A stretch of 64,000 bases of DNA from Candidatus Eiseniibacteriota bacterium (lineage in GTDB: Bacteria > Eisenbacteria > RBG-16-71-46 > SZUA-252), in assembly GCA_036505295.1 (NCBI GenBank), contig DASXTQ010000042.1, positions 6,769 to 70,768 of the forward strand, read 5' to 3'. Of this stretch, positions 1-64,000 are shown one piece after another; positions within the stretch are counted from its first letter, which is position 1; each line of letters opens with the position of its first letter. The notes under the pieces were generated by a model, which worked only from the letters and a program-made list of their open reading frames with translations, made no database searches and was not told the origin of the DNA. The position numbers were made by a program, and so were the translations under genes.

Positions 1-1
1 G

Positions 2-1006
2 GGCGCGCGAATCCGACTGCGCGATGGAACTTCGCTCGAGGCGCGCTGCGTGGTCCTCGCGATCGGAAACCCGCCCCCTTCCGATCCCCTGGGAGCCGGG
101 TCTCCTCCCTCGAGCCGCCGCTATGCGGGGGATCCCTGGGACCCGGCGGCGCTGGATGGCCTCGAGCCCGGCGATCCCGTGTTGACCATCGGATCGAATC
201 TGACCATGGTGGACATCGCGCTCGCGCTCGAGCACCGAAGCCACCGCGGGCCGATCATCGCGGTCTCGACGCACGGGCTCTTGCCCCACCCGCACGAGGA
301 GAAGCTCCCCCCGGCCTGGGAGCCACGCGTCGGCGGACCCGCGATGACCCCACGCCATCTCATCCGGGCGATGCGTGAGGAGGTGAGCGCCGCGGCCAAG
401 GCCGGCGTGGGGTGGCGATCGGTCGTGGATTCGATCCGGCCGAGGACGGGACAGATCTGGGCGTCCTGGCCGGAACGTGAGCGGAGGCGATTCCTGAGAC
501 ACGCACGGCCCTACTGGGAGGTCCACCGCCATCGCATGGCACCGGAAAACGCGAGGACGATCGCCGCGCTCCGCCGCTCGGGACAGCTTCGGGTCGAGGC
601 GGGACGCATCGTCGGAGTCCGCGAAGGGCGAAGCTCGATCGAGGTGCGCGTGATGCGGCGCGGCTCGGCGGCCCTGCAAACATTCGACGTGAGCCGGGTC
701 GTGAATTGCACGGGACCGGAGATGCAGTATCGGCTGTCCCGCGATCCTCTGGTTCGCGATCTATTCGCGCGGGGGCTCGCGCGGCCCGGACCGCTCGGGC
801 TGGGCTTCGACGCCGGCGAACGCGGGGCGCTCATCGGCACCGACGGCAGGCCATCCGCGGTGCTGTTCACATTGGGCCCGCCGCTCAAGGGGCTCTTCTG
901 GGAGACCACGGCGGTTCCCGAGATCCGCGAGCAAGCCGCGGCACTCGCCGCGCTGCTTGGGCCGCGGTTCTCCTCACCCGAGCCTCTTTCTCCAAAGCTC
1001 TCATGA
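2..1006 (+). CDS. FAD/NAD(P)-binding oxidoreductase (YdhS-like, PF13454-type), 5' partial at window edge
   Basis: ORF 50..1006 remains open back to position 2. Translation resembles FAD/NAD(P)-binding family proteins. No recognisable upstream start in window. Confidence 0.5.
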   Translation, partial: GARIRLRDGTSLEARCVVLAIGNPPPSDPLGAGSPPSSRRYAGDPWDPAALDGLEPGDPVLTIGSNLTMVDIALALEHRSHRGPIIAVSTHGLLPHPHEEKLPPAWEPRVGGPAMTPRHLIRAMREEVSAAAKAGVGWRSVVDSIRPRTGQIWASWPERERRRFLRHARPYWEVHRHRMAPENARTIAALRRSGQLRVEAGRIVGVREGRSSIEVRVMRRGSAALQTFDVSRVVNCTGPEMQYRLSRDPLVRDLFARGLARPGPLGLGFDAGERGALIGTDGRPSAVLFTLGPPLKGLFWETTAVPEIREQAAALAALLGPRFSSPEPLSPKLS

Positions 1007-1029
1007 AGGTCGCGTGAAACCGGAGGTGC

Positions 1030-2313
1030 ATGGCCAGGGAACCTAGCCGAAGCCGCTTCTTCTGGGGTGCGGGCACCTCCGCACACCAGGTCGAGGGCGG
1101 GAACGACCGGAACGACTGGTGGGATTGGGAGCAGCTACCCGGAAAGATCCGGGATGGGGACCGATCCGGCGCCGCTTGCCTTCATTGGGACCGGTACGAA
1201 GAGGATCTCGATCTTCTCCGCTCGCTCGGCCTCGACGCGTACCGGTTTTCGATCGAATGGAGCCGCATCGAACCGGAACCGGGGCGCTACGACGAAGGAG
1301 CGATCGAGCATTACCGCCGCGTTCTCATCGCGTGCCGCACGCGCGGCATTGCTCCGATGGTCACGCTGCACCATTTCACGAATCCGCGCTGGTTCGCCGC
1401 GCTCGGCGGATGGGAGGTCGCGCGCAATATCCCGCACTTCGTTCGCTTCGCGCGATTGGCCGGCGAGCGATACGGCGATCTCGTGGACGTGTGGGTCACG
1501 ATCAACGAGCCCGAGGTTCTGGCCTTCCACGGATACGACGAGGGCGTGTGGCCCCCCGGCGTGAAGGACCGCTCCCGCGCGCTCGGGGTCATCGCGAATC
1601 TCCTGGAGGCGCATGCCCTGGCCTCCGTCGCCCTGCGCGAGACGGACCGCGTGGACGCGGATGGAGACGGGATACCCGCGCTCATCGGGGTCGCGAAGCA
1701 CTGGGTCTTGCTCGAACCGCTGCACGCATGGTGGCCTTTCGAGTACGTATCCGCGGCGATCCAGCACGGCGTCTTCAACGTGGCCGTCGCGCGCGCGCTA
1801 CGGGGCGACCCGATCCATCTCGCGATCCCAGGTGTCCGCCCCGTTCGCCGGCAGGTCGATGCCCTGCGGGGCTCCTCGGATTTCATCGGCGTGAATTACT
1901 ACACGCGGTGGATGGTGAGTTTGATCGGGAAGGAGCCGCGCCAAGCGCGTCCCGGCGCCCCTCTGAGCGATCTCGGATGGGAGGTTTACCCGGAGGGCCT
2001 CGAGCGTGCGCTCATCGAATGCGCGGCATTCGGCCTCCCGCTCATCGTCACCGAGAACGGCATCGCCGACGCCGGCGACCGAAATCGCCCGGGGTTCATA
2101 CGAGAGAGCCTGGCCGCGCTCGATCGGGCGCGAGCCCGCGGCGTGGACGTGAGGGGATATTTCCACTGGTCGCTCTTCGACAACTTCGAATGGAACGACG
2201 GCTACCACGGACGATTCGGCCTCTTCGCGGTCGATTTCGAGAAGGCGGAGCGGCCCCGTTCTCCCAGGCAAAGCGCCCGGGTCTACGCCGACGAGGTCGC
2301 CCGCCGGCGCTGA
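1030..2313 (+). CDS. bglA: Glycoside hydrolase family 1 beta-glucosidase
   Basis: 427 aa with GH1 signatures: N-terminal FWGAGTSAHQVEGG, acid/base motif TINEP and nucleophile motif TENG. Confidence 0.9.
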   Translation: MAREPSRSRFFWGAGTSAHQVEGGNDRNDWWDWEQLPGKIRDGDRSGAACLHWDRYEEDLDLLRSLGLDAYRFSIEWSRIEPEPGRYDEGAIEHYRRVLIACRTRGIAPMVTLHHFTNPRWFAALGGWEVARNIPHFVRFARLAGERYGDLVDVWVTINEPEVLAFHGYDEGVWPPGVKDRSRALGVIANLLEAHALASVALRETDRVDADGDGIPALIGVAKHWVLLEPLHAWWPFEYVSAAIQHGVFNVAVARALRGDPIHLAIPGVRPVRRQVDALRGSSDFIGVNYYTRWMVSLIGKEPRQARPGAPLSDLGWEVYPEGLERALIECAAFGLPLIVTENGIADAGDRNRPGFIRESLAALDRARARGVDVRGYFHWSLFDNFEWNDGYHGRFGLFAVDFEKAERPRSPRQSARVYADEVARRR

Positions 2314-2387
2314 GCAGGCAATCCACATGCGATGCCCGCCGGGACGGAGGGCTATCGGCTCCTGTTACCCCCAATTACCCTCGCCGA

Positions 2388-2402
2388 TGGCATAGTGGTT
2401 GC
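2388..2402 (+). promoter_or_regulatory. Sigma54 (RpoN) -24/-12 promoter TGGCAT-N5-TTGC, about 80 nt upstream of the 2481 CDS
   Basis: Sequence gaTGGCATagtggTTGCtcctat matches the sigma54 consensus (TGGCAY-N5-TTGC, GG/GC spacing correct). Confidence 0.55.
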
Positions 2403-2480
2403 TCCTATACAGCTCCCGGACGGGGAAGGGCCACACTCAGTGGCTCTCACCAACGGTCGGCAAACTAGGAGGAAAAGACC

Positions 2481-2933
2481 ATGAGGCGATTACCCTTATG
2501 GATCGTGTGCTCCGCCATGGCGGTCTCGCTGACCGCGGCGGCGCCGAATGCGGGCGCGGGCACGAGTGTCTCCATCAACATGCGCGTGGGGGATCCCTAT
2601 CGCGGCCCTAGCCTTGAGTTCCGTCACGAGCCGGACGTCGTCTTGGTACCGGACACGCGCGTCTATTACGTTCGTGACTACGACTACGACATCTATCGGT
2701 ACGGCAACTATTGGTACTACACCTACGACGGAGGTTGGTACCGCGCGCGGCGCTACAATGGCCGCTACGTCTACATCGGCTATGAGTCGGTGCCACGCGC
2801 CGTGGTTATGGTGCCTGTGAAATACCGCAAGCACTGGCGCGAGCCGGGACACGGTAACGCTTACGGGCACTACAAAGATGCCCGCAACGACAAAGGGCAC
2901 GGGCGTGGCCGCGGGCGCGGACACGGGAATTAG
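2481..2933 (+). CDS. Secreted Tyr/Trp/Arg-rich protein of unknown function (paralog 1; VYYVRDYDYDIYRYG..WYY.YDGGWYRAR motif)
   Basis: ATG preceded by AGGAGG RBS. N-terminal signal peptide (MRRLPLWIVCSAMAVSLTAAAP). Shares about 60 aa of near-identical core with the ORF at 3217. Confidence 0.75.
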   Translation: MRRLPLWIVCSAMAVSLTAAAPNAGAGTSVSINMRVGDPYRGPSLEFRHEPDVVLVPDTRVYYVRDYDYDIYRYGNYWYYTYDGGWYRARRYNGRYVYIGYESVPRAVVMVPVKYRKHWREPGHGNAYGHYKDARNDKGHGRGRGRGHGN

Positions 2934-2965
2934 AAACGAGAACCACGCAGGATAGCGAACAACTG

Positions 2966-2990
2966 GGGCCCTCCTGGGGGGGCCCTTTTC
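2966..2990 (+). terminator. Rho-independent terminator (GGGCCC-8 nt loop-GGGCCC followed by TTTTC)
   Basis: GC-rich palindromic stem followed by T-tract 30 nt after the stop codon at 2933. Confidence 0.5.
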
Positions 2991-3139
2991 ATTACCGGGC
3001 GACCCCGGGACCCGGATTCGGCCCCTGTGGCCAATTAGCCACCCTTCGGTACGGTGAGTCTACAGGGGGACAGATACACACACCGGAGAGTCTGATATAA
3101 GTTAAGCGTATTCAATGTCTTACGCGCCAAAGGAGGCCG

Positions 3140-3154
3140 TGGCACAGGCATTGC
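3140..3154 (+). promoter_or_regulatory. Sigma54 (RpoN) -24/-12 promoter TGGCAC-N5-TTGC, about 63 nt upstream of the 3217 CDS
   Basis: Sequence cgTGGCACaggcaTTGCtctat is a perfect consensus match. The extended -12 region is the same as at 2399 and 47521. Confidence 0.6.
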
Positions 3155-3216
3155 TCTATCTATGGCCAGATCGCCCCCAGGGCGATGGTAGCAACCAAAG
3201 GAAAAGGAGGGTCCTC

Positions 3217-3804
3217 ATGAAACGGCTATTCAGTTGGACCGCATGCATGGCGTTCGCGCTCGCGCTGAGCTCCTTGACGTCGAGCGCGCTCGCGAGGACC
3301 AGCGTTTCGGTCGACCTGCATTTTGGTGACCGATACCGTGGCCCAGACGTCGTTTTTTATGATGATCCCGATGTCGTCGTGGTACCCGGCACGCGCGTCT
3401 ACTACGTCCGCGACTACGACTACGACATCTATCGGTGCGGCAGGTTCTGGTACTACAACTACGACGGCGGCTGGTACCGCGCGCGTAGTTACCGGGGCCC
3501 GTGGATCTATGTCGGGTATCGTTCCGTGCCGCGGGAGATAAGCTACGTGCCTCATCGCTATCGCAGGCACTGGAGCGACTTCCGCGCCGAGCCGAGGTAC
3601 ACGTATCGCGACTCACGTTCCCGTGACCGTACCTGGCAGGAACGGGATCGCGGCGTACAGAACCGGGATCGCGGCGTACAGAATCGGGATCGCGGCGGGC
3701 AGAATGATCGCGGCGGGCAGAATCGGGATCGGGGTGGGCAGAATCGGGATCGGCGTGATCGCGATCGCAATGACCGCGGCTGGGATGGAAGGCAAGATCG
3801 GTAA
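3217..3804 (+). CDS. Secreted Tyr/Trp/Arg-rich protein of unknown function (paralog 2) with C-terminal RDRG(V/G)QN heptad-repeat tail
   Basis: ATG with AGGAGG RBS (aaggagggtcctcATG) and signal peptide MKRLFSWTACMAFALALSSLTSSALA. Core VVVPGTRVYYVRDYDYDIYRCGRFWYYNYDGGWYRAR is shared with the 2481 ORF. Confidence 0.75.
   Translation: MKRLFSWTACMAFALALSSLTSSALARTSVSVDLHFGDRYRGPDVVFYDDPDVVVVPGTRVYYVRDYDYDIYRCGRFWYYNYDGGWYRARSYRGPWIYVGYRSVPREISYVPHRYRRHWSDFRAEPRYTYRDSRSRDRTWQERDRGVQNRDRGVQNRDRGGQNDRGGQNRDRGGQNRDRRDRDRNDRGWDGRQDR
3640..3762 (+). repeat. About six tandem copies of a 21-bp unit (aa(c/t)cgggatcgcggcg(t/g)(a/g)cag) encoding a (N)RDRG(V/G)Q low-complexity tail
   Basis: Directly visible tandem repetition in sequence. 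One unit is shortened to 18 bp. Confidence 0.8.
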
Positions 3805-4006
3805 CGACATCTCCGCCTGACCAAGTCACCGATGAGGGGGTCCCGCAATGGGACCCCCCTCTCTTTTTGGATGAGCCGCCCCCTGCCCATAATAAATCCG
3901 GTAGGATCGGTGCGTGGCCGGGCGCGTGGTGGCGGCAACGCGCCGACCCGACACGCTGTGCCGAATGAGTCCGGATACGCCGACCGAAGTACAGGGGGGA
4001 AGCGGC

Positions 4007-4327
4007 ATGACTCAAACGCAGCTATTGAAGAGGATCAAACGCGCGCACTGGCGGTCCCTGGAGCGGCTCCTACGTCGGGCGTATCAAGAGGGATTCAGTG
4101 CCGGGCTCGTTCGCGCACACGGTGCCGGTCGTCGAGGGCGCACGATCCGCGCGGACGCCCGTGTGGAAGGGCTCGTCCGCCAGATCGAGCAGCACTTCGG
4201 CCTCGACCGCTACGGCTTCGAGGTACGGGTGGTGCACCCGGGGTCGGGGAGAAGGATTCCCGCTCGAGATCTCCTCGCGAAATACATCATCGAGGACGGA
4301 ACTTCCCGAGATTCAGCAAGACCGTGA
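4007..4327 (+). CDS. Hypothetical small basic protein
   Basis: ORF from ATG (MTQTQLLKRIKR...) with a G-rich RBS-like stretch. No recognisable domain. Convergently overlaps the 3' end of the FG-GAP gene, so it may not be real. Confidence 0.25.
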   Translation: MTQTQLLKRIKRAHWRSLERLLRRAYQEGFSAGLVRAHGAGRRGRTIRADARVEGLVRQIEQHFGLDRYGFEVRVVHPGSGRRIPARDLLAKYIIEDGTSRDSARP

Positions 4328-5444
4328 CGGTGTTCGAAGCGGTGTTTGCGGTCACGAGATCCGGCCACCCGTCGAGGTTCAAGTCGCCCGCCGCGACCGA
4401 TTGAGGGTTCCGCCCGACTCCGAGAGGAATGGCCCGGCGAAATCCTCCGTCTCCTTTCCCCAGCAGGACCGAACAGGTGCTGGAAGCCAGATCCGACGAC
4501 GCAAAATCGGCTCGGCCGTCCGCGTTCAGGTCCAAGACGGCGAGTGCGTAAGGCTGGCGCCCGGTGGCGATCTCCCGTTTTCCCCGAAAGGAACCATTCC
4601 CGATCCCCAGAAGGACGGAGATGCTATTGGAAACCAGGTTCGTAACCGCCAGGTCCGGCCGGCGGTCCTCATTGAGGAATCCGACCGCGACCGAATAGGG
4701 GGAGACGCCGGTGGAATAGTCCCGCCGGCGGCGGAAGGTGCCGTCGCCGTTCCCGAGCAAGACAGAAACGCAGTTGGAGTTGAAGCACGCGACAACGAGG
4801 TCCGGCGCGTCATCCGCGTTGAGATTTGAGATCGTGACCGACCGCGGCCCATGAGCTGTCTGGTAGGCCGATGCCGTTTGGAATGATCCGTCCCCCCGCC
4901 CGAGAAGCACGGAAACCTTGTTGAGGTTCAGGTTCGCCGTGACGAGGTCCGGAATCCCGTCCGCATTCAAGTCGCCGATCGCGATCGAATAGGCCCCACC
5001 CCCTCCTTCCACATCTCGCCGCCCGCCAAACGTGCCGTCCCCTTCACCCAAGAGCACCGTCACGGTGCCGGTGCCCTCACTCGCCACGGCCAGATCCTCA
5101 CGACCGTCCTGGTTCAGGTCACCGATGGCGAGCGTGTAGGGGAGAAATGGGCCGGGGAATTCCTGCCGGGTCCGAAAGGTCCCGTCACCCTTCCCGAGAA
5201 GGACCGAGACTTTGTTCGAACCGTAGTTCGCGACCGCAAGATCCGGAATCGGATCCCCGTTCAAGCGGCCGATCACGACGGAACAGGGATAGTTGCCCGC
5301 TGGATACTCCACGCCCGCATCGAAATCAATCTCCTGGGACGGTCGTGTCGCCGCGACGGGCACGTCGATTCTTGGGATGGAATCCATGGGGGCCATGGCG
5401 AGGACCGATGCCGTGACGAGGGCGATCTTCATCCCGCTCATCAT
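4287..5444 (-). CDS. Secreted FG-GAP/VCBS-repeat beta-propeller protein
   Basis: Signal peptide followed by about 7 repeats of ...VAV.DLNADG.PDLV..N..S..VSVLLG.GDGTF... typical of FG-GAP repeats. Confidence 0.8.
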   Translation of the reverse strand: MMSGMKIALVTASVLAMAPMDSIPRIDVPVAATRPSQEIDFDAGVEYPAGNYPCSVVIGRLNGDPIPDLAVANYGSNKVSVLLGKGDGTFRTRQEFPGPFLPYTLAIGDLNQDGREDLAVASEGTGTVTVLLGEGDGTFGGRRDVEGGGGAYSIAIGDLNADGIPDLVTANLNLNKVSVLLGRGDGSFQTASAYQTAHGPRSVTISNLNADDAPDLVVACFNSNCVSVLLGNGDGTFRRRRDYSTGVSPYSVAVGFLNEDRRPDLAVTNLVSNSISVLLGIGNGSFRGKREIATGRQPYALAVLDLNADGRADFASSDLASSTCSVLLGKGDGGFRRAIPLGVGRNPQSVAAGDLNLDGWPDLVTANTASNTVTVLLNLGKFRPR

Positions 5445-5457
5445 CCGGCGCCCCGGC

Positions 5458-6126
5458 TCAGCGGATGGGGCGAAGAATTTGGCTGAATCGAGGCCAATTC
5501 CGATCGCCGTCCCAGGAGAAGTACCGGAAGATTGCTCTCCCTTTGACCAGCGCGATCGGCAAGGGACCCCAGAAGCGGCTGTCCAGGCTGTTGTCGCGGT
5601 TGTCCCCCATCATGAAGATGTGGTCTTTCGGCACGACGATCGGCCCGAAGTTGTCGCGCGGGCCGACGTCCCGCGGCAGAACACGATCGTCTTCGTGGAT
5701 GACGTACGGTTCGACCTGCTTCCTGCCGTCCACGTAGAGGGTCTTATCCTTCACCTCGACCGTCTGTCCCTCGACCGCAACGCAGCGCTTGATGAAGTCC
5801 TTCCGGAGATCGACGGGGTAGCGGAAGACGATAATGTCTCCCCGCTCCGGCTTCCTGAAACCCGGAAACCGGTGATGGTAGTACTGGTGGCCGCCCAGTC
5901 CGATGTCGATCTCGGGACCGTAGAGCATCTTGTTGATGTAGATGTAGTCGCCGACGAGAAGCGTCCGCTCCATCGAGCCGCTCGGGATCTGGTAGGCCTG
6001 GGCCACCATGCCGCGGAACACGAGCACGGCCAGGATTCCGATCGTGAGGGTCTTGAGCCACTCGCGAAGGTTGGACTTTTGGTTCTTCTTCGCACTCAAT
6101 TCAGGACTCCATGACCTTGGCCGCAA
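5458..6126 (-). CDS. lepB: Signal peptidase I
   Basis: N-terminal TM segment, catalytic Ser motif SGSMERTL and GDNRDNSLDSR box. Confidence 0.9.
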   Translation of the reverse strand: MRPRSWSPELSAKKNQKSNLREWLKTLTIGILAVLVFRGMVAQAYQIPSGSMERTLLVGDYIYINKMLYGPEIDIGLGGHQYYHHRFPGFRKPERGDIIVFRYPVDLRKDFIKRCVAVEGQTVEVKDKTLYVDGRKQVEPYVIHEDDRVLPRDVGPRDNFGPIVVPKDHIFMMGDNRDNSLDSRFWGPLPIALVKGRAIFRYFSWDGDRNWPRFSQILRPIR

Positions 6127-7114
6127 CCCGGGCCCTCGGCTCGGGCTCTCGAACCGGCTTCGCCGTCCCGGCCGGTTGGGCGAGGTCCGAGGGTAAACCT
6201 CCCGAGGCGTGCCGGGTCCACCAGTCCTCGACTCGGGGCCCGGCCCAGTAGGCCACGAACGTCAGCATGAATCCAGCGAGGATGTCGACGACCCAATGAT
6301 GGCGTAAGTATACCGTGCCGACGACGAGGCCTGTCGCGAAGGGCAGCTGGACCCAGAAGAACCAGCGCTGGTAACGCCATGCCAGGAGAACCGCGAGGAG
6401 CGCGACCGCGCAATGGAGCGACGGAAAGGCGCCATAAGCGGTCAGCGGGACCACGACCGTGGCGGTCCGCGTGAGATCCAGGAGCGGAGTGCCGTGCAGC
6501 GGAACCGAATAAGCGCCCGGCATGAAGAGCCTCGGCGCGGACGCCGGCCATGCGACGTACCCGATATATCCGAGATACAAGCAGAGAACGAGCGTGACCA
6601 TGGTATAGCGGAAGGCCCGGTGGTCTTTCCTGAGATAGAGGAAAAGTCCGAGCATCGGGCCGAGCACGTAGAAGAGCCAGTAGCATACGGTGAAGAAATC
6701 GGTGAGGAGCGGGCGCGCGAAACGCTCGGCCCATATCGTCGGCTCGAGGCCGAAGAGTGAGAGATCCCATTGGTAGAGCGCGCCCGTGATGTCCGGCGCG
6801 TGGAAAAAGCGGATCAGGTCATGAAGGCTGCCGTAGATGTTCGCGCAAAAGACGAACGGCATCGCGTCCCGGAAAAACGTCCACCGGGGTTTGGCCTTGA
6901 TGAGCCACGCGAAAAGGGCCGTCGACGAAAGGAGCAGGAGAAGGCGCGGAAGCGCGCCGGGATAGGACGCCGCCGGTCCGTCCAGGAGATCGGTCCGGGT
7001 GGCGCTCATGCGCGCGAGCGTGTAGGCCATCGGGAGGAAGAGCAGAAGGGTCGCGCACTCCTCCGGCCTGAGCGCGAACAGCGCGCGACGCCACCCTCTC
7101 CCCGACCCGCTCAC
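6101..7114 (-). CDS. PAP2-family (phosphatidic acid phosphatase type 2-like) integral membrane protein
   Basis: Multiple TM helices and PAP2 motifs (PSLH, YLRHHWVVDILAG). Confidence 0.7.
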   Translation of the reverse strand: MSGSGRGWRRALFALRPEECATLLLFLPMAYTLARMSATRTDLLDGPAASYPGALPRLLLLLSSTALFAWLIKAKPRWTFFRDAMPFVFCANIYGSLHDLIRFFHAPDITGALYQWDLSLFGLEPTIWAERFARPLLTDFFTVCYWLFYVLGPMLGLFLYLRKDHRAFRYTMVTLVLCLYLGYIGYVAWPASAPRLFMPGAYSVPLHGTPLLDLTRTATVVVPLTAYGAFPSLHCAVALLAVLLAWRYQRWFFWVQLPFATGLVVGTVYLRHHWVVDILAGFMLTFVAYWAGPRVEDWWTRHASGGLPSDLAQPAGTAKPVREPEPRARVAAKVMES

Positions 7115-9237
7115 GCGCCGCCGTCCGGGGCCAGCCGCACCCTCGCGTCCAGGACGACGCTCGGAGCGTCCCCCTGGAAAACCGCCACAGGATTCAGGTC
7201 GAGCTCCTGGAGGTTGGCCTGCTCCATCGCCATCCGCGAGACCCGGTGCAGGAGGTCGAGGAGGGCGGGCACGTTCGAGCGGGGCGCGCCCCGGTATCCG
7301 TCGAGGAGCGGGAATCCGCGGATCTCGCGCACCATCTCCTCGGCGTCGCGATCGGTGAGCGGCGCCACGCGCATGGAGACGTCCCGCAGGAGCTCGACGG
7401 CGACCCCGCCCAATCCGAAGAGCAAGACCGGCCCGAAGGAAGGGTCGCGGCTCACCCCGACGATCGCCTCGATGCCCCCTTGGATCATTCGTTCCACGGT
7501 GACCCCTTCGAAGCGGGCATTCGGCTTCTCGCGCGCCAGGGCGGTCCGGACCGCGTCGAAGGCGCGGGCCACTTCCTCCTCGCTTCCAAGACGGAGCCTC
7601 ACGCCGTCGACTTCGGTCTTGTGGACGACATCGGGCGAACGCACCTTGACCACGACCGGAAAGCCAATGCTCTTCGCCACCGAAGCGGCCTCGCCGCGGT
7701 TCCCCGCCGGGCGCGAGCGATTCGTAGGCACTCCGTAGGCGGCGAAAAGCTCGTTCATGCTCTCGGCATCCATCCAGCGCGGCCCGGGCTTGCCGGTCGA
7801 GAGCACCCTCGCGATGATCTCACGCCCACGCTCGGTCTCGATTCCGGGGAGCGCCGGCACCTTTCCCGGACCCTTGCTGCGCCAGACGCCATATCCCACG
7901 GCTCGGGCCAGGGTTTGCGCGGCCGATTCGGGGAAGGCATACGAGGGGATGTGCCCCTCCTGGAGGGAGCGAAGACTCTCGGGAACGCCGTGACTTCCCA
8001 TGAAGCAGGACAGGATCGGCTTCTTGCTCCCGGAGGCGCCCGCGAGAATCGCGCGCGCGACCTCCTCCGCGCCGGTAACGAGCGGCGGCACGAAAATCAC
8101 GATCACCGCGTCGACGTTCTTGTCCAGCGTGAGCATGCGAAGCGCCTTCTCGTAGGACGGCGCGTCGGCGGAAGCGATCATGTCGACAGGATTTTTGAAG
8201 CTGGCTTCCGAGGGCAGGAAGGACTTGAGCCCCTTCACCGTCTTCTGCTCGAGCGACGGGAGGGAAAGCCCCGCCGATTCACACGCGTCCGCGGCCATGA
8301 TGCCGGGACCACCGGCGTTCGTCAGGATCGCCACGTTCCGGCCGAGCGGCACGGGCTGTGACGCGAGGAGCATCGCGGTGTCGAACAGCTCCTCGATGGT
8401 GTTGGTTCGGATCACGCCGCTCTGGCGGAAGAGCGCGTCCACCGCCGCGTCCGAGCCGGCGAGCGCTCCGGTGTGCGAGGAAGCGGCCCGCGAGCCGCCG
8501 GGCGTGCGCCCGCTCTTCACCGCGATGATCGGCTTGGTGCGAGCGACCCGGCGGGCGAGCTGGGTGAACTTGTGCGGATTTCCGAATGACTCGAGGTAGA
8601 GAAGGATCAGATCCGTCCCGGGATCCTTCTCCCAGTACTCGATCAGGTCGTTACCGGAGACCTCGGCCTTGTTTCCCACGCTCACGAATTGCGAGATGCC
8701 GAGGTTGAGCTCGCGGGCGTAGTCGAGGATCGCGAGCCCCAACGCGCCGCTCTGGGATGAGAAGGCGACACGTCCCGCCGGAGGCCGCACGGGCGCGAAC
8801 GTCGCGTTCAGCGAGACCTTCGGATCGGTGTTCACGATCCCGAGGCAGTTCGGGCCGACGAGGCGCATATTGTAGCGGCGCGCGACGTCCAAAAGCGCGC
8901 GCTCGCGCTTCCGCCCCTCGTCCCCGGTTTCCTTGAACCCCGCGGAGATGACGATCAAAGCCTTGACGCCTTTCTCCCCGCAAGACGTCGCCGCCTCGAC
9001 CACGTGCTCGGCCGGGATGACGATGACTCCCAGATCGACCGGCCCTGCGATCGCGTTCACGCTCGGGTAGGCGGCGATCGACTGCACGTGGGTCGCGTTG
9101 GGATTGACCGGGTAGACCGGTCCCTGGAAGCCCTGGTCGATCAGGTTATGAAGGATCGCCCCGCCGATCGAGTCACGGCGGCGGGAGGCTCCGATCACCG
9201 CGACCGACCGGGGTTTCAGTAGCGGTTCCAGCGTCAT
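7111..9237 (-). CDS. Acetyl-CoA synthetase (ADP-forming) / acyl-CoA synthetase (NDP-forming), fused alpha-beta
   Basis: 708 aa. N-terminal CoA-binding domain (VAVIGASRRRDSIGG), succinyl-CoA-synthetase-like ligase domain and C-terminal ATP-grasp domain. 4-bp overlap with the upstream PAP2 gene. Confidence 0.8.
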   Translation of the reverse strand: MTLEPLLKPRSVAVIGASRRRDSIGGAILHNLIDQGFQGPVYPVNPNATHVQSIAAYPSVNAIAGPVDLGVIVIPAEHVVEAATSCGEKGVKALIVISAGFKETGDEGRKRERALLDVARRYNMRLVGPNCLGIVNTDPKVSLNATFAPVRPPAGRVAFSSQSGALGLAILDYARELNLGISQFVSVGNKAEVSGNDLIEYWEKDPGTDLILLYLESFGNPHKFTQLARRVARTKPIIAVKSGRTPGGSRAASSHTGALAGSDAAVDALFRQSGVIRTNTIEELFDTAMLLASQPVPLGRNVAILTNAGGPGIMAADACESAGLSLPSLEQKTVKGLKSFLPSEASFKNPVDMIASADAPSYEKALRMLTLDKNVDAVIVIFVPPLVTGAEEVARAILAGASGSKKPILSCFMGSHGVPESLRSLQEGHIPSYAFPESAAQTLARAVGYGVWRSKGPGKVPALPGIETERGREIIARVLSTGKPGPRWMDAESMNELFAAYGVPTNRSRPAGNRGEAASVAKSIGFPVVVKVRSPDVVHKTEVDGVRLRLGSEEEVARAFDAVRTALAREKPNARFEGVTVERMIQGGIEAIVGVSRDPSFGPVLLFGLGGVAVELLRDVSMRVAPLTDRDAEEMVREIRGFPLLDGYRGAPRSNVPALLDLLHRVSRMAMEQANLQELDLNPVAVFQGDAPSVVLDARVRLAPDGGA

Positions 9238-9240
9238 TCG

Positions 9241-9540
9241 CTACGCCGGCACCCCGGCCTTCTTGCGGATCTCCTCGATGCGACGGGCCAGTTCCACATC
9301 CTTGTCGGTGATCCCTCCCTGATCGTGCGTCACGAGGGCGAGCGTGATGTTGGAGTATCGTATGTCGATGTCCGGGTGGTGGTTCGCCAGCTCCGCCAGA
9401 TGCGCCACCGCGTTCACGAACACGATGGCTTCGGGGAAGGAGTCGTGCTTGAACGTCTTCGTGATCGCGCCGTCCTTCACCGTCCAGCCCGGAAGATCAC
9501 GGAGCGCTCGATCCAGCTCGGCCTGGGGCAGCTTGGGCAT
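9241..9540 (-). CDS. phhB: 4a-hydroxytetrahydrobiopterin dehydratase (pterin-4-alpha-carbinolamine dehydratase)
   Basis: Start MPKLPQAEL preceded by AGGAGG. PCD signature ...ELANHHPDIDIRYSNITL. Confidence 0.8.
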   Translation of the reverse strand: MPKLPQAELDRALRDLPGWTVKDGAITKTFKHDSFPEAIVFVNAVAHLAELANHHPDIDIRYSNITLALVTHDQGGITDKDVELARRIEEIRKKAGVPA

Positions 9541-9548
9541 GGTCCCTC

Positions 9549-9836
9549 CTACCAGCGACCCAGGAGACCGGGGTCGGGCATCATTTCCGGGGTCCACTGC
9601 TCGGCCAGGATCTCCACATCCGAGGCCTTCCCCGTCACGGTGCTGACGACTTCCTTCACTTGCTGGATGATCTGGGGAGCGTAGGGGCAGAACGGCGTCG
9701 TCAGCAACATGCGAACCACGAGCGGCTCGGCCGTCTGGTCGATCTCCCGCACCAGCCCCAGCTCGATGATGCTCAGGTTGATCTCTGGATCCATAACCTG
9801 CTCCAAGGCAGTCTTGATTTCCTCTTCGGTCGCCAT
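9549..9836 (-). CDS. sufT: DUF59/MIP18-family Fe-S cluster assembly protein (SufT-like)
   Basis: 95 aa. Conserved TTPFCPYAPQI motif of DUF59/SufT family. Confidence 0.75.
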   Translation of the reverse strand: MATEEEIKTALEQVMDPEINLSIIELGLVREIDQTAEPLVVRMLLTTPFCPYAPQIIQQVKEVVSTVTGKASDVEILAEQWTPEMMPDPGLLGRW

Positions 9837-9871
9837 CAGTTCCTCGCCGGTTGCGGGCCCTCCGGCCCTGG

Positions 9872-10195
9872 CTAGTCCGGAAGCCCGATGAAGAGCTCGT
9901 TTCCTTCCACGCGCACCGGATAGGACTCGACCGGCGTGACCGCGGGAAGCGTGAGCGCGTCTCCCGTCTTGATATTGAATCGCGCGCCGTGACGGGGGCA
10001 GATCACCTGGTCCTCCTCGATCTCTCCCTCTGCGAGAGGCCCGCCGTCGTGCGTGCAGATGTCCTCGATGGCGTAAAAGCCATCCTCGAGCCGGAAGACG
10101 GCGATCTTCCGGTCCTCGACGTCGAAGACCTCCGCGCGCCCGCCGGGTATGTCGCTCGCCTTTCCCACGCGCACGTAACGCGCCGTCCCGGTCAT
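9872..10195 (-). CDS. Rieske [2Fe-2S] domain protein (non-haem iron-sulfur ferredoxin-like)
   Basis: CTHDGGPL...CPRHGARF Rieske ligand boxes. Start taken at MTGTARYVRV, immediately after the sufU stop. Confidence 0.8.
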   Translation of the reverse strand: MTGTARYVRVGKASDIPGGRAEVFDVEDRKIAVFRLEDGFYAIEDICTHDGGPLAEGEIEEDQVICPRHGARFNIKTGDALTLPAVTPVESYPVRVEGNELFIGLPD

Positions 10196-10197
10196 CC

Positions 10198-10596
10198 CTA
10201 GTCTTCCTCGCCGGGCCAATTCTGCTGTACGCCGTAGACGCCCACCTTGAGCGTCTTCAGCGCGAGGAGTGCGCATTTGAGCCGGACGGGACCCAACTCG
10301 ATTCCAAGCATATCTAAAACGTCGTCCCGATTGATCAGTTTTACCTCGTCGAGCGTTTTTCCCTCGATCGCCTCCGTCAGCATGGAAGCGGCCGCGCGGC
10401 TGATCGAGCAGCCTTTGCCGCTGAACCGGACCGCATCGACCTTGTCGTCCTTGATCTTGAGATCGATCCGGATCTCGTCACCGCAGAGGGGATTTGCATC
10501 CTGGGCGGTGATATCCGGCTTCTCGAGGGTGCCCCAATTGCGTGGATTCTGGTAATGGTCGAGGATGGTCTCTCGGTAAAAGTCGTCGAGGCTCAT
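10198..10596 (-). CDS. sufU: SUF-system Fe-S cluster scaffold SufU (NifU/IscU-like)
   Basis: NPLCGDE...GCSIS...LKCALLAL conserved Cys ligands. Confidence 0.85.
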   Translation of the reverse strand: MSLDDFYRETILDHYQNPRNWGTLEKPDITAQDANPLCGDEIRIDLKIKDDKVDAVRFSGKGCSISRAAASMLTEAIEGKTLDEVKLINRDDVLDMLGIELGPVRLKCALLALKTLKVGVYGVQQNWPGEED

Positions 10597-11840
10597 CGGT
10601 GAAAGACTTGCTTCGCCTTCCGGACCCCTTCCACCAGGACCTCGATGTCGCAGGGCAGATTGTACACGTAGAAGCTGGCCCTCGTCGTCGCCGCCACACC
10701 GAGCTTCGCGTGGAGCGGCATGGCGCAGTGATGTCCGGCGCGCACGGCGACCCCCTCGTGATCCAGGACGGTCGCCACGTCGTGCGCGTGGATGTCGTCC
10801 AGAGTGAACGCGACGATGCCCCCTCGCTCAGCGGCGGGGGGGCCATAGATCGTCACGCCCGGAATCTCCCCCAGGGCCCGCATCGTCTCCGTGACCAGCC
10901 CGCGCGAGTGTTCCGCGATCGCGTCGAATCCGATCTTCTCGATGTAATCGATCGCGGTCCCGAACGCAATCGTGTCCGCGATGTTCATCGTGCCGGCCTC
11001 GAACTTCCAGGGGACCTCGTTCCACGTGGATCCCTCGAGCTTCACCTCGCGGATCATCTCACCGCCGCCCAGGAAGGGAGGCATGGATTCCAAATGTTCG
11101 CGCTTGCCGTAGAGCGCGCCGGTCCCGGTGGGGCCGAGCATCTTGTGCGCGGAGAACGCGAGAAAGTCGCAATCGAGCTGTCGCACGTCCACGCCGAGGT
11201 GCGGGAGGCTCTGGGCCGCGTCCACGAACACGAGCGCGCCTCGGGCGTGCGCCCTTCGGGCGATCTCGGCGACCGGGTTCACCGTGCCGAGCACGTTGGA
11301 CATGTGGGTGAGGGAGACGATCTTGACCGGGCCCTCGAGCAGCCGGTCGAGCCCGCTCAGGTCCAGCTTCCCCCTGGCATCGAATGGGATGTACCGAATC
11401 GCCGCGCCGCGCTCCTGGGCGAGCATCTGCCACGGAACAAGATTCGAGTGATGCTCCATCTCGGTGAGCACGATGACGTCGCCCGGGCCCACGTTCTTCC
11501 GGCCCCATGCGTTTGAGACCAGATTCACCGATTCCGTGGTGCCGCGGGTAAAGACGATCTCGTGCGAGGAGCGCGCATGAAGGATTCGCGCCACCTTCTC
11601 GCGGACCTCTTCGTATCGCGCGGTGGCCTCCTCGGCGATCGCGTAGACGCCCCGATGGATGTTGGCGTTATAGGTGCGGTAATAGTGCGCCAGGGCTTCG
11701 ATCACGGCGACAGGCTTTTGGGTCGTCGCCGTGCTGTCGAGGTAGATCAGCGGCTTCCCGTGAGCCTTCTGCTGGAAGATCGGGAAGTCGTTGCGGATCG
11801 CGGCGAAGTCCACGCGCCGCTCGGGGGCCAAGACCCTCAC
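10593..11840 (-). CDS. sufS: Cysteine desulfurase SufS (class V aminotransferase)
   Basis: 415 aa. PLP-dependent cysteine desulfurase family with SufS-type motifs (SAHKMLGPTG; C-terminal HHCAMP). Confidence 0.9.
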   Translation of the reverse strand: MRVLAPERRVDFAAIRNDFPIFQQKAHGKPLIYLDSTATTQKPVAVIEALAHYYRTYNANIHRGVYAIAEEATARYEEVREKVARILHARSSHEIVFTRGTTESVNLVSNAWGRKNVGPGDVIVLTEMEHHSNLVPWQMLAQERGAAIRYIPFDARGKLDLSGLDRLLEGPVKIVSLTHMSNVLGTVNPVAEIARRAHARGALVFVDAAQSLPHLGVDVRQLDCDFLAFSAHKMLGPTGTGALYGKREHLESMPPFLGGGEMIREVKLEGSTWNEVPWKFEAGTMNIADTIAFGTAIDYIEKIGFDAIAEHSRGLVTETMRALGEIPGVTIYGPPAAERGGIVAFTLDDIHAHDVATVLDHEGVAVRAGHHCAMPLHAKLGVAATTRASFYVYNLPCDIEVLVEGVRKAKQVFHR

Positions 11841-11841
11841 G

Positions 11842-13233
11842 TCACGCCGCGGCCTTCCGCTCCACGGCGGCGGTCACGGTCGTGCGGAGCGATTCGGCCG
11901 GAATCCTCTCGAGCACAGGTTCGAAGAACCCCTGGATGATCATCCGTTCCGCCTCCGGCCGCGGGAGGCCCCTCGACCTCAGATAGAAGAGCTGGTCCTC
12001 GTCGACCTGGCCGACGGTGGCCCCGTGCGTACATCGAACGTCGTTTGCCTCGATTTCCAGGCTCGGGATCGAGTCCGCACGCGCTCTCTCGGAGAGAAGG
12101 AGATTCCGGTTCGCCTGGTAGGCGTCCGAGCGCTGGGCATCCTTGTGCACCTTGATCAGGCCCTGGTAGACCATCCGCGCGCGGTCGCGAAGCGCGCCCT
12201 TGAACAGGAGGTCGCTGACCGAGTGACCGACGTTGTGGTTCTGGAAGGTGTGGAAATCGAAGTGCTGCGTCCCATTCCCGAAGTAGCAGCCGGAGAACTT
12301 GGCCTCGGTCCCCTCGCCGTCGAGGTGCATCTCCAGATCCAGCTTGGTGAGCTTTCCGCCCAGCGCGGTGTAGGTCCAATGGAACCGCGCGTCGCGCGCG
12401 ATCCGTACGCGCTCCGTGCCGAAGTGATGGATGTTGCCACCCCAGCGCTGGAAGGTGGCGAGATGGAGGCTCGCGGATTGCCCCACCGTGACCTCGGTCG
12501 CGCCGACGTTCACGCCCGCCCCCGGCTCGCCGTGCGAGACGTACTCCTCGATGACCGCCGCTTCGGACCCGTTCCCCATTGCGATGACCACGTGCGGGAA
12601 CGTCCCGAGCTCGGGCGTCTCGCGGGTGAAGAGAAGCTGGATCGGACGCGGAACCTTGACCCCATCCGGCACGTAAAGAAACGCTCCGCCGCTCTCCAGA
12701 GCGGCCGCGAGCCCCGTGAAGCGGTTCTCGTCGAAGCGGACCGTCCGTCCGAGGAAGCGCTCCACGAGCGCGGGGTGCGCGCGCGCGGCATCCCGGATCG
12801 GCATCAGGACGACGCCGAGCTTCGCAAGCTCCGGCTCCCGGTCGATCAGAATCGCATTCGAGTCGAGCTGGACGAGGAGCGCCGAGCGCTCCTCCGGCGG
12901 CCCGATCTCGGCGCGGACCGCCGCGGGAAGCGCGCTCGTAGAAGCGACGGCGGGGTGCGGCTCCCGCACCGCGAGGATCGACTCCCATTTGAAGGAGCTG
13001 ATGTCGGTCCGCCGCCACAGCTCTTCGGTGCGTGCGGGAAACGGCGTCTTCTCGCAGTACGCCCACGCCGCCGCACGGCGCCGCGCCAGAAATTCAGGCT
13101 CCTCGGCCCGCTTCGAGAGCGAGGCGATCTCGCCTGGGTTCAAAGCGCCGACGCGAACCGAGTCGAGCGTCCGCGGAGGCGCCAGGGTGTCGGATGGATT
13201 CACGCTTGATTCTCCATGGGTTCGGGCTGCCAT
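11842..13233 (-). CDS. sufD: Fe-S cluster assembly protein SufD
   Basis: 463 aa SufB/SufD-fold protein located between sufB and sufS. Confidence 0.8.
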   Translation of the reverse strand: MAARTHGESSVNPSDTLAPPRTLDSVRVGALNPGEIASLSKRAEEPEFLARRRAAAWAYCEKTPFPARTEELWRRTDISSFKWESILAVREPHPAVASTSALPAAVRAEIGPPEERSALLVQLDSNAILIDREPELAKLGVVLMPIRDAARAHPALVERFLGRTVRFDENRFTGLAAALESGGAFLYVPDGVKVPRPIQLLFTRETPELGTFPHVVIAMGNGSEAAVIEEYVSHGEPGAGVNVGATEVTVGQSASLHLATFQRWGGNIHHFGTERVRIARDARFHWTYTALGGKLTKLDLEMHLDGEGTEAKFSGCYFGNGTQHFDFHTFQNHNVGHSVSDLLFKGALRDRARMVYQGLIKVHKDAQRSDAYQANRNLLLSERARADSIPSLEIEANDVRCTHGATVGQVDEDQLFYLRSRGLPRPEAERMIIQGFFEPVLERIPAESLRTTVTAAVERKAAA

Positions 13234-13246
13234 TGAACGGGAGCGG

Positions 13247-14662
13247 TCAGCCGACCGATCCCTCCATTTGGAGTTGGATGAGACGGTTCATCTCGACCGC
13301 GTACTCCATGGGCAGCTCCTTCGTGATCGGTTCGATGAACCCGTTCACGATCATGGCGGATGCTTCCGCCTCCGGGATGCCGCGGCTCATGAGGTAAAAG
13401 ATCTGCTCGTCGCCGATCTTCGAGACCGTCGCCTCGTGTCCGATCGTGACCTGATCCTCCTCGATTTCCATGTACGGATAGGTGTCCGACCGGGAATGCT
13501 CGTCCAGAAGGAGCGCGTCGCAGCGAACGGTGGACTTGCTGCCCTTGGCCCCCTTCGCGACCTTGATGAGCCCGCGGTAGCCCGCGCGGCCGCCGTCCTT
13601 GCTGATCGACTTGGACACGACGCTCGAGGTGGTGTTCGGCGCGGCGTGGACCGCCTTGCCGCCGGCGTCCTGGTGCTGGCCCTTGCCGGCGAACGCGATC
13701 GAAAGGATCTCCGCGTGCGCGCCCGGCTCCATAAGGTAGACGCTCGGATATTTCATCGTGAGCTTGGACCCGAGGTTCGCGTCCACCCACTCCATCCGTG
13801 CGTTGCCGTAGGCCATGGCACGCTTGGTGACCAGGTTGTACACGTTGTTCGACCAGTTCTGGATCGTGGTGTAGCGGCAGTAGGCGCCGCGCTTCACGAT
13901 GATCTCGACCACAGCCGAGTGAAGCGAATCGCTCGCGTAGGTCGGAGCCGTGCAGCCCTCGACGTAATGCACCGAGGCGCCCTCGTCCACGATGATGAGG
14001 GTCCGCTCGAACTGACCCATGTCCTTCGCGTTGATCCGGAAGTACGCCTGAAGCGGGAGATCCACCTTCACGCCCTTCGGCACATAGATGAACGAGCCGC
14101 CGCTCCACACCGCGCTGTTCAGCGCGGCGAACTTATTGTCCGAAGGCGGAATGACCGTCCCGAAGTATTCCCGGAAAAGCTCCGGGTGCTCCTTCAGCGC
14201 GGTGCCCGTGTCGAGGAAGATGACGCCCTTCTCCGATAGGCTCGCCTTGATCTTGTGGTAGACCGTCTCGGAGTCGTACTGGGCGCCCACGCCGGAGAGA
14301 AACTTCTGCTCCGCCTCGGGAATGCCCAGACGATCGAAGGTCTTCTTGATGTCGGCCGGGACCTCGTCCCAGGTCTTGCTCTGCTCCTCGGCCGGCTTCA
14401 GGTAGTAATAGATGTTCTGGAAGTCGATCTCCTCGACCTTGCCCCCCCAGCGGGGCAGAGGCTTCTTCTCGAACTGCTCGAGCGCCTTCAGACGAAACTC
14501 CTTCATCCAGGCGGGCTCGTTCTTGATGTCGGAGATCTGCGAGACGACTTCCTTGTCGAGTCCGCGGCGCGTCTTGAAGACGGACTTCTCCTCGTCGTGG
14601 AAGCCGTACTTTTCCTTGTATCCTTCTCGGATATCCAGCGTCGGCTGCTGTGTCGTTGTCAT
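13247..14662 (-). CDS. sufB: Fe-S cluster assembly protein SufB
   Basis: 471 aa. Strongly conserved SufB sequence throughout. Confidence 0.9.
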
Positions 14663-14680
14663 GGTTGCCTCCCGGCCGCC

Positions 14681-15451
14681 CTAAGCGGCCTGGTCCTCGC
14701 GGATCCAGTCATATCCCTGCTTCTCGAGCTCGAGCGCAAGGTCGGCCCCGCCGGACTTGACGATCCGCCCGTCCACGAGCACGTGGACGAAGTGCGGCTT
14801 AATGTAGTTCAAGATCCTCTGGTAGTGCGTGATCAAGAGCACGCCCAGGTCCGGTCCCGTCAGCGCGTTCACGCCTTCGGAGACGATCCTGAGCGCGTCG
14901 ATGTCGAGTCCCGAATCGGTCTCGTCCAGAATCGCGATCTCGGGCCTTAGCACGGCCATCTGCAAGATTTCCGCGCGCTTCTTCTCACCGCCCGAGAAAC
15001 CGTCGTTCAGGTAACGGCCCGCGAACGACTCGTCCATCCTGAGTAGAGCCATCTTCTCCTTGACGAGCGTCCGGAATTCCTTGGGCGGGATCGGCTTCTC
15101 CTCGCCCAGCTCCTTCCGCCGCACGTTCAGCGCGTTCCGGAGGAAATTCGCGACGCTCACGCCCGGGATGGCCGTCGGGTACTGGAACGCGAGGAAGATG
15201 CCCTTCCGCGCGCGCTCGTCCGGGGAAAGCTCGAGGACGTCCTCGCCCTTGTAGAGGATCGTTCCGTCCGTCACCTCATATTTGGGATTCCCCATCAGCG
15301 CGTTCGCGAGCGTGCTCTTGCCCGATCCGTTCGGTCCCATCAGGGCGTGGATCTCACCCTTGTTCACGGCCAAGGAAAGGCCCTTCAATATGGGCTTCCC
15401 GTCGATCGAGATGTGCAGATTTCGAATCTCCAGCGTCGGTGTAGCGCTCAT
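14681..15451 (-). CDS. sufC: Fe-S cluster assembly ATPase SufC
   Basis: Start at [12 protein letters not shown] with AAGGAGA RBS. ABC ATPase with Walker [10 protein letters not shown] and ABC signature. Confidence 0.9.
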
Positions 15452-15474
15452 GTTCTCCTTCCGTGTGTTCTGGC

Positions 15475-15867
15475 CTAAAGTGTGAAGCTGTCCCCGCATC
15501 CGCACGTCTTCTTGACGCGCGGGTTCTTGAACTGGATCCCGGTCCCTAAGAGCCCGCGTTGGTAGTCGATCTCCGTCCCCGCGAGAACATCCAGCGAGCG
15601 CGGATCCACATAAACGGTCAAGTCCTCGTATTCGAGCACGGTGTCGCTGCCGCGACGTTCCGTCGTGAAACCAAGAAAGTAGCTGTACCCAGAGCAACCC
15701 CCCGCCTTGACCCCGATGCGAAGCGCCTGCCCTTCCTTGCCTTCGTTCCCGCGGATACGCTTCACGTAGTCCACGGCGGCAGGCGTGAGGGAGATGGAGC
15801 TCGTCCCCTGGGGTTCGCGGGTCTCGGTCTCCGTCGTGCGAATGTCGTTTGTTGGCTCTTCGCTCAT
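15475..15867 (-). CDS. sufA: A-type Fe-S carrier (HesB/IscA/SufA family)
   Basis: Conserved C-x(n)-CGCG ligand pattern (GGCSGYSY ... KTCGCGDSF). Confidence 0.85.
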
Positions 15868-16397
15868 GGGTTCTCCGGCGCGATGTGGAGCACGATCCTA
15901 TCGGATCGGCCCGGGTCGGTGTGGAAGCCCGCGACGAGCGCCGGCTCCTCCTTCATGCCATGATCCTCGGGGCAATGCGGGCAGTCCTGCTGCGTCGTTC
16001 GCGGCGGCCGGCATGCTTGGCAGGTACGCAGATACTCGAGCGTTCCTTCCAGCTCGCGCGCGAGCGTCTCGTACCGGATGATCGCCTGGCGCGTCTCCGT
16101 GAGCTTCTCCTGGAACGTTTCGCGCACGACGGCCATCGCCTCGGGGCCGTACCGGCTCCCGTGCCAGGCCTTGAGCAGGCCTTGAATCTGATGGAGCGAA
16201 AGCCCCGTTTCTTGGAGGAGCTCGATCCACCGGATTCGCGTGATGGCGGACTCGTCGTAGAGCCGAAATCCCCCGTTGCTGCGCGCAACCGGATGGAGCA
16301 GGTCGAGCTCCTCGTAGAGCCTGAGCGCCCGGACCGACTTGCCGGTCTGCCTTGCCAAGTCGCCAACCTTGAGGTGTTTTGAAACGACCGCTGCCAT
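15864..16397 (-). CDS. MerR-family transcriptional regulator with C-terminal Cys-rich cluster (C-x2-C-x10-C-x-H-C)
   Basis: N-terminal MerR HTH ([26 protein letters not shown]). Start at M7 (MAAVVSK) with GGGAGGG RBS. The first in-frame ATG at 16415 lies upstream of the predicted transcription start. Confidence 0.75.
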
Positions 16398-16419
16398 ACG
16401 ATCCCTCCCGTACATCTAC

Positions 16420-16450
16420 ATCTTACCCTTACGCGAAGGTTAGAGTCTAA
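16420..16450 (-). promoter_or_regulatory. MerR-type sigma70 promoter: -35 TTAGAC, 19-bp spacer carrying dyad CCTTCGCGTAAGG, -10 TAAGAT
   Basis: Read on minus strand. The 19-bp spacer is the hallmark of MerR-regulated promoters. Positioned about 7 nt before the merR RBS. Confidence 0.55.
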
Positions 16451-16666
16451 CTAAAATTTCGGCCGGGGAGCCTCGGGTGTTGAGCTGATTCAAAGGTTGG
16501 CGAGTGTCTGGGATAACTTGTTTATACGTATTAAGTTAGATGTTTCATTCCCGCATTCGGTTCATGCCGCTGGCCGCGACGGATGCCAACACAACCGGGG
16601 GTCACCGCAGTAGGCTCGGTGGTGTATATTGATGTGAGCCGGAGTCCATCCTTTCTGGAGGTTTTC

Positions 16667-17044
16667 ATGAAGCTGATCCAGGGCGCGCTGCTAGCCATCT
16701 TGATCCTCGTGCTCGGTGTTACAGCACTTTCTTGCAAGAAGAAGTCGAACCCCGTGGCACCCGGCGGTGGGGCCGACGTGACGATCGACATCGTCGCGGA
16801 CATGAACGCCGGGGCGTTCGGCGGCAAGCGTACCGTCGCCGTGGGCAAGACAGTTGCCTGGCGGAACACCCGCGGCACGACGCATACGTCCACCTCTGAA
16901 GGTGGCCCAGCAGGCGGCCAGTGGGACACCCAAGGGATCAGCCCAAGCGCCACGAGCGCGCCCATCCAAATGAACACGGTCGGAACGTACCCGTACGAGT
17001 GCACCATCCACCCGAGCATGAAAGACACGCTCGTGGTCCAGTAG
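16667..17044 (+). CDS. Cupredoxin-fold (plastocyanin/azurin-like) blue-copper lipoprotein
   Basis: GGAGG RBS. Lipoprotein signal (LGVTALSCKKK). C-terminal copper-ligand motif YPYECTIHPSMKD (Cys-x2-His-x2-Met) with upstream His. Confidence 0.7.
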   Translation: MKLIQGALLAILILVLGVTALSCKKKSNPVAPGGGADVTIDIVADMNAGAFGGKRTVAVGKTVAWRNTRGTTHTSTSEGGPAGGQWDTQGISPSATSAPIQMNTVGTYPYECTIHPSMKDTLVVQ

Positions 17045-17045
17045 G

Positions 17046-18527
17046 CTAGCGCGACCGGCCGGGTTTTCGTTTTGGTCGATGTGGCCGAGGGCCCGCGGAG
17101 CGGGGCCCGGTCTCGACAGTCGTCCAGCGCAGGAAGGGCAGGAGCCGGTGCACGCCGCCATGCGTCCCCACCAGGGATGGACTTTGGAGGGCTCCCAGGG
17201 GCGCGATGCGCGGAACCCCCATCGCCGCCAGGGCGGCGGCTAGGGCAGTCCTCTCCCGGCCCTTTGCCTCGAGCCCGATCGCCTCGATGAAGCGCGCGGC
17301 CGGCGCAAGCGCCGCCTCGACCTCCTCCACCCCGTCCACGGCATGGACGCGCACCGTGCGATACGAGGGGGTGGGCTCGAAGCGCGCGCCGTCCTCGTAG
17401 ACCAGCGTCCAGTCGGTCCCCTCGCTCGAGGCTAGAACCTGCGTGCCTCGACTTCCCGTCGCCTCCTCGAAATGCGCCTGCGCACGATAGAGCTGCACGC
17501 GCGCGGCTTGGCTCGCTTCGGGCTCGCTTCGGGGCAGTCCGTCGCGGAGCGACTCGAGCGCCCCGCCCAGAGCCGACGCGAACGCCGCGGGCCCGACGTC
17601 CCCACCGCGCTCGACGTAGAACGCGTGCGGCGAGAGGCAGCCCTGCTGATCGTAGAGCGCGACGTCGAACGCGGCCCGCGCGGCGAGGCTCCCCAGACCC
17701 GCGCGCGTGAGCGACGCACTGGAGATGTACGCGACGCTGACCTTCGAGCCGTGGATCACGACCTTGGCGTCCGGGCGCGTCTCCCGGGCGATGCTCATCG
17801 TCGAGTTCTCTCCTCCGAACGCGAGCACCGCGGGCGCACGCCGGACAGCCGCGCGATCGAGCTCGATGGTTCCCCCCTTCCACCACGCGACGACAATGCA
17901 GGCGCCGAGGTCTTCGTCCTCCTCGGCGATCGTCCTCGCGAGGAGCGGTGCTATGACCGGCTCCTGCGAGGAGGCCTTCGCGAAGAGCGCCGACTTCATG
18001 GCGAGCGCCGAGTAGAAGGGCCAAACCGGGAGTCCGGGCACGTTCCCCGCGTAGATCTGGAGCATCCACTCGGGACCACACGCCTGGCGCGGGATCCCTT
18101 TCCGATCGGGCGTGGGGCGGTCGAGCGCGGCCGCCGATCCCAACTCCGAGGCGACCCAGCGCGACACGCCGCCCGCCGCAAGGGGACCGAAGGTGTCCGT
18201 GAGCGCCCGCTCGATCATCGGGGTCGAGAAACGCCCGGAGCGCGCGAGCCACGCGATGGCGTTCCGGCGCACGGGACTCTGCGGGTCCAGGAACCGCTGC
18301 GCGACGCGCTCGAGCACGCGATGGATCTCGGCCGCGGGCCGGCGCGCAAGACGCTCCGCGCGCGCCGAGCGGATCGCCTCGACCCAGGTCTCGATCGAGG
18401 CCGGGGTGACGGTCGCGAGCCGCAGCTCGATCGCGTCGTGGGGCGGGCCGAACCGTTGGACGCTCGTCTCGGCGTCCCGCTCCACCTCGGGCGGAAGATA
18501 GAAAGCGTCGAAGAGCCCCTGCGTCAT
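17046..18527 (-). CDS. LuxC-like long-chain acyl-CoA reductase (aldehyde-forming)
   Basis: About 494 aa from MTQGLFDAFYLPPE. Resembles the LuxC acyl-CoA reductase family along its length. Start overlaps the upstream LuxE-like stop by 4 bp. Confidence 0.6.
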   Translation of the reverse strand: MTQGLFDAFYLPPEVERDAETSVQRFGPPHDAIELRLATVTPASIETWVEAIRSARAERLARRPAAEIHRVLERVAQRFLDPQSPVRRNAIAWLARSGRFSTPMIERALTDTFGPLAAGGVSRWVASELGSAAALDRPTPDRKGIPRQACGPEWMLQIYAGNVPGLPVWPFYSALAMKSALFAKASSQEPVIAPLLARTIAEEDEDLGACIVVAWWKGGTIELDRAAVRRAPAVLAFGGENSTMSIARETRPDAKVVIHGSKVSVAYISSASLTRAGLGSLAARAAFDVALYDQQGCLSPHAFYVERGGDVGPAAFASALGGALESLRDGLPRSEPEASQAARVQLYRAQAHFEEATGSRGTQVLASSEGTDWTLVYEDGARFEPTPSYRTVRVHAVDGVEEVEAALAPAARFIEAIGLEAKGRERTALAAALAAMGVPRIAPLGALQSPSLVGTHGGVHRLLPFLRWTTVETGPRSAGPRPHRPKRKPGRSR

Positions 18528-19702
18528 CGCGGCACGCCCGGCGCGCGCTCCGCTCGCGCCCCGCGTTCCCGCTCGAGAAATTGCTCGAACGGGAGCGAGC
18601 ACCCGCGCCGCTCCGCCTCGGGGAGGCGACCCTCGAGCGTGAGCCTGTTGCCCGCGGCGGCGCCGACATCCTCGGTCTGAATCGCGAGCGGCACGTCGAG
18701 ATTCGCGAGGTCGTAGTGGACCAGGAGCCCGGGCCTTCCTTCGGGCAGATCGAGCATCGTCTCCGGATCGAGCACGCGGGTGCGCACCCACGGAGGGATC
18801 ACGAACCCGCGCCTCGCCGGGCGCCGCTCGTGCGCGGCCAGGAGCGTGTCTTCATAGAACTGGCTTCCCATTTCCGCCATTCCGTATTCGTTCACAAGGT
18901 GCGTTCGCGGAATCCCGAACACGCGGTGAATGGAAGCGGCCATGTCGTCAGGGCGAAGCTCGACCCGCGTTCCCTTCGCCCCTCCGGTATCCATCGCCCG
19001 GCTTCCTGGGGGGAGCGCGAAACAGAGCCCCCTCCGATCGCACCGCTCGACATAGGCGCGGAGGAGAAGCGTGGTGCCGAGGAGGAGGACCGGCACCCTC
19101 CCGTCGAGGGAACGCGCGAGCTCCGCGTCGGCACGCTCCCATCGTGGTTCTCCGTGTTCGACGATCCATGAGGGGGCGTCACAGAGCCGGGCAGCGACAC
19201 GGTCGGCCATGAACCAGAGCGAGGAGCGCGGCGATTCGGCGCGCGTGGGCCCGAAGATGATCATCTTGAGCCGCGCACCGTCCGGCAGGAGGTGCCGGGT
19301 GAAGCTCTTGAGAAGCGACGTCTCGTAGAGATGGGTCGACGTGAGATGCACACGGCCCGGCCTCGTGATCGTCGTCCCGCTCGTCTCGAACGTGACGGTG
19401 GGGGATGCCGGCGCCGCGCCTCCACTCGTCCCCCCGTCCCCAACCCGCGCCGCGCTCAGACCGTGCTCTTTGAACGCCGAAGAGGGCACCGGCGGAATCT
19501 CGCGCCAATCACCCAACCCGCCGGGCCCGCGCCCGACATGCCGCGCGTACGCCCCGTACTCCGGTATCGTATCGCACTGGATGCGGAAGGACCGAATCGC
19601 GAGGTCCGAGAAGGCAGCCTCCGCCCCGCGCGCTTGCGCCGCCGGCTCCTCCCACCCCGCCGCCGAGATGAAGCGGGCGAGATCCGCCTCCATCTCGCGC
19701 AT
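18524..19702 (-). CDS. LuxE-like acyl-protein synthetase / PaaK-like adenylate-forming enzyme
   Basis: About 392 aa from MREMEADLARF. Adenylate-forming motif ETSGTTITRPG. Genomic pairing with the LuxC-like gene. Confidence 0.55.
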   Translation of the reverse strand: MREMEADLARFISAAGWEEPAAQARGAEAAFSDLAIRSFRIQCDTIPEYGAYARHVGRGPGGLGDWREIPPVPSSAFKEHGLSAARVGDGGTSGGAAPASPTVTFETSGTTITRPGRVHLTSTHLYETSLLKSFTRHLLPDGARLKMIIFGPTRAESPRSSLWFMADRVAARLCDAPSWIVEHGEPRWERADAELARSLDGRVPVLLLGTTLLLRAYVERCDRRGLCFALPPGSRAMDTGGAKGTRVELRPDDMAASIHRVFGIPRTHLVNEYGMAEMGSQFYEDTLLAAHERRPARRGFVIPPWVRTRVLDPETMLDLPEGRPGLLVHYDLANLDVPLAIQTEDVGAAAGNRLTLEGRLPEAERRGCSLPFEQFLERERGARAERAPGVPR

Positions 19703-19731
19703 CGGGCCGGTACCTGGGATGTCGCTGGCGG

Positions 19732-20265
19732 TCACGTTGGCTCCCCGCACGCGAGATCCGCCGCTTGCTCTGCGGTCGCGGCCAGATGCACGAGGGCGCG
19801 GATGCTGGGGTCCACTTCGAAGCTGCGCGATAGGGTGTCCAGCAAGTCCCGCCACGGCTCGCCCATCAGGATGAGCCTCCGGTTCATTCCTTTTCGGTGC
19901 ATGAGAAGGGTCCAGAGCCAGAAGACTTCGCTCAACGTGCCGACACCGCCCGGAAGCGCGATCGCGGCGCTCGTCCCTTCGAGCAGCCGCTCGATTCTGA
20001 CCGCAAGGCTCGGCGAAGGGACCACCTCGTCCAGGTGTGGATTCGGCGTTCTCGTCTCGTCGAACCAATCGAGGGTGCAGCCGACCACCCGGCCGCCCGC
20101 GCCCTTCATGCCCTCTGCAAGCGCCCCCATGACGCCGGCGTAGCCGCCGCACCGGACCTCGGCGCCTCGGCGAGCAAGGGCACGACCCAACTCCTGTGCG
20201 AGATCGTAGTTGGGGTCCCCGGGCGGCGTGCGGCTGCTCCCGAAGACAACGACCGACGTCTTCAT
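19732..20265 (-). CDS. LOG-family (TIGR00730) cytokinin riboside 5'-monophosphate phosphoribohydrolase-like protein
   Basis: Start MKTSVVVFGSS. Motifs GGYAGVMG and PGGVGTLSE characteristic of LOG family. Confidence 0.75.
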   Translation of the reverse strand: MKTSVVVFGSSRTPPGDPNYDLAQELGRALARRGAEVRCGGYAGVMGALAEGMKGAGGRVVGCTLDWFDETRTPNPHLDEVVPSPSLAVRIERLLEGTSAAIALPGGVGTLSEVFWLWTLLMHRKGMNRRLILMGEPWRDLLDTLSRSFEVDPSIRALVHLAATAEQAADLACGEPT

Positions 20266-20352
20266 TCTGCCTCGATCGACGCGGAGCGGCAACCCTTTGG
20301 GCTGCTTCCGTATCGGTGGCGCCGGACGGGCCAGCGTGGTACCATCGTTGCC

Positions 20353-22128
20353 GTGAAACGCCACAGCGATTCGCCCGCCGGCGATCGATCCGAGCGGATC
20401 GTCCGGCTCGCGCTGGCCCAGATCAATCCCACGGTCGGCGATCTCCCCGGAAACGCCAAGAAGGTCATCGAAACCATCGAGCGCGCCCGCGACCAGGGGA
20501 CGGACTTGATCGCCTTCCCCGAGCTTACGCTGACCGGGTATCCGCCCGAGGATCTTCTTTTGCGCCCGGAGTTCCTCGACCAGAACCAGGCGGCCCTGGA
20601 GGAGGTGGCGCGCGGCACCACCGGGATCACCGCGGTCGTGGGCTTCGCGCAGCGCGCGGACGACGTCTACAACGCGGCCGCGATCGCGCACGACGGCGAG
20701 GTGGTGGGAATCTACCAGAAGCGCCACCTGCCGAATTATGGGGTGTTCGACGAAGTGCGCTATTTTCGTCCCGGAAACGAGTGCTTCGTCTGCAAGCGAG
20801 GCGCGCTCACGTTCGGCGTGAACATCTGCGAGGACATCTTCACGCCCGTGGGTCCGACCGCTGCGCTCGCCGTCTACGGAGACGCAGAGGTGGTGATCAA
20901 CCTATCCTCGTCTCCCTTCCACGCCGGCAAATCCGCGGCCCGGGACCGCATGCTCTCCACCCGTGCCCTGGACGGCGTCTCGGTGGTCGCGTTCGTGAAC
21001 ACCGTCGGCGGCCAGGACGAGCTTGTCTTCGACGGCAACAGCCGCGTCTATGGGCCCCAAGGCGAGCTGTTGGCGCAGGCGCGCGCATTCGAGGAAGACC
21101 TGGTGATCGTGGACATCGATCTCGAGAGCGTTTTCCGCGCCCGCCTCCACGACCCCCGTAGCCGGATCGCGGCGCAACGCGACGACGCACCCGAGATGAG
21201 CGTGGTCACGCTGCGCCCGATACCCCGACGGGCACGCCCCAAGATCGGCGCCCGCAAGGTCACGACCCCGAGCGGGGCCGAGGAGATCTACCGGGCGCTC
21301 GTGCTCGGCACGCGCGATTACGTCGGCAAGAATGGATTCGAGCACGTGGTGATCGGACTGAGCGGCGGGATCGATTCCGCCCTCACCGCCTCGATCGCCA
21401 CGGACGCCTTGGGCCCGGGGCACGTGACCGGCGTGTTCATGCCTTCGGGAATCACCTCGCGGGAGAGCAGCGAGGACGCGGCGGCGCTCGCGAAGAACCT
21501 CAAGATCGATCTCCTCGCCGTGCCGATCGAATCGGAGATCGCCGCGTACCGCGAAAGCTTGAAGGAGATCTTCGCCTCGTCGCAGGAGGACGTGACCGAG
21601 GAAAACATCCAATCGAGAATCCGCGGAACCGTTCTGATGGCGCTCTCGAACAAGTTCTCCTGGCTCGTGCTCACCACCGGGAACAAGAGCGAGCTGTCGG
21701 TCGGCTACGCGACTCTCTACGGCGACATGGCCGGCGGCTTCTCGGTATTGAAGGACGTATCGAAGACGCTCGTATACGAGCTGGCCCGGCATCGGAATGG
21801 CGCGGCCCAGACGCCCTGGATCCCGGAACGGACGCTGACACGCGAGCCTACGGCGGAACTGAGGCCGGGGCAGCGCGATACGGACACCCTCCCGCCGTAC
21901 GACACGCTCGACCCCATTCTCAAGGCGTACGTCGAAGAGGACTCCGAGGTAGAGCGGATCGTCGCGATGGGGTACGATCGCGCCCTCGTGCAGCGGGTGA
22001 TCCGAATGGTGGACCGGGCCGAGTACAAGCGCCGCCAGGCGCCTCCCGGAATTCGGATCACACCACGCGCCTTGGGTAAGGACCGCCGACTCCCGATAAC
22101 GAACCGCCACCAACCCTGGCGTGACTGA
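20353..22128 (+). CDS. nadE: Glutamine-dependent NAD+ synthetase (CN-hydrolase + NAD synthetase domains)
   Basis: N-terminal nitrilase-type domain (FPEL...CKRG...ICED). C-terminal SGGIDS PP-loop. GTG start chosen because the 5' ORF extension would overlap the convergent LOG gene. Confidence 0.8.
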   Translation: MKRHSDSPAGDRSERIVRLALAQINPTVGDLPGNAKKVIETIERARDQGTDLIAFPELTLTGYPPEDLLLRPEFLDQNQAALEEVARGTTGITAVVGFAQRADDVYNAAAIAHDGEVVGIYQKRHLPNYGVFDEVRYFRPGNECFVCKRGALTFGVNICEDIFTPVGPTAALAVYGDAEVVINLSSSPFHAGKSAARDRMLSTRALDGVSVVAFVNTVGGQDELVFDGNSRVYGPQGELLAQARAFEEDLVIVDIDLESVFRARLHDPRSRIAAQRDDAPEMSVVTLRPIPRRARPKIGARKVTTPSGAEEIYRALVLGTRDYVGKNGFEHVVIGLSGGIDSALTASIATDALGPGHVTGVFMPSGITSRESSEDAAALAKNLKIDLLAVPIESEIAAYRESLKEIFASSQEDVTEENIQSRIRGTVLMALSNKFSWLVLTTGNKSELSVGYATLYGDMAGGFSVLKDVSKTLVYELARHRNGAAQTPWIPERTLTREPTAELRPGQRDTDTLPPYDTLDPILKAYVEEDSEVERIVAMGYDRALVQRVIRMVDRAEYKRRQAPPGIRITPRALGKDRRLPITNRHQPWRD

Positions 22129-22174
22129 CGTGACCGACGTGACCGACGACTCGAAGACGAAGACGGAGGATCCG

Positions 22175-24370
22175 ATGAAGAAGCTCGCCAGTCCGGCGAC
22201 CGCGAAAGCGGTCAGTCCGGCGGGAGGAGCGTCCCCCGCGTTTCCCGCCACGCCACGCGCCAACACCGAACGTCCCCAAACAAAAGGAATCCAAGTGAGC
22301 GAGCACCCGTACCCGTCCGTCGATCTCGAACCCTATCTGAGCGCTCGGGACCGCAAGGGCGGGAAACGAGTCCTTCGCGACCGCTCGGGCCGGATCGCGC
22401 TCGTCCGGGAGGACGCGCTCAACCAAGACCTGTTTCGCACGAATGGGGTCCCGCTTCACAACGTGGGCCGCCGCTTCCGCGTCGTCGGGGAAGACGGCAT
22501 CACGGAGCAGGAGCGCTGGATCGCCCCCTTCGACGTGATCCACCGCTCCCGCGAAAACCCGAAAAGTTTCGACGGACTCAAGCTCCCTTTGGGCGAGCTC
22601 GTCTACGACCACGGACTTTATCTTAAATTCAGCCCCGGGGTCGCGGAGCTGGGGGTGAACGACCGCGGCGACGTGCTATTGCGGCGCGATTCCTCCAGCG
22701 ATCCCACCATCGGGCCCGTGTGGAACTCCTTCAACACGGTAATCACCGGCCGGGCGAAACGCCTCGTCACCCGGACGACCCTCGACGCGCACCAGGCGGA
22801 TGTGAAGGAGGCGGCCGGCTGGCTCAAGGCGCTCGAAGCCGTCTCGAAGCGGAAGACCTTGATCAGCCGCTTCTCATGCGCGGGTGTGCAGTACACGCAC
22901 CGAGGGAACGTTCCGTATTTGAGGCGCACGTCGCAGACGAACTTCTTCCCGCCGCAAGACGCCGAGATGATGGTCATCGCGAAACAGATCGACCAGCGCT
23001 TCCGCGAGCGCGGCATGAAGAAGGCCCCGCGCGTCACGATCCTGTCGCTCATGGGAGTGCCGCGAAGCGAGGCCGAGCACGCGCAATTCTTGCGGCAGTT
23101 GAAGCGCGCCCGCGTCTCCGCGGAGAGGCTCGGGATTCCGGCGCGGCTCCGGGATTCCCGCTTGTGGGACCCGGATTCGAAAGCGGTCGTGACCTCGAAC
23201 TTCGTCTACTTCTGCCCCCTCTCCGATCTCAAGGACGAGGTCACGATCCTCACGGTGAACACGGACTACCACGGCGAGGTGAAGAGCCGCGGCGTGCTCT
23301 CGCCGCTCATGGCGATACTCTCCAAGGTCGACATCATTTCTGCGCACGCCGGAGCCGCGATCTTGAATCGCGAAGGAACCGCCACCACGTTCACGGGGCC
23401 GACCGGAACGGGCAAGACGACCGCGGGCGCTTTCTGGGCGGAGCGAAACGAGGTCTATCGTCGACTGGAGCTCAAGCGACGCTATCGGATCGACCTCGAG
23501 CGCGAGGGTTTGTCGGGGAACGAGCTGGAGGAGAAGCTCGAGCGGATCTTCCCGGAAATCGGGATCCTGTGCCAGGAAGACTGGATCGAGATCCTGAAGG
23601 ATTCGAAACGCGGGTGGGTGTTCTGGTCGACGGAGCGCTGCCTCTATGCCCGCACCGGGGGATTCCCGGGACTGAGATTCGTGCTCTCCGATAACGAGCC
23701 GATTTTGGAAAACGTCACCGCCGATTTCGGCGGCGGCGGAACGATCGACAAGCTCGGCCGGATCACGCACGACTATTTCCCCGAGCGGATTTTCTACGAT
23801 CCCACGTGGGGTCACCTGTTGTACGACAGAAAATCGCGGCCGATCGCGGCGAATGTCTTTCTGGAGCGGAACCCGAGCTTGGATTTCTGCGTCAAGCGCG
23901 TGGGACCGGACGAGGCGCTCCAGTGGCTCCTGATCGGTCGGACGCCGGGCGGAAAGCACGAGCCCCTGTACAACGCCTACCCCGATTTCAGCGGGCTCTT
24001 GATGACGAACGGGGTCGTGGGAGAAAAGCTCGTCGACGCGGTTCGCGCCGCGGAGCGGGGAGATCTCGGGCCGCTTGGAAACGGGGACGCGACCCTGGGT
24101 CGCGCGATTTACGACAAGCTCAAGATCCAGCTCGATCTCTGGCGCGAGAACTGCTCCCAGGTCCCGACCTACATCGTGAACGGGGCTGCCGGGCTCGAGA
24201 TGACGCAGGACATGAACTGGCTCCTGTCCGAGCATCCGGACGCGTTCGGTGATTGGAAAAAGGTCACGACCGTCGATTTCCAGCGCTACATGAACGAGCG
24301 CTACGGGGTCACGTATAGCGGGCGCGGGGCCTGGACGCACATCTCCCCGGCGCAGCGCATGGCGCGATAG
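22175..24370 (+). CDS. Large hypothetical protein with PEPCK/HprK-like P-loop kinase core
   Basis: GGAGGA RBS before MKKLASP. C-terminal half has FTGPTGTGKTTAGAF ... IGILCQEDW ... RCLYARTGG, resembling PEPCK-ATP kinase-1a/kinase-2 boxes (GLSGTGKTT / LIGDDEHGW / GGCYAKT). N-terminal about 400 aa unrecognised. Confidence 0.6.
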   Translation: MKKLASPATAKAVSPAGGASPAFPATPRANTERPQTKGIQVSEHPYPSVDLEPYLSARDRKGGKRVLRDRSGRIALVREDALNQDLFRTNGVPLHNVGRRFRVVGEDGITEQERWIAPFDVIHRSRENPKSFDGLKLPLGELVYDHGLYLKFSPGVAELGVNDRGDVLLRRDSSSDPTIGPVWNSFNTVITGRAKRLVTRTTLDAHQADVKEAAGWLKALEAVSKRKTLISRFSCAGVQYTHRGNVPYLRRTSQTNFFPPQDAEMMVIAKQIDQRFRERGMKKAPRVTILSLMGVPRSEAEHAQFLRQLKRARVSAERLGIPARLRDSRLWDPDSKAVVTSNFVYFCPLSDLKDEVTILTVNTDYHGEVKSRGVLSPLMAILSKVDIISAHAGAAILNREGTATTFTGPTGTGKTTAGAFWAERNEVYRRLELKRRYRIDLEREGLSGNELEEKLERIFPEIGILCQEDWIEILKDSKRGWVFWSTERCLYARTGGFPGLRFVLSDNEPILENVTADFGGGGTIDKLGRITHDYFPERIFYDPTWGHLLYDRKSRPIAANVFLERNPSLDFCVKRVGPDEALQWLLIGRTPGGKHEPLYNAYPDFSGLLMTNGVVGEKLVDAVRAAERGDLGPLGNGDATLGRAIYDKLKIQLDLWRENCSQVPTYIVNGAAGLEMTQDMNWLLSEHPDAFGDWKKVTTVDFQRYMNERYGVTYSGRGAWTHISPAQRMAR

Positions 24371-24386
24371 GGCGCGGCGCGGCTTA

Positions 24387-26786
24387 CTAACGCAGGATCA
24401 GCACCGGTCGCGCCGCCGTGCGGCTGCCGGCGCGCACGCGGAGCCAATAGCGGCCGGATCCCAGACGCCGGCCGCGGTCGTCCAAGCCGTCCCACGTACA
24501 ACGCACGAGACCCGAGGTCGACGGCTCCGTAGATGAAGGAACGACGGGGAGACTTCGCACCAGCCGTCCCTGAATATCGAACACCCTGGCTTCGATCCCG
24601 CCGACGCTCAAGCCCCCCGATGGATCGAACACGCGGATCTCTGCGCGTTCCGTCATGGGATTCGGCATCACCGAAACGGCGAGCTGCGGCGCCGGCGGAG
24701 GCGTCGGCTCCTCTCCCACCGCCACGATCGTCGCCAGGCCGGGACGCAGCAGCAGCGCCCGGGTACCGTCCGATACCAGAAGATCCGGAATCGGACCCAC
24801 CGTCCCCAAGAACCGAAGGGAGGTCGCGGAGGAGCTGGGCGCCCTATGCAAGGCGACCTCGAGCGCGCGCCCCTCGGTCCATAGTTGACCGCGCGCGAGC
24901 GTAACGGTCGCGGTATAGGGAGGGGACGCCGTGGGCGCGATCCGATCCAGCTCCGCCGCACCGGGGACGCGCATCAACGCGACACCGCCCGCACCCTGCG
25001 CCACGGCCACGTTTCCGGTCCACGTCCCGGCCAATCCAATCGCGGGCGCCGCGGTCTGCTGCGCCAGCACCAAGGCCGGCGCGCCCCCCAGTGGCGCGCG
25101 AACGATCTGCATCCCTCCAGCGGACGCGGCCACTGCGAGGTAGACGCTGTCGCGCGTGTTCGAGATCCAGGCGACGTCGCGGGCGTAGGGCGTGCCCCAC
25201 GCGGAGGAGAGCGCGACCGAACCGAGCGGCGCGAAGGTGACCACGGCCGGCGCGCCGGACCCGACGCTCAAGTGGTACACCGAGACGCCCGCGGCCCCGT
25301 CCGCAAGCGCGAGGTCGGGGGAGCCCGCGCCGGCGCGGCGAAGCTCGAGGTCCAACGCGCTCCCCGGGGTCGGCATTGTGCCCGCGGCATACGGGACGCC
25401 CCCGAGGGAATCGAACGCCGCAGTCACATCGATCGCGACGATGCCGGAGCCCGTGCCCGCGAGAACCGAGGCGGGATTGTAATCCGACGCCGTCGGCACC
25501 GAGCCGGTGTCGGCGTCGGCGACGAGCGCGACGATGCGCCCCGACGCGGCGCGGAACCACGCCACGTCGGTCGCGAACCCGGGAAGGGGAATCGTTCGCA
25601 GAATCCGATCGTCGATCCCGTTCATGTCCTGGTCGAAAAAATCCTCCCAGGTGCCGAACGGTGGATCGATCACGGTGCGCAGATCGAGGAGCATCAGCCC
25701 CGAACGCCCCGCCGCGAGCAGCCCGAGATCGAGCGTGTCCCCGGCGGGGCCCACGAATCCCGGCACGACCGCGACCGACGCGGCGTACGACGGAATGCGC
25801 ACCTGCCCCACCAGGCGGTCGTCCGTCCCATTTCCGTCCGTGTCGACCGCGCCGATTCGAGCGAGCGTCGTGCCCGCGGTCAGGACGCGCACGCCGTCGA
25901 GCCCGGCCGGGAGGAGCCACACGCCGCGCGCCGCAAGCTCCACCGGGCCGTCACGTCCTGCCGCAGGCTCTCCCAGGGGGGTCAAGCCCATAGGAACAAG
26001 CGCGGTTGGTAAGGACTCCGGAAGCGCCGCGGAGGAGAGCGCGTGGCCGATGGAGTTCGAGATGCCGCCGAGGCTCGTGACGCTGCATTGCAGGGCGTTG
26101 GCGTTCCCGCCGTAGGCGCTCCCCGCGATCGTCGTCGGGGCGCTTATCGTGACCGTGGCGCCTCCCGGCAGATCCACGTCCACCGGGGGCTCGGTGCCCG
26201 GGAAGATGCCGTCGGTGTTGTTGGGATCGGGATTGGTGCGGCCGTCCGTGACTTGGACGGACTCGGCGCTCGCCACCAGGCTGTGAATCTGAAACGAGAC
26301 CAGCCCCGAGGTGTTCGACGGAGCGGACCAGGAGAAAGGCGAAGGCCAGACCTCGGGCCTCCCGCCGGTCGCCGCGAAGATCGCCGAGATCGCCTTCGCC
26401 ACGTGCCCGCCGCCGATCTGATCGGTGAGCTCCACGGACAAAGACGCGCCGCCGAAGGCGAGTACCGGGACGGTCACCGAAAACGAAACGCGCCGGACGC
26501 TGTCCGGGGGTACCACGATCGAGCCGTTCAGCGGCGAGACGCCGAGCGCGAAGGCGCCTCCCGGGGTCGCGGCCCAGTTCAGGCTCGCGGGCGCGCCGTT
26601 CGCGCGGAGCGTCATCTCGATGGAATGCGTCGAGCCGGGAGCGAACGTGGCGCTCGGCAGGAGCACCGTGACCGGGCGCGGAGGGATCCAGCCGGTCCCC
26701 GCCCTCGCGGGGGGAGCGTGGATCGCCCCCGCGAGCAGCGGGATGAGGGCGAGCGTCAGCGCAGGATGTGGGGATCGTGCTCGCAT
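24387..26786 (-). CDS. Large secreted beta-propeller-like protein with C-terminal FlgD-Ig/T9SS-type sorting domain
   Basis: Signal peptide. 799 aa rich in Gly/Ala/Thr. C-terminal ...VFDIQGRLVRSLP...GSGRYWLRVRAG resembles FlgD Ig-like/Por C-terminal domains. Confidence 0.6.
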   Translation of the reverse strand: MRARSPHPALTLALIPLLAGAIHAPPARAGTGWIPPRPVTVLLPSATFAPGSTHSIEMTLRANGAPASLNWAATPGGAFALGVSPLNGSIVVPPDSVRRVSFSVTVPVLAFGGASLSVELTDQIGGGHVAKAISAIFAATGGRPEVWPSPFSWSAPSNTSGLVSFQIHSLVASAESVQVTDGRTNPDPNNTDGIFPGTEPPVDVDLPGGATVTISAPTTIAGSAYGGNANALQCSVTSLGGISNSIGHALSSAALPESLPTALVPMGLTPLGEPAAGRDGPVELAARGVWLLPAGLDGVRVLTAGTTLARIGAVDTDGNGTDDRLVGQVRIPSYAASVAVVPGFVGPAGDTLDLGLLAAGRSGLMLLDLRTVIDPPFGTWEDFFDQDMNGIDDRILRTIPLPGFATDVAWFRAASGRIVALVADADTGSVPTASDYNPASVLAGTGSGIVAIDVTAAFDSLGGVPYAAGTMPTPGSALDLELRRAGAGSPDLALADGAAGVSVYHLSVGSGAPAVVTFAPLGSVALSSAWGTPYARDVAWISNTRDSVYLAVAASAGGMQIVRAPLGGAPALVLAQQTAAPAIGLAGTWTGNVAVAQGAGGVALMRVPGAAELDRIAPTASPPYTATVTLARGQLWTEGRALEVALHRAPSSSATSLRFLGTVGPIPDLLVSDGTRALLLRPGLATIVAVGEEPTPPPAPQLAVSVMPNPMTERAEIRVFDPSGGLSVGGIEARVFDIQGRLVRSLPVVPSSTEPSTSGLVRCTWDGLDDRGRRLGSGRYWLRVRAGSRTAARPVLILR

Positions 26787-26861
26787 GTGCCTCGGTTGAA
26801 ACGAAGCGGGGGCCGGTAGAAACTCCGGCCCCCGTCCTCGCGTGCTTCGAACCTAGGGCGC

Positions 26862-29621
26862 TTACTTGAGAATCGTAATGCCCACCTTCTGTGAGAACCC
26901 ACCGGCATCGATCCGGGCGTAGTAGTGACCCGACGCGACACCGCGACCCGAATCATCCGTTCCGTTCCACACAGCGACGTGTGGCCCCGCCGGCTGATCG
27001 CCGTCCACGAGCTTGCGAACGAGACGGCCGTTCACGTCGTAGATCCGGAGCTTCACTCCGTAGCTCGCTCCACCGCTTCTCGGCAGCACATAGAGGAGCT
27101 TGGCTTGCGGGTTCGCCGGATTCGGTCCTGAGTTCGCGAACGCGAATCCATCCTCTCCAACCAAGCCGCCGATCCGGCCGGCCAGCGCGGGCGCCGCGAT
27201 CACGTTCGCGCTCAGGTTGTAGGTTTGTGGCACTCGTACACGGGGCACGCCGGTCGGAATGAAAAGCGACCCCTGGATATCCGTCACTTCCAGGAAGAAT
27301 TTTCTCGCCGTCTTGCTCTTCCCGGGCCCAGGCGGGGCCGTGAAGGAGATTTTCGGATTGAGCCCGCCGTTCGAGTCGTCGTCGAAGGCGACGAGGTCCC
27401 CGTTCTGGTCGAATAGGAACATCACGAGGTCCTGATCGTTCCTGCCGTCGAGACCCGTCGAGACGGCGCTAGCCTGGATCACATCGCCCGGTTTCGCGTT
27501 GAACAGGAAGTAATCCTGATCGCCCGCGGGCGAATAGGTCTCCGGCCGATTCACCGTCGGAAGGGTGAGCAGCTTCGCTTCCGTGGCATTGGCGCGGCCG
27601 TTGGGCTCATCCGCGTCCGGGTTCAGTCCCGTAATCGTCGTGTTGGACGTCAGGGTCTTGTGCCCTGCGTCGTCCACCGCCTGCACGAACCAGAGCTGGG
27701 TTCCACCCGGGAAGGCCGGAATCGTATCGGTCCTCATCGAGATGTGCTCGGAGGTGCCCGCGCTGCCGTCGGTCTCCAAAAGACCGGACGCGAGCCGGCG
27801 CACGAGGTCTACGTGGTCGGTCGAGCCCGGCGCCATCGGGAACCCGTCGAGCCGCTTATCGGCGGGATTGGAGTAGGTGAACTCGTATTTCGTCGCTCTC
27901 TGGTTCGTGCCCAGGTTCGCGACGGCCACGATCGGGGTCAGATCAGGTGACGCGAGTTGCGCGGTCATGCTGACCGCGACGTTCCGATCGATGAGGGTCC
28001 CGCCGGTCCCCGCCGTGCTGAGGCTGTAGTCGTTCGCGAAGAGCCCGCGCTCCATATCCAAGAAATCCATCCGGAGGAACGGGAAATTCGCCGGGAAGCT
28101 GGGGGGCTGGGCCGGGAACTGGATCGCCCAGAAGAGCACCTTGTCGGGGTCGTTGATGGTGACCCCGATGGGAATCTCGTTGGCGCCGTTCGGGCTCCCG
28201 ACAAAAGGCGCGATCTGGAAGAGCGGCGCCGCTAGGTTCGGGAGACCCGTCGCCGTGTTCAGCTCGCACAGCCGCACGCTCGGGAACGTCGCATCGAGCG
28301 GAGGCAGGCCGAGCTGGGCGTTGAACGTGAACGAGGGGAACGTCACCTTCGTGATCGTGTAGGGGGGCGTGAACGGAAGATCGAACCGTTTCGCCAGGAA
28401 TCCCGTGTTGCGGAAGGTCACAATGTTCTCGAACTGGCCGTACTGCGCGACGTCGACCTGGCCCGGGAACGTGTTCGTGATGAAATTGACCCCGCCGGCG
28501 TCGGAGCCGGAGCTCACGTTCACCGGGGTCGATTCGAACGCATGGTCCGTGAAGCCGTTGCCACCTTCGCTTGCACCGTTCCAGTACTCGACCTCGAAGT
28601 TGATGTCGATCCCGTTGAAGATCCCGCCGATGTTCGGATCGGCGGCGATCGTGTGAATCCCATCGAGTGGAACAATGCGGACGTCATAGGTGCCCGGCGG
28701 GAGACCGTGGATCGTGTATTCACCCTGTCCGTTCCGGACCGTCAGCTCGCCTGAGATCGCGCTGATGGAGTTGAGAGGATCCTGCAACGGACCCGGGGTG
28801 CCGGCGACCAGTGCCTCGACGTGCGCGCCGAAGACGGCCGAGGCGTCGAAGCCGCTCACGACCGTGCCGCTGATCGTTCCGGTCGTCGCCGCGAAATCAG
28901 CCGCACCGGGAGAAAGCCCACCTGGCCGGGAGGCGGATTCAGGGTAGATGGTCGAGTTGCCGGCCATATCGTCCAGCTCGAGAGTGCGCTGCCGCGTATC
29001 GCCGATGATGAACGGAATCATCGTCGCGTTCGCAATGCTCGTGTGGTCGAGACCGAAATAGTGGCCGTATTCGTGTGTGACGACCGACTGAAGATCCACG
29101 CTCGACTGGCCGGGAGGAGCCGGCGTGAGGTTCGGCGAGGACGTGGAGCAGAAGAAATCCCGGTCGTTGAACACCATGTCGGCGTCGAGCGTATGGCCGT
29201 CCGCCAGATCGATCGTGGAACGGACGAACGCGATCACCGTGCCGCCCGGCGCGAAATTCACGCCCGCGGTATCGAAGATCATGCTGTTCTGGCCGTCATT
29301 GGCATCGAGCGCGGGGGTGACCTGTCCCGGGGCCCCCGTGTATTCGACAGGGTTCACCGTGAAGAAGGATGTATTGATGTTCTCCCACGTTTCCGCGGAT
29401 GCCTGCACGACCGAAAGCGCTGTCGCCGATGGAATGTCGGCGTTGGTCGGGTTGATGACGCTCAGAAGCGGGAGCGAGGATTCGAGCCAATGAGCCTGGA
29501 CAATGCCGGTGTTCCCCTGGCGGGTCAGGCGGATGAACGCAGAAGCAGGACTGACCAGCGTGAGCGCGAAAACGAAAGCGCCGAGCGCGGCCAGGGCGAT
29601 ACGAATTCGATGCGATTTCAT
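26862..29621 (-). CDS. Secreted metzincin zinc metalloprotease with PPC (pre-peptidase C-terminal) and FlgD-Ig-like C-terminal domains
   Basis: Signal peptide. HEYGHYFGLDH (HExxHxxGxxH) zinc site. DQDYFLFNAKPGDVI PPC-like domain. C-terminal ...DVNGRLVRKLVDG...GHYYARIDAGG sorting-type domain. Confidence 0.8.
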   Translation of the reverse strand: MKSHRIRIALAALGAFVFALTLVSPASAFIRLTRQGNTGIVQAHWLESSLPLLSVINPTNADIPSATALSVVQASAETWENINTSFFTVNPVEYTGAPGQVTPALDANDGQNSMIFDTAGVNFAPGGTVIAFVRSTIDLADGHTLDADMVFNDRDFFCSTSSPNLTPAPPGQSSVDLQSVVTHEYGHYFGLDHTSIANATMIPFIIGDTRQRTLELDDMAGNSTIYPESASRPGGLSPGAADFAATTGTISGTVVSGFDASAVFGAHVEALVAGTPGPLQDPLNSISAISGELTVRNGQGEYTIHGLPPGTYDVRIVPLDGIHTIAADPNIGGIFNGIDINFEVEYWNGASEGGNGFTDHAFESTPVNVSSGSDAGGVNFITNTFPGQVDVAQYGQFENIVTFRNTGFLAKRFDLPFTPPYTITKVTFPSFTFNAQLGLPPLDATFPSVRLCELNTATGLPNLAAPLFQIAPFVGSPNGANEIPIGVTINDPDKVLFWAIQFPAQPPSFPANFPFLRMDFLDMERGLFANDYSLSTAGTGGTLIDRNVAVSMTAQLASPDLTPIVAVANLGTNQRATKYEFTYSNPADKRLDGFPMAPGSTDHVDLVRRLASGLLETDGSAGTSEHISMRTDTIPAFPGGTQLWFVQAVDDAGHKTLTSNTTITGLNPDADEPNGRANATEAKLLTLPTVNRPETYSPAGDQDYFLFNAKPGDVIQASAVSTGLDGRNDQDLVMFLFDQNGDLVAFDDDSNGGLNPKISFTAPPGPGKSKTARKFFLEVTDIQGSLFIPTGVPRVRVPQTYNLSANVIAAPALAGRIGGLVGEDGFAFANSGPNPANPQAKLLYVLPRSGGASYGVKLRIYDVNGRLVRKLVDGDQPAGPHVAVWNGTDDSGRGVASGHYYARIDAGGFSQKVGITILK

Positions 29622-29637
29622 GGTCTATCGTCCTCCG

Positions 29638-30237
29638 CTACTCGGTTGGGGGGTTGGGGTCGACCTGGATCTTCCCATCGGAATCCAGGCTCGTCTTGAT
29701 GCCGTCGAGGAACGCGTTCAACGGCATGTCCGGCGCCGTCGTCGCTTCGACATGGCCGCCGCTCTTCGTGAGGAACTCGGTGCCGGCGAGGTCGTTGCGG
29801 ACCATCTTCACGCCGTTCTTGGCGGTCATGACCGAGTACTTGCCCTGCTGGAGTCCCATCACCCACGGATAGCCCGCCGCATCCTTCTGGGTCAGGAATA
29901 CGACGACTTCCTCGCCCTTGCGGAAGCTCGGCATCCCGGGAACCACGGAGGCGATGTTGCCCACCGTGCCACCGATCTGACGAAGCGTGATCGTCGTGGT
30001 GCCCTTCGAGCCTTTCACGGGCTGGAGCACGCTCAGCGTGAAGTAGGTGTAGATCTCCTTGTGGGCGGCGTCCCAGCTCGAGACCGCGTCATCGACGCGC
30101 GCCATGACGATGGACTCCGATTTCTTGGTGAGTTCTTGGAGGGTGAGCTTCTGGACCGTGGTGGCGAAGGCCACCTGCGCGCCAACGAGCGCCAGCGCGG
30201 CGATTGCAATGACCAGGAAGAGTCCAAATCGATTCAT
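29638..30237 (-). CDS. Secreted hypothetical protein (first gene of protease operon)
   Basis: AGGAGA RBS. Start MNRFGLFLVIAIAALALVGAQVAFA signal peptide. Sits 16 bp upstream of the metalloprotease gene. Confidence 0.6.
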   Translation of the reverse strand: MNRFGLFLVIAIAALALVGAQVAFATTVQKLTLQELTKKSESIVMARVDDAVSSWDAAHKEIYTYFTLSVLQPVKGSKGTTTITLRQIGGTVGNIASVVPGMPSFRKGEEVVVFLTQKDAAGYPWVMGLQQGKYSVMTAKNGVKMVRNDLAGTEFLTKSGGHVEATTAPDMPLNAFLDGIKTSLDSDGKIQVDPNPPTE

Positions 30238-30570
30238 CGCCTGTTCTCCTGACGTGAGGATCTGCTTCGGCGGCCCCGATGGGTCGCGTGACACGTGAGA
30301 TGAGGCGTGACTGCGGCAAAAACGTGGAGTGGGGTCTTATCCGGCGATCACCTCCCCGCGGATCCAAAATGGATCCTGTTGCTGGAACGCCATGAAGTTT
30401 GGAAGCGAAGCGGTGGTCGCGGATCGGCAGGAGCTGCCGTGGGACTCGCGCGCTGTATGCCCCCGAAGTGGGCGGAATTATATCAAATGTCTTGAGTTAT
30501 GTCAACGTAGAGCGACGCGCTTTCCGTCACCTGGTGGGACATTTTGGACAGAAATGTCCCTGACCGACAG

Positions 30571-31503
30571 TCAGAGTGGCCACGATTGCAGACTTAGGTG
30601 TGTGGACTTTTCACCCTGTATCGCGAGGACATCGAGATTGTTGGCAAGGGTTTCGGGCGCGATGTAACCCATCCCCAGCCCTTCGCCGCTCCCCGGCTCC
30701 AAAGCTGTGCTGGTAACGTGGCCCGCGGCGATCCCACCGGACCGAAGCTCCGTCCCTTTCGGGATCGGCTCGCCGGACCATGGGAAGCGGAAGCCGACCC
30801 GCTGCCGTCGCACATGACCCCGATGTGTCGTGCGCGCCACCACTTCCTGCCCCACGTAACAACCTTTCGTGATCGATATGGCTTCCGGCAGGGCGAGCTC
30901 GGTGGCGATGCGATCCAGGTCGAGATCGACTCCTTGGAGCGGGAGGCCGACGCGGATCCGCCACGCCTGGAACGCAGCGGGATCGACCGAAGCCGGAATC
31001 GAGGCTTCGTCCGACTCGGCAGGAACCAACACGAAGGAGAGCGGCTCGGCATGGATCGCCAAAGCACCGGGGATCTTCGAGGCCACCGCATTGGCGAGAG
31101 GATCGCGCTCCGGCCCGGCGACACCGAGGAGTCGCGGCGCACCATCAGGACCCTCGAACTCGACGTCCTCCATGATGCGAAATCGCTCGAGGTGGGGCCT
31201 GAGACCTGCGTGGGCTCCTTCATCCGCGATGATCGTTGCCGAGCTTGAATCCGCGGCGAACGCGATCCATGCGAGCGCGACCGGGCGACCCTTCTCGGTG
31301 AGGAAGAGCGTTTGGGCCGCCGCTGCCGGCTCCGAGGCCGCCGCGAAATCCTGCGTCGCGGTTCCCTGCAAGAATTCGCGGGATTCGGGACCCCTGACCC
31401 GGATCACGGTCCACCGGCCGAGATCGACGACGGCGGCCGCCTCCTTGAGGGCGCGATACTCCTCCGTCAGCCGCTCAACCGAAGATGTGGCCGGACGCGT
31501 CAT
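30571..31503 (-). CDS. ygfZ: YgfZ/GcvT-family folate-binding Fe-S cluster repair protein
   Basis: Signature K-G-C-Y-V-G-Q-E motif (ITKGCYVGQEVVAR). Confidence 0.8.
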   Translation of the reverse strand: MTRPATSSVERLTEEYRALKEAAAVVDLGRWTVIRVRGPESREFLQGTATQDFAAASEPAAAAQTLFLTEKGRPVALAWIAFAADSSSATIIADEGAHAGLRPHLERFRIMEDVEFEGPDGAPRLLGVAGPERDPLANAVASKIPGALAIHAEPLSFVLVPAESDEASIPASVDPAAFQAWRIRVGLPLQGVDLDLDRIATELALPEAISITKGCYVGQEVVARTTHRGHVRRQRVGFRFPWSGEPIPKGTELRSGGIAAGHVTSTALEPGSGEGLGMGYIAPETLANNLDVLAIQGEKSTHLSLQSWPL

Positions 31504-31622
31504 GCTCCGACGATAGCACCACCCAGGGCGGGGCCGAAAAATCTTCTTGACGGCGTGGGCGCTTCTATCGTAGATTGACGATTAACGATTTTGCTGCGGT
31601 TCCTCTCCAGGAGGCGGTTCTT

Positions 31623-31970
31623 ATGGTCGATCGCATTGGTTTTTCGAAACGTCCTGCTTCGCCGCGGGGACGCCGTGTCCCTGCGAAGGGGGACGATGAT
31701 CTCGCGAGCCTCGCGTGGGGGCTCGCGCATCCCGCTCGGGCTGCGATCCTCCGTCTTCTGCTCGAGCGTGGGGAGTGTATCTGCGGAGCGATCGTCGACT
31801 CGATGCCGCTCGCGCAGGCGACGGTCTCGCAGCACCTCAAGGTGCTCAAGGAGACCGGATGGATTGAGGGGGAAATCGACGGGCCGCGGGTTTGCTACTG
31901 CCCGACGGCGGACGCGATGGCGCGGTTCAAGCAGTTACTGCAAAGCCTGGAGTCAGGCGAACGGAGGTAA
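31623..31970 (+). CDS. arsR: ArsR/SmtB-family metalloregulatory transcriptional repressor
   Basis: Winged HTH ([29 protein letters not shown]). Start at MVDRIG with GGAGG RBS. The ORF's TTG at 31575 is an alternative start. Confidence 0.8.
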
Positions 31971-31975
31971 ATGCG

Positions 31976-32749
31976 ATGGAAGCTAGAAGCGATGTTCGAA
32001 CAGCGGTTCGAGGACGATACGGGGCGATCGCGGAGGGTAAGGCGGGATGCTGCGGCTCGAGCGGGTCGGAATGCTGCGGCGGAACGGTCACCAGCGGGCT
32101 TGCCGAGCTGGGATACAGCGCGGCTGACGCGGCCGCGATACCGGAAGGCGCGAACTTGGGCCTGGGATGCGGAAACCCGATCGCGCTGGCGGAGGTAAGG
32201 CACGGCGAGACCGTGCTCGATCTCGGGTCGGGCGCGGGGGTCGACGCCTTCCTGGCGGCACGCGAGGTCGGACCGGAGGGGCACGTCATTGGCGTGGACA
32301 TGACGCCTGCGATGATCGACCGGGCCCGGGAAAACGCGGCCAAGGGAGACTACTCGAACGTCGAGTTCCGTCTCGGCGAAATCGAGCATCTGCCGGTGCC
32401 GGACGCGTCGGTCGATGTCATCGTGTCGAATTGCGTCGTGAACCTCTCCCCCGAGAAAGACCGCGTCTTCCGCGAGGCGTTTCGGGCGTTGAAACCGGGT
32501 GGGCGCATGCTGGTGAGCGACCTCGTTCTGGAGAAACCGCTTCCGGAGGAGACGCGCGAGTCGATCGAGGCCTACGTCGGCTGCATCGCGGGAGCCTCAC
32601 TCAAGGAGGACTATCTGCGTCTCATCCGCGAGGCCGGGTTTCAGGACGTCAAGATCCTGCGCGAGGGACGCTACGGGACTGAGCCGGTCACCTCAGTCCA
32701 GGTGCGCGGGGTGAAGACGCTGGGGCCGGACGCCGCGCCGGCGCGGTGA
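31976..32749 (+). CDS. arsM: Arsenite S-adenosylmethionine methyltransferase
   Basis: GGAGG RBS. SAM motif VLDLGSGAGVD. Conserved ArsM cysteines (GCCG..., CGNP, CV). Confidence 0.8.
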   Translation: MEARSDVRTAVRGRYGAIAEGKAGCCGSSGSECCGGTVTSGLAELGYSAADAAAIPEGANLGLGCGNPIALAEVRHGETVLDLGSGAGVDAFLAAREVGPEGHVIGVDMTPAMIDRARENAAKGDYSNVEFRLGEIEHLPVPDASVDVIVSNCVVNLSPEKDRVFREAFRALKPGGRMLVSDLVLEKPLPEETRESIEAYVGCIAGASLKEDYLRLIREAGFQDVKILREGRYGTEPVTSVQVRGVKTLGPDAAPAR

Positions 32750-32755
32750 GGCCAC

Positions 32756-33340
32756 CTACTCGCGGATGACCGCCTCCCCGGCGGCGTCGTAGCTCAAGAC
32801 GGCATGAATCGGGAGGGTCGAGCCCAACTTGGCCCTCCCGCCCAGGAACGCGATCTCCACGACGAACGCGAATCCGGCCGGCTTGCAGCCCAGCGTTTGG
32901 AGCAGCGCCAGCGAGGCGAGCGCGGTGCCGCCCGTCGCAATCACGTCATCGGCGATCAGGACGCGCGTCCCGGGCGCGAAAAGCCCGTGGTGCGTTTCGA
33001 TCGACGCGTTCCCGTACTCGAGCGTGAACTCCTCGCGCGCGGCCGATCCCGGGAGCTTCCCCGGCTTTCGCGCCAGCATGAGGCCCGCGCGCCACCGCGC
33101 CGCGAGCCCCGCCGCGACGAGAAACCCCCGCGCCTCGATCCCGAGAACGGCTTCGGGTGGAGCCTTGTCGAATGGGCGAGCGAGCGCGTCGAGCGCGCGC
33201 GCCCACGCCGCGCCGTCCGCCCAGAGCGGCGTCAGATCGCGGAAGAGAACGCCGCGCTGCGGGAAATCGGGGACAGCGCGTACCCACGCCGAGAGGGGCG
33301 CGTCGGGTGACGAAGGTTTCCTGAATCGAGACTCGGACGT
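32756..33340 (-). CDS. apt: Adenine phosphoribosyltransferase, lacking a canonical start codon (possible pseudogene or ACG/sequencing-error start)
   Basis: Frame open from anti-sigma stop (33347) with full APRT conservation (VPDFPQRGVLFRDLTP...GIEARGF...RKPGKLPG...VLIADDVIATGGT). Only in-frame ATG is internal (33079). An ACG at 33338-33340 sits where a start is expected. Confidence 0.55.
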   Translation of the reverse strand, partial: TSESRFRKPSSPDAPLSAWVRAVPDFPQRGVLFRDLTPLWADGAAWARALDALARPFDKAPPEAVLGIEARGFLVAAGLAARWRAGLMLARKPGKLPGSAAREEFTLEYGNASIETHHGLFAPGTRVLIADDVIATGGTALASLALLQTLGCKPAGFAFVVEIAFLGGRAKLGSTLPIHAVLSYDAAGEAVIRE

Positions 33341-33346
33341 GGGGGC

Positions 33347-34162
33347 CTATCCTCCCAAGGACCCGATCATGACGATCGGGCCGGTCGGCTCGTTCCGGGT
33401 AGGCGCCCCGCCCTGGGGCTCGAGAGAGATCGCGAACGCGGTCAGACCGGCCGGATCACCGATGTCTTCGATGCGGAGCACGGCGCGTCCGCTCGGATCG
33501 GGGCGAATGAGCCCGAGCGACACCGGCGTATTGCCGCGGAGAGCCCAAAGCTCGTAGTCGCGTCCGCTCGGAGCCTTGAAGTTCTGGAACACAAGGATCG
33601 CGCGGTGCGTTTCGGGATCCACCGTCGCGCGTGCGCGAAGCTCGGCCTCCCCGGCCGGTGTGAGCGAGAAGGAAGCGGTCCGGGCACCGGGCGAGGCCAG
33701 CACCGCGGCCCAACGCCGCTCGGCGTCGAGATCGCGCGTGAGGTTCTGGACCTGGTCGCGGGCGCGGTTCAAATCCTTCCTCAGGCGGGTCGTCGTCGTG
33801 AGAAGGATTCCCGTCGCGAGAAGGAAGCAGGCCGCCAGCGCCCAACCCAACTGGGGCGGCGGCGCCCACCGTTTCTTCGTCGGAAGGATCCGCCCATCCT
33901 TCGAGCGCCCGCCCTCCGCACCCGCATCGGCGCGCACCGCGGCGAGCACCCTCGCTTTGATCGCGGGGCTGGGCAGCGCCGGGGGGGCCGAGGCCGCAAG
34001 GAGCACCGCGCTACCGCCGAAATCGCGGAGCGCGCCCTCGCAGACGGGGCACGCTTCGCCGAGGTGCGCCTCGAGCCGGCTCCGGTCGGCCTCGTCGAGG
34101 CACCCGAGCACGTACGCCGCGCAAAGATCGAGATGCTCGTCGCGATGTTGGCTCACGCCCAC
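33347..34162 (-). CDS. Anti-sigma factor (zinc-finger anti-sigma N-domain + RskA-like C-terminal domain)
   Basis: N-terminal H-x3-C ... C-P-V-C zinc motif. Central TM segment. C-terminal anti-sigma-K/RskA-like domain. Overlaps the ECF sigma gene by 10 bp. Confidence 0.75.
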   Translation of the reverse strand: MGVSQHRDEHLDLCAAYVLGCLDEADRSRLEAHLGEACPVCEGALRDFGGSAVLLAASAPPALPSPAIKARVLAAVRADAGAEGGRSKDGRILPTKKRWAPPPQLGWALAACFLLATGILLTTTTRLRKDLNRARDQVQNLTRDLDAERRWAAVLASPGARTASFSLTPAGEAELRARATVDPETHRAILVFQNFKAPSGRDYELWALRGNTPVSLGLIRPDPSGRAVLRIEDIGDPAGLTAFAISLEPQGGAPTRNEPTGPIVMIGSLGG

Positions 34163-34710
34163 TCCTCGTGCGGTAGAAGCTCACGCAGCCTCGTGAGAGC
34201 CTGCCGCGTCCACGATTTCACGGTGCCGAGCGGCGCGCCGAGCCGCGCGGCGATCTCCATCTGGGAAAGTCCGTCGAAGTAGGCGCTCTCGAGCACGCGG
34301 CGGTGCTGCGGCTCGAGGGAGCCCAGCGCAATCCGGACGCGCTGGCCAATCTCGTTTCGCGCCGGGCGCGAAGAGGGATCCTCCGCCGGTTGAGGAAGAC
34401 TGGTTTCGGCCTGAGCCTCGGCGCGTTTGCGCGAAGCGGCGCTCCGATAGCGGTCGAGCGCCCGCGTGCGCGCCACGGTCAATAGCCAGCCCGCCACGGG
34501 ACCCCGCCGGCCGTCGTATGTCGATGCGGTCCGCCATACCTTGACCCAGGCTTCCTGCAGGGCGTCCTCCGCCTCGGCGCGCGAGCGCAGGATCCGCAGT
34601 ATCACCGGATAGATCAGCGGCGTGTACCGGTCGTAAAGCTCCTCCAGCGCGCGCGAATCGCCGGCGATCAAACGCCTGATGCTTGCGACGTCCTGCTCCT
34701 GCCGAGTCAT
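34153..34710 (-). CDS. ECF-subfamily RNA polymerase sigma-70 factor
   Basis: Region 2 (YDRYTPLIYPVILRIL...DALQEAWVKVW) and region 4 (DGLSQMEIAARLGAPLGTVKSW) motifs. Confidence 0.85.
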   Translation of the reverse strand: MTRQEQDVASIRRLIAGDSRALEELYDRYTPLIYPVILRILRSRAEAEDALQEAWVKVWRTASTYDGRRGPVAGWLLTVARTRALDRYRSAASRKRAEAQAETSLPQPAEDPSSRPARNEIGQRVRIALGSLEPQHRRVLESAYFDGLSQMEIAARLGAPLGTVKSWTRQALTRLRELLPHEEWA

Positions 34711-34842
34711 GGCCGGGGTTGAGCCTCGCGCGGATCGGGTCCCATTCTTCTCTTATACGTAGCTCGTGGGGGGATGGACCAGGGCCGCGGTGAAAGATAA
34801 GCCCCGGGCGGGCTTAGGGCAACGACATGGTATTCTTCTGCC

Positions 34843-36156
34843 ATGCGGAAGAAGCGGCTCCTGATCCTGGGCGGGGGATTCGCCGGCCTCGACATCGCCC
34901 GCTCCATCGGCAAGTCCCGGGCGGCCCGCGACCACTGGGACACGCTGCTCATCGACAAGGAGAACTTCTTTCAGTTCAACCCTCTCCTTCCCGCCGTCGC
35001 CGTGGGAGCCGTGGAGACACGGCACATCGTCTATCCGCTGCGCGACATGGCGCGACATCGTCAAATCCGATTCATCAAGAACAAAGCCACGCACATCGAC
35101 CTCACGCGGCGCGAGGTCCTGCTGCACAACAACCTCGTCATGCCGTACGACACGCTCGTCATCGCGGTCGGGAGCGTCACGAATTACTACAACGTCCCCG
35201 GAGCCCAGGAGCACACTCGCCCGTTCAAGACGATCGTGGACGCGATGTACCTTCGGGCGCGCGTCGTGGAGCTTTTTGAGATGGCCGAGCAGGCGGAGAC
35301 GGCGGAGCAGCGGGGGAAGCTACTATCCTTCGTGATCGTGGGAGGGGGTGTCACCGGCGTCGAGGTCGCGGCCGAGCTGATGGACATGGCACGCGACACC
35401 CTCCTTCCCAAGTACCCGCACCTCCATCGAAACGATCTCTCGGTAACGATCATCGAAGGGGGCGATCGCATCATCCCCGCGGCGCGGCCCGAGCACTCGG
35501 CCTACGTCTATCGCTTTCTCGTGCGCCGTGGGGTGCGGATGCTCATCGGGCGTCCGGCGGCCCGCGTGGAGCCCAAGGGCGTCCACCTCGCCGACGGAAG
35601 CAAGGTCGAGGGGTTCACGATCATCTGGACTGCGGGCGTCCGTCCTCCAGATCTCGTCACCGGCCTGCCGGTCCTCCACATCAAGGATGGCCGCGTTCGT
35701 GTAGACGACTACCTTCGGGCGCTCGATCCGGAGGGAAAACCGATCGAAGATGTGTTCGTGGCGGGGGACTGCGCGGCCTCACTACGCCCCGATGGCACCT
35801 ACCAACCAGCGTTGTCGCAAACGGGGGTTGCAATGGGGACCTACATCGGAGGGTCGCTCGTCAAGCGCGCCAAGGGAACGCCTGTGACGCCCTTCCGGTT
35901 CAAGCCGGCCGGCTACATCATCTCGCTCGGAAAGCACAGCTCCGTGCTGGAGCTGTTCGGGGTGCCGCTCTCGGGGAAGCTCGCATGGCTCATGTGGGCG
36001 GCGGCTTACCTGATCAAAATGGTCGGGTTTCGAAAGCAGCTGGAGGTGGGAATCGATCACCTCACGCATCTGATTTTTGAGCATGACTCGTCCCAGATCT
36101 TGAACCGGAGGCAGATCCTCTCCGATGAGGAGCTGAATCTTTCGCTGGGGCGGTAA
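34843..36156 (+). CDS. ndh: Type II NADH:quinone oxidoreductase (NDH-2) / FAD-dependent pyridine nucleotide-disulfide oxidoreductase
   Basis: Two Rossmann motifs (LILGGGFAG, FVIVGGGVTGVE) and overall NDH-2 architecture. Confidence 0.75.
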   Translation: MRKKRLLILGGGFAGLDIARSIGKSRAARDHWDTLLIDKENFFQFNPLLPAVAVGAVETRHIVYPLRDMARHRQIRFIKNKATHIDLTRREVLLHNNLVMPYDTLVIAVGSVTNYYNVPGAQEHTRPFKTIVDAMYLRARVVELFEMAEQAETAEQRGKLLSFVIVGGGVTGVEVAAELMDMARDTLLPKYPHLHRNDLSVTIIEGGDRIIPAARPEHSAYVYRFLVRRGVRMLIGRPAARVEPKGVHLADGSKVEGFTIIWTAGVRPPDLVTGLPVLHIKDGRVRVDDYLRALDPEGKPIEDVFVAGDCAASLRPDGTYQPALSQTGVAMGTYIGGSLVKRAKGTPVTPFRFKPAGYIISLGKHSSVLELFGVPLSGKLAWLMWAAAYLIKMVGFRKQLEVGIDHLTHLIFEHDSSQILNRRQILSDEELNLSLGR

Positions 36157-36354
36157 AAACCGAGCCGGCTGAGGAAGGAAGGCCTCCAGAAGGAGGCCAG
36201 GTTGTGTCACGACGGTGCGGTTCCAGGCGTATACTGGTAATCGGATACGCTGCCCGAACCGGGGACATGGACCTGGCGCGCGCCCGATGTGTTTGTGGAG
36301 GTAGAGGGTTTTTCGGGCAGCACGTGCGACAACCCATCCAGGAAGGAGTCTTAC

Positions 36355-36732
36355 ATGAAGCGAATTCTCGGAGCGTGTCTGGTTTTGGCCGTGGCACTCT
36401 TCCTTTTCGGCGTTTTGGCCTACGCCGCGGAGAAGCCTGCGGCCGCATCGAAGACCCTGACGGGCGAGGTCGTGGATTTGGGCTGCTATCTCGGGAGCGG
36501 TATGAAGGGCGCCGGCCACAAGGAGTGCGCCTCGACCTGTATCACGAAAGGGGGCCCGATGGGGCTCCTCACCAGCAAGGGCCTTCTCTACGTTCTCACG
36601 ATGAATCACGACAGCGCGGACGCCTTCAACCAGGCGAAGCAGTACGCTGGAGGACAGGTCAAGATCACGGGCCCGGTCACGATGAGGAGCGGGACGAGGT
36701 CTCTGCAAGTAGACACCGTCGCGGCGATGTAA
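36355..36732 (+). CDS. Secreted small Cys/His-containing hypothetical protein
   Basis: AGGAAGGAG RBS. Signal peptide MKRILGACLVLAVALFLFGVLAYAA. Motif GCYLGSGMKGAGHKECASTC. Confidence 0.55.
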   Translation: MKRILGACLVLAVALFLFGVLAYAAEKPAAASKTLTGEVVDLGCYLGSGMKGAGHKECASTCITKGGPMGLLTSKGLLYVLTMNHDSADAFNQAKQYAGGQVKITGPVTMRSGTRSLQVDTVAAM

Positions 36733-36772
36733 CGAGTCGGCCCGCCGGCATGAATCCAAATCGGCGCGTGGG

Positions 36773-37597
36773 GTGCCCTCCGGTATCCCCCGCGCCATTC
36801 TATTTGTGAAGCGATTCCTCCAGCTGCTGGTGCTCTTTTCGCTGGCGGCGCTCGCGCTCTGGACCACGCTGCTCCGACCCAAGCTCACCCCGGTGGAGCG
36901 CGGCCGCCGTCTCGCAGAGGCGACCGGATGCTTCGGGTGCCACGGCCCGGAGGGGATGGAAGGCACGGCGAATCCCGGGCGCGCCGAAAAAACGGTTCCC
37001 TCCTTCAAAGCACTCATGATGTACGCGAAAAGCGAGCAGGAGGTGCGCGAGTGGATCCGCGACGGTGTAACAACTGCGCGATCGAAGAGCCAGAGCTGGC
37101 GGGCGGATCGCGAGGCCGGCGCGCTACGAATGCCAGCCTTTGGAAAACGCCTCAAACCGCGCCAGATCGACGACCTCGTCGCGTTTGTGATGGTGGCCTC
37201 CGGCGAAAACTCCCCCGAGGACTCCCTCGCGCTCGCGGGGCGCGCCCGCATCCAGGCGCTCGGCTGCACGGGTTGCCATGGCCGTGACGGCCGGTACGCG
37301 CGGCCGAATCCGGGCTCGCTCAAGGGATACATTCCACCCTGGGACGGTGAGGACTTCGCCGAGCTGGTGCGGGACCGAAAAGAGTTCGACGAGTGGGTAC
37401 GCCGGGGCAATACCGGTCGATTCGAGACCAATCCGCTGGCGATGTACTTCCTGCGTCGAGCCGCGGTGCATATGCCGGCGTTTGAGCGGTTCCTGGAGCC
37501 CGGCGACCTCGACGCGCTCTGGGCTTACGTGGGCTGGCTCCGCGGACGTTCTAAGGGTGGGACGGCGTCCGACGGGCCACCACCAGAATCTCCGTAA
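36773..37597 (+). CDS. Dihaem c-type cytochrome
   Basis: Two CxxCH motifs (CFGCH, CTGCH). N-terminal TM anchor. Exact start uncertain (ATG 36773 or GTG 36809). Confidence 0.75.
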   Translation: MPSGIPRAILFVKRFLQLLVLFSLAALALWTTLLRPKLTPVERGRRLAEATGCFGCHGPEGMEGTANPGRAEKTVPSFKALMMYAKSEQEVREWIRDGVTTARSKSQSWRADREAGALRMPAFGKRLKPRQIDDLVAFVMVASGENSPEDSLALAGRARIQALGCTGCHGRDGRYARPNPGSLKGYIPPWDGEDFAELVRDRKEFDEWVRRGNTGRFETNPLAMYFLRRAAVHMPAFERFLEPGDLDALWAYVGWLRGRSKGGTASDGPPPESP

Positions 37598-38333
37598 GGT
37601 AAAAGAAGAGCTTTCCTCCACGCCACTCCGGCGCGAGCGCTTCGGCCGCACCGGGCGGCGCTGTCTCGAGCCTTCGCATGAGCTCCGCCTTCACCGGGTC
37701 GCCCACGGTTTGCAATCCCGCCCACGCCTCGAAATCGCGTGCCTTCCGGAACGTTTCGGTCGCCTCGATTTGGAAGCCGGCGTCCTGAAAGAATCGCAGC
37801 CACGCAGTCGCGGTGTACGCCCGGACATGGCTCGGATCGCGGTATTTCTCGAAATCATTGATGTAATCCGCGGTCGGGCGGTCTTCGGGAACGAGGTTGT
37901 CGATCATGGCGGCGATTCCTGCGGGCTTGAGCACGCGCGCCATCTCGCGGACGAATCGGGCGCAATCGGCAAAGTGGTGCGGTGCCACGCGGCAGGTGAC
38001 GAGGTCGAACTCGGCATCTTGGAAGGGTAGGGAGCAGGCGTCGGCTTCACTGAAGCGCACGTTTGTGACACCCTTGCCGCGGATGAACCGCTCCGAGGCA
38101 TCGAGCATCTCCTGCGTGAGGTCGGTCGCGACGACCTCGCTCACGCGCGTGGAGAAGGCAAGCGCCGTGTGGCCGCCCCCGGTCGCGATATCGAGCACGC
38201 GCCAGTCCCGTTTGGGATCGACCAGCTCGAGCATCCGGTCGAGGCTTTCGCCTTTCGAATGGTCGGTGCTCGATACGTAGCGCTCGGCGTTTAAGCCGAA
38301 TTGCCGTTTGACGAGATCGTGGAGATCGGTCAA
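37551..38333 (-). CDS. Class I SAM-dependent methyltransferase (UbiE/COQ5-like)
   Basis: Motif I VLDIATGGGHTALA. Start set at TTG just downstream of the upstream gene stop. The long 5' ORF extension is low-complexity and overlaps the neighbouring gene. Confidence 0.65.
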   Translation of the reverse strand: MTDLHDLVKRQFGLNAERYVSSTDHSKGESLDRMLELVDPKRDWRVLDIATGGGHTALAFSTRVSEVVATDLTQEMLDASERFIRGKGVTNVRFSEADACSLPFQDAEFDLVTCRVAPHHFADCARFVREMARVLKPAGIAAMIDNLVPEDRPTADYINDFEKYRDPSHVRAYTATAWLRFFQDAGFQIEATETFRKARDFEAWAGLQTVGDPVKAELMRRLETAPPGAAEALAPEWRGGKLFFYLTEILVVARRTPSHP

Positions 38334-38338
38334 CCGGG

Positions 38339-38911
38339 TTACTTCTTCTTGGCGGCGCGGCGACGGCCCGCCATCGGGCGGCGACGGCGACTCGCCCTCG
38401 CCGCGACAATGCGGCCCTTGCCCATCCCAGCCGCCGCGCGGCCCCGGCGACCCCGGCGACCGGACTTCGCCGCTCCCGGCAGGGCCTTGAGCTGACGCTT
38501 CCCCATCGAGCGCATGCGCCGCCACGATTCGAGTGCCTTCCGGCGTGGCCTCGTGCGCCCCGTCTCCCATCCAAAAATCGACTGCGCCGAAACCCCGACG
38601 AGCTTTGCGTAGACACGCCGGCTCATACCGAGCTTCTTCCGATGCGCCTTGACCCATTGCGGAGAAAATCGGATCTGGGGATCTTCGGACGGGGCCGCCA
38701 CCGTCTTCCGTGCGGAAGCGATGGAGCGCTTCGCCGCTCGCTCCATTTCGGCCATGAGCCTGCGTTGTTCCGCGATCCGGCGGCGCAGCGCGGTCACGAG
38801 CTTCCGGAGAGGTTTGACGGAAGCTCTAACTTCTTTGCGCGCTAAACGGCGGATCTCGCCTTTCAATACACCTGCCAAATTCGGCACGATGACCTCCGGG
38901 TGAATTTGCAA
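38339..38911 (-). CDS. HTH-domain DNA-binding protein with coiled-coil N-terminus and highly basic Arg/Lys/Ala tail
   Basis: Central HTH-like segment MSRRVYAKLVGVSAQSIFGWETGRTRP. C-terminal RRGRRGRAAAGMGKGR...RRRAAKKK. Confidence 0.45.
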   Translation of the reverse strand: MQIHPEVIVPNLAGVLKGEIRRLARKEVRASVKPLRKLVTALRRRIAEQRRLMAEMERAAKRSIASARKTVAAPSEDPQIRFSPQWVKAHRKKLGMSRRVYAKLVGVSAQSIFGWETGRTRPRRKALESWRRMRSMGKRQLKALPGAAKSGRRGRRGRAAAGMGKGRIVAARASRRRRPMAGRRRAAKKK

Positions 38912-38983
38912 AAACGCCGAAGCATGGTTCGCTCGGTTTGCGGGGTGATTGGAGTATAAATCCTCGCGGCGTTCTTTGCAGAA

Positions 38984-41149
38984 CTAGTCTTTGTAGAACG
39001 ACCGCCCGCTCAGCGCCATTTGCTGCAATCGCCCGCAGGGGCCTGCGGGTGCGCCCTCTTGCTGCCGGCGCGCGAGCCTCTCGACGATCGGTCCAATTCC
39101 CACTGTGTCGGCGTACCGGAGGAGCCCGCCGCGGAATGGTGGAAACCCTGTCCCAAACACCATCGCGAGGTCCACGTCCTCAGGGCGCGCGACGACGTGC
39201 TCTTCGAGCGCGAGCCCAGCCTCGTTCACCATCGTGTCGACCAGTCGATTCGCGATCTGCTGGGGCGTGAGGGGGCCCTCCTCCGGCGTCCCGGACTCGA
39301 TGGCAGGGTTCACGCCCTTGCGCCGGCCGCCTTCATAGCAATAAAAACCAAGCTCCGTTTTCCTCCCAAGCTCCCCCGCAGCCACAAGCCTGTCGATCAA
39401 GGGGATCTGCGATAGACGGTTCCCGAACGAATCGTGTAACACGTGCGCCACCTTGCGGGCGACGTCGAGGCCGATCTCATCGAGCAACTCGAGCGGGCCG
39501 ACCGGCATCCCGAAATCCCGGAGCGCGCGGTCCACGGCGCGCACGGGCTGTCCTCGGTCCACCAGCGCGACGGCTTCGCTCAGATAGGGCATCAGCACAC
39601 GGTTCACGAGAAACCCCGGCGCATCCGCGACCAACACGGGCGTCTTCCCCAGGCGCCGCGCGAGCGCGATCACGGTTTGGACCGCTGTCGGGTCGCTCAA
39701 ATCCGTCCGGATCACCTCGACGAGCGGCATGCGGGTCGCCGGATTGAAGAAATGCATCCCAACGACGCGCCCGGGAACGCGGAGCCCCTTCGACATCGCG
39801 CGCACCGAAAGTGAGGATGTGTTGGTCGCGAACACGCATCCGTCCGGAACCTGCGCTTCCAGCTCGCGGAAAAGCGCCTGCTTCACCGGTTGGTCCTCGA
39901 CTACAGCCTCCAAGACGAGATCGATCCGCTTGAGCCCCGAGAGGTCGAACACGGGCTCGATCCTTCCGAGCGCCCGCTGCAGCTCGGCCCTCGTGAGTCG
40001 ACCGCGCGAGACCTCGCGATCGAAAAGCGACCGCGCGTGGGCAAGCGAGCGAAGGAGCGGCTCGGGCTTGAGATCGCGAAGCCGCACGCGCGCGCCGCGA
40101 CTCGAGAACAGATAGGCAATCTCGCCCCCCATCGTTCCCGCGCCCATGACTGCGACGCGATCCACATTGCGGGCGAGCGGCGTCTCTGGCCTGCGCTTCG
40201 CATCCTCACGCAGGGTGAAGATCCGACGCAGGCTCTTGGATTCGGGGGTGAAGAGTAGCCGCGCGACCGTTTCACGCTCCACCTTGAGACCATCCGCCGA
40301 GGAAGCGCCCCAGGTGGTGCGAAGAACGCCGATGATCTCGAGCGGCGCAGGATAGTAGCCGTGAGTCTCCCGGAGCACGCGCCGGCGCGCCTGCGAGAGG
40401 ATGGCTGCGCGCAGCGGCGCGATCGCCTCGACGACGCGGAGACCGAGCGGCGGACCCCGGCGCTTCACTCCGCGCGGATCTTGGAGCAGCGCCTCGGTCC
40501 ACTGGATCGCTCGCTCCGAGAAACGCTCGTGAGGCAGGACCGCATCGACCAGCCCCACGCGGTAGGCGCGCCGCGAATCGAGCGAGCGGCCCGTGAGAAG
40601 GAGATCGAGCGAAGGCAGGAGACCGATCAGCCGCGGGAGCCTCTGCGTTCCGCCGAATCCGGGAAGGATCCCAAGCTGCACCTCGGGGAGCCCAATCGCC
40701 ACCTTCCGCGCGTTCGATGCGATGCGGTAGCGCATCGCGAGCGCAAGCTCTGTTCCGCCGCCGAGGCAGGGTCCGTTGATCGCGGCAACCGTGGGATACG
40801 GCAGGAGAGAGAACTCTTCGAAGAGTTGCTGGGCCTCGCGGGACTTGGCTTCCGCTTCTTCCGGGCTCGTGAGGCGGTCGAACTCGGCGACGTCTGCGCC
40901 CGCGATGAACTGCTGGTCCTTGCCGCTCAAGAGGATCAGCGCACGGGGATAGGCCTGATCGCTCCGCTGCCTCAGCGCGTCGAGCACCCGCCGGAGCGCG
41001 GTCAGCGATTCGGAATCGAGGAGGTTCACCTTCCGCGCCGGGTCGTCGAACCACACGAGCGCGATCCCGGAAGCGTGCGCTTCGAGCCGGAGCGGTCCGT
41101 GCTCGGTGCGGCCAGTCTCTTCCTCGGGCTCCCGGAAGGCGAGGCTCAC
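38984..41149 (-). CDS. fadJ: Fatty-acid oxidation complex alpha subunit (enoyl-CoA hydratase / 3-hydroxyacyl-CoA dehydrogenase)
   Basis: N-terminal crotonase domain. Central NAD-binding VAVMGAGTMGGEIA and 3HCDH C-terminal domains. Start set at GTG after the upstream thiolase stop. Confidence 0.85.
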   Translation of the reverse strand: MSLAFREPEEETGRTEHGPLRLEAHASGIALVWFDDPARKVNLLDSESLTALRRVLDALRQRSDQAYPRALILLSGKDQQFIAGADVAEFDRLTSPEEAEAKSREAQQLFEEFSLLPYPTVAAINGPCLGGGTELALAMRYRIASNARKVAIGLPEVQLGILPGFGGTQRLPRLIGLLPSLDLLLTGRSLDSRRAYRVGLVDAVLPHERFSERAIQWTEALLQDPRGVKRRGPPLGLRVVEAIAPLRAAILSQARRRVLRETHGYYPAPLEIIGVLRTTWGASSADGLKVERETVARLLFTPESKSLRRIFTLREDAKRRPETPLARNVDRVAVMGAGTMGGEIAYLFSSRGARVRLRDLKPEPLLRSLAHARSLFDREVSRGRLTRAELQRALGRIEPVFDLSGLKRIDLVLEAVVEDQPVKQALFRELEAQVPDGCVFATNTSSLSVRAMSKGLRVPGRVVGMHFFNPATRMPLVEVIRTDLSDPTAVQTVIALARRLGKTPVLVADAPGFLVNRVLMPYLSEAVALVDRGQPVRAVDRALRDFGMPVGPLELLDEIGLDVARKVAHVLHDSFGNRLSQIPLIDRLVAAGELGRKTELGFYCYEGGRRKGVNPAIESGTPEEGPLTPQQIANRLVDTMVNEAGLALEEHVVARPEDVDLAMVFGTGFPPFRGGLLRYADTVGIGPIVERLARRQQEGAPAGPCGRLQQMALSGRSFYKD

Positions 41150-41168
41150 AGGGTCCCCACGGAACCGC

Positions 41169-42455
41169 TCACGCCGCGCGCTCCAGGACGAGGGCCGCTC
41201 CCTGGCCGCCGCCCACGCAGAGCGTCGCGAGCCCCAGCGGCACGTCGCGCTTCCGCATCTCGCGTAAGAGGGTGAGGGTGAGCCGCGTGCCCGAAACTCC
41301 CACTGGGTGACCGAGCGCAATCGCGCCCCCGTTCACGTTCATGATGGAGCGGTCGATCTCGCCGATGGGGCCATCGAGCCCGAGCTTCTCGCGGCAGTAC
41401 TTCGCGGACGCCATCGCAATCTCGTTCGCGATGACCTGCGCCGCGAAGGCCTCGTTCAGCTCGATCAGCCCAATGTCCTTGAACGCAACCCCCGCGCGCT
41501 TGAGCGCGACAGGCGTGGCGTGGGTCGGGCCCAGGCCCATCCGCGCCGGGTCGAGCCCCACGAACGCGTACCCTTTGATGCGTCCCGTGGGCTTCAACCC
41601 AAGCTCGCGCGCCTTCTCGGCGGACGCGACCAGGATCGCCGCCGCGCCGTCTGTAATAGGGCAGGAGTTTCCGACCGTGACGGTTCCGTAGCGGCGGTCG
41701 AAGTAGGGCTTCAACTTCGCGAGCGCCTCAAGCGTCTGGCCCCTGCGCGGGCCCACGTCCTCGGTGACCGCCTGTTTGTAGGGCGGCTCGAACACCGAGA
41801 CAATCTCCTGCGCCATGCGCCCCGATTCCATCGCCGCCACCGTGCGGCGGTGGCTCTGGAGCGCGAAGTCATCCTGCGCCTCGCGCGAGACCCCGAACTC
41901 CTTCGCCAAGATCTCCGCCGTCTCTCCCATGTTGAGGCCCGAGACAGGGTCGGTGAGCCCCTCGGCAAGCGCGATGCGCGGCTTCAAGTCGCGCGGCCGC
42001 ACCGTCGAGAGCGCAGCGAGCTTGTCGCCCGGCGACTTTGCGCGCGCGAGCCGCTCGAACATGTGGGTCAGCCCCTCGCTCATGTAGAGCGGGATCCGGC
42101 TCATCGATTCCGCACCGCCCGCGATAATGAGGTCGGCGTCCCCCGCCGCGATCTTTTGGTGCGCCTGGGCGATCGATTCCAACCCTGAGGCGCAGTTTCG
42201 CTGCACGGTAAAGGCGGGAACGCGCTCGGGGATCCCGGAGAGGAGAGCTACGACGCGTGCGATGTTCGTGGACTCGGAAGGCTGGGCCACGTTCCCCAGC
42301 ACAACTTCGTCGATCTCGGCGGGGTCCACACCCGAGCGGGCGAGAAGCTCGGTGACGGCGACGCGGCCAAGCTCGCGGGCGGAGACATCGGCGAGCGCCG
42401 TGCCTGCCTTGGCGAAGGGGGTCCGGTATCCGTCGATCAGGACGACTTCGCGCAT
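41169..42455 (-). CDS. fadA: Acetyl-CoA C-acyltransferase (3-ketoacyl-CoA thiolase)
   Basis: Thiolase family with Cys/His catalytic regions (VQRNCASGL ... NVNGGAIALGHPVGVSG ... CVGGGQG). Confidence 0.9.
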   Translation of the reverse strand: MREVVLIDGYRTPFAKAGTALADVSARELGRVAVTELLARSGVDPAEIDEVVLGNVAQPSESTNIARVVALLSGIPERVPAFTVQRNCASGLESIAQAHQKIAAGDADLIIAGGAESMSRIPLYMSEGLTHMFERLARAKSPGDKLAALSTVRPRDLKPRIALAEGLTDPVSGLNMGETAEILAKEFGVSREAQDDFALQSHRRTVAAMESGRMAQEIVSVFEPPYKQAVTEDVGPRRGQTLEALAKLKPYFDRRYGTVTVGNSCPITDGAAAILVASAEKARELGLKPTGRIKGYAFVGLDPARMGLGPTHATPVALKRAGVAFKDIGLIELNEAFAAQVIANEIAMASAKYCREKLGLDGPIGEIDRSIMNVNGGAIALGHPVGVSGTRLTLTLLREMRKRDVPLGLATLCVGGGQGAALVLERAA

Positions 42456-42540
42456 GGTCTCTTGCGAGGATCGGGCGGAATACGATCGAGTCTAGCCACG
42501 CTTTCCGTACTGTGTCACAGTGCCGGGAGGAGGTCAACGC

Positions 42541-44211
42541 ATGGACGTTCGCACGGTTCCCGACCTGCTCCGCCACGCTCTCGAAGTACACAGGAAGCCG
42601 GACGCGTTCTTGGTGAAGCGCGAGGGCCTGTGGGTTCCGGTTTCGATCGATTCGTTCGCGAATCAAGTGCGTGCGCGGGCGGCGGATCTCACCAGGCGCG
42701 GCGTCGTACGCGGAGACCGCGTGGCCATCTTCTCCGAGAACCGGATCGATTGGGCGGTTGCGGACCAGGCGGTGCTCTCGATCGGTGCTGTGTGCGTCCC
42801 GATCTATGCGACCTTGCCCGCGGACCACGTGGGCCCCTTGCTCGCCGATTGCGGTGCAGTTGGAGCCTTCGTGTCGAGCGAGGCGCAGCGCGCGAAGGTG
42901 GAGTCGGTGCGCCCGCAAACGCCCGGGCTCAAGTGGGTGGTGAGCTTTGACGTGGACGGGGCACCGCAAGCAGGGTCGCCGGCCGCGCCAGCCGCGACGC
43001 CCCCGGGCCCCGACGACCTCGCGACCATCATCTACACCTCAGGCACGACCGGCGTCCCCAAAGGCGTCATGCTCACGCACGGCAATCTTGTCTCGAACGC
43101 GCTCGCCTCCTTGACCGCGCTCGACCTGGGACCCACCGACGTCCACCTCTCCTTCCTTCCTCTGAACCACATCTTCGAGCGCACCGCGGGCTACAACGTC
43201 ATGGTCTACGCAGGAGCGACGATCGCCTACGCCGAGTCGATTGAAAAGGCTGCGGCCAATCTGATGGAGGTGCGGCCCACGTTGCTGCTCGCGGTTCCGC
43301 GCTTCTACGAGAAGTTGATCGATCGCATCATGGAGGTGGCGAAGGCGGCCGGGTTCCCACGGGACGTGATGGCGGTTTGGGGGCGCAACGTGGCCCAGAA
43401 GTGGGCGGCCCTCAAGCTCGGGGGGCGACCGATCCCGCCTGGCATCGCGCTCCAGCACGCGCTCGCGAACGTCTTGGTCTATCCGGTCCTGCGCCGCCGG
43501 CTCGGTGGTCGCATCCGATATTGCTTCTCCGGCGGCGCTGCACTGCCGCGCGAGATCGGACTTTTCTTCTACGGCGTGGGCATGCCCGTCATGGAGGGCT
43601 ATGGCTTGACCGAGACGTCGCCCGTGATCGCCGTGAACACGGAGAAGCGCTACAAGCTCGGGACGGTCGGGTGTCCCATTCCCGGGGTGGACGTGCGCAT
43701 CGCGGAGGACGGAGAGATCCTCGTGCGCGGCCCGTCCGTAATGAAGGGCTACTGGAATCGGTCCGAAGAAACCGCGACCGCTTTGGAGGGCGGGTGGTTC
43801 CACACCGGCGACATCGGCGAGATCGACGCGGACGGGTTCCTGCGCATCACGGATCGCAAGAAGGACCTCATCGTCACGAGCGGCGGAAAGAAGATCGCGC
43901 CGCAGCCGATCCAGAACGCGCTCAAGAAATCTCCGCGGATCCTGGAAGCGATCGTGGTCGGCGACGGCCGGAAATACGCAACCGCGCTGATCGTCGCGGC
44001 CAACGGAGCGACGCGCGAGGCAATCGCCGCGGACGTGGACAGCGTGAACAAGACGCTTGCTTCCTATGAGACGATCAAGCGCTTCGAGCTCATCCCAAAC
44101 GATCTGACGGTTGAGAACGGCTCGTTGAGCCAAAAGTTGGAAGTGAAGCGCCGCGTGATCTCGGATCGGTACCGAGATCTGATCGAGAAGATGTACCATG
44201 GGGAAGAGTGA
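42541..44211 (+). CDS. fadD: Long-chain-fatty-acid--CoA ligase (AMP-dependent synthetase)
   Basis: AMP-binding motif IIYTSGTTGVPKGV. Typical FadD length. Confidence 0.85.
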   Translation: MDVRTVPDLLRHALEVHRKPDAFLVKREGLWVPVSIDSFANQVRARAADLTRRGVVRGDRVAIFSENRIDWAVADQAVLSIGAVCVPIYATLPADHVGPLLADCGAVGAFVSSEAQRAKVESVRPQTPGLKWVVSFDVDGAPQAGSPAAPAATPPGPDDLATIIYTSGTTGVPKGVMLTHGNLVSNALASLTALDLGPTDVHLSFLPLNHIFERTAGYNVMVYAGATIAYAESIEKAAANLMEVRPTLLLAVPRFYEKLIDRIMEVAKAAGFPRDVMAVWGRNVAQKWAALKLGGRPIPPGIALQHALANVLVYPVLRRRLGGRIRYCFSGGAALPREIGLFFYGVGMPVMEGYGLTETSPVIAVNTEKRYKLGTVGCPIPGVDVRIAEDGEILVRGPSVMKGYWNRSEETATALEGGWFHTGDIGEIDADGFLRITDRKKDLIVTSGGKKIAPQPIQNALKKSPRILEAIVVGDGRKYATALIVAANGATREAIAADVDSVNKTLASYETIKRFELIPNDLTVENGSLSQKLEVKRRVISDRYRDLIEKMYHGEE

Positions 44212-44531
44212 GGCCGCAGCTCTTGGATTGAGGCCGCCGGGCCGCCCACTGAAGTGGGTACCCACTGCCGGCTTGTGTTCGATGCTCTAATCCGCTATAC
44301 TGCCGGCGTTTCCGCTCCAACTCCCACGGAGCAGTCGAACGGGGGTGCGATGGCCCGCTTCTCCTACTACCTCAGCAGGCAGTGCCTCCACGGGATCATA
44401 TCGCGTTCCATTGATTCATCTGGTCCGCTCGGTTACGCGCATCTTGCTTTGACACGCGGGCTCCGGGCCATGGAATGGCCACTGGCCTCCCCCGGCCAGA
44501 GCCCTCGCCGGCAGGAAAGTTGGTTAGTGAT

Positions 44532-44855
44532 ATGAAAAGGGATCGCGGGTTTGCTCTGCTGCTGCGATTGCTCGTTGGCTTCATTTTCGCGGCCGCACTT
44601 GCGTTGGCAGTTGCTTCGGCGTCACCGCCAGGCGCGTGGGCCAGGACTGCGCCCACGACCGTGGCGTCGGGGGATCCAACGGGCGGAGAGGATTCTCCGA
44701 GCCCGGGACCGAAAAAGGCCACAACGCTAAGAATCGGATCTCAGGGAAGCTCGACCTCGAGCGCTATGCCGTCAGCCCGCCGATACTCAATTTGGCACTG
44801 GTTGGATGACTGGAAAGTGATCGTCGACTCGATTCGAGCAAGGTACCCACTCTAG
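44532..44855 (+). CDS. Hypothetical small membrane/secreted protein
   Basis: ATG with hydrophobic N-terminus (MKRDRGFALLLRLLVGFIFAAALALAVASA). Weak RBS. No homology recognised. Confidence 0.3.
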   Translation: MKRDRGFALLLRLLVGFIFAAALALAVASASPPGAWARTAPTTVASGDPTGGEDSPSPGPKKATTLRIGSQGSSTSSAMPSARRYSIWHWLDDWKVIVDSIRARYPL

Positions 44856-44963
44856 GCCGCTCGAGATCAGGAACGAATCCTTGAAAACGCCCTCTTTACA
44901 TCATGCTCTTAGAGAGATCCGCGATGCCCTTGACAAGGGCATGTACAAAGAGGCGTTGGACTA

Positions 44964-47168
44964 TTGCGAGCGCATTGCCCTGAATCTGGTCACGCCCCAG
45001 AGGTAACAGGTCGGATCGGCGCCCTCAAGCTCGATGCATTCGCAGGACTGGGTCGTTGGCGAGAACTGGTTGCGCTCGGCTCCACCTTGATCGCCGGTTT
45101 AACCTCAAACCGAGAAAGCGAGGCCCTGGGTCGCGTTCACGGACTTACGGGCTTCGGCTATCTGAGACTTGGTGAAATGCGTCTGGCCGAACGCCACCTT
45201 CGAGCCGCCATTCACGTCTACACATGGGATTTGGATGACCTGCCTGCGGCGCTTCGTCAACAGCGGCGACTTTCACTTCTGTACCTCAGTTTGGGTCTCC
45301 TACGCCAATCCTGTTCTGAAATGGAGACCGCCATAGAGATTTCCGATAAGAATTCATGCACATCGGAATCTGGCATCCTGCGGGTCAACCTAGCCGTAGC
45401 GATGAGTAAGCTTGGTACCTTGGAGAAGGTACCCAAATACCTCGACGAGGCGGATGAACTCCTCAGGAGCGCTTCCCGCAAGAAATGGCTCTTGCTTTCA
45501 GCCCTCGTTCGGGCGAATTACCTACGCATCACAGGGCACCCCACGAAGGCGCTCGAAATCCTCGTGCCCGCACTTCAGATGACACGTGAGCAGCGTTACT
45601 CGCGTGAAGAGGCAATTGCTCTCGAATACATCGGCGATTGTTACCTCGCGAAGAGAGATTACAAGCAGGCGCTGGAGCAGTATGAAGGCGCGCTCAAGAT
45701 TGCGGAAGTGACCGCTCCTGATGGCGACCTTATACCCGAACTGAGCCACCGGATGGGCGAGACGTTCATCCGCCTCGGCGATCCGAACGCCGCGATTCTA
45801 CTTTGTGAGCGTGGATTCCGCGTGGCCCGAGCTTTGGGCGATCGGTACGAAGAATGTGCGACCCATCGCGTCTACGCCATGGCGCATCGTGCCGCGGGGA
45901 ATCCCAAGAAGGCGCTCCGTATCGTTGATGAAGGAATCGATCTTGGCAGACAGTACGATATTCCATACGAACTCGGCCGGGCGCTCACATGGGCAGGTGA
46001 GACGCGGTTGCAAGAGCTGGGCCCCGATGAGCAAGCACACGGTAGGCAGCAACTCTGGGAAGCGCGCGCGATATTCGAACGCATGGGACTGCTACCTTGG
46101 GTTCGATCGGTAGATCGCCTGCTCGGATTTGAATCCCAGCCCGAGGCTGCTCTCGATCAGCCGAGCATATCCGCGCTGGATAATCTCGGTGACCTTGATC
46201 GGGGTGCGCTTCGCTTCGGCATCGTTACTTGCAATCGTAAGGTTCGCGAAGCCGTGGAAATTCTGCAGAGCGTCGCACCGAGCCAGATTCCTGTCCTTAT
46301 CACGGGCGAGAGCGGAGTGGGTAAAGAGCTACTTGCTCAGGCGCTCCATCAGATGGGTCCTCGTCGAAAGGAACCCTTCGTACCGGTGAACTGTGGGGCC
46401 ATCTCGGTCAATCTTCTCGATAGCGAATTCTTCGGACATGAACGAGGGGCGTTTACCGGTGCCATTTCGTCCCGTGAGGGTCTGCTCGCCTCCTCCGACA
46501 AGGGGACCCTGTTTCTCGACGAGGTCGGGGAGCTTCCCTCACAAGTTCAGGCCGCCCTACTTCGGGTGTTGGAGACCGGCGAGTTGCGTGCGGTCGGACG
46601 GGACGACGTTAGGAAAATCGAGCTTCGAATCGTTGCGGCTACCAACACGAGGCTTGAGGATCTTGTCGATCGCGGGCTCTTCCGCCAGGACCTCTTCTAC
46701 AGACTCAACGGCATTCGCGTCACAATTCCTCCGCTCCGCGAGCGTGAAGAAGACATAAGGGCATTGTTCCGCTACTTCTGGTCCCAAGCGACCACGGCTG
46801 CAAAGAAGCGCCTCACGATCGAGGACGGCGTCGAGACGGTGCTCTGCGCGTATGACTGGCCCGGTAACGTGCGAGAGCTTCGGCACGAGATCGCTCGCGT
46901 CGTCGCGCTCGCACCCGATAGGTCATTGGTTCGAGGTGAGTCGTTCTTGCCCCAAGTCCAGCGAAAGGACATCGCCTCTCTTCGTCGGGATCGCGAACGG
47001 CGTGATGAAGTGGCGGAGGAACGGTTGCAGATTCTATCGGCTTTGCGCGCCCATCGCGGGAACAAGGCTGAGGCCGCCCGGAGCCTGGGAGGGATGAAAC
47101 GCACCACTCTGATCTACAAAATCGAGCGCTTGGGAATCCGACCCGAGGAGTACCAAGTTAAGGAATAG
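44964..47168 (+). CDS. Sigma54-dependent transcriptional activator (bEBP) with N-terminal TPR-like sensor domain instead of a receiver domain
   Basis: AAA+ sigma54-interaction domain (GESGVGKE, GAFTGA, ...VRELR). C-terminal Fis-type HTH. N-terminal about 400 aa of TPR-like repeats. 5' end probably continues upstream in another frame (see findings). Confidence 0.8.
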   Translation: MRAHCPESGHAPEVTGRIGALKLDAFAGLGRWRELVALGSTLIAGLTSNRESEALGRVHGLTGFGYLRLGEMRLAERHLRAAIHVYTWDLDDLPAALRQQRRLSLLYLSLGLLRQSCSEMETAIEISDKNSCTSESGILRVNLAVAMSKLGTLEKVPKYLDEADELLRSASRKKWLLLSALVRANYLRITGHPTKALEILVPALQMTREQRYSREEAIALEYIGDCYLAKRDYKQALEQYEGALKIAEVTAPDGDLIPELSHRMGETFIRLGDPNAAILLCERGFRVARALGDRYEECATHRVYAMAHRAAGNPKKALRIVDEGIDLGRQYDIPYELGRALTWAGETRLQELGPDEQAHGRQQLWEARAIFERMGLLPWVRSVDRLLGFESQPEAALDQPSISALDNLGDLDRGALRFGIVTCNRKVREAVEILQSVAPSQIPVLITGESGVGKELLAQALHQMGPRRKEPFVPVNCGAISVNLLDSEFFGHERGAFTGAISSREGLLASSDKGTLFLDEVGELPSQVQAALLRVLETGELRAVGRDDVRKIELRIVAATNTRLEDLVDRGLFRQDLFYRLNGIRVTIPPLREREEDIRALFRYFWSQATTAAKKRLTIEDGVETVLCAYDWPGNVRELRHEIARVVALAPDRSLVRGESFLPQVQRKDIASLRRDRERRDEVAEERLQILSALRAHRGNKAEAARSLGGMKRTTLIYKIERLGIRPEEYQVKE

Positions 47169-47509
47169 GTCGTCCCGAGAGGGCAGTCGCCACCCGCCTT
47201 TGTCCTCAATCTATTGCCGCTGAATAGATTATCCCCGATTTCTTGGGGTCAATGACCCCGACCGCCGCGTGAGCCAATTCTCGCTTTTTCTGGCTCTCAC
47301 GAGCCAGTCTGCCTAAGCCATTGTTCCGTATCAGGTAAGCCTCGATAACGGAGCCGCATCACGCTGTCCCCCGTTCATGTGGGGGAGATTCCCCCAATCT
47401 TTCCCACGGTCATCAGGCTGGCAGATTTTTGGCCGATTAGGGTGGTCCGTAAGTAACTGACTAGCAGCAAGTTGTGTTTGTCCGCGTCAAACCCGCTTCC
47501 GACGCCCTG

Positions 47510-47524
47510 TGGCACCTGCGTTGC
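47510..47524 (+). promoter_or_regulatory. Sigma54 (RpoN) -24/-12 promoter TGGCAC-N5-TTGC, 58 nt upstream of the lipoprotein ATG
   Basis: ctgTGGCACctgcgTTGCcctat is a perfect consensus match. Located directly downstream of the bEBP gene. Confidence 0.65.
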
Positions 47525-47581
47525 CCTATTGGCTGGCCAGGAATGAGGGCCACGGAGGGCGGTGAAACAAGGAGGCGGGCA

Positions 47582-47785
47582 ATGGAACGGACCAGGAACT
47601 TGAAAAACGGACTCAAGGCAGCGACGGTGGCGTTCTTCCTCGCGGCAGCTCTTCTCTCCACGGGTTGCAGCAACAACGCGCTGATGAACCCGCAGCCAGA
47701 CTTGGGCGCGCAGGGCAGCCAGACGGCGCACCCGACGGGTGGAAACGAACTCAACCCGACTGGCGGTAACGAGCTGAATCCGTAG
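47582..47785 (+). CDS. Small lipoprotein with tandem PTGGNELN repeats
   Basis: AAGGAGG RBS. Lipobox LLSTGC. C-terminal two exact 24-bp/8-aa repeats. Confidence 0.65.
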   Translation: MERTRNLKNGLKAATVAFFLAAALLSTGCSNNALMNPQPDLGAQGSQTAHPTGGNELNPTGGNELNP

Positions 47786-47791
47786 GCCCCG

Positions 47792-50700
47792 TCAAGATAC
47801 GGGCGCCTTTGGAGTGATCGCCGACAGAGTGGAGGACACATGAGGACTCCCGAGGTAGGTCTTGCGGTCGTCAGCATTGAGTCTACCGGCAATCTCTCGG
47901 ATGATCCTCAGAGCATGGGTCGAACGCGATTGCGCGGCCCTTACGTCCCCGCGTTGGGAAGCAAGCCTTCCCAATGCATAGCTCATTTTCCACGCGGCCT
48001 CCAACACTCCAGCAGTTTCCGCGTAGGCGAGAGCGCGCTCCATCGTCGGCACCAAGACGCTGGCACTGTCGATGTAGGGGTTCTCAGTTATGATCTCAGC
48101 CAGGGCTACACCTCCATGGATCTGGATGAGAACGAGACCTTGGGATTCGGCATTCAGAATCAGGCTGATGATCGCCCCTACCGCAGCATTTGGATCAAGT
48201 TTGGAATTCAACCTCTGCATTTCGATCTGGACCCCAGGTAGATCCTCCCAGTCCAACGTTTCGAGCAAGGCTTTCTCGGCCTTCGCGAGGAAACTCCTCG
48301 CTGCTTCTGGATCGCCCTGAATCGACGCAATTCTCCCGAGTAACCAATCCAACCTGGGCTTTACTTCAAGCGAGCCGTAATCATTCACAATTCGCTGAGC
48401 ATCCCGCACCAGCGTCTCCGCTTCGGCATATGAGCCAATGTGAAACAAGGTCAAAGCTTCCAGCTCCATAGCTTTGGCCATTTGGCCGAGGTCGTTCAAC
48501 GCCTCAGCCGTAGCCCTTCCGTGCCGCGCCATGTCGATCGCCTCCATATACTCAGCAAGGAGGATCCGGTTGATGGCAGCCCCTGAACAGGCGGCAACGA
48601 ATTCGAATGCACTTCCCATACGGACCGCCCAACGAGACGACAACGCGTGCTGATCAACCGCTTCGCGGATTCTGCCGAGTGCGTATAGGATTCCGCCACG
48701 ATTGGAGAGGATGCGAGCCTTGAATGAGTCGTAGCCGGACCTCTCCGCGATATCCCATGCTTCTGTGATCCAATCCAGTGATTCTGGCACCTTGCTTGAA
48801 TAGAACGCAGCTGTTGAAAGGGCATTGCAGATACGCATCCGCCAGTAATCGTTACAGTTGAATTCGAGCCCTCTTTCCAGGATCCGTGTGGCTTCTGCAC
48901 GCTCTCCCGTCCGTACCAGCGCTGCCCCAAGCCCATATGTCAGGGAGGCCAACTCATCATCGATGCCGGGCGTGCCCTCGTAAAGCTCCAGGATCTTGCG
49001 AATCCTCTCTATCGCTGCACGCCGAGTCTCACCCCCTCGGTGCCGCCACTCTATCTCTGCGAGTCCCGCGTGGCTGCGCAGAAGCAAGACGGGATCAGGA
49101 TTCCCACGTGCGAGATCTATCGCGCTTGAAAACCGCACGCCGGCCTCATCTAGTCTCCCCAACGATGCGAATATGACGCCCAATTGGTACTCACGTGATG
49201 CCCTTAGCGGCCCGGAATCTGGTTCGGTCTCCCAGGGAAATTGCTCGCGCAGATAAGACTCTGCTCGTTTGTCATCGCCGGCCTTATGGAGAATCTCGGA
49301 AAGCATTAGGGATACTTCGCGCGCCAATTTGATGTCCTTGGTTTCAGTTACGATTCCAAGGCAGCGCTCAAGTCGGGAACCGGCTCGGCGATAATCCCCC
49401 CGCTTCGCAGCCTCCTCTGAGGCCCATAGGCCTTCGCGCAAGGCCCCGGAATCTGGTTGATAGGCCAAAGCGAGGTCCGCTCTTTCCTCCCTACTCAGGG
49501 GTCCATCTCCCAAGGCGAGTAGGGAGAGCGCGCAGCGCTCTCGCAGCACCTCCCCGGCCCTCTCGCGAACGACCACGCGTATACCTTCAGAAGAGATCTT
49601 CACTCGCGATCCAGACAACCTAATCCATCCCTTCGCGTGTAACCCGGCGAGTAGGTCAGGCCCCAGATCACGGTCGAATATCAATTCACTCTGGGTTGAA
49701 GGAACCCCCGAAGGCAGGATCTCTAGAGTTACGAGGGTCCGCTTCTCATTCTCGCTTAGCCGATCCCAGGCCGAAGACCAGGGATCCAGGATCCCAGGAA
49801 TCTGGATTGACTGAATTTGCTGATTCTCCCGGAAGAACCAACAGTTCTCGCGACGTGCAATGAGGTGCTGCTTGATGAGCGAAAGTATCGCGGCGCTAAG
49901 GGCCCGGCCGTTCCCACCTGAGATCTCGTTGATCTTAGAAACAAGAGGCCTTTCAAATCGGGAACCGCCCAGATATCCATTTACAAATCCAGGGATATCG
50001 ACCAGAGAAAACGGTGGCAGTATTAGTTCGCTCTCAAATGATTCGAGCTGGGTGATAGGAATTGTTGTAAGAGCGACGAGCAGTACCCTTCTTCTCTCGG
50101 ATCGCTCAAGAGAAAGGGCCCACAAGTACCGCGCTAGCGGGCGAAATACCCCAACCATCGCATCTGCATCATCGGAAGATGGCGTTGTCCAGACGATGAT
50201 AGAATCATCGCTCGCTGAGGCCCACAGTTCCTCCGCGATGCCAGCAGGGCTCTCACCGCTCTCGGTCACAGCGTTCCCCAATAGCTGACGAATCTGGACC
50301 GCCAGGGTTGAATCCGTAGCGAGAGATAATTGAACAGGCCGAGCACCCCTGGAGATCGCCCGTTGCGCGACCTCCTCCATCAGGGCCCTTTTCCCAATCC
50401 CCGGTTCCCCTGTGACATAGAGCAAAGTCGGCGTGCCGGGCTCCTCCGAGAACAGCAATCTCTCGATCTCCGCAATTTCCTTCTCGCGTCCGACGAGCTT
50501 CCCGCCAAGGATCTCACCAATGCGATCCTCGACGCCGAAGCCCTCCATGAATTCGTCGGCGCTGCCCTGCCTGAGCCCGGGCTGGCGCTCCAGCGCGCGC
50601 ATGACGACACGCTCGAGATCCACGGGCACTCGAACGCCATGCACGCCCGGCGAAGGAACCCAACCCTCGAGTTGCCCCGAGATCACTTCTCGTACGGTAC

Positions 50701-51298
50701 GTCCCTCGAAAGGATGCTTGCCGGTAAGGGCTTCATACGCCATCACGCCGACCGAATACAGATCACTCCGAACATCGGCGGGCGCGCCCTCCCAGACTTC
50801 GGGAGCCGCATACCCGGGCGTCCCGGAGAGTCCAGCCGCGGATCCGCCGCTCCCTCCCATTCCGACGTCGGTGATCTTCACGACCCCACCGGCGCCCAAC
50901 AGAATGTTTCCGGGCTTCAAGTCCCCGTGGATTTCTCCGTGGCAGTGGAGGTGCGCGAGCCCGCGTAGGAGGCTTGTCAAAATGCGCCGGACCTCATCCG
51001 CGGACTGCGGCTCGCCCATTTTCCGTACCCAATCGGCCCCCTCGATGAACTCCATCGTGTAGTAGGCCTCGCCGGAGGGCAGCGCGCCCCAGTCGAAGAC
51101 CTGGATCAGGTTCTCGTGGCGTATTTGGCGGAGGGTGTCGAACTCGCGTCGAAGGAACGCTGATTCGGCGGGTGTGACCAGCTTCAACGCAAGCTCGCGA
51201 TCGCGTATCGAGTCATAAACCCGATACACGCGGCTCGAGCCCCCCTCACCGAGGAGGGAACGGACTTCGTAACGCTTTGGAATCGACGGGGATGTCAT
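47792..51298 (-). CDS. Multidomain Ser/Thr protein kinase - AAA/STAND ATPase - TPR repeat protein
   Basis: Hanks kinase motifs (VYRVYD...ALKLV, HGDLKPGNILL, DVGMGG, GTPGYAAPE). P-loop GEPGIGKR. Extensive C-terminal TPR-like repeats. 1168 aa. Confidence 0.85.
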   Translation of the reverse strand: MTSPSIPKRYEVRSLLGEGGSSRVYRVYDSIRDRELALKLVTPAESAFLRREFDTLRQIRHENLIQVFDWGALPSGEAYYTMEFIEGADWVRKMGEPQSADEVRRILTSLLRGLAHLHCHGEIHGDLKPGNILLGAGGVVKITDVGMGGSGGSAAGLSGTPGYAAPEVWEGAPADVRSDLYSVGVMAYEALTGKHPFEGRTVREVISGQLEGWVPSPGVHGVRVPVDLERVVMRALERQPGLRQGSADEFMEGFGVEDRIGEILGGKLVGREKEIAEIERLLFSEEPGTPTLLYVTGEPGIGKRALMEEVAQRAISRGARPVQLSLATDSTLAVQIRQLLGNAVTESGESPAGIAEELWASASDDSIIVWTTPSSDDADAMVGVFRPLARYLWALSLERSERRRVLLVALTTIPITQLESFESELILPPFSLVDIPGFVNGYLGGSRFERPLVSKINEISGGNGRALSAAILSLIKQHLIARRENCWFFRENQQIQSIQIPGILDPWSSAWDRLSENEKRTLVTLEILPSGVPSTQSELIFDRDLGPDLLAGLHAKGWIRLSGSRVKISSEGIRVVVRERAGEVLRERCALSLLALGDGPLSREERADLALAYQPDSGALREGLWASEEAAKRGDYRRAGSRLERCLGIVTETKDIKLAREVSLMLSEILHKAGDDKRAESYLREQFPWETEPDSGPLRASREYQLGVIFASLGRLDEAGVRFSSAIDLARGNPDPVLLLRSHAGLAEIEWRHRGGETRRAAIERIRKILELYEGTPGIDDELASLTYGLGAALVRTGERAEATRILERGLEFNCNDYWRMRICNALSTAAFYSSKVPESLDWITEAWDIAERSGYDSFKARILSNRGGILYALGRIREAVDQHALSSRWAVRMGSAFEFVAACSGAAINRILLAEYMEAIDMARHGRATAEALNDLGQMAKAMELEALTLFHIGSYAEAETLVRDAQRIVNDYGSLEVKPRLDWLLGRIASIQGDPEAARSFLAKAEKALLETLDWEDLPGVQIEMQRLNSKLDPNAAVGAIISLILNAESQGLVLIQIHGGVALAEIITENPYIDSASVLVPTMERALAYAETAGVLEAAWKMSYALGRLASQRGDVRAAQSRSTHALRIIREIAGRLNADDRKTYLGSPHVSSTLSAITPKAPVS

Positions 51299-51398
51299 GA
51301 GAAAGGGCGCGCCTAGCCGGCCGGACGCGGAGCTAGACCCTACGCCCGGCTCGGCGAGGCGTCAACCAAGGCGCGGGCTGGCGCGGACAAGGGCTCAT

Positions 51399-51989
51399 TC
51401 ACCCGCCCGCCGCTATGGATTCAAGGCGAGCTTTGACCGCGGGCCACTCATCGTCCGTAATGCTGAAATAGACCGTGTCGCGCACGACCCCCCGGTCGCT
51501 GATCGCATGCTTACGAAGGGTACCTTCCTCCTTCGCACCAATTCGGAGAATCGCGTCTCGCGAACGACGGTTGAGCGCGTTCGTCTTGAGCTCGACGCGC
51601 CGGCAGTGCCAAGTGTCAAAGGCGTGGCTCAGCATCAGGTATTTCGCCTCGGAATTCACGTGGGTGCGCTGAAAGGTTCGGCCGACCCAAGTCCATCCGA
51701 TCTCGACCCGGCCGTGGTTGGGCTCGATGCTGCCGAAACGGGTGCACCCGAGAACTCGCCCGGTCACGCGATCCACCGTCGCGAACGGGAGCGCCTTCCT
51801 CTCGGCCTGCGCGCGGAGCGCCTCCTCCAGATACCGCAGAAGATCGTCACGTGTGTCCACAACATTGAGCGTCCAGCGCCATAGCTCGGGATCCAGGCCG
51901 ATTTCAGCCAGCCCCTCGAAATGCCGATCGAGCGTGAGCGGCTCCAGGCGGATGCGGATGCCCTGCAGGGTTACGGGGATGATTTCCAT
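51399..51989 (-). CDS. GNAT-family N-acetyltransferase (RimJ/RimL-like)
   Basis: Start MEIIPVTLQGIRIRLEPL. Acetyltransferase-3-type core (RVELKTNALNRRSRDAILRIGAKEEG). Confidence 0.7.
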   Translation of the reverse strand: MEIIPVTLQGIRIRLEPLTLDRHFEGLAEIGLDPELWRWTLNVVDTRDDLLRYLEEALRAQAERKALPFATVDRVTGRVLGCTRFGSIEPNHGRVEIGWTWVGRTFQRTHVNSEAKYLMLSHAFDTWHCRRVELKTNALNRRSRDAILRIGAKEEGTLRKHAISDRGVVRDTVYFSITDDEWPAVKARLESIAAGG

Positions 51990-52221
51990 GGGTGGCCCGA
52001 TATAGCCAGATGCAAGGGGCAACGTCCCCATCATTTTGCGAGGCCTGGCACGCGGCAAGCCGGAACTCCAAGCCCGACAACGGGGCCGACGGCCTACCCG
52101 TCCGGCACGCGCCATGCGAATTGACCGGTGCGAGTCCCTCCCTGAAGTTGGCCACTCCAACTTCGACGGATTGACGCAAGCGTACCCTAGGCGGCAAGGC
52201 AGAAGGGAATCGGAGGAGATC

Positions 52222-52605
52222 ATGAGGACTGTACTGAGAAGCGAAGGTGGTTTCACCCTGATCGAGCTGGTGATCGTCATCGTAATCCTTGGCATTCTGG
52301 CGTCGGTCGCGATCCCGAGATACGAGGACATGCGCGAGCAGGCGCGGGTGTCCACGCTCAAGGGGCAGCTGGGTTCGATCCGCTCCGCGGTTGCGATTCA
52401 GTACGCCCGCAACGCGCTGACCAGCAGCGCCGGGTTCCCCACGCTCGACGGAACGATTTTCGCGGATGCCCGTGTCCCCAAAGAGCCGGTGATGAACTCG
52501 AACGCGGTAAAGACGACCGCCGGTGTCGACAACGCGGGTGGCTGGCAGTACACCCAGACGAGCGGCATGGTGAAGGCCAACCTGAACGCCTATTCAAGCT
52601 ACTGA
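52222..52605 (+). CDS. Type IV pilin / pseudopilin-like protein with prepilin-type N-terminal methylation motif
   Basis: GGAGG RBS. N-terminal GGFTLIELVIVIVILGILASVAIPRY (class III signal peptide, G-F-T-L-I-E). Confidence 0.75.
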   Translation: MRTVLRSEGGFTLIELVIVIVILGILASVAIPRYEDMREQARVSTLKGQLGSIRSAVAIQYARNALTSSAGFPTLDGTIFADARVPKEPVMNSNAVKTTAGVDNAGGWQYTQTSGMVKANLNAYSSY

Positions 52606-52718
52606 TAAACGCCGTCGAGGGCGCGGGCGAGCGGCGGAGCGCAGCCGTTCGCCCGATTTTTTTGCTCGCCGGACGGGGCAGGGCCACGGCATGTATCGCC
52701 CGAATGCCCCGGTGACTG

Positions 52719-53726
52719 CTACTTCCGCTTGGCGCGTTGCCCGGTGGGCGGGCCCTTGAGCGCTTCGTCCGGTCGCCTCGCGGGCCTTTGAATCACCTTC
52801 GCTACGGCCTTGGCCTCCCGCATCACGGAGAGCTGAAACACATCGGGTCGCGCGTAATGGCCAGCGACGTCGAGCATCCATCGGGCGCCCGCCAGCGTGC
52901 GCGGGTCGACTTCGGCGTAGAGGATGCCTTCCTCTTCGTGGAGTGGGCCGGCGATGAATTTTCCTTCCGGATCGATGATCGCGCTGTCCCCGGCGTTGAT
53001 CCATTGTCGCTCTTCCGGGTAGAAGCGCTTGTGTCCGTACCGGTCGGGGATGTCGTTCCGGTGAAAGGCCTGGCAGGAGTTGACCACCCACACGCCCCCT
53101 TCCCTGGCGATGTGTCGCACGGTGGAGAGCCAGGGCTCGCCGCGGTCCCAAGTCGATGCCACATGGATGCGCGAGCCCCACGCGTACATGGCGTAGCGCG
53201 CGAGCGGCATGTAGTTCTCCCAGCAGATGAGGCCGCTCATCTTGCCGATCGGCGTGTCGTAAACCTGTAACGTGCTCCCGTCCCCTTGGCCCCACATGAG
53301 ACGCTCGCCGCCGGTGGGAACGAGCTTCCGATGGCGGCCGACGAGCTTCCCCTTCGGGTCAACGAAAAGGAGCGTGTTGTAGAGCGACGCGCCGCTCGCC
53401 TCGGTGTTCCGCTCGTTCACGCCGATCACGAGAAAGACGCCGGCATCACGCGCCTCATCGCAGAGACGGCGGGTGGCTTCGCCCGGGATCTCCACCGAGT
53501 TCTCGACCAGCTCTGCGTAGAGCTCATCGATGAGGGGCTCGCGGGCAGGGAGCGTCCAGACCCAATCGGGATAACCGGGGATGAGAGCCTCCGGGAACAC
53601 GACGAGCTTCGCGCCGGCCGCGGCCGCTTCGCGCAGGTAGCGGCAGGCCTTCTCGACGGTACCCTCGCGACTCAGGAAGACGGGTGCGATCTGAACGGCG
53701 GCGATTTTGTAAGGCGCGGATGTCAC
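52719..53726 (-). CDS. Nitrilase/cyanide hydratase-family carbon-nitrogen hydrolase
   Basis: Catalytic triad context FPE ... RHRK ... GLICWEN. GTG start with GGAGG RBS immediately after the upstream gene stop. Confidence 0.75.
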   Translation of the reverse strand: MTSAPYKIAAVQIAPVFLSREGTVEKACRYLREAAAAGAKLVVFPEALIPGYPDWVWTLPAREPLIDELYAELVENSVEIPGEATRRLCDEARDAGVFLVIGVNERNTEASGASLYNTLLFVDPKGKLVGRHRKLVPTGGERLMWGQGDGSTLQVYDTPIGKMSGLICWENYMPLARYAMYAWGSRIHVASTWDRGEPWLSTVRHIAREGGVWVVNSCQAFHRNDIPDRYGHKRFYPEERQWINAGDSAIIDPEGKFIAGPLHEEEGILYAEVDPRTLAGARWMLDVAGHYARPDVFQLSVMREAKAVAKVIQRPARRPDEALKGPPTGQRAKRK

Positions 53727-53739
53727 GAGACCTCCGCCT

Positions 53740-54849
53740 CTAGGAAATCGCGCAGCGGTTCGCGCCGGCCTCGAGCTCCGTGGGATCTCCTTGCGGAAAG
53801 GCGCCCGACTCGTTGAGGCGTACGATCTCGAGGTGATGGGGCGGCGTCGCGGGAATGCGCGACAGAAGGGTCTCGACGAAGCCTTCCTCGGTTGCGCGCA
53901 GCATCTCAACCTGCCGGATCACTTCGGCCAGCGCCGCTCCGCACGGCTTCCCGTCGAACGGGATCGGCTCGCTCGTGTGGCATGGAAGAATCCACGTGTC
54001 GGGCGGCAGCTTGACGATCCGCTGCAGCGTTCCATAGAGCGCGTGTGCCCTCTGCCGCGCCTCGGCCGCGTTCGCCGCCAGGTCGGGGCGCCCCACAGCC
54101 CCGGGGAAGAGCGTGTCGCCGGTCAAGAGCGCCCGCCCATCAACCAGATAGCACGTGCTCTCCAGCGTGTGACCGGGAGTGTGGAGCACCTGGATTGCGG
54201 ATGTGCCGATCGTGATGGTGTCGCCTTCCTTGAGCGGGAGGAACGGATACGTGATGCGGTCCTGAGCGGGGAGATAGATCTTCGCCTGACATCGTTCGGC
54301 GAGCGGCCGCGAGCGCGAGAGATGGTCCGCGTGAACGTGGGTATCGATCACGTGGGTGATGGTGAATCCCCGCTCCTTCGCGATCCGAAGATAGATGTCC
54401 GGATCGACCGATGCATCGACGACCGCGGCTTCGCTTCCGCTGCCGACGATATAGGAGAGACAGCCCTTTCCCGTCCGGCGCACCTGAATGATCTGCGCGT
54501 TCGAGCGAATCGGAGTCACCTCCGCGAGATTCCACGCAAGGCTCCACGCCTTCATTCCACCCTTCAGCGAGAGCGCCTGAACGCCGCGCTCTCGAAGCGC
54601 GCGCACAGCCAGGAGGCTGGTGTTCCCTCTGGCGCAAACCGCAACGACCGGCTGCCCGGGCGGCAGCGACACGCCGGCGAACGGCGAGGCGCTACTCGTG
54701 CGCAGCGCCACGTGCGGATCGAGGTGGAGACTTCCGGGGATGCTCCACTCCTCCCGCTCCACGGCGGGGCGAATATCAAGCACCGTCACCGGGCGGCCGC
54801 TCTCGAGCCAATCCCTGAGCGCATCTACACCGATGTCAATCGACTCCAC
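53740..54849 (-). CDS. Rhodanese domain fused to MBL-fold (persulfide dioxygenase/ETHE1-like) metallo-hydrolase
   Basis: Rhodanese active-site loop CARGNTS. MBL motifs HVHADH and HTPGHT. Confidence 0.7.
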   Translation of the reverse strand: MESIDIGVDALRDWLESGRPVTVLDIRPAVEREEWSIPGSLHLDPHVALRTSSASPFAGVSLPPGQPVVAVCARGNTSLLAVRALRERGVQALSLKGGMKAWSLAWNLAEVTPIRSNAQIIQVRRTGKGCLSYIVGSGSEAAVVDASVDPDIYLRIAKERGFTITHVIDTHVHADHLSRSRPLAERCQAKIYLPAQDRITYPFLPLKEGDTITIGTSAIQVLHTPGHTLESTCYLVDGRALLTGDTLFPGAVGRPDLAANAAEARQRAHALYGTLQRIVKLPPDTWILPCHTSEPIPFDGKPCGAALAEVIRQVEMLRATEEGFVETLLSRIPATPPHHLEIVRLNESGAFPQGDPTELEAGANRCAIS

Positions 54850-55012
54850 AGATGCCTCCGATGGAACAACGCTGGCCTCGTCGGGACGAAGGGTTCGGCC
54901 CGCCTATGATAGGCGACCCGCGGTCCCTGGGGGAAGGTCGATGCTCATGCCCCGATTCGCGGTGGCGGACTGCCCGTAAATAGCCTAGGGTAGCGGTGTT
55001 GGACTCGAAGGA

Positions 55013-56113
55013 ATGGAGCCCCCCAAAGATCATGCGATGACCGGCGCGCGCGCGCGGTTCCTCCCTTACGCTCCCGGTCTCGTTCTCGCCGTAGCCTGCG
55101 CGATCACCGCCCGCCTGCTGCACGGGCTCCTTCCCCCCAAGCCCGCCGCCGTACTCGGCGAGGTCGTGGTCGCGGTGCTCCTCGGCCTCATCATCGGAAA
55201 CGCAATCGCGCTTCCGCGTCTTTTCGCACCGGGAATCCGGTTCTCCTTCCATTCGCTTCTCCGCGTGGCCATCGTGATCCTCGGAGCCCAATTCTCATTC
55301 ATGCAGGTCGTGGCCATCGGCGGGAAAGCCGTGGTCATGATCGTGATCTTGATGACGCTCGCCCTCACCGTCGCCCACGTCCTGGGCCGCGTCGCCGGTG
55401 TTCCTCGCAGGCTGGCCACCTTGATCGGCGTGGGCACCGCGGTCTGCGGCAACACCGCGATCACGGCGACGGCACCGGTCATCCGGGCCGAGGACGAGGA
55501 AGTTTCGTTCGCCGTTGCGACCAACACCCTCTTCGGTACAGCCGCGGTATTCCTTTATCCGATGCTGGGACACTGGATCGGGCTTTCGAGCGCGGCCTTC
55601 GGCACCTGGGCGGGCACCGCGGTCAACGACACCTCCCAGGTAGTCGCGACGGGCTTCGCGTACAGCGACATGGCCGGAAGGGTCGCGACGGCCGTGAAGC
55701 TCACACGGAACGCGCTCATGGGCGCGGTCATTCTGGTGATCGGGCTGATCTACGCCCGGGATGCGGCCGTCGGGGCGAGCGGCGGCTCCACCCAGGGCAC
55801 GTTCGCGACCTGGACCCGCGTCCGACAGTCCATCCCCGGGTTTGTGCTCGGTTTTCTGCTCCTGGCCCTCCTCAACACCGTGGGAGCGATCGCCCGGATG
55901 GGAATGCTCATCGGAAGGGACCTTTCTCACGACCTCCAGACGATCTCGCGGTTTTTGATCCTCGTCGCGCTAGCGGGGGTGGGTCTCAGCACGCGCGTGA
56001 GCGCCATGAAACGGATCGGCGCGACCCCGTTCCTTGTTGGATTCGCCACGGCGGCGACGACCGCCGTCGCAAGCTATCTATTGATTCGTTGGCTGGGTCC
56101 GGCCGGAGGTTGA
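55013..56113 (+). CDS. YeiH/UPF0324-family putative sulfate/sulfite exporter (integral membrane)
   Basis: About 10 TM helices and characteristic YeiH-family sequence. Confidence 0.7.
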   Translation: MEPPKDHAMTGARARFLPYAPGLVLAVACAITARLLHGLLPPKPAAVLGEVVVAVLLGLIIGNAIALPRLFAPGIRFSFHSLLRVAIVILGAQFSFMQVVAIGGKAVVMIVILMTLALTVAHVLGRVAGVPRRLATLIGVGTAVCGNTAITATAPVIRAEDEEVSFAVATNTLFGTAAVFLYPMLGHWIGLSSAAFGTWAGTAVNDTSQVVATGFAYSDMAGRVATAVKLTRNALMGAVILVIGLIYARDAAVGASGGSTQGTFATWTRVRQSIPGFVLGFLLLALLNTVGAIARMGMLIGRDLSHDLQTISRFLILVALAGVGLSTRVSAMKRIGATPFLVGFATAATTAVASYLLIRWLGPAGG

Positions 56114-56739
56114 TCGGGCAGGCCGCCGGCCGAATCTGGAATGGACGACCCTGCCGCAGGGGTGCGCCCTCCACTCCGAAGATACGGCGCAAGCCTTTGG
56201 TGAATTCTCTGAAACGGCTGCATCAGGAGCATTCCGAAAAAAACAATCGCCACGGTAACCGCGAAGGTCCAAACCCAATGACGCAGGCGGAAGCGCCGGG
56301 CGGTCGGGGCTGCGATGATGAGCCCGAGAATGGCCGCAATCAGAACCATCGCGTCGAAGCTCCCGCGCTGCCAGTAGACGTCGTCGAGGTGAAGCCACAT
56401 CCCGAACTCGTCGAACGTCAGGGCGAGCCCGACGCCGTAGAGAATCGCCGCCCGGGCGATACCACGGCTGTCCGGACGGAGGAAGATCAGGTAGGCGCCC
56501 ACCCCAACCAGGATGAAAATCCCGTAGTTCAGGTGATGAACGTGGGTTTGCCCGAAGCGGAGATAGAAGTCACGCATGAACCCGATGGCCATCATGAGGG
56601 CCATGCTACGAGCAATCGCGAATGTGAGGATGAAGGCAACGAACACACGGCGCGCGAGCCGTGTCGGACCCATGGGTTGTTCTTCGGGCGGAAGGTCGTT
56701 CGGCTCGATCTCGCGAGGGGCGTCGGTGATCACGGCCAC
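56074..56739 (-). CDS. Hypothetical integral membrane protein
   Basis: Multiple hydrophobic helices. No assignable family. Confidence 0.45.
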   Translation of the reverse strand: MAVITDAPREIEPNDLPPEEQPMGPTRLARRVFVAFILTFAIARSMALMMAIGFMRDFYLRFGQTHVHHLNYGIFILVGVGAYLIFLRPDSRGIARAAILYGVGLALTFDEFGMWLHLDDVYWQRGSFDAMVLIAAILGLIIAAPTARRFRLRHWVWTFAVTVAIVFFGMLLMQPFQRIHQRLAPYLRSGGRTPAAGSSIPDSAGGLPDQPPAGPSQRINR

Positions 56740-56840
56740 ATGCTAACGGGGCCGGGGGCGAGTGTGAAGGGGGAAGCGGGGCCGATAACTCGGTCGAAAT
56801 CGACGAGACGGCTGGAGAGGGCGATGGTACCTTTTTCCAC

Positions 56841-57437
56841 GTGAGAGCCGCGACGATGGAACACACGAGGGTGCTGAGCCCGGAAGCCATGTGGACGGCG
56901 TTCCGCCGGGGGGATTCGCGGTACGACGGCCGCTTCGTGACCGCCGTGCGCACGACCGGCATCTTCTGCAGGCCGTCCTGTACCTGCCGCAAGCCCCGCC
57001 TGGAGAACGTCCGCTTCTATCGCTCTCCCAACGATGCGGCCCGCGCGGGCTACCGCCCCTGCAAGAGGTGCCGCCCCGAGTTGCGGGGGGGGCCGGCCGA
57101 GGCAGACGGTGCGATGGTCGCGAAGGCGCTCGGGTTCATGCGAGCCCATCTGGAGTCCCAGCTTTACGCGAAGGACATCGCCGCCGCGGTCGCGGTCAGC
57201 CCTTCGCACTTCGCGCGACGGTTCCGCGCAACGGACGGACGAACGCCCATGCGCGCCCTCGCCGATCTCCGCGCCGAAAGAGCTGAAACCTTGCTCCGCC
57301 AGGGAACGATCGGCACCCTCGACGCTGGATTCGCGGCCGGGTTCCAAAGCACGTCCGCATTCACTCGGGCATTTCGAAGAAGGACCGGGCTGCCGCCCGC
57401 CTCGTGGCGGCGATCCTTGAAAGGAGAACGAAGATGA
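56841..57437 (+). CDS. ada: Ada-family methylphosphotriester-DNA methyltransferase/AraC-type transcriptional regulator (N-terminal Ada part)
   Basis: Ada Zn-binding Cys4 motif ([11 protein letters not shown]...YRPCKRCRP) followed by AraC HTH. Confidence 0.8.
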
Positions 57438-58030
57438 CACGCAAGATCTCTGGCACGGGGCACCGAAAGGTGGTTCGCCCCCGCGAAGCACGGATTGACA
57501 TGGCGACGGTGCGCACGCGTTTGGGGACGTTTGCCGTGGCGGCCACGCCTCGCGGCCTCGCGGCCCTATTCCCGCTCCCGCGCGGACCGGTCACCTCCAC
57601 GCGCGCCGGGCGCGATCCCGCGCTCGCCCGCCGAATCCGCGGGGGTGCTCGACTCGTGATTCATCGCGGCCGCGATTCCTACCCTCCCGCGCTCGCCCGC
57701 GCGGCCGCCGCGCTCCACGCCTACGCTTCCGGTAAGGTACGCGCGGTCCGCCCGGTGCTCGACCTGGACGGAACGCCGTTTCAACGGGCGGTGTGGAAGC
57801 GCCTCTGCGCCATTCCCACGGGGAAGACGATCTCCTACGGAGCGCTCGCGGCTTCGATCGGGCGGCCCCGCGCGGCGCGCGCCGTGGGCGCGGCCGTTGG
57901 AGCGAACCCGGTGCCGATTCTCGTGCCATGCCACCGGGTCATCGGCCAGGACGGCTCGCTCACCGGGTTCGGCTTGGGGCTGCCGATGAAACGCGCCCTG
58001 CTGCTCCATGAGGGAAATCGTACGAGGTAA
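57434..58030 (+). CDS. ogt: Methylated-DNA--protein-cysteine methyltransferase
   Basis: Active-site PCHRV motif. 4-bp overlap with ada. Confidence 0.85.
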
Positions 58031-58084
58031 AACTGAGCCGCGCCGTGGCGTGAACCGCGGGAGGCATGGTACCGTTATCGGTCC

Positions 58085-59365
58085 ATGTCTCTCGCGACCA
58101 TCCGCGGCAACCTTCGAAGCAGCTTCCGCGCGTTAGGTCACCGCAATTATCGCCTCTACTGGACCGGCCAGCTCGTCTCACTGATCGGAACCTGGATGCA
58201 GAGCGTCGCGCAAGGCTGGCTCATGCACCGCCTGACCGGCTCGGCGCTCATGCTTGGTTTTCTCGGCTTCGCGCAGTTTCTGCCGGTCCTCCTGCTCTCG
58301 CTCTGGGCGGGCGTGATCGTAGATTCGATGGACAAGCGGCGCCTCCTGCTCGCCACACAGACCGCGTTTCTGATCCAGGCGGCCCTGCTTGCCGCGGCCG
58401 TGAGCACCGGCGTCGTGCAACCGTGGATGGTTCTCGCGCTCGCGTTCGTCTTCGGCACGATCAACGCGCTCGATCTCCCGGCCCGGCAATCCTTCGTTGT
58501 GGAGCTGGCGGGGAAAGAGGATCTCTCGAACGCGATCGCGCTCAACTCCGCGGCGTTCAACACGGCGCGGCTTGTGGGACCCGCGATCGCGGGGATTCTG
58601 CTTGCCACCGTCGGTGAAGCGGCCTGCTTCTGGGTGAACGCTCTCTCCTACGTTGCCGTGATCGTGAGCATCTGGCGCATAGATCTCCCCGCGAGACCAG
58701 GCGTCCGGTTCGCGGCGAGGAGCGCGGTCGAGACGATGATGGAGGGGGTTCGCTACGCGAGGGGCGTCCGGCCGCTTCGAAATCTTCTGACCCTGCTCGG
58801 GGTGACCGCGGGGCTCGGGTTCCAGTACATGATCCTTCTTCCGGTCTACGCGCGGGAGATCCTCCACGCCGGGCCAAAGGGATACGGCCTCCTCGTCTCC
58901 GCGTTCGGACTGGGCTCGCTGGTGTCGGCGGCCTGGATGACTCGAAAGCTCGACCGCTGGACCATGCGTCGCAATCTATTCGTCGGGCTCTTGACGGCGG
59001 CGATCGGCATGGGGACGTTCGCGTGGTCACGCACACTGGAGCTCAGCGTGGCGATGGGATTCCTAGCGGGCTTCGGCCTCATTCTCTACATCGCGACGAC
59101 CAATACCCTGATCCAGGTAACGACCGAGGATCGCTTCCGGGGACGGGTGATGAGCCTCTACACCCTCATGTTCGTGGGGACCGCTCCCATCGGAGCGCTC
59201 GTGTCGGGCACGATCGCGCAGCATTTCTCCGCGCCGGTCGCGACGTCTGTCAGCGCGCTCGTGTTGTTGGGCGGGGCCCTTTGGATGGTGCGGCGGTTGC
59301 GCCTGCTGGCCGCGCGCGAAGCTGTCTCCGCCACGGTCCCCGCGGCCACCGAGAAGGTCGGATAG
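58085..59365 (+). CDS. MFS transporter (EntS/enterobactin-exporter-like)
   Basis: 12 predicted TM helices. MFS motif GxxxDxxxRR-like (VDSMDKRRLL). Confidence 0.75.
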   Translation: MSLATIRGNLRSSFRALGHRNYRLYWTGQLVSLIGTWMQSVAQGWLMHRLTGSALMLGFLGFAQFLPVLLLSLWAGVIVDSMDKRRLLLATQTAFLIQAALLAAAVSTGVVQPWMVLALAFVFGTINALDLPARQSFVVELAGKEDLSNAIALNSAAFNTARLVGPAIAGILLATVGEAACFWVNALSYVAVIVSIWRIDLPARPGVRFAARSAVETMMEGVRYARGVRPLRNLLTLLGVTAGLGFQYMILLPVYAREILHAGPKGYGLLVSAFGLGSLVSAAWMTRKLDRWTMRRNLFVGLLTAAIGMGTFAWSRTLELSVAMGFLAGFGLILYIATTNTLIQVTTEDRFRGRVMSLYTLMFVGTAPIGALVSGTIAQHFSAPVATSVSALVLLGGALWMVRRLRLLAAREAVSATVPAATEKVG

Positions 59366-59385
59366 CGGGCGGGGCGAAGCCGAAG

Positions 59386-59826
59386 CTATCCCGGGTATTT
59401 CCCCGTGATGTAGTCCGTGAGGTACTTGATCTCGTATTTTTGGTCTTGCGAGATCTGCTTCACCAGATCGCCGATCGACACGAGACCTACGAGCTTCCCC
59501 TTTTCGACAACCGGCAGGTGGCGGATCCGCTTTGCCGTCATGATCGCCATGCACTTTTCGACGGCGTAATTCGGGTCGATGCAGATGACCTGGCTCGTCA
59601 TGATCTCGCGGACTTGCGTCGTCTTGGAGGTTCGCCCTTCGAGGACGATGTGGCGCAGGTAGTCTCGCTCGGTGATGATGCCGCAAATCTCGTCCCCCTG
59701 CGTGACGAGAAGCGACCCGGTGTTGCGTTCCACCATCTTCTTCACCGCATCATAAACAGTCGCGGTCCTCTCGATCGTGTAAACCTCGTTGCCTTTCTTT
59801 GCGAGCAGGTCTGCGATCCTTCCCAT
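59386..59826 (-). CDS. CBS-pair domain protein
   Basis: Two CBS motifs (GSLLV...GIITERD; HLPVVEKGKLVGLVSIGDL). Confidence 0.8.
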   Translation of the reverse strand: MGRIADLLAKKGNEVYTIERTATVYDAVKKMVERNTGSLLVTQGDEICGIITERDYLRHIVLEGRTSKTTQVREIMTSQVICIDPNYAVEKCMAIMTAKRIRHLPVVEKGKLVGLVSIGDLVKQISQDQKYEIKYLTDYITGKYPG

Positions 59827-59891
59827 GGCGAACCTCCCGTGGGAATTTCAGCGGAATCCCCACGTCTCGAAGCCTAGCACGGGGCCCGGGC

Positions 59892-61490
59892 TCAGGGAAT
59901 GGGCTTGCCGGCGTGGGGGGAGGGTCTGTAGATGCGCGATCCATCGGGCAATATCTCAGGTCCTGAGAATCCCGCGGGGGCCGCGTTCCGATCCATCGTT
60001 CTCACCCAGGCGGAGTCGGCGTCCGACACGTTTCGCTGTCGCGCCGCCGGCGAGAGCCAGATCGCGGCGACGGGTCTTGTCAAGCTCAACGAGTCGAGCT
60101 GGTTCATGAGCGGCAGGAAGAGCGCGGGGCGATCCAAATGCCAGGCCGCCCAATCGGGCGCGTCGGACAGGATCATGCCCCCGCGGGGCCATTCCCGCGC
60201 ACGCTCGGTGAGGGTGGACTGGGCGGTCGGCCCCACGGGCGGGAAGCGCCGGGACGCGTCGCCGTGCTGGAAGGTCACGTTGGCGCCGCGCTCCAGCACC
60301 ACCGCCGCGAGGACCGCGATCATCAGGCCCCTCCGTTCGATGCGCGCGAGGACCGGCACGGCGGCGATGCCGAGAACGACGCACACAAGCGGGAATACCG
60401 GCACCAGGAACCGCGGGCTCCGCTCGAGGGCCGACATGGCCAGGATCTGCCACGCGATCGCGGCGAGGAGCGGCGCCAGGTTGCGGCGCGTGCGGAGCAC
60501 CGAGCCATTCCGGCCGACCGCGATTCCGGCGACTCCGGCTCCGAGCGCCAGGGGCCCCAGCGCTGCGAATAGATCAAGGAGGTACCCCGCGATGTCCTTC
60601 ATGTAGCGGAGCGCGAATGCTCCCGGATGTTGAAGGACGTATTCTATGACACCCGGCAGGTGCGCGCCGAGCATCCGCGATGACGAATACCCGGGATACT
60701 GCGGCGTGTAGAGGAGCATGGGATTCCCTTGGATTGCGAATCCGTCGCGCGCTTGATGCACGATGACGAGCCAAGGCAGGCAGAGCGCCGCGTACACGGT
60801 GCCGAACGCGACGGCGCGCGTCCAGCGGGGTGCGCCTGCGGAAGCGGCGGGCGCCGCGGGATCGGGACTCGCCGCGATCCAGAGCCAGATCGGGACGAAG
60901 AGAAGGGATTCGCCGCGCAGGTGCCACGCGGCGGCCGCGGCAAGCGCCGCCGCGCCGGCAGCGAGCGCTCCGCGTGAGCCGAGCAGAATGATCCACACCG
61001 CGAGGCCAAGCGCGGCCGCGGGTGCCTGGCTCATCCCGGGGTTGTAGAAATCAAGCAGAAGGGGACTCGCGAGCGCGCATGCGGCGGCCCACGATCCGGC
61101 GCGGTCCGAATGAAGCCTTGCGCCGAGCCAGTAAGTCATCGCGACAAGAAGCGCATGGGCCACCGCGCCCATGTAGAGGAAACCGCCGGGAAGCGGGATC
61201 CCGAGCTTGAGTAGGAGCGCGCCGAGCGCGGCGTATAGCGGCATGCGCCAGGGCACGGGAAACGGCGCGACTTCGTGGCCGAGGAAAACGGGATAGGTGT
61301 AAAGCGATGTGAAGCCTTCGCCGCGCGCGATCTGGCGGGACTCCTGAGAATAATCCCAGAGATCGCTCGCGGGCGCGATTCCCGGGATCACCGCCCGGGT
61401 CAAGAGCGCCGCAGCGGCCAACGCGAGAATTCCCCAGAGAAGCGCGGTTCGCCATCGTGCTCCGCCCTCGGCCGTTTCCTGGGATTGCAT
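59892..61490 (-). CDS. Polytopic membrane protein, possibly PMT/ArnT-like (GT-C) glycosyltransferase
   Basis: Many TM helices with Ala/Leu-rich composition. Assignment to GT-C fold is tentative. Confidence 0.35.
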   Translation of the reverse strand: MQSQETAEGGARWRTALLWGILALAAAALLTRAVIPGIAPASDLWDYSQESRQIARGEGFTSLYTYPVFLGHEVAPFPVPWRMPLYAALGALLLKLGIPLPGGFLYMGAVAHALLVAMTYWLGARLHSDRAGSWAAACALASPLLLDFYNPGMSQAPAAALGLAVWIILLGSRGALAAGAAALAAAAAWHLRGESLLFVPIWLWIAASPDPAAPAASAGAPRWTRAVAFGTVYAALCLPWLVIVHQARDGFAIQGNPMLLYTPQYPGYSSSRMLGAHLPGVIEYVLQHPGAFALRYMKDIAGYLLDLFAALGPLALGAGVAGIAVGRNGSVLRTRRNLAPLLAAIAWQILAMSALERSPRFLVPVFPLVCVVLGIAAVPVLARIERRGLMIAVLAAVVLERGANVTFQHGDASRRFPPVGPTAQSTLTERAREWPRGGMILSDAPDWAAWHLDRPALFLPLMNQLDSLSLTRPVAAIWLSPAARQRNVSDADSAWVRTMDRNAAPAGFSGPEILPDGSRIYRPSPHAGKPIP

Positions 61491-61564
61491 CAGGGCAGAA
61501 TACAGCAGAAAGCCCCGCCGACGTTCGCCGGCGGGGCATCGTGCAACCCAGTGGACTGAAGCGG

Positions 61565-62605
61565 CTACGGCCTCTCGGACGACGCCAGGAAGCTAGGGTA
61601 GGAAGCGAAAGGGATTCCCCATGTCGTGGAATTGTAGTCGTCGTCCGTTTCGTTCTGCAGGCAGCGCGAGTTGAGGACGTCGACCGCGATGTGGTTTCGA
61701 CCTTGATTGCGAACCGTCCAGGTCGCCGTAAAGGTCCCATCTCCCGGCGTCACGTCACCGTGCGTCCCGTCGTCGTACATGAGTACCCGGATCCAGTCCA
61801 GGGGACCCGGAAACGCCCGGTCTGAGGTAGGCGCGTGCAGGTAGACAAAGGTGGGGGGGACGAGACCTTGATCCGTATTCGTTATGGACGCCTCGACCTT
61901 GACACTTTCTCCAGCACGAAAGATCGGGAGCAGTCCCGTCGAATGCCCGAGCGAAAGGAGCGCGGCCGGATCCGTGATCGTCACGTGGGTCCGCTCACCG
62001 GTCAATGTGACCGAGTGGATGTTCACGGTCTGACGTGCGGGATCGATCATCGTGAACTCGGCGGGCGAGACCGCGACGAGCCGCCAACCGAAAACCGAAT
62101 CGGTTGAGGTGCTGTCGGGGTGAAACCAGATCTTCTTGAATAGCGCGTAGCGGGTCTTTTGATCGCGCAGCGGCTTCTTGCCGGGGTTTCGCATTCCGTC
62201 GTCGGTCAGATCCACGAAGAACCAGCCGTCATACTTGACGTTGACCTTCACGAGCGCCCGGTCGCCGTCCGGCGGGGTCAGAAACGTGATCGTGCGGACC
62301 GGGGGATGGTTGGGCGGCACCCGCCAGCGTCCCCAATGGACGGGAAGGACCGCGGTGCTCTCCGCCTGCGCGGATTGAGTCCCGGCGGCTACCGGGGCGA
62401 TCCCGTCTCCGAGCAGCTCGCCACCATCATCGAACGAGACCTCGAACTCGGGGGCGGCCGCAACCAGATTATCGATCGCGGTCCGATCGGCGTTTTGCCG
62501 AGCTTCTTGGGGCTTGGTCACTCCTTGCGTGCTGCAACCGGACAGGCAAATGGCAGAGATCAGGGGGAGCACGGCCGTAAGGCATCGGTGTGGTGTCATA
62601 GGCAT
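61565..62605 (-). CDS. Hypothetical lipoprotein
   Basis: Lipobox LSGC after signal peptide. 346 aa. No recognised domain. Confidence 0.55.
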   Translation of the reverse strand: MPMTPHRCLTAVLPLISAICLSGCSTQGVTKPQEARQNADRTAIDNLVAAAPEFEVSFDDGGELLGDGIAPVAAGTQSAQAESTAVLPVHWGRWRVPPNHPPVRTITFLTPPDGDRALVKVNVKYDGWFFVDLTDDGMRNPGKKPLRDQKTRYALFKKIWFHPDSTSTDSVFGWRLVAVSPAEFTMIDPARQTVNIHSVTLTGERTHVTITDPAALLSLGHSTGLLPIFRAGESVKVEASITNTDQGLVPPTFVYLHAPTSDRAFPGPLDWIRVLMYDDGTHGDVTPGDGTFTATWTVRNQGRNHIAVDVLNSRCLQNETDDDYNSTTWGIPFASYPSFLASSERP

Positions 62606-62784
62606 TCTCCTTTGGGCTGTCTACAATCTCCCGACGCGAAGAGGTTGGGGTTCCACCCCAAGGCACGCAGGCGCTTGCACCGGGCATGCCACGATCAGCC
62701 GTCCGGCACTCTGCGTCCGTATCCTTCTGGTATCCGATTCCTTACCGGTTTGCCGGCTTCCAAAGAGCCCTGCCCGCTCCGGCG

Positions 62785-64000
62785 TCAGAGACCGCCTGGT
62801 GTCAACTTTGGGGCGACGGTGTCCCCTGTTCGCCACACTCGATCGAATGCCCAAAACAGTGCGCTCACGATGAGCCCCGCATAGATCGGCTCCAAAGCGA
62901 GGAAATATGCCCCACTCGAGCCGGGCCGGTATCGCGACAGCAGCCAGGCCAAGGACACCGCTCCGCTTGCCGCGATGCACCACGTCGCTACGGCCGGGCG
63001 CATCCTCCATCGCGGGTGGTAGGAGCTTGCGAGAGGGACGAGGAGTGCCGGGACTCCAACCGAGCCCACGTCGTGCCATAGGTCCACGGCGGAGCGGAAA
63101 AACAGGGCGAGCACGACCGCGACGACCGCAGTCACCAGAAACCCGACTTGGGCGTAGCGGTTCACTCGCGATTCATCCGCCTCCCGGCGCCAACGCCAGA
63201 TCAAGTCCCTTCCGAAATTCACGCCGCCGATAAACGTATAGCCGTCCACCGTCGACATCACGGTCGCAAGAAGGCCGAGGTAAAAAATGCCCTGCACCAC
63301 CGGAGGGAGATAGGTGATCGCGAGCGCCGGGTAGGAGGCGGTCGGGTTTGACAGCGCCGGCATGAGCGCGCGTGCGTACATACCGGTGAACGTGGTGAGA
63401 AAATCAAAAAGCATCCAGAAGCCGATCGAGACGAGCACGCCGCGTTGGGCGGTCCTTTCATCCTTCGCCGCGAAGCAGCGTTGATAGAACGCGGGCTCGA
63501 CCAAGGTCTGGAGGGCGATGAAATACCAGACGAATATGTACTGGGGCGCGTTCCCCCCGTGCCAGACGAAATGCGTCGCGGGGAGATGCCCCCGCAAGAA
63601 GTCGAGCCCCCCGAAACGAGCGGCCAATAGCGGCAGCGCCACCAGAAATCCCAGGTACATGAGAATGAATTGGACGTTGTCGGCGTTCACCACCGAGCGC
63701 ATTCCGCCCCGGAAGGAGTAGGCCGTGGAGAAGAATGTCCCCACGAGCACAGCCGGCAGGAGGGCCCAACCGAAGATCATCTGGATCAGGATGCCGAGCA
63801 TGAGGACGTACGGTGCCGGCGACGAAAGGACCTGGATGATTCCCGCCCCGAGGAGCGCCGCGGGACGGCCGTACGCGCGGTCCAGCTGGTCGGGGACCGT
63901 GAAAAGCTCCGAGCGCCTGGCGCGGCGGGCGAAGAAGATCGCAAAAAGGGCGGCGCCCAGGTAATACGGCACGCCGAAGACGAGCCAGTTTGAGATCCCG
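62785..64000 (-). CDS. Sodium:solute symporter (SSF) family transporter, N-terminus beyond window edge
   Basis: SSF-like TM pattern. Frame remains open to position 64000. The first start candidate inside the window is GTG at 63972. Confidence 0.6.
   Translation of the reverse strand, partial: GISNWLVFGVPYYLGAALFAIFFARRARRSELFTVPDQLDRAYGRPAALLGAGIIQVLSSPAPYVLMLGILIQMIFGWALLPAVLVGTFFSTAYSFRGGMRSVVNADNVQFILMYLGFLVALPLLAARFGGLDFLRGHLPATHFVWHGGNAPQYIFVWYFIALQTLVEPAFYQRCFAAKDERTAQRGVLVSIGFWMLFDFLTTFTGMYARALMPALSNPTASYPALAITYLPPVVQGIFYLGLLATVMSTVDGYTFIGGVNFGRDLIWRWRREADESRVNRYAQVGFLVTAVVAVVLALFFRSAVDLWHDVGSVGVPALLVPLASSYHPRWRMRPAVATWCIAASGAVSLAWLLSRYRPGSSGAYFLALEPIYAGLIVSALFWAFDRVWRTGDTVAPKLTPGGL

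What the first reader, a model, noticed from the sequence alone, without database searches (positions are those of the whole stretch)
24387..30237. Three-gene secreted operon: signal-peptide protein, metzincin protease with PPC domain, and large beta-propeller-like protein, both large proteins ending in FlgD-Ig/T9SS-like sorting domains
Genes at 29638-30237, 26862-29621 (HEYGHYFGLDH zinc site plus PPC domain) and 24387-26786 are collinear with gaps under 80 bp. The two large products end in similar about 80-aa beta-sandwich tails (...GRLVR.L...G.H...WDG.D..G..V.SG.Y..R..AG). These are typical of C-terminal sorting domains used by FCB-group T9SS or analogous systems, pointing to a cell-surface proteolytic complex.
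Basis: partly seen in the sequence, partly recalled or inferred. Interest (0 to 1): 0.55.

Follow-up and report, generated by a model that had tools for sequence, protein, structure and literature searches.

The report
Bacterial MMP-like protease with TIMP-fold partner
That small protein belongs to a very large, unnamed bacterial family that is almost always next to or fused to such proteases.

Summary
There are three co-directional minus-strand genes: g3 29638-30237, g2 26862-29621 and g1 24387-26786, with gaps of 16 and 75 bp. g2 is an intact matrixin-like metzincin (HEYGHYFGLDH, Met-turn ATMIP) with a PPC domain. g1 contains a 7-bladed beta-propeller. Both end in homologous ~90-aa tails (E 4e-12). 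The tails match FlgD_ig, sit at the TIGR04183 threshold, and as a family hit the solved T9SS CTDs of PorU (3.5e-8) and PorZ (2e-4). They also carry both CTD motifs shown to be functional in P. gingivalis. T9SS machinery could not be checked, and none lies in the window.

Most likely g3 is the cognate periplasmic inhibitor or latency factor of a protease without a prodomain, as with potempin-karilysin in Tannerella. The cassette is conserved across Eisenbacteria. I rate it a new variant of a known kind.

The parts
30477..30505 (-). Sigma70-type promoter TTGACA-17 nt-TATAAT with an extended -10 TG (12/12 match), about 240 nt upstream of the g3 start
   Evidence: A near-identical promoter lies at -268 to -293 in 15 of 28 related loci, including ones with only about 58% g3 identity.
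30238..30476 (-). Long 5' leader with conserved blocks (GGGAGGTGA; CGCC-TCATCTCACGCG; RBS CAGGAGAACAGGCGATG). The CGCC..TCTC block could pair with the RBS.
   Evidence: Alignment A4. RNAalifold finds pairs but essentially no covariation. No Rfam hit. Any regulatory role is inferred only.
29638..30237 (-). g3: 199-aa secreted protein. Sec signal peptide aa 1-25 (A23-x-A25), mature N-terminus T26-T27-V28, TIMP/NTR-type OB fold, no cysteine, no lipobox, no sorting tail.
26862..29621 (-). g2: 919-aa matrixin-like metzincin. Signal peptide aa 1-28; catalytic domain about aa 29-230; CarboxypepD_reg-like sandwich aa 249-316; unassigned middle region about aa 385-690; PPC aa 701-765; C-terminal sorting-type tail aa 833-919.
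   Evidence: (best solved sequence relative is karilysin, E 7e-6, then MMPs).
29043..29075 (-). Zinc-binding motif HEYGHYFGLDH (g2 aa 183-193). The Met-turn ATMIP follows at 29013-29027.
   Evidence: HExxHxx[GS]xxH is kept in 119 of the 120 listed homologs; the one without it is an N-terminally short 835-aa sequence.
27327..27521 (-). PPC (bacterial pre-peptidase C-terminal) domain of g2
   Evidence: PF04151 27.7 bits vs cut-off 25.9 on the isolated segment.
26865..27125 (-). g2 C-terminal tail (aa 833-919): PNP motif, YDVNGRLVR loop, WNGTDDSGRGVASGHYY, ends ...ITILK
   Evidence: FlgD_ig 46.3 bits; TIGR04183 23.1 bits (cut-off 23). Family profile vs PorU CTD 3.5e-8 and PorZ CTD 2e-4.
26807..26834 (-). 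GC-rich hairpin (10 G-C pairs, 8-nt loop) in the g2-g1 intergenic gap
   Evidence: It has a weak T tail. It is not conserved: the gap is only 4-22 bp in L001 and L003. Its role is unknown.
24387..26786 (-). g1: 799-aa secreted protein. Two N-terminal beta-sandwich domains (about aa 38-251), a 7-bladed beta-propeller (about aa 280-680) with two conserved DxDxNGxDD loops (aa 315-323, 385-393), and a C-terminal tail aa 703-799 ending ...LILR.

Best explanation
This is a phylum-conserved Eisenbacteria operon with its own strong promoter, and it makes three Sec-exported proteins. g2 is an active matrixin-like (MMP/karilysin-like) zinc endopeptidase with no recognisable pro-domain. g2 and the propeller protein g1 carry a homologous C-terminal Ig-like tail of the T9SS type-A CTD kind. 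I infer that this tail directs them across the outer membrane and/or onto the cell surface. g3 has only a signal peptide, so I infer it stays in the periplasm. It has a TIMP/NTR-type OB fold with a conserved free N-terminus. Its most likely role is as the cognate tight-binding inhibitor or latency factor of g2, a pro-domain supplied in trans. It would keep the protease silent between folding in the periplasm and export. This is the same logic as potempin A-karilysin in Tannerella and AprI/Inh-serralysin. g1 is probably a surface partner (substrate-binding or anchoring) specific to Eisenbacteria.

Shown: gene structure, domains, folds, tail homology, conservation, and genetic coupling of g3 to the protease. 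Inferred: inhibition, the N-terminal insertion mechanism, periplasmic location, T9SS dependence, and the role of g1.
For: Operon and conservation. The same gene order occurs in L001, L003 and nearly all of the 27 loci from Eisenbacteria MAGs.

Protease: M10 match, HExxHxxGxxH and Met-turn. The best solved sequence relative is karilysin. The mature N-terminus F-[IV]-R-[LI] follows directly after the signal peptide, with no cysteine switch.

g3-protease coupling: 13,262 representative clusters. All 5 long proteins among the top 150 are g3-like domain + Peptidase_M10 fusions, four of them starting at residue 9-26. 7 of 7 informative contexts of 25-32%-identical members have an adjacent metzincin homologous to the g2 catalytic domain. 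The g3+g2 pair is tandemly duplicated in L003, with equal divergence of 67% and 68%, and apparently also in L014 and L028.

Conserved mature N-terminus: AxA|T/S-[TVI]-[VMIL] in 147 representatives.

Tails. In every protein with the tail, the strongest match ends at the stop codon; it also occurs on an unrelated FG-GAP protein. Both motifs shown to be functional for P. gingivalis CTDs are present (PMC11285876).

Precedents: potempin ORFs lie immediately upstream of T9SS peptidases, and PotA is an OB-fold inhibitor of MMP-like karilysin (PMC9890683). Listeria has a metzincin/TIMP-like pair (PMC8235301).
Against: There is no biochemical evidence. g3 shows no sequence similarity to TIMP/NTR (no Pfam hit; no PDB sequence hit at E<=10). 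It also lacks the Cys1/Cys3 disulfides that brace the TIMP inhibitory ridge. The conserved N-terminal TTV is modelled as the first beta-strand, so its conservation could be structural rather than functional. In Listeria the TIMP-like partner is a substrate of the metzincin, not a demonstrated inhibitor. For T9SS, full-length scores on TIGR04183 and PF18962 are below cut-off. The tails score higher on FlgD Ig domains than on CTDs. No T9SS gene is in the window and none could be sought in an Eisenbacteria genome. A short N-terminal propeptide in g2 cannot be excluded.
Confidence: 0.55

Rival explanations
1. g3 is mainly a trans-acting folding chaperone (a detached pro-domain or foldase) needed for g2 to reach its native state, not a regulatory inhibitor. 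Any inhibition is incidental and transient.
For: In the fusion proteins the g3-like domain occupies the position of a pro-domain, N-terminal to the M10 domain. g2 has no pro-domain of its own. The pair shows tight 1:1 genetic coupling and co-duplication.
Against: The fold is that of a known inhibitor class, not of known protease foldases. In some lineages the g3-like gene lies downstream of the protease (L033, L037). That order fits less easily with co-translational assistance. The two roles are not mutually exclusive.
Confidence: 0.2
2. g3 is a substrate or pro-effector of g2, as for Listeria Tim. The protease cleaves it and releases an active TIMP-like fragment that acts on another target, for example cell-envelope enzymes.
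For: This is the only experimentally studied bacterial metzincin/TIMP-like pair, and it works this way (PMC8235301).
Against: g3 has no lipid anchor or N-terminal extension to be removed: the OB domain starts at the signal-peptidase site. No similarity to Listeria-phage-encoded proteins was detectable. The Listeria system is prophage-borne, whereas this cassette sits in a conserved housekeeping neighbourhood.
Confidence: 0.1
3. The C-terminal tails are ordinary FlgD-type Ig-like structural or adhesive domains, not secretion signals. g2 and g1 are then periplasmic, or leave the cell by another route (T2SS, vesicles). In that case g3 would be a co-localised regulator.
For: The tails score best against FlgD Ig domains (Pfam 46.3 bits; PDB FlgD 3e-10 vs PorU 3.5e-8). 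TIGR04183 and PF18962 are at or below cut-off on these two proteins. T9SS has not been documented in Eisenbacteria.
Against: - The tail always occupies the extreme C-terminus.
- It occurs on at least three unrelated passenger architectures.
- It begins with the PNP motif in 117/117 g2 and 98/105 g1 homologs.
- It ends in K in 115/117 and in R or K in 103/105.
- It has the invariant Gly of the Lb3b4 motif, D-V-x-G-R (PMC11285876).
- 33 of 39 tails match the PorU C-terminus and 25 of 39 match PorZ.
- Eisenbacteria belong to the FCB group, where T9SS occurs (the placement is from my own knowledge).
Confidence: 0.25

Closest known systems
Potempin-KLIKK peptidase operons of Tannerella forsythia, especially PotA-karilysin (PMC9890683)
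   Same: A small inhibitor ORF lies immediately upstream of, and is co-transcribed with, a secreted peptidase that ends in a T9SS CTD. Karilysin is an MMP-like M10 enzyme and is the best solved sequence relative of g2. PotA is an OB-fold beta-barrel. The logic is self-protection and latency.
TIMPs (MEROPS I35) / NTR module of animals
   Different: No detectable sequence similarity. No disulfides and no Cys1. No C-terminal TIMP domain. It is encoded in an operon with its protease. Zinc chelation by the N-terminus is untested.
Listeria monocytogenes Mtz-Tim pair (PMC8235301)
   Same: [quoted passage not shown] Homologs in other Firmicutes have type-I signal peptides.
   Different: The Listeria pair is of prophage or mobile-element origin and is controlled by a CI/Cro switch. 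The gene order is protease then Tim. Tim is a lipoprotein that is cleaved by Mtz and released. No sequence link to the g3 family was found (weak test).
Serralysin inhibitors (AprI/Inh, MEROPS I38). This comparison rests on my own knowledge.
   Same: A periplasmic inhibitor is encoded in the operon of an exported metzincin. Inhibition occurs by insertion of the inhibitor's N-terminal residues into the active-site cleft.
   Different: The fold is different (an eight-stranded barrel), and the secretion system is different (T1SS).
Myxosortase-dependent metalloproteases of the MXAN_2677/2678 family (NCBIfam NF041905)
   Same: The g2 catalytic domain gives a partial match (66.5 bits). g3-like genes sit next to M10 proteases ending in a Cys-containing segment, a hydrophobic helix and an Arg-rich tail (L033, L037). 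I read that C-terminus as MYXO-CTERM-like from my own knowledge of that signal. This shows the same core module with a different C-terminal sorting signal.
   Different: The score is far below the equivalog cut-off of 250. The sorting signal and accessory domains differ.

Membership tests
T9SS type-A C-terminal sorting domain (TIGR04183 / PF18962) | Score at or above the curated cut-off of the family model | tested here: inconclusive
   TIGR04183 on full proteins: g2 20.6 and g1 14.2 bits, cut-off 23. On the isolated g2 tail: 23.1 bits. PF18962 scores 17.9 and 17.0, cut-off 27. 34 of 39 homologous tails hit TIGR04183 at E<=0.01, best 1.8e-9. One g1 homolog carries a precomputed PF18962 hit.
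T9SS type-A C-terminal sorting domain (TIGR04183 / PF18962) | Homology to experimentally defined T9SS CTDs | tested here: met
   The tail-family profile hits the PorU CTD (6za2, residues 1060-1136 of 1156) at E 3.5e-8 and the PorZ CTD (5m11, 676-749 of 758) at 2e-4. RgpB, mirolase and endonuclease I CTDs are only weak hits at E 0.1-0.8. FlgD Ig domains score higher (3e-10).
T9SS type-A C-terminal sorting domain (TIGR04183 / PF18962) | Position at the extreme C-terminus of Sec-signal proteins with unrelated passenger domains | tested here: met
   In every protein with the tail, the strongest match ends at the stop codon, in the window and in loci L001-L030. The tail occurs on the protease, on the propeller protein and on an FG-GAP protein.
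T9SS type-A C-terminal sorting domain (TIGR04183 / PF18962) | Functional motifs: the Lb3b4 loop with an essential Gly (RgpB F-D-M-N-G-R-R) and a C-terminal strand with a conserved Lys (PMC11285876) | tested here: met
   g2 has Y-D-V-N-G-R-L and g1 has F-D-I-Q-G-R-L. The Gly is invariant, and D, R and V are at least 90% conserved in 39 tails. The last residue is K in 115/117 g2 homologs and R or K in 103/105 g1 homologs. This is a match by sequence only.
T9SS type-A C-terminal sorting domain (TIGR04183 / PF18962) | Seven-stranded Ig-like beta-sandwich | tested here: met
   The g1 AF2 model has seven strands between aa 703 and 797, with block pLDDT mostly 80-88. The g2 tail was not modelled.
T9SS type-A C-terminal sorting domain (TIGR04183 / PF18962) | T9SS machinery (SprA/Sov, PorV, PorU, PorK/L/M/N) encoded in the same genome | not testable with these tools
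   None is found among roughly 45 window ORFs scanned with Pfam or NCBIfam. No tool scans a whole genome, and no seed sequences were available. No held paper mentions both Eisenbacteria and T9SS.
Matrixin / MMP-like peptidases (MEROPS M10A, PF00413) | HExxHxxGxxH zinc site followed by a Met-turn; score above the Pfam cut-off | tested here: met
   HEYGHYFGLDH at aa 183-193 and ATMIP at aa 199-203. PF00413 scores 42.8 bits vs 24, covering profile positions 82-158. The motif is kept in 119 of 120 listed homologs, with G->S in 23. The best solved relatives are karilysin and then human MMPs.
Matrixin / MMP-like peptidases (MEROPS M10A, PF00413) | N-terminal pro-domain with a cysteine switch (PRCGxPD) | tested here: not met
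   The mature chain starts F-I-R-L directly after the A-S-A signal-peptidase site. The weak alignment to karilysin leaves no room for a pro-domain. g2 works like an MMP catalytic domain but is not a canonical zymogen-type matrixin.
TIMP (I35) / NTR module | NTR-type OB-fold topology | tested here: met
TIMP (I35) / NTR module | Sequence-model membership (PF00965 / PF01759) and the conserved Cys1/Cys3 disulfide framework | tested here: not met
   No Pfam hit at E<=0.1. The g3 profile finds nothing in PDB sequences at E<=10. 112 of 120 g3 homologs have no cysteine. I therefore do not file g3 as a TIMP; it is TIMP-fold only.
TIMP (I35) / NTR module | Conserved free N-terminus generated by signal-peptide cleavage (the inhibitory edge) | tested here: inconclusive
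   In 147 representatives, position -3 is A in 92 and -1 is A in 117. Position +1 is T/S/A in 135, +2 is T/V/I in 117, and +3 is V/M/I/L in 136. This is compatible with a TIMP-like wedge, but the segment is also the first strand of the fold. Zinc chelation is not testable here.
Potempin-type operon (inhibitor ORF upstream of a T9SS peptidase) | A small ORF immediately upstream of, and co-directional with, a CTD-bearing peptidase; an OB-fold or beta-barrel; an outer-membrane lipoprotein | tested here: inconclusive
   Gene order and the 16-bp gap are met. The OB-fold is met. The lipobox is not met: there is no Cys and the site is an AxA type-I site. Inhibition is untested.
PPC domain (PF04151) | Score above the gathering cut-off | tested here: met
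   27.7 bits vs 25.9 on g2 aa 680-835. It is not reported on the full-length protein at E<=0.1.
Seven-bladed beta-propeller (YncE / YVTN / WD40-like) | Propeller fold | tested here: met

The most novel reading that the evidence does not exclude
The g3 family would be a genuine prokaryotic counterpart, possibly the evolutionary source, of the animal TIMP/NTR module. It has at least 13,000 clusters at 50% identity, no Pfam or NCBIfam model, and is spread over lineages with 47-72% GC. In this reading it is a disulfide-free OB-fold inhibitor whose signal-peptidase-generated N-terminus (T-T-V) plugs the primed side of MMP-like active sites. The MMP-TIMP regulatory pair would then be an ancient bacterial operon module, not a metazoan invention. 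Bacterial MMP-like enzymes such as karilysin would not need to be explained by transfer from animals.
Probability: 0.2. Interest if true: 0.85.

Novelty: new variant of a known kind. Interest (0 to 1): 0.62.

Why it matters
The tested curated libraries (Pfam, NCBIfam) have no model for the g3 family. Yet it is very large and shows an almost obligate genetic link to matrixin-like metzincins: adjacency, fusion and co-duplication.

If g3 proteins are inhibitors, they would be:
- a large new class of natural MMP-type inhibitors, useful as specific MMP-inhibitor scaffolds;
- an explanation of how MMP-like proteases without a pro-domain are kept latent in bacteria;
- a direct test of whether the TIMP/NTR fold and the MMP-TIMP relationship predate animals.

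The cassette is also a concrete handle on protein sorting in the uncultured phylum Eisenbacteria. Its FlgD_ig-type tails link sequence-wise to the PorU/PorZ CTDs, so the locus offers defined cargo for testing T9SS-like export outside Bacteroidota.

Tried and rejected
1. Pfam and NCBIfam on g3 gave nothing: only DUF7513 at E 0.079, and no NCBIfam hit.
2. The g3 profile against PDB sequences gave no hit at E<=10, so the TIMP likeness is at fold level only.
3. The afdb50 fold library was not available.
I used the look-up of encoding contigs on individual distant members instead.
5. tblastn of a low-GC family member against 50,697 phage records, meant to link to Listeria Tim, found no match. This is a weak test.
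6. Literature searches for Eisenbacteria plus T9SS / type IX / secretion system found no relevant statement. Brew & Nagase 2010 is not held.
7. I searched the window for other tails of this kind and found none. I searched for T9SS genes and found none.
8. g1-like propellers near g3/M10 modules in other lineages were not found; only tail similarity appeared in L032 and L039. g1 therefore seems specific to Eisenbacteria.
9. I checked whether the protease homologs lacking the strict HExxHxxGxxH pattern are inactivated. They are not: 23 have a G->S substitution with all zinc ligands kept, and the other is an N-terminally short sequence.
10. The leader RNA has no Rfam hit. The RNAalifold pairs have almost no covariation, so no RNA element is claimed.
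11. There are no tRNA genes in the window, and the neighbours are housekeeping genes in conserved synteny. I saw no sign that the cassette is a mobile island.
12. A co-fold of g3 with g2, or a model of a natural fusion, would have tested N-terminal docking.
Full report
1. OBSERVATION.

The region holds three minus-strand ORFs with high GC3 (0.81-0.84):
- g3, 29638-30237, 199 aa
- g2, 26862-29621, 919 aa
- g1, 24387-26786, 799 aa

The gaps are 16 and 75 bp. The ATG at 30237 is the true g3 start. Every homolog begins M-N-R, and an AGGAG lies 9 nt upstream.

A perfect sigma70 promoter (TTGACA-17-TATAAT, with TG) sits at 30505-30477. It recurs at about -270 to -290 in 15 of 28 related loci.

The flanking genes are housekeeping genes: a GcvT/YgfZ-like gene upstream, and convergent PEPCK-like and NAD synthase genes downstream. 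There are no tRNA genes in the window.

2. ORIGIN AND CONSERVATION.

All three proteins have more than 100 full-length homolog clusters each at about 50-99% identity. Where these are named, the name is nearly always Candidatus Eisenbacteria.

A scan of GTDB genomes with the g3 alignment returned 27 loci. All are Eisenbacteria MAGs or evident mis-bins, and they include a 3.12-Mb chromosome.

The order g3 -> HEXXH protease with tail -> g1-like with tail is present in essentially every locus long enough to show it. Even the flanking genes are syntenic.

The g3+protease pair is tandemly duplicated in L003, and by motif scan apparently also in L014 and L028, while g1 stays single. In L003 the two g3 copies are 67% identical and the two proteases 68% identical. 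So the pair duplicated and diverged as a unit.

3. THE PROTEASE g2.

Pfam gives Peptidase_M10 at 42.8 bits. The zinc site HEYGHYFGLDH and the Met-turn ATMIP are intact. 119 of the 120 listed homologs keep all ligands: 23 have G->S at the metzincin glycine, and the one exception is an N-terminally short 835-aa sequence.

Among solved structures the best sequence match is karilysin, the T9SS-secreted MMP-like enzyme of Tannerella forsythia (E 7e-6). Human MMPs follow.

The mature chain begins F-[IV]-R-[LI] immediately after the signal-peptidase site. There is no cysteine switch.

Downstream of the catalytic domain come:
- a CarboxypepD_reg-like sandwich (a weak match)
- about 300 unassigned residues
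- a PPC domain (27.7 bits vs 25.9 on the isolated segment)
- the tail

4. THE PROPELLER PROTEIN g1.

Two beta-sandwich domains precede the propeller, and the tail follows it.

Two conserved DxDxNGxDD loops (aa 315-323 and 385-393) look like Ca-binding loops of FG-GAP-type propellers. That reading is an inference.

g1-like propellers were not found next to g3/M10 modules outside Eisenbacteria.

5. THE TAILS.

The g1 and g2 tails are homologous (34% identity, E 4e-12).

Scores on the isolated tails:
- FlgD_ig: 46.3 and 29.9 bits, cut-off 27
- TIGR04183: 23.1 bits for g2, cut-off 23
- PF18962: 17-18 bits, cut-off 27

Across 39 tails from homologs:
- 34 hit TIGR04183 (best 1.8e-9)
- 33 hit the C-terminus of the PorU model
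- 25 hit the C-terminus of PorZ
- 21 hit a T9SS-dependent M6-like family

A profile of the tails finds, in the PDB, FlgD Ig domains (3e-10), the PorU CTD (3.5e-8) and the PorZ CTD (2e-4).

The tails start with PNP in 117/117 g2 and 98/105 g1 homologs. They end in K in 115/117 g2 homologs and in R or K in 103/105 g1 homologs. They have an invariant Gly in D-V-x-G-R-L-V-R.

This matches the two motifs shown to be needed for secretion of P. gingivalis cargo: RgpB F-D-M-N-G-R-R with the essential G699, and a C-terminal strand with a conserved Lys (PMC11285876).

In every protein with the tail, the strongest match ends at the stop codon. The tail also occurs on an unrelated FG-GAP protein in L001.

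Sequence, position and predicted fold therefore all fit a T9SS type-A-like sorting domain.

The machinery itself is untested. None of roughly 45 window ORFs scanned is a T9SS component, and no tool allowed a genome-wide scan. The review text says only that T9SS 'may also be present' in several other FCB phyla.

6. THE SMALL PROTEIN g3: THE MAIN NEW RESULT.

g3 has no Pfam or NCBIfam match.

- agrin NtA, 9.9
- complement C345C/NTR domains, 8-9
- PCOLCE NTR, 9.0
- TIMP-1, 8.4
- meteorin NTR
- hookworm ES-2

Sequence similarity to these proteins is nil, and g3 has no cysteines.

The signal-peptidase site and the first mature residues are conserved. A23 is at least 90% conserved, A25 and T26 are invariant, and T27 and V28 are at least 90% conserved in Eisenbacteria.

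7. THE g3 FAMILY AND ITS LINK TO METZINCINS.

A profile search of 1.84 billion representative proteins found 13,262 clusters at E<=1e-3 and 5,138 at E<=1e-10. Most are about 190 aa long.

Among the top 150 representatives:
- The AxA | T/S-[TVI]-[VMIL] N-terminus holds.
- All five long proteins are fusions of a g3-like domain followed by a Peptidase_M10 domain. In four of them the g3-like domain starts at residue 9-26.

I looked up nine distant members (25-32% identical to g3).
- Seven contexts were informative. All seven have a metzincin gene directly adjacent, on either side, often overlapping by 1-4 nt.
- For six of the seven, local phmmer shows the neighbour's catalytic domain to be homologous to that of g2 (E 2e-7 to 4e-21).
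- For the seventh, L035, the neighbour is a 3,956-aa protein whose M10 domain is known only from precomputed Pfam.
- The other two contigs were too short to be informative.

These loci range from 47 to 72% GC. Their proteases carry other C-terminal signals. In L033 and L037 the C-terminus is a Cys-containing segment, a hydrophobic helix and an Arg-rich tail, which I read as MYXO-CTERM-like. This echoes g2's partial NCBIfam match to myxosortase-dependent metalloproteases.

The conserved core is thus g3-like protein + matrixin-like catalytic domain. The sorting tail and accessory genes vary by lineage.

8. MECHANISM.

The best-supported reading is that g3 is the cognate inhibitor or latency factor of g2. 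The supporting points are:
- It has the fold of the one known endogenous MMP inhibitor class.
- It has a conserved free N-terminus, where TIMPs carry their zinc-binding edge.
- It lacks any sorting tail or lipobox. I infer it remains periplasmic while g2 and g1 are exported.
- Its protease has no pro-domain.
- In fusions it sits where a pro-domain would.

The closest characterised system is the potempin-KLIKK arrangement in T. forsythia. There the potempin ORFs lie immediately upstream of T9SS peptidase genes and specifically inhibit them. PotA, an OB-fold protein, inhibits MMP-like karilysin (PMC9890683).

The differences are these. g3 is not a lipoprotein. It is larger. It resembles TIMP/NTR, and no potempin appears among the listed structural hits. 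It also belongs to a far wider family.

The Listeria Mtz-Tim pair (PMC8235301) shows that a bacterial metzincin/TIMP-like pairing has been noticed before. There, however, Tim is a lipoprotein cleaved by Mtz. That provides the main functional rival. A pure chaperone role is the other rival.

The conserved N-terminus may also be conserved for structural reasons, because it forms the first strand of the fold.

9. VERDICT.

The finding is upgraded by recognising a TIMP-fold, metzincin-coupled protein family.

I rate it a new variant of a known kind (an inhibitor-protease operon with CTD-type sorting) and give it interest 0.62. The main open risk is that inhibition is purely inferred.

Noticed in passing
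window 30238-30505 (minus strand): A perfect extended -10 sigma70 promoter and a leader of about 240 nt with conserved blocks. The promoter is conserved at the same distance in 15 of 28 related loci. RNAalifold pairs a conserved CGCC..TCTC block with the RBS (GAGA..GGCG), which hints at translational masking. There is almost no covariation and no Rfam hit.
   Followed up: partly
window 26807-26834 (minus strand): A hairpin of 10 G-C pairs in the g2-g1 gap could lower g1 expression or stabilise the g3-g2 message. The gap is only 4-22 bp in L001 and L003, so the hairpin is not conserved.
   Followed up: partly
L003 5689-12736; L014 about 3144-10372; L028 about 6914-13371: The g3+protease pair is tandemly duplicated in L003 (gene calls). 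A motif scan suggests the same in L014 and L028, where the ORFs are fragmented or incomplete. In L003 g1 stays single, and the copies have co-diverged to 67% and 68% identity.
   Followed up: partly
L039 2826-7201 (JGI 3300031576 contig, distant lineage): A YncE/choice-of-anchor-I-like propeller gene, a g3-like gene, an M10 protease, and a separate 115-aa ORF that is only a FlgD_ig-type tail. A propeller neighbour and this tail type therefore recur near the module outside Eisenbacteria, though the propeller is not detectably homologous to g1.
   Followed up: partly
L033 1563-3869 and L037 1824-4004: M10 proteases partnered with g3-like genes end in a Cys-containing segment, a hydrophobic helix and an Arg-rich tail. 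I read this as MYXO-CTERM-like. It suggests the same inhibitor-like/protease core is plugged into different surface-sorting systems in different phyla.
   Followed up: partly
L031 5597-7918 and L032 4678-5463: The partner metzincins here have HEIGHFxGLDD, with Asp in place of the third zinc-binding His.
   Followed up: no
window 16531-18669 (minus strand): A 712-aa ORF with no Pfam or NCBIfam match. It did not pass my GC3/GC2 coding filter and is overlapped by other long ORFs, so the coding status of the 16.4-19.8 kb stretch is unresolved.
   Followed up: no
window 22121-24370 (plus strand): A 749-aa protein with only a short, weak PEPCK_ATP match (aa 373-435, 30 bits). It is conserved as the convergent neighbour of the cassette in L001 and L003. 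It is an atypical PEPCK-like protein of unknown function.
   Followed up: no
window 44000-51300: This stretch has lower GC (56-59% vs about 65%). It holds a TPR + sigma54-activator protein (44964-47168) and a 1168-aa Ser/Thr kinase-AAA-TPR protein (47792-51298). It may have been acquired, or it may be a regulatory island.
   Followed up: no
window 33347-34710 (minus strand): An ECF sigma factor and an RskA-type anti-sigma pair. The pair is also present near the cassette in L001. A link to cassette regulation was not tested.
   Followed up: no
window 61565-62605 and 4287-5444 (minus strand): A 'choice-of-anchor X' domain protein and an XAC2610-related protein, two further probable envelope or secreted proteins. 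Neither carries the FlgD_ig-type tail.
   Followed up: no
window 19897-22128 (plus strand): The mechanical NAD synthase ORF is 743 aa, but orthologs in L001 and L003 are 594-595 aa and the Pfam domains start at aa 170. The true start is probably about 150 codons downstream.
   Followed up: no

What the first reader, a model, noticed from the sequence alone, without database searches (positions are those of the whole stretch)
32756..33349. apt gene with no canonical start codon, in the same frame as and immediately after the anti-sigma factor stop
Fully conserved APRT sequence (VPDFPQRGVLFRDLTP...) begins 8 codons after the anti-sigma TAG stop (33347-33349), in the same reading frame. No ATG/GTG/TTG occurs before the internal Met of MLARKPG (33079). 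An ACG at 33338-33340 sits exactly where a 22-residue N-terminal extension typical of APRT would start. Three explanations are possible: an ATG-to-ACG substitution (sequencing error or genuine start-codon loss giving a pseudogene), rare non-AUG initiation, or stop-codon readthrough creating an anti-sigma-APRT fusion.
Basis: seen in the sequence. Interest (0 to 1): 0.5.

Follow-up and report, generated by a model that had tools for sequence, protein, structure and literature searches.

The report
Conserved ACG start codon on apt
In a group of uncultured soil bacteria (Candidatus Eisenbacteria), the adenine-salvage gene apt has ACG exactly where its relatives have the ATG or GTG start codon, and it has kept that ACG through long evolution, so it most likely starts translation at a codon that standard bacterial gene finders do not accept.

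Summary
An ACG sits at 33340-33338.

This is not a sequencing error. Two other assemblies match the window exactly over 665 nt. At least 12 diverged lineages from independent soil metagenomes and MAGs carry the same ACG.

It is not a pseudogene. Core dN/dS is about 0.1 at dS up to 0.9.

It is not a readthrough fusion. The stop-to-ACG spacer is 4, 5 or 6 nt, so the frame relationship is not conserved.

The ACG lines up codon for codon with the GTG or ATG start of outgroup orthologues, and with CTG in a sister lineage. A GGGAGG Shine-Dalgarno lies 8-10 nt upstream, inside the last anti-sigma codons. ACG never varies, although only 11% of fourfold-degenerate sites in the same sequences are invariant.

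Best reading: a selectively kept near-cognate ACG initiation codon, used in tight translational coupling to the anti-sigma gene. No experimental proof is available. Gene callers truncate this apt to 107, 164 or 175 aa.

The parts
34153..34710 (-). ECF-type sigma factor gene, first gene of the operon. Its TGA stop overlaps a GTG of the anti-sigma gene (GTGA at 34156-34153).
   Evidence: Pfam Sigma70_r2, Sigma70_r4 and Sigma70_ECF; ORF list.
33347..34162 (-). RskA-type anti-sigma factor gene with a single hydrophobic segment at residues about 103-125. It ends ...PIVMIGSLGG-TAG.
   Evidence: PF10099 RskA_C 4e-25; NF052375 anti-sigma 126.9 bits against a cutoff of 100; hydropathy.
33351..33356 (-). 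Shine-Dalgarno-like GGGAGG inside the last anti-sigma codons, 10 nt upstream of the ACG.
   Evidence: Sequence. A GGAGG core is kept in 11 of 14 ACG/CTG lineages, and spacing to the start is 8-10 nt.
33347..33349 (-). TAG stop of the anti-sigma gene.
   Evidence: The stop is TAG in all ACG/CTG lineages except L057, which has TGA.
33341..33346 (-). 6-nt spacer (GCCCCC) between the stop and the ACG. Its sequence and length (4-6 nt) vary among relatives.
33338..33340 (-). ACG, the proposed initiation codon of apt.
   Evidence: It is invariant in WIN, L001, L002/19/20, L017, L018, L021/22, L027/45, L028, L003/37, L054-56, L057 and L062. It aligns codon for codon with GTG (L033/34) and CTG (L058, L063), and at protein level with the ATG-encoded Met of P0005.
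32756..33340 (-). apt coding sequence as proposed: 194 codons plus a TAG stop.
   Evidence: NF002636 183.5 bits; PDB APRT hits down to 5e-39; core dN/dS 0.07-0.16.
33281..33283 (-). GTA Val codon of VRAVPDFP. It is GTG in some relatives, where gene callers start a 175-aa product. Here it is GTA, so no fallback canonical start exists.
   Evidence: It is GTA in WIN, L002, L017, L019 and L020; GTC in L003, L037 and L054; ATC in L057.
33077..33079 (-). Internal ATG (the Met of MLARKPG), the false start that gene callers use to give a 107-aa fragment.
   Evidence: L059 and L060 are called as 107 aa. Such a product would lack the first 87 residues of the 194-aa protein, including VLFRDLTP and GIEARGF.

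Best explanation
apt is an intact, functional adenine phosphoribosyltransferase gene. Its initiation codon is the near-cognate ACG at 33340-33338.

It is the third gene of an ECF sigma / anti-sigma / apt operon and is translationally coupled to the anti-sigma gene. Ribosomes finishing that ORF at TAG are held by the GGGAGG Shine-Dalgarno sequence inside its last codons. They then start again, or new 30S subunits are recruited, 4-6 nt downstream at ACG, presumably with initiator tRNA.

ACG is intrinsically a very weak start, 0.1-1% of AUG in E. coli. The strong Shine-Dalgarno sequence and the very short distance from the stop probably compensate, giving low APRT output that depends on anti-sigma translation.

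Shown here: absence of any canonical start, positional homology of ACG to ATG/GTG starts, nucleotide-level conservation of ACG, purifying selection downstream of it, and a non-conserved frame relationship to the anti-sigma gene. Inferred, not shown: that ACG is decoded by fMet-tRNA, and that initiation depends on upstream termination.
For: 1. No in-frame ATG, GTG or TTG lies between the TAG and codon 88 of the ACG-started ORF (the ATG at 33079). The APRT profile and solved structures need residues from about 16-20 onward.

2. The window allele is reproduced exactly in two other assemblies.

3. ACG lies 4-6 nt after the anti-sigma stop in at least 12 distinct lineages from different metagenomes and MAGs. 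Their pairwise synonymous divergence reaches 0.7-0.9.

4. In 11 of these lineages only 8 of 71 fourfold-degenerate columns (11%) keep the third base, none of 4 conserved Thr columns does, and only 24 of 175 codon columns are fully invariant. ACG is invariant, while the adjacent spacer changes in both sequence and length.

5. Positional homology. L033/34 have TAG + 5 nt + GTG with the same downstream register (VPGPFFERP against TSESRFRKP). P0005 (MTTPLFQKP) has its stop + 4 nt + ATG. L058 and L063 have TAG + 6 nt + CTG at the same codon.

6. The codons between ACG and the core stay in frame, including a 33-nt in-frame deletion in L003/37. They carry synonymous changes in the conserved APLxxW motif, and dN/dS is about 0.2-0.5 for deep pairs.

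7. Core dN/dS is 0.07-0.16.

8. A GGGAGG or GGAGG lies 8-10 nt upstream in most ACG/CTG lineages.

9. New canonical starts have appeared next to a retained ACG: L024 has TAG-ATG-GCC-ACG, and L028 has an ATG 7 codons downstream. This is what compensation for a weak start would look like.

10. Published work. ACG supports measurable initiation in E. coli, with Met and some Thr at the N-terminus (bioRxiv 10.1101/063800). Termination-reinitiation coupling needs overlaps or very short distances (PMC10666635). Re-initiation uses initiator tRNA and IF2, and IF3 counteracts non-canonical starts (PMC2268962).
Against: No experimental N-terminus, ribosome profiling or expression data exist for these uncultured organisms.

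ACG has a middle-position mismatch with the initiator anticodon. In E. coli it belongs to the weakest group of codons, at 0.1-1% of AUG.

ACG invariance is measured over phylogenetically related lineages, and the NJ tree is rough. The number of independent events is therefore uncertain.

The following TCC codon is also conserved, so part of the constraint could be on an RNA or DNA motif (CACGTCC) rather than on the start codon as such.

Several ACG lineages also have an in-frame GTG at the Val of VRAVPDFP that could serve as a second start. The window, L002, L017, L003, L054 and L057 do not.

The rest of the genome was not available, so a second apt copy cannot be excluded beyond the 64-kb window.
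Confidence: 0.68

Rival explanations
1. Start-codon-independent or differently placed re-initiation. Post-termination ribosomes resume translation just after the TAG, or at some other non-canonical triplet. On this view ACG is conserved for another reason, for example as part of a CACGTCC RNA motif that pairs with the Shine-Dalgarno sequence.
For: RRF inactivation in E. coli causes initiation at non-canonical codons downstream of stops (discussed in PMC2268962). RNAalifold proposes weak GGA(G)G:C.UCC pairing between the Shine-Dalgarno sequence and ACGUCC. TCC after ACG is also conserved.
Against: ACG is the only near-cognate triplet kept in all lineages, and it is the exact positional homologue of ATG/GTG/CTG in relatives. 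The spacer codons vary freely, and in the 4- and 5-nt lineages they are out of frame. The proposed pairing has no covariation.
Confidence: 0.12
2. In lineages that have one, the real start is a downstream canonical codon: GTG at the Val of VRAVPDFP, or ATG in L028. The window allele, with GTA, would then be a recently disabled or barely expressed copy.
For: GTG at that Val is present in L001, L018, L021/22, L027, L028 and L062, and gene callers use it to give 175-aa products such as P0003 and P0013.
Against: GTA or GTC replaces it in WIN, L002, L017, L019, L020, L003/37 and L054-56, and ATC in L057. Those genes still show core dN/dS of about 0.1-0.15. The upstream APLxxW motif is conserved at protein level with synonymous changes. 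GTG is also the expected common Val codon in a genome of about 65% GC, so its presence is not informative.
Confidence: 0.07
3. The ACG is converted to AUG on the mRNA by C-to-U editing, or it is read by a dedicated initiator tRNA. On this view the codon is not really non-canonical at the ribosome.
For: ACG-to-AUG start creation by editing is routine in plant organelles, and the hits are dominated by organelle, viral and eukaryotic cases. Strict conservation of ACG fits any mechanism that needs exactly this triplet.
Against: To my knowledge no C-to-U mRNA editing is known in bacteria. CTG occupies the same position in L058 and L063, which editing of a C at position 2 would not explain. No tRNA or deaminase evidence is available, and the window holds no tRNA genes.
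Confidence: 0.03
4. Stop-codon readthrough or recoding produces an anti-sigma-APRT fusion protein.
For: In the window and in L001, L002, L017, L003, L028 and L054, apt is in the same frame as the anti-sigma ORF, separated by TAG plus two codons.
Against: The spacer is 5 nt in L018, L021/22 and L027/45, each of the last two seen in two assemblies. It is 4 nt in L057 and L062, so the frames differ. The anti-sigma factor has one transmembrane segment followed by the RskA_C domain, so a C-terminal fusion would place APRT on the wrong side of the membrane.
Confidence: 0.02
5. Sequencing or assembly error (true ATG), or a decaying pseudogene.
For: A single T-to-C change would explain the window taken alone.
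Against: Identical sequence occurs in L059 and L060. The same ACG occurs in at least 12 lineages from JGI, ENA, NCBI and Logan assemblies. Core dN/dS is about 0.1, and no stops or frameshifts interrupt the lineages analysed (L041 and L045, which have premature stops, were excluded).
Confidence: 0.02

Closest known systems
Near-cognate, non-canonical bacterial start codons (E. coli infC and pcnB AUU, rare CUG/AUA/AUC starts; NCBI table 11 start list)
   Same: A housekeeping gene uses a weak codon one base away from AUG, preceded by a Shine-Dalgarno sequence. The codon is conserved among relatives. Expression is presumably low and sensitive to initiation fidelity (IF3).
   Different: The codon is ACG, with the mismatch at the middle position. 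ACG is not among the seven start codons of table 11. In E. coli it falls in the weakest class, 0.1-1% of AUG. My literature search returned only eukaryotic, viral and organellar ACG starts. No autoregulatory logic like that of infC is evident.
Translational coupling by termination-reinitiation (trpB-trpA, M13 gene V-VII, ATGA/TGATG overlaps)
   Same: The genes are co-directional and the stop and start lie within a few nucleotides. The Shine-Dalgarno sequence sits inside the end of the upstream gene. In the wider phylum, apt starts overlap or abut the upstream stop: ATGA, GTGA, TGATG, TGA-GTG and TAG-ATG.
   Different: Here the restart codon is non-canonical, and it is separated from the stop by 4-6 nt rather than overlapping it. 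Coupling was not tested.
ACG starts made canonical by C-to-U RNA editing in plant organelles
   Same: A genomic ACG sits at the position of an orthologous ATG start in an otherwise intact, conserved gene.
   Different: This is a bacterium, no editing machinery is known, and a sister lineage has CTG at the same codon, which editing would not repair.
Bacterial adenine phosphoribosyltransferase (apt; PDB 4m0k, 2dy0)
   Same: There is a full-length match to the apt equivalog and to solved APRTs, with the PRPP motif VLIADDVIATGGT present.
   Different: Only the start codon and the operon context (downstream of an anti-sigma factor) are unusual.

Membership tests
Adenine phosphoribosyltransferase (apt) | Score above the curated cutoff of an apt equivalog model, over the full length. 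| tested here: met
   NF002636 scores 183.5 bits against a cutoff of 125 and covers profile positions 9-175 of 176. Four other apt models score below their own cutoffs, so this is a diverged subfamily.
Adenine phosphoribosyltransferase (apt) | Type I PRTase PRPP-binding motif and homology to solved APRT structures. | tested here: met
   VLIADDVIATGGT is present. PF00156 hit. 4m0k 5e-39 and 2dy0 3e-33.
Adenine phosphoribosyltransferase (apt) | Enzymatic activity on adenine and PRPP. | not testable with these tools
   No assay is possible. The only indirect support is purifying selection, with dN/dS about 0.1.
Gene with a non-canonical (near-cognate) initiation codon | No canonical start in frame upstream of, or within, the conserved N-terminal part. 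| tested here: met
   for the window. The same holds in L002, L017, L019, L020, L003/37, L054-56 and L057.
Gene with a non-canonical (near-cognate) initiation codon | The candidate codon is the positional homologue of canonical starts in orthologues. | tested here: met
   GTG in L033/34, ATG in P0005 and CTG in L058/63, all in the same register.
Gene with a non-canonical (near-cognate) initiation codon | The candidate codon is conserved beyond the synonymous expectation. | tested here: met
   ACG is invariant in 11 lineages in which 11% of fourfold sites and none of 4 Thr codons are invariant. The lineages are related, so this is supportive rather than a formal probability.
Gene with a non-canonical (near-cognate) initiation codon | A Shine-Dalgarno sequence at functional spacing. 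| tested here: met
   GGGAGG or GGAGG lies 8-10 nt upstream. The 16S 3' end of this organism was not available.
Gene with a non-canonical (near-cognate) initiation codon | An experimentally determined N-terminus or initiation-site footprint. | not testable with these tools
   Uncultured organisms; no proteomic or ribosome-profiling data could be accessed.
Translational coupling by termination-reinitiation | Co-directional genes with an overlap or a very short stop-to-start distance. | tested here: met
   4-6 nt in all ACG/CTG lineages. The criterion comes from PMC10666635.
Translational coupling by termination-reinitiation | Downstream translation depends on upstream translation. | not testable with these tools
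   Needs reporter constructs with premature stops in the anti-sigma gene.
Programmed stop-codon readthrough fusion | The downstream ORF is conserved in the same frame as the upstream ORF. | tested here: not met
   Spacers of 4, 5 and 6 nt occur in different lineages.
Pseudogene | Relaxed selection, frameshifts or stops. | tested here: not met
   Core dN/dS is 0.07-0.16 at dS up to 0.9, and the ORFs are intact in all lineages analysed. L041 and L045 have premature stops and were excluded.
RskA-type anti-sigma factor (upstream gene) | RskA_C domain plus a single transmembrane segment, encoded next to an ECF sigma factor. | tested here: met
   PF10099 4e-25, NF052375 126.9 bits against a cutoff of 100, one hydrophobic segment at residues 103-125, and an ECF sigma gene immediately upstream.

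The most novel reading that the evidence does not exclude
ACG is not a tolerated defect but a required triplet. One possibility is that bacterial C-to-U mRNA editing turns it into AUG. Another is that it is read by a dedicated initiation mechanism. Either way, APRT synthesis would be gated by the ECF sigma/anti-sigma module. A milder and much more likely version is that, within a few nucleotides of an upstream stop and behind a strong Shine-Dalgarno sequence, start-codon identity is relaxed enough for ATG, GTG, CTG and ACG to replace one another over evolutionary time.
Probability: 0.04. Interest if true: 0.9.

Novelty: new variant of a known kind. Interest (0 to 1): 0.55.

Why it matters
If ACG really starts this gene, it is a natural, clade-wide and selectively maintained bacterial ACG initiation codon. 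ACG is outside the accepted start set of genetic code table 11, and I found no native bacterial example in the literature held here.

The locus also offers a natural series at one homologous site: ATG, GTG, CTG and ACG, with 4-6 nt spacers, strong or weak Shine-Dalgarno sequences, and newly gained canonical starts nearby. That series makes testable the idea that tight translational coupling relaxes start-codon stringency.

There is a practical consequence. Gene callers and NCBI-style annotation truncate this apt to 107, 164 or 175 aa. Metabolic reconstructions of these soil MAGs can therefore wrongly score adenine salvage as missing or broken.

Tried and rejected
1. Out-of-frame GTG at 33287-33285 plus a frameshift or a 1-nt assembly error. 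Rejected: this GTG is only the by-product of the GCG-TGG (Ala-Trp) codons, it is absent in L001 (GCC TGG), and the frame from ACG is intact in all lineages.

2. In-frame ATA in the 5-nt spacer lineages (GGAGG-ATA-GGC...). Rejected as a general start: it is TTA in L021/22 and out of frame in the 6-nt lineages.

3. A genome-wide habit of non-canonical starts. A crude GC3-based gene list with its lead regions and a Shine-Dalgarno plus near-cognate scan found no other case in the window. 64 kb is too little to generalise.

4. Conserved RNA structure around the start. RNAalifold gives a hairpin upstream of the Shine-Dalgarno sequence and a weak pairing between the Shine-Dalgarno sequence and the start region. 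Neither has covariation, because all paired columns are invariant, so this is uninformative.

5. An internal promoter or terminator between the anti-sigma gene and apt. The scan found no sigma-70-like promoter, and its two terminator-like sites (both inside the anti-sigma gene, at about 33830-33870) are no more than expected from shuffles.

6. A second apt copy. None in the window; the rest of the genome was not available.

7. DNA of the closest ATG-start relative, P0005, could not be fetched. Only gene coordinates were available, showing a 4-nt gap.
Full report
**What is in the window.** On the minus strand there is a three-gene operon.
- An ECF-type sigma factor at 34710..34153 (Pfam Sigma70_r2, r4 and ECF).
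- An RskA-type anti-sigma factor at 34162..33347 (PF10099 4e-25; NF052375 126.9 bits). It has one hydrophobic segment at residues 103-125.
- An adenine phosphoribosyltransferase gene directly after it.

The anti-sigma ORF ends ...CCG ATC GTC ATG ATC GGG TCC TTG GGA GGA TAG, with TAG at 33349-33347. The same frame continues GCC CCC ACG TCC GAG TCT CGA TTC AGG AAA CCT ... and stays open to TAG at 32758-32756. There is no in-frame ATG, GTG or TTG until ATG 33079.

The product is a real APRT. NCBIfam NF002636 scores 183.5 bits against a cutoff of 125, covering profile positions 9-175 of 176. Solved APRTs match down to 5e-39, with alignments starting at residue about 16-20 of the ACG-started protein. 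A product starting at Met 33079 (107 aa) would lack the VLFRDLTP and GIEARGF regions.

**Whose genome this is, and whether the ACG is real.** The nearest genomes are Candidatus Eisenbacteria MAGs from soil. L002 (VBOX01000058) is 95% identical at protein level. Two other assemblies, JGI 3300036864 (L059) and Logan SRR11743100 (L060), are 100% identical to the window over 665 nt spanning the junction and all of apt. In both, the gene caller produced only the 107-aa fragment.

**Comparative anatomy of the junction.** I collected 16 genome loci, 37 metagenome loci and 10 further loci through exact-protein look-ups, then printed the junction codon by codon. All loci downstream of an RskA-type anti-sigma gene share the C-terminal ...PIVMIGSLGG stop.

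ACG follows the stop in these distinct lineages:

| Spacer between stop and ACG | Lineages |
|---|---|
| 6 nt | WIN, L001, L002/19/20, L017, L028, L003/37, L054-56 |
| 5 nt | L018, L021/22, L027/45 |
| 4 nt | L057, L062 |

The spacer sequence itself varies: GCCCCC, GGCTCC, GGCTCT, GCTCC, GCGTC, CGCAC, CGCTCC, CGCACC, CCTCCC, CGGCCC, GCCC, CCCT. The ACG never varies. Two of the 5-nt lineages were each seen in two separate assemblies.

**Positional homology.**
- L033/34 (73-74% identical) have TAG + 5 nt + GTG followed by P-G-P-F-F-E-R-P. This is the same register as the window's ACG followed by S-E-S-R-F-R-K-P.
- P0005 (80% identical, MTTPLFQKP...) starts 4 nt after its anti-sigma stop, by gene coordinates. 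Its Met aligns to the window's ACG.
- L058 and L063 have TAG + 6 nt + CTG-ACC-TCG-...-TTC-CAT-CGG-CCC, so CTG sits at exactly the same codon.
- In more distant Eisenbacteria (L005-7, L035, L036, L038, L039) apt follows a sigma-70-like gene with ATGA or GTGA overlaps.

The site is therefore the apt start codon in relatives. In this clade it is occupied by ACG, or by CTG in a sister lineage.

**Selection.**
- Among ACG lineages, core dN/dS (175 codons) is 0.07-0.16 with dS up to 0.9. The gene is under strong purifying selection.
- The 18 codons between ACG and VRAV stay in frame in every lineage. This includes a 33-nt in-frame deletion in L003/37.
- Those codons show synonymous changes in the conserved APLxxW motif, and dN/dS is about 0.2-0.5 for the deeper pairs. 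Translation must therefore begin upstream of that motif.
- In WIN, L002, L017, L019, L020, L003/37, L054-56 and L057 there is no canonical start there or even further downstream. The Val of VRAV is GTA, GTC or ATC.
- Across 11 ACG lineages only 8 of 71 fourfold-degenerate columns keep their third base. None of 4 conserved Thr columns does, Thr usage is ACG 52 / ACC 30 / ACT 2, and only 24 of 175 codon columns are fully invariant.

An invariant ACG inside a fast-evolving N-terminal tail, next to a variable spacer, points to constraint on the triplet itself. The lineages are related, so this is supportive rather than a formal probability.

**History.** A rough NJ tree places L054 (ACG) and L058 (CTG) near the base of the anti-sigma-linked clade. 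Canonical-start members are nested among ACG members: L025/26 with TGA-GTG, L029 with TGATG, and L024 with TAG-ATG-GCC-ACG. L024 and L028 have gained an ATG two codons upstream or seven codons downstream while keeping the ACG. This looks like repeated repair of a weak start, although multiple losses cannot be excluded.

Loci with canonical starts that abut or overlap the stop often have a degraded Shine-Dalgarno sequence (GGACGC, GGGCGC, GCGCAC). ACG and CTG loci mostly keep GGGAGG or GGAGG. This is suggestive only.

**Alternatives.**
- *Sequencing error and pseudogene* are excluded by the points above.
- *Readthrough fusion* is excluded because the frame relationship changes with the 4-, 5- and 6-nt spacers. 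The anti-sigma C-terminal domain also lies beyond its single transmembrane segment.
- *The out-of-frame GTG at 33287* is a by-product of the Ala-Trp codons and is absent in L001.
- *A genome-wide habit* is not seen. This is the only Shine-Dalgarno plus near-cognate site in the 64 kb that opens a long coding-like ORF with no canonical start upstream.
- *RNA structure* gives no test, because the paired columns are invariant.
- *C-to-U editing* cannot be excluded without RNA data, but CTG at the same codon in L058/63 speaks against it.

**Mechanism proposed.** ACG is a near-cognate initiation codon used in tight translational coupling.
- Hecht et al. measured ACG within the 0.1-1% of AUG class in E. 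coli. They recovered Met, and some Thr, at the N-terminus of ACG-started GFP (bioRxiv 10.1101/063800).
- Coupling by termination-reinitiation is efficient only with overlaps or very short distances (PMC10666635).
- Re-initiation needs initiator tRNA and IF2. It is aided by a Shine-Dalgarno sequence and opposed by IF3, which also rejects non-canonical codons (PMC2268962).

Here the stop is 4-6 nt from ACG, and a strong Shine-Dalgarno sequence sits 8-10 nt upstream. That is the context in which a weak codon is most likely to work. Low output is plausible for a salvage enzyme.

The sequence facts are shown. fMet-tRNA decoding of ACG and dependence on anti-sigma translation are inferred.

**Comparison with what is known.** Non-AUG/GUG/UUG starts such as infC AUU are known. 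Table 11 lists ATA, ATC, ATT and CTG as starts but not ACG. A six-phrase full-text search returned 168 papers; the 40 I listed were all eukaryotic, viral or organellar, with no native bacterial gene among them. The library is open-access only, so this is not proof of absence.

I file this as a new variant of a known kind: near-cognate initiation combined with translational coupling.

**Verdict.** Confidence that ACG is the functional start is about 0.68. Interest is 0.55: a specialist would find a conserved bacterial ACG start notable and testable, but it rests on comparative inference alone.

Noticed in passing
window 33362-33380 (minus strand): There is a perfect inverted repeat CCCGATC-GTCAT-GATCGGG (7-bp stem, 5-nt loop) just upstream of the Shine-Dalgarno sequence. 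It encodes the conserved GPIVMIG of the anti-sigma C-terminus. It is present in nearly all anti-sigma-linked loci (L058 lacks it) and shows no covariation. It could be a coupling hairpin or simply a consequence of the peptide sequence.
   Followed up: partly
window 34153-34162 (minus strand): The sigma stop and the anti-sigma start overlap: GTG GGC GTG A. The second GTG (34156) forms a GTGA overlap with the sigma TGA, behind GAGGAG. The whole sigma / anti-sigma / apt operon therefore looks translationally coupled. The ORF list takes the first GTG (34162).
   Followed up: no
loci L005-L008, L035, L036, L038, L039, L042, L046: In more distant Eisenbacteria, apt follows a sigma-70-like gene (C-terminus ...TRERVRQIEERAL...) with ATGA or GTGA overlaps, instead of an anti-sigma gene. 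apt is thus persistently coupled to sigma-related genes across the phylum, for no obvious functional reason.
   Followed up: partly
window 31575-32749 (plus strand), convergent with apt: There is an ArsR/HTH_5-like regulator and a SAM methyltransferase with a Cys-rich N-terminus (GCCGSSGSECCGG; Methyltransf_31 6e-43), which resembles an ArsR-ArsM arsenic methylation pair. Its stop lies 6 nt from the apt stop. The same neighbours are conserved in L054, L055 and L059.
   Followed up: no
L041 (WNFL01029323) and L045 (Ga0137417_1309623): The apt reading frames in these two loci have premature stops, at 103 and 108 codons. L045's near-identical relative L027 is intact. These are probably assembly indels rather than real pseudogenes, and both loci were excluded from the selection analysis.
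   Followed up: no
window 32808-33557 (plus strand): The antisense frame of apt is open for 249 codons with GC3 0.84. A simple GC3-based gene picker preferred it over apt. This is a reminder that long shadow ORFs in this GC-rich genome are not evidence of genes.
   Followed up: no
L006 and L007, far upstream of apt (roughly 1.7 kb) in the apt-frame listing: A tRNA-like sequence (GGGGCGTAGCGCAGCCCGGTAGCGCACCTGC...GGTTCAAATCC...) lies upstream of the sigma-70-like gene. It was not scanned with ARAGORN.
   Followed up: no

What the first reader, a model, noticed from the sequence alone, without database searches (positions are those of the whole stretch)
44964..51298. Lower-GC island: TPR-sensor sigma54 activator, a sigma54-driven repeat lipoprotein and a giant STK-AAA-TPR protein
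From about 44.9 kb to 50.4 kb the sequence is visibly AT-richer (about 50-55% GC against about 68-70% in flanks). The island encodes three elements. (i) A bEBP whose sensor domain is an about 400-aa TPR array rather than REC/GAF/PAS. (ii) A perfect sigma54 promoter 58 nt upstream of a 67-aa lipoprotein with two PTGGNELN repeats, 340 nt after the bEBP stop. (iii) A convergent 1168-aa Ser/Thr kinase - STAND/AAA NTPase - TPR protein. The arrangement suggests a self-contained, horizontally acquired signalling module. The bEBP probably drives the lipoprotein gene and possibly the sigma54 promoters at 2388 and 3140. Cross-talk between the STK and the bEBP is conceivable.
Basis: partly seen in the sequence, partly recalled or inferred. 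Interest (0 to 1): 0.8.

Follow-up and report, generated by a model that had tools for sequence, protein, structure and literature searches.

The report
Polymorphic two-peptide, two-receptor signalling locus
A fixed chromosomal locus in uncultured soil Eisenbacteria pairs two small secreted proteins with two cytoplasmic repeat-domain sensors (a sigma-54 activator and a giant kinase) that vary together like signal-receptor "dialects", which would be peptide signalling of the Gram-positive kind in a very different bacterium.

Summary
The described features are real. The TPR-bEBP, the perfect sigma-54 promoter, the 67-aa lipoprotein and the 1168-aa kinase-STAND-TPR protein are all present. It is not a recently inserted island. 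The same block sits between the same fatty-acid and GNAT/pilin genes in every relative examined (Candidatus Eisenbacteria), and it is GC3-poor in all of them.

The locus holds two hypervariable cassettes.
- The lipoprotein (pepA) has a near-invariant leader and a hypervariable C-terminal 7-8-residue unit, present twice. The two copies differ at 97 synonymous but only 15 nonsynonymous codons. The unit co-varies with the adjacent kinase STAND/TPR region (Mantel r=0.40-0.43, p<=0.0006) and not with the kinase domain.

The sigma-54 promoter is conserved in all 26 loci. Synonymous divergence shows that the cassettes have an older, exchanged history separate from the backbone.

Best reading: two peptide/TPR-receptor pairs with pherotype-like alleles, analogous to RRNPP, comQXP or agr systems but not homologous to them. 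Ligand binding, export and re-import are inferred and untested.

The parts
44273..44301 (+). Conserved TTGTGT-17 nt-TATACT box, a candidate sigma-70-type promoter of the pepB-bEBP unit. A conserved 5' hairpin and an SD-ATG follow it.
   Evidence: The block CTAATCnGCTATACT and the downstream sequence are conserved across 11 loci. The consensus scanner did not call it because the -35 hexamer matches only 3 of 6 positions. Its function is inferred.
44452..44524 (+). Near-invariant ~72-nt leader element just upstream of pepB. It is predicted to fold as a three-way RNA structure (hairpins GGCCAUGGAAUGGCC and CUGGCCUCCCCCGGCCAG).
   Evidence: It is conserved at the nucleotide level in 10 loci but is read in different frames relative to pepB, so it is non-coding. 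RNAalifold gives -30.5 kcal/mol, and two pairs show compensatory changes. No Rfam family matches.
44532..44855 (+). pepB, a 107-aa pre-protein. It has a Sec-type signal peptide ending AWA|R. The mature ~70-aa protein has the sequence RTAPTTVASGDPTGGEDSPSPGPKK, then a variable middle, then a Trp-rich amphipathic C-terminus.
   Evidence: It is conserved upstream of the bEBP in 12 other loci; L013, at a contig end, lacks its start. Its mature sequence co-varies with bEBP residues 40-200 (Mantel r=0.79, p=1e-4) and not with the AAA+ part (r=0.15). No family matched the longer ORF 44475-44855, which contains pepB.
44881..44985 (+). Out-of-frame remnant of the original bEBP N-terminus (TTG..KTPSLHHALREIRDALDKGMYKEALDYCERIA..).
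   Evidence: The frame-1 translation is homologous to the N-termini of the L002, L030 and L013 bEBPs, and the reading frame then switches to that of ORF 44964. This is either a real frameshift or an assembly error.
44964..45563 (+). bEBP residues 1-200: the hypervariable first TPRs of the sensor (variable cassette 1, together with pepB).
   Evidence: Mean pairwise identity is 26-54% here, against 64-90% downstream. pS is saturated and pN is 0.39. Discrete allele classes follow pepB and not pepA.
45564..47168 (+). bEBP conserved part: the distal TPRs (residues 201-410), the sigma-54 interaction AAA+ domain with GAFTGA (421-586), the lid, and the Fis-type HTH (686-722).
   Evidence: Pfam hits: Sigma54_activat 3.4e-62, AAA_lid_14, HTH_8. 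The AF2 model of residues 1-420 has pLDDT 87 and forms a 19-helix TPR superhelix. The best fold matches are MalT domain III, APPBP2 and Rap/NprR. There is no TM segment.
47269..47435 (+). Conserved intergenic boxes. They are a terminator-like hairpin with a T-run (47269-47293), the palindrome CTGGCTCTCACGAGCCAG (47290-47307), GGGGGAGATTCCCCC (47381-47395) and GGC-N9-GCC with an AT-rich centre (47420-47434). They are candidate terminator, UAS and bending sites.
   Evidence: They stand out as blocks in the alignment of 20 loci. The terminator-like site was called. Which box the bEBP binds was not determined.
47510..47524 (+). Sigma-54 promoter (-24 TGGCAC / -12 TTGC) of pepA.
   Evidence: It is a perfect match. 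GG-N10-GC is present at the same place in all 26 loci, 52-59 nt from the ATG in 23 of them. In L006 and L029 it was found by eye, and in L023 the contig end cuts it. The sequence upstream of it is not conserved.
47534..47552 (+). 5'-UTR hairpin UGGCC-AGGAAUGAG-GGCCA of pepA. It resembles the first hairpin of the pepB leader.
   Evidence: It is conserved, and the stem sequence changes to GGCU/AGCC in some loci. The pepB leader contains the similar GGCCATGGAATGGCC. Its function is unknown.
47582..47785 (+). pepA, a 67-aa lipoprotein-type precursor. It has a near-invariant leader (MERTRNLK..AALLSTGC SNNALMNPQ), a linker, and a hypervariable C-terminal unit present twice (TGGNELNP at 47735-47758 and 47759-47782).
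   Evidence: 95 homologues were found, plus 13 further representatives in a profile search of 1.84 billion proteins that returned 14 in all. All intact full-length members have the same architecture. The two copies of the unit differ at 97 synonymous and 15 nonsynonymous codons over 26 loci. The unit co-varies with the STK TPR region.
47795..50340 (-). STK residues ~320-1168: the STAND NTPase (NOD, Walker A GEPGIGK) and ~14 TPRs. This is hypervariable cassette 2, and its 3' end lies 6 nt from the end of pepA.
   Evidence: Mean pairwise identity is 26-54%. AAA_16 and TPR Pfam hits are present. The best fold hit of the AF2 model is the STAND-TPR protein 6mfv. Clusters of this region match the pepA unit classes. 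Mantel r=0.40-0.43, p=2e-4 to 6e-4. pS is saturated even where the kinase dS is 0.48.
50459..51298 (-). STK residues 1-280: a conserved Hanks-type Ser/Thr kinase domain (K39, HGD126, N131, DVG144).
   Evidence: Pkinase 1.4e-35. Mean pairwise identity is 79-94%. GC3 is 0.74-0.78. There is no TM segment in the protein.

Best explanation
The locus is a vertically inherited, internally polymorphic signalling module of a Candidatus Eisenbacteria clade. It is built from two peptide/receptor pairs.

Pair 1 is pepB, a Sec-exported ~70-aa protein, together with the N-terminal TPRs of the sigma-54 activator that follows it. The two genes are probably co-transcribed.

Pair 2 is pepA together with the STAND-TPR sensor of the convergent Ser/Thr kinase. 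pepA is a lipoprotein-type precursor whose C-terminus carries two copies of a 7-8-residue unit ending in Pro.

Proposed mechanism:
- The bEBP activates the conserved sigma-54 promoter of pepA.
- pepA is exported, anchored and processed to release its C-terminal units.
- The units, or the exported proteins, are sensed allele-specifically by the cognate cytoplasmic TPR domains.
- Sensing switches the AAA+ activator and the STAND-gated kinase. This closes a positive loop on pepA and sends kinase output to unknown targets.
- Alleles are kept as discrete, ancient classes that are exchanged between lineages by recombination, as at pherotype loci.

Shown: the anatomy, conserved synteny, promoter conservation, the two hypervariable cassettes, their separate co-variation, purifying selection that keeps the two pepA units identical, and the discordant history of cassettes and backbone.

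Inferred: direct peptide-TPR binding, export and processing, re-import, the bEBP-promoter link, and any cell-cell (quorum or kin) function.
For: - Synteny and composition: the block is conserved with the same flanks in 8 other loci (L002, L003, L025-L030) and on the contig that carries P0110. The bEBP and STK genes are GC3-poor in L002-L004 and, by segment, on average over 13 loci.
- Rearranged relative: in L004 the order of the two halves is swapped, but the pepA-STK 3' adjacency and the pepB-bEBP 5' adjacency are both kept.
- pepA family: more than 100 members were found. Apart from a few truncated or frameshifted entries, they have a near-invariant leader and a hypervariable, duplicated (rarely triplicated) C-terminal unit that always ends the protein.
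- Selection on the units: the two copies differ at 97 synonymous against 15 nonsynonymous codons, so their identity is kept at the protein level and not by DNA homogenisation.
- Mosaic conservation: the kinase domain is 79-94% identical against 26-54% for NOD/TPR. The bEBP AAA+ domain is ~90% identical against 26-54% for residues 1-200.
- Class matching: STK-TPR clusters match pepA unit classes, while the backbone phylogeny does not. For example, window against L008 is 97% identical in the bEBP AAA+ part but 42% in the STK TPR region, and the peptides differ.
- Mantel tests: pepA against STK-TPR gives r=0.40-0.43, p<=6e-4. pepA against the kinase domain, the bEBP AAA+ part and the bEBP N-terminus gives r about 0. 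pepB against the bEBP N-terminus gives r=0.79, p=1e-4. pepB against the bEBP AAA+ part gives r=0.15.
- Cassette history: window against L025 has kinase dS 0.48 but saturated NOD/TPR. L025 against L030 has TPR dS 0.76, below kinase dS 1.19.
- Extra receptor: in L027 the STK next to pepA is a unique type paired with a unique peptide, and a second, distal STK belongs to another class, like an orphan receptor.
- Promoter: the sigma-54 promoter and its 5'-UTR are conserved in all 26 loci.
- Cell location: both sensors lack TM segments, and the peptides carry signal peptides.
- Fold: the bEBP sensor model is a TPR superhelix resembling MalT domain III and Rap/NprR peptide receptors.
- Precedent: tandem pheromone duplication in propeptides is known in Rap-Phr systems (PMC11343458).
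Against: - Each co-varying pair is also physically contiguous. The end of pepA is 6 nt from the STK 3' end, and pepB lies just upstream of the bEBP 5' end. Co-variation could therefore reflect inheritance as one recombination block and not ligand-receptor co-evolution.
- No binding, processing or import was tested.
- No oligopeptide importer or dedicated protease is in the window. A diderm cell would need passage across two membranes.
- pN/pS in the variable parts is 0.5-0.65 and not above 1, because synonymous sites are saturated, so positive selection is not demonstrated.
- The TPR domains show no significant sequence relationship to RRNPP receptors (RapH E=0.013, Rap3T E=0.077).
- pepB is ~70 aa with an amphipathic tail, which is unlike a short pheromone.
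- The window's own bEBP seems frameshifted at its start. Several relatives have frameshifted STKs, which could be assembly errors or decay.
- Which intergenic box is the bEBP binding site is unknown.
Confidence: 0.5

Rival explanations
1. Linkage only. The locus is an ordinary regulatory module: a bEBP that drives a small lipoprotein, plus a PknK-like STAND kinase. It happens to contain two recombination-prone, fast-diverging segments. The small proteins are envelope components and not ligands, and their co-variation with the neighbouring TPRs reflects shared inheritance of adjacent DNA.
For: Each peptide/TPR pair is contiguous in the DNA. pN/pS is below 1 in all variable parts. No transporter or protease is encoded nearby.
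Against: It does not explain several observations.
- The variable part of pepA is a short unit kept twice, identical at the protein level despite near-saturated synonymous differences.
- The variability stops exactly at the leader and at the kinase domain.
- Two unrelated secreted proteins each abut a variable TPR.
- Both adjacencies survive the rearrangement in L004.
Confidence: 0.2
2. Immune sensor. The kinase-STAND-TPR protein is an Avs-like anti-phage or conflict sensor. Its TPR sensor diversifies in an arms race with invaders and the kinase is its effector. The bEBP and the small proteins belong to the response or are unrelated.
For: A conserved N-terminal effector joined to a hypervariable STAND/TPR sensor is the Avs pattern. 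Avs3 appears among the fold hits. The kinase domain matches defence-kinase models (PD-T4-6, mad6, Stk2). Allele replacement occurs at a fixed locus.
Against: - The PADLOC hits cover only the generic kinase domain, and nothing matches the NOD/TPR region.
- The gene is in the same housekeeping context in every relative examined, not patchy or in a defence island.
- It does not explain the duplicated hypervariable peptide or the second pair, pepB with the bEBP N-terminus.
Confidence: 0.15
3. This is a recently and horizontally acquired low-GC island whose bEBP drives the lipoprotein gene and perhaps the sigma-54 sites at 2388 and 3140.
For: The GC dip is real. The sigma-54 promoter lies next to the bEBP gene. 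The variable cassettes do show exchange between lineages.
Against: The block is conserved with the same flanks, and its bEBP and STK genes are GC3-poor, in relatives whose bEBP is only 57-76% identical. No mobility genes, tRNA genes or repeats were seen at its edges. No upstream boxes are shared with the sites at 2388 and 3140.
Confidence: 0.05

Closest known systems
RRNPP(A) peptide quorum-sensing systems of Bacillota (Rap-Phr, NprR-NprX, PlcR-PapR, AimR-AimP)
   Same: - A small gene for an exported propeptide lies next to the gene of a cytoplasmic TPR receptor.
- The presumed active part is the extreme C-terminus of the precursor.
- Tandem duplication of the pheromone inside the propeptide is known (PMC11343458, PMC9765709).
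- Peptide and TPR domain diversify together.
- The layout is that of an autoregulatory loop.
- The bEBP sensor model superposes on Rap and NprR (TM 0.54-0.62).
   Different: - There is no significant sequence homology.
- The output domains are a sigma-54 AAA+ activator and a STAND-gated Ser/Thr kinase, not an HTH or Rap effector.
- One precursor is a lipoprotein and the other is a ~70-aa protein.
- The host is a candidate phylum outside Bacillota. Genetically encoded peptide signals are described as typical of Bacillota (PMC10075063).
- Re-import is unproven.
Pherotype loci comQXP (Bacillus) and agrBDC (Staphylococcus)
   Same: A contiguous hypervariable block covers the signal-specifying part of the peptide and the sensor part of the receptor. 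It is bounded by conserved sequence: here the pepA leader and the kinase domain. Discrete allele classes are discordant with the backbone phylogeny. This comparison rests on general knowledge of those loci.
   Different: Those receptors are membrane histidine kinases that sense modified peptides from outside. Here both sensors are cytoplasmic TPR proteins, and no modifying enzyme is evident.
STAND regulators with TPR sensors (MalT, AfsR, PknK of Mycobacterium tuberculosis, PH0952)
   Same: The architecture is a P-loop NOD (AAA_16) followed by a TPR sensor. PknK-like proteins also have an N-terminal Hanks kinase. The top fold hit is 6mfv. The bEBP sensor resembles MalT domain III (TM 0.68).
   Different: The known members sense small molecules or proteins. 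They are not described with an adjacent co-varying peptide gene or with allele classes.
Bacterial enhancer-binding proteins (NtrC/NifA/PspF class)
   Same: It has a Sigma54_activat AAA+ domain with GAFTGA, a lid and a Fis-type HTH. A conserved -24/-12 promoter lies next to the gene.
   Different: The sensor is a ~400-aa TPR superhelix, not a REC, GAF, PAS or V4R domain, and its first half is hypervariable. About 40 such TPR-bEBPs were found. The four named by a source that carry the TPR sensor are all from Eisenbacteria; one partial hit, which matches only the AAA+ start, is labelled Blastocatellia.

Membership tests
RRNPP(A) quorum-sensing receptors | Cytoplasmic receptor with a TPR-type peptide-binding domain | tested here: met
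   Neither protein has a TM segment or signal peptide. A TPR superhelix is predicted.
RRNPP(A) quorum-sensing receptors | Homology of the TPR domain to Rap/NprR/PlcR/PrgX/AimR | tested here: not met
   phmmer against PDB gives RapH E=0.013 and Rap3T E=0.077, while the best hits are LGN/Pins. By fold, MalT domain III scores above Rap/NprR. There are no RRNPP Pfam hits.
RRNPP(A) quorum-sensing receptors | N-terminal HTH or Rap-type effector domain fused to a C-terminal TPR domain | tested here: not met
   The bEBP has an N-terminal TPR domain followed by AAA+ and HTH_8. The STK has an N-terminal kinase followed by NOD and TPR.
RRNPP(A) quorum-sensing receptors | Adjacent small gene encoding a secreted propeptide | tested here: met
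   pepB (Sec signal peptide) lies upstream of the bEBP. pepA (signal peptide plus Cys) abuts the STK 3' end.
RRNPP(A) quorum-sensing receptors | Mature peptide is released, re-imported (Opp) and binds the receptor | not testable with these tools
   This needs peptidomics and binding assays. No Opp genes are in the window.
Sigma-54 enhancer-binding protein | AAA+ Sigma54_activat domain with a GAFTGA loop, plus a DNA-binding HTH | tested here: met
   PF00158 scores 3.4e-62 over residues 421-586. The sequence contains ERGAFTGA. PF02954 covers 686-722.
Sigma-54 enhancer-binding protein | A cognate -24/-12 promoter under its control | tested here: inconclusive
   A perfect promoter lies 341 nt downstream and is conserved in 26 loci. 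Dependence on this bEBP was not tested, and the UAS was not identified.
STAND NTPase (MalT/AfsR/PknK-like) | P-loop NOD followed by a repeat sensor | tested here: met
   AAA_16 covers residues 267-371, with Walker A GEPGIGK. About 14 TPRs span 603-1161. The top fold hit is 6mfv at E=8.7e-13.
Hanks-type Ser/Thr kinase | Kinase domain with the catalytic Lys, catalytic loop Asp/Asn and DFG Asp | tested here: met
   Pkinase scores 1.4e-35. K39 (ALK), HGDLKPGN (a non-RD kinase) and DVG are present in the sequence. Activity was not tested.
Bacterial lipoprotein (SPase II substrate) | Signal peptide with a lipobox ending in Cys | tested here: inconclusive
   A positively charged n-region, a hydrophobic core and the sequence LLSTGC are invariant across the family. 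The -3 position is Ser and not Leu. It fits the permissive PROSITE-type pattern (recalled from general knowledge). No lipoprotein predictor was available.
Avs / antiviral STAND defence | Match of the NTPase or sensor to known defence models, and a defence-island context | tested here: not met
   The PADLOC hits are restricted to the kinase domain. The neighbours are housekeeping genes and are conserved.

The most novel reading that the evidence does not exclude
This is a genetically encoded peptide communication or self-recognition system with pherotypes in a candidate phylum far from Bacillota. The cell contexts suggest a diderm. It has two parallel channels. In one, a duplicated 7-8-mer cut from a lipoprotein precursor is read by a STAND-gated Ser/Thr kinase. 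In the other, a second secreted protein is read by the TPR sensor of a sigma-54 activator. If so, it evolved independently of RRNPP systems and uses output domains never before linked to peptide sensing.
Probability: 0.35. Interest if true: 0.9.

Novelty: new variant of a known kind. Interest (0 to 1): 0.78.

Why it matters
Signalling by ribosomally made peptides read by cytoplasmic TPR receptors is regarded as a hallmark of Bacillota and their mobile elements. Finding the same logic elsewhere would show that it arose more than once and can be wired to transcription through sigma-54 and to protein phosphorylation. That logic comprises an exported precursor, an active C-terminus, a duplicated unit, a co-diversifying TPR sensor, discrete exchangeable alleles and an autoregulatory promoter. 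Here it is assembled from a sigma-54 activator and a STAND kinase in uncultured soil Eisenbacteria.

It also gives a concrete ligand hypothesis for two large and poorly understood protein classes: TPR-sensor bEBPs and PknK-like kinase-STAND-TPR proteins. The natural allele series, with dozens of peptide/TPR pairs, is a ready-made specificity panel for binding experiments with synthetic peptides. No cultivation of the organism would be needed.

Tried and rejected
- PADLOC and NCBIfam scans of the three proteins gave only generic kinase and AAA+ matches, and nothing for pepA, the ORF containing pepB, or the NOD/TPR region.
- Rfam found no family in 43.8-48.2 kb.
- The consensus promoter scan called no sigma-70 site in the island.
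- The genome-contig scan with the pepA profile gave only 6 loci. Two are unrelated lipoproteins (L009, L010). Two are short contigs binned as Blastocatellia and Rokubacteria, probably mis-binned.
- The metagenome scan gave 14 mostly short contigs.
- The word-indexed protein search with the STK variable region returned only 10 proteins.
- In one search my pepA query was translated one base out of frame. Those 'pep' rows were ignored, and pepA was re-located by pattern.
- Alignment A6 used guessed coordinates and was discarded in favour of the MAFFT alignment.
- A readthrough or fusion of pepB and the bEBP was considered, because the two are in the same frame in some loci. It was rejected because the frames differ in L002 and others.
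- A lanthipeptide or other RiPP reading (conserved leader, variable core, kinase domain) was considered. It was rejected because the cores have no Cys, many have no Ser or Thr, and no modifying enzymes are present.
- pepA as a kinase substrate was rejected for the same reason.
- Shared UAS boxes between the pepA promoter and the sigma-54-like sites at 2388 and 3140 were sought and not found.
- pN/pS above 1 was sought and not found, because synonymous sites are saturated.

Full report
**Observation.** The GC dip is real but weaker than stated. The region 44964-50400 is 57.6% GC against 65.6% for the rest of the window, and it is the lowest 5.4-kb stretch, about 3 sd below the mean. It is mainly a third-codon-position effect. 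GC3 is 0.62 for the bEBP and 0.64 for the STK, against 0.75-0.89 in neighbouring genes.

Pfam confirms both large proteins.
- ORF 44964-47168 has TPR hits over residues 70-330, then Sigma54_activat (421-586), AAA_lid_14 and HTH_8.
- ORF 47792-51298 has Pkinase (10-205), AAA_16 (267-371) and many TPR hits.

The sigma-54 consensus TGGCAC-N5-TTGC lies at 47510-47524 without a mismatch. The small gene is 47582-47785. It encodes 67 aa with LLSTGC and two C-terminal TGGNELNP units.

**Organism and context.** Proteins identical to pepA and the STK are deposited as Candidatus Eisenbacteria MAG proteins. The rest of the window is housekeeping: Suf, NAD synthase, signal peptidase I, beta-oxidation and others.

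**Not an inserted island.** I fetched contexts of bEBP and pepA homologues from long contigs.
- L002, L003 and L025-L030, and the contig that carries P0110, share one order: FadB, thiolase, FadD, sometimes a methyltransferase, bEBP, small gene, STK, GNAT, pilin-like gene. The P0110 contig lacks the GNAT and pilin genes.
- L004 is the most distant, with a bEBP 57-60% identical. The STK and small gene there lie before the bEBP, but the elements remain together.
- In L002, L003 and L004 the bEBP and STK genes have GC3 of 0.61-0.72 against 0.80-0.91 in their flanks.

Low GC is a stable property of the module.

**The small lipoprotein, pepA.** A protein search returned 95 homologues. A profile search of 1.84 billion cluster representatives returned only 14, so the family is narrow. 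Apart from a few truncated or frameshifted entries, they share one design.
- The first ~38 residues are almost invariant: MERTRNLKSGLKAATVAVFFAAALLSTGC-SNNALMNPQ.
- A short linker follows.
- A 7-8-residue unit ending in Pro is then present twice, rarely three times, and always ends the protein.

The unit differs sharply between sequences. Examples are TGGNELNP, AGNDLKP, GGQPSNP, GGQVQLP, SGSEMKP, DGHIANP and AGNNVNP.

Across 26 loci, the two copies within one gene differ at 97 synonymous but only 15 nonsynonymous codons. In the window, 6 of 8 codons differ and the peptide is identical. The copies are therefore old at the DNA level and are kept identical at the protein level. This is the signature of a short peptide whose exact sequence matters and whose dose is doubled.

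**The promoter.** The GG-N10-GC core is present at the same place in all 26 loci. It lies 52-59 nt from the ATG in the 23 loci where the pattern scan found it; in L006 and L029 I found it by eye, and in L023 the contig end cuts it. A conserved 5'-UTR and SD follow it, and the sequence just upstream is free to vary.

The bEBP-pepA spacer also contains conserved boxes: a terminator-like hairpin, a palindrome at 47290-47307, GGGGGAGATTCCCCC, and GGC-N9-GCC with an AT-rich centre. These fit a terminator plus enhancer and bending sites. I could not assign the bEBP site.

**Mosaic conservation.**

| Region | Mean pairwise identity |
|---|---|
| STK kinase domain | 79-94% |
| STK residues 320-1160 (NOD + TPR) | 26-54% |
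| bEBP residues 1-200 | 26-54% |
| bEBP residues 200-400 | 64-85% |
| bEBP AAA+ | ~90% |

The GC minimum follows the variable parts. GC3 is 0.60 in the bEBP N-terminus and 0.65-0.67 in the STK NOD and TPR regions. It is 0.78 in the kinase domain (means over 13 loci).

**Co-variation, pair 2 (pepA with the STK sensor).** Clustering by the STK TPR region recovers three peptide classes.
- xGGxExNP octamers
- AGN(D/E)xKP/QP
- xG(Q/H)xxNP

The backbone phylogeny does not recover them. Window and L008 are 97% identical in the bEBP AAA+ part but 42% identical in the STK TPR region, and their peptides differ.

| Mantel comparison | r | p |
|---|---|---|
| pepA unit vs STK TPR | 0.40-0.43 | 2e-4 to 6e-4 |
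| pepA unit vs kinase domain | -0.06 | ns |
| pepA unit vs bEBP AAA+ | 0.05 | ns |
| pepA unit vs bEBP N-terminus | 0.0 | ns |

**A second pair.** The bEBP N-terminus has its own allele classes, unrelated to pepA, so I examined the DNA upstream of it. It has a Sec signal peptide ending AWA|R. The mature protein of about 70 aa begins RTAPxTTVxGDP, followed by a variable acidic, Pro-rich stretch and PGPKK. A variable middle and a Trp-rich amphipathic tail complete it.

Its variable motif tracks the bEBP N-terminal classes.
- GDPTGGEDSP occurs in window, L002, L030 and L013.
- GDPDDPESPS occurs in L026 and L028.
- GDPTDGDQAP occurs in L006 and L027.

The Mantel test gives r=0.79 (p=1e-4) against bEBP residues 40-200, but r=0.14-0.15 against the rest of the bEBP. 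In the rearranged L004, both adjacencies are preserved: pepA with the STK 3' end, and pepB with the bEBP 5' end.

**History of the cassettes.**
- Window vs L025: kinase dS is 0.48, while NOD/TPR synonymous sites are saturated (pS 0.73-0.75).
- L025 vs L030 (same peptide class): TPR dS is 0.76, lower than kinase dS of 1.19.

The cassettes therefore have an older history, exchanged between lineages and separate from the backbone, as at pherotype loci. pN/pS is 0.5-0.65 in the variable parts, so recent positive selection is not shown.

L027 carries two STKs. The one next to pepA is a unique type, at most 41% identical to all others, paired with a unique peptide (GGQVQLP/GGHVQIP). The distal one belongs to another class and is 74-78% identical to L006, L026 and L028, like an orphan receptor.

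**Structures and location.** Neither sensor protein has a TM segment or signal peptide. The AF2 model of bEBP residues 1-420 has pLDDT 87 and is a 19-helix TPR superhelix. By TM-score its best matches are APPBP2 (a degron-peptide receptor, 0.71), MalT domain III (0.68), Rap (0.58-0.62) and NprR (0.54).

The STK model has pLDDT 71 overall, and the kinase part is poor. It shows a P-loop NOD and about 14 TPRs, and its top hit is the STAND-TPR protein 6mfv. At the sequence level there is no significant relationship to RRNPP receptors.

**Interpretation.** The best-supported reading is two peptide/TPR-receptor pairs with exchangeable allele classes, wired to a sigma-54 activator and a STAND-gated kinase. 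The bEBP probably drives pepA.

This works like RRNPP systems and like comQXP or agr pherotype loci. Tandemly duplicated pheromones in propeptides are known in Rap-Phr (PMC11343458, PMC9765709). Genetically encoded peptide signals are described as typical of Bacillota (PMC10075063). This locus is not a member of those families: the homology test and the domain-architecture test both failed.

The main caveat is that each co-varying pair is also contiguous DNA, so linkage alone could produce the correlation. Binding, processing, export across two membranes and re-import are all inferred.

The rivals I retain are linkage-only, an Avs-like immune sensor, and a recent horizontal-transfer island. 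I give them 0.2, 0.15 and 0.05.

**Verdict.** The real content of the locus is considerably more interesting than described. It is a polymorphic, two-channel, peptide-associated signalling locus of a kind not described outside Bacillota.

Noticed in passing
window 44452-44524 (and 44273-44360): A nearly invariant ~72-nt element lies just upstream of pepB. It is read in different frames in different loci, so it is non-coding. It is predicted to fold as a three-way RNA structure with two compensatory pairs. Further upstream lie a conserved TATACT box, a 5' hairpin and a conserved SD-ATG that opens a short ORF of variable sequence. No Rfam family matches. It may be a cis-regulatory leader.
   Followed up: partly
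window 44881-44990: The bEBP gene appears frameshifted near its 5' end. The homologue of the N-terminal helix of the L002, L030 and L013 bEBPs is encoded in another frame and ends in a stop. The annotated TTG start at 44964 would give a slightly truncated protein. This is either a real mutation or an assembly error. The JGI contig L001 encodes the same 734-aa bEBP.
   Followed up: partly
window 47534-47552 and 44466-44480: The 5' leaders of both pepA and pepB carry a short GGCC-stem hairpin with a GGAAUG-containing loop. The loop is GGA-rich, as in CsrA-type binding sites (recalled from memory). This may mean shared post-transcriptional control.
   Followed up: no
window 2388-2933 and 3140-3804: The two other sigma-54-like sites precede two paralogous secreted proteins (2481-2933 and about 3217-3804). 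Both share the motif YYVRDYDYDIYR..WYYxYDGGWYRAR and neither has a family match. Their core promoters resemble that of pepA (TTGCyCTAT), but no upstream boxes are shared.
   Followed up: partly
L027 8234-15228; L021 500-7399; L029 4674-5349: Some relatives carry two tandem STK-STAND-TPR genes (L027, and L021 where one is frameshifted) or two pepB copies (L029). In L027 the distal STK belongs to a different TPR class from the one next to pepA.
   Followed up: partly
L003 13064-15972; L007; L022: The STK gene is split by frameshifts in several relatives. Either sensors are decaying in some lineages or these are metagenome assembly errors.
   Followed up: no
window 47582-47695 and homologues: The pepA leader is conserved even at synonymous sites. 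Its pS is 0.36, against 0.57-0.78 in the bEBP and STK segments. This suggests nucleotide-level constraint or frequent homogenisation of the conserved flank of the cassette.
   Followed up: no
window 51399-52605: A GNAT (Acetyltransf_3) gene and a prepilin-type (N_methyl) gene follow the STK in the window and in nine of the ten relatives whose context beyond the STK was read; L004 and the P0110 contig lack them. They have normal GC3. They may be functionally linked to the module, for example in peptide modification or export, or they may be merely syntenic.
   Followed up: no
L005 (DASYSA010000418.1) and L007 (QHRS01000329.1): Short contigs carrying this Eisenbacteria-type locus are binned in public MAGs labelled Blastocatellia and Rokubacteria. 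One is 99% identical to the window. This is probably mis-binning.
   Followed up: no
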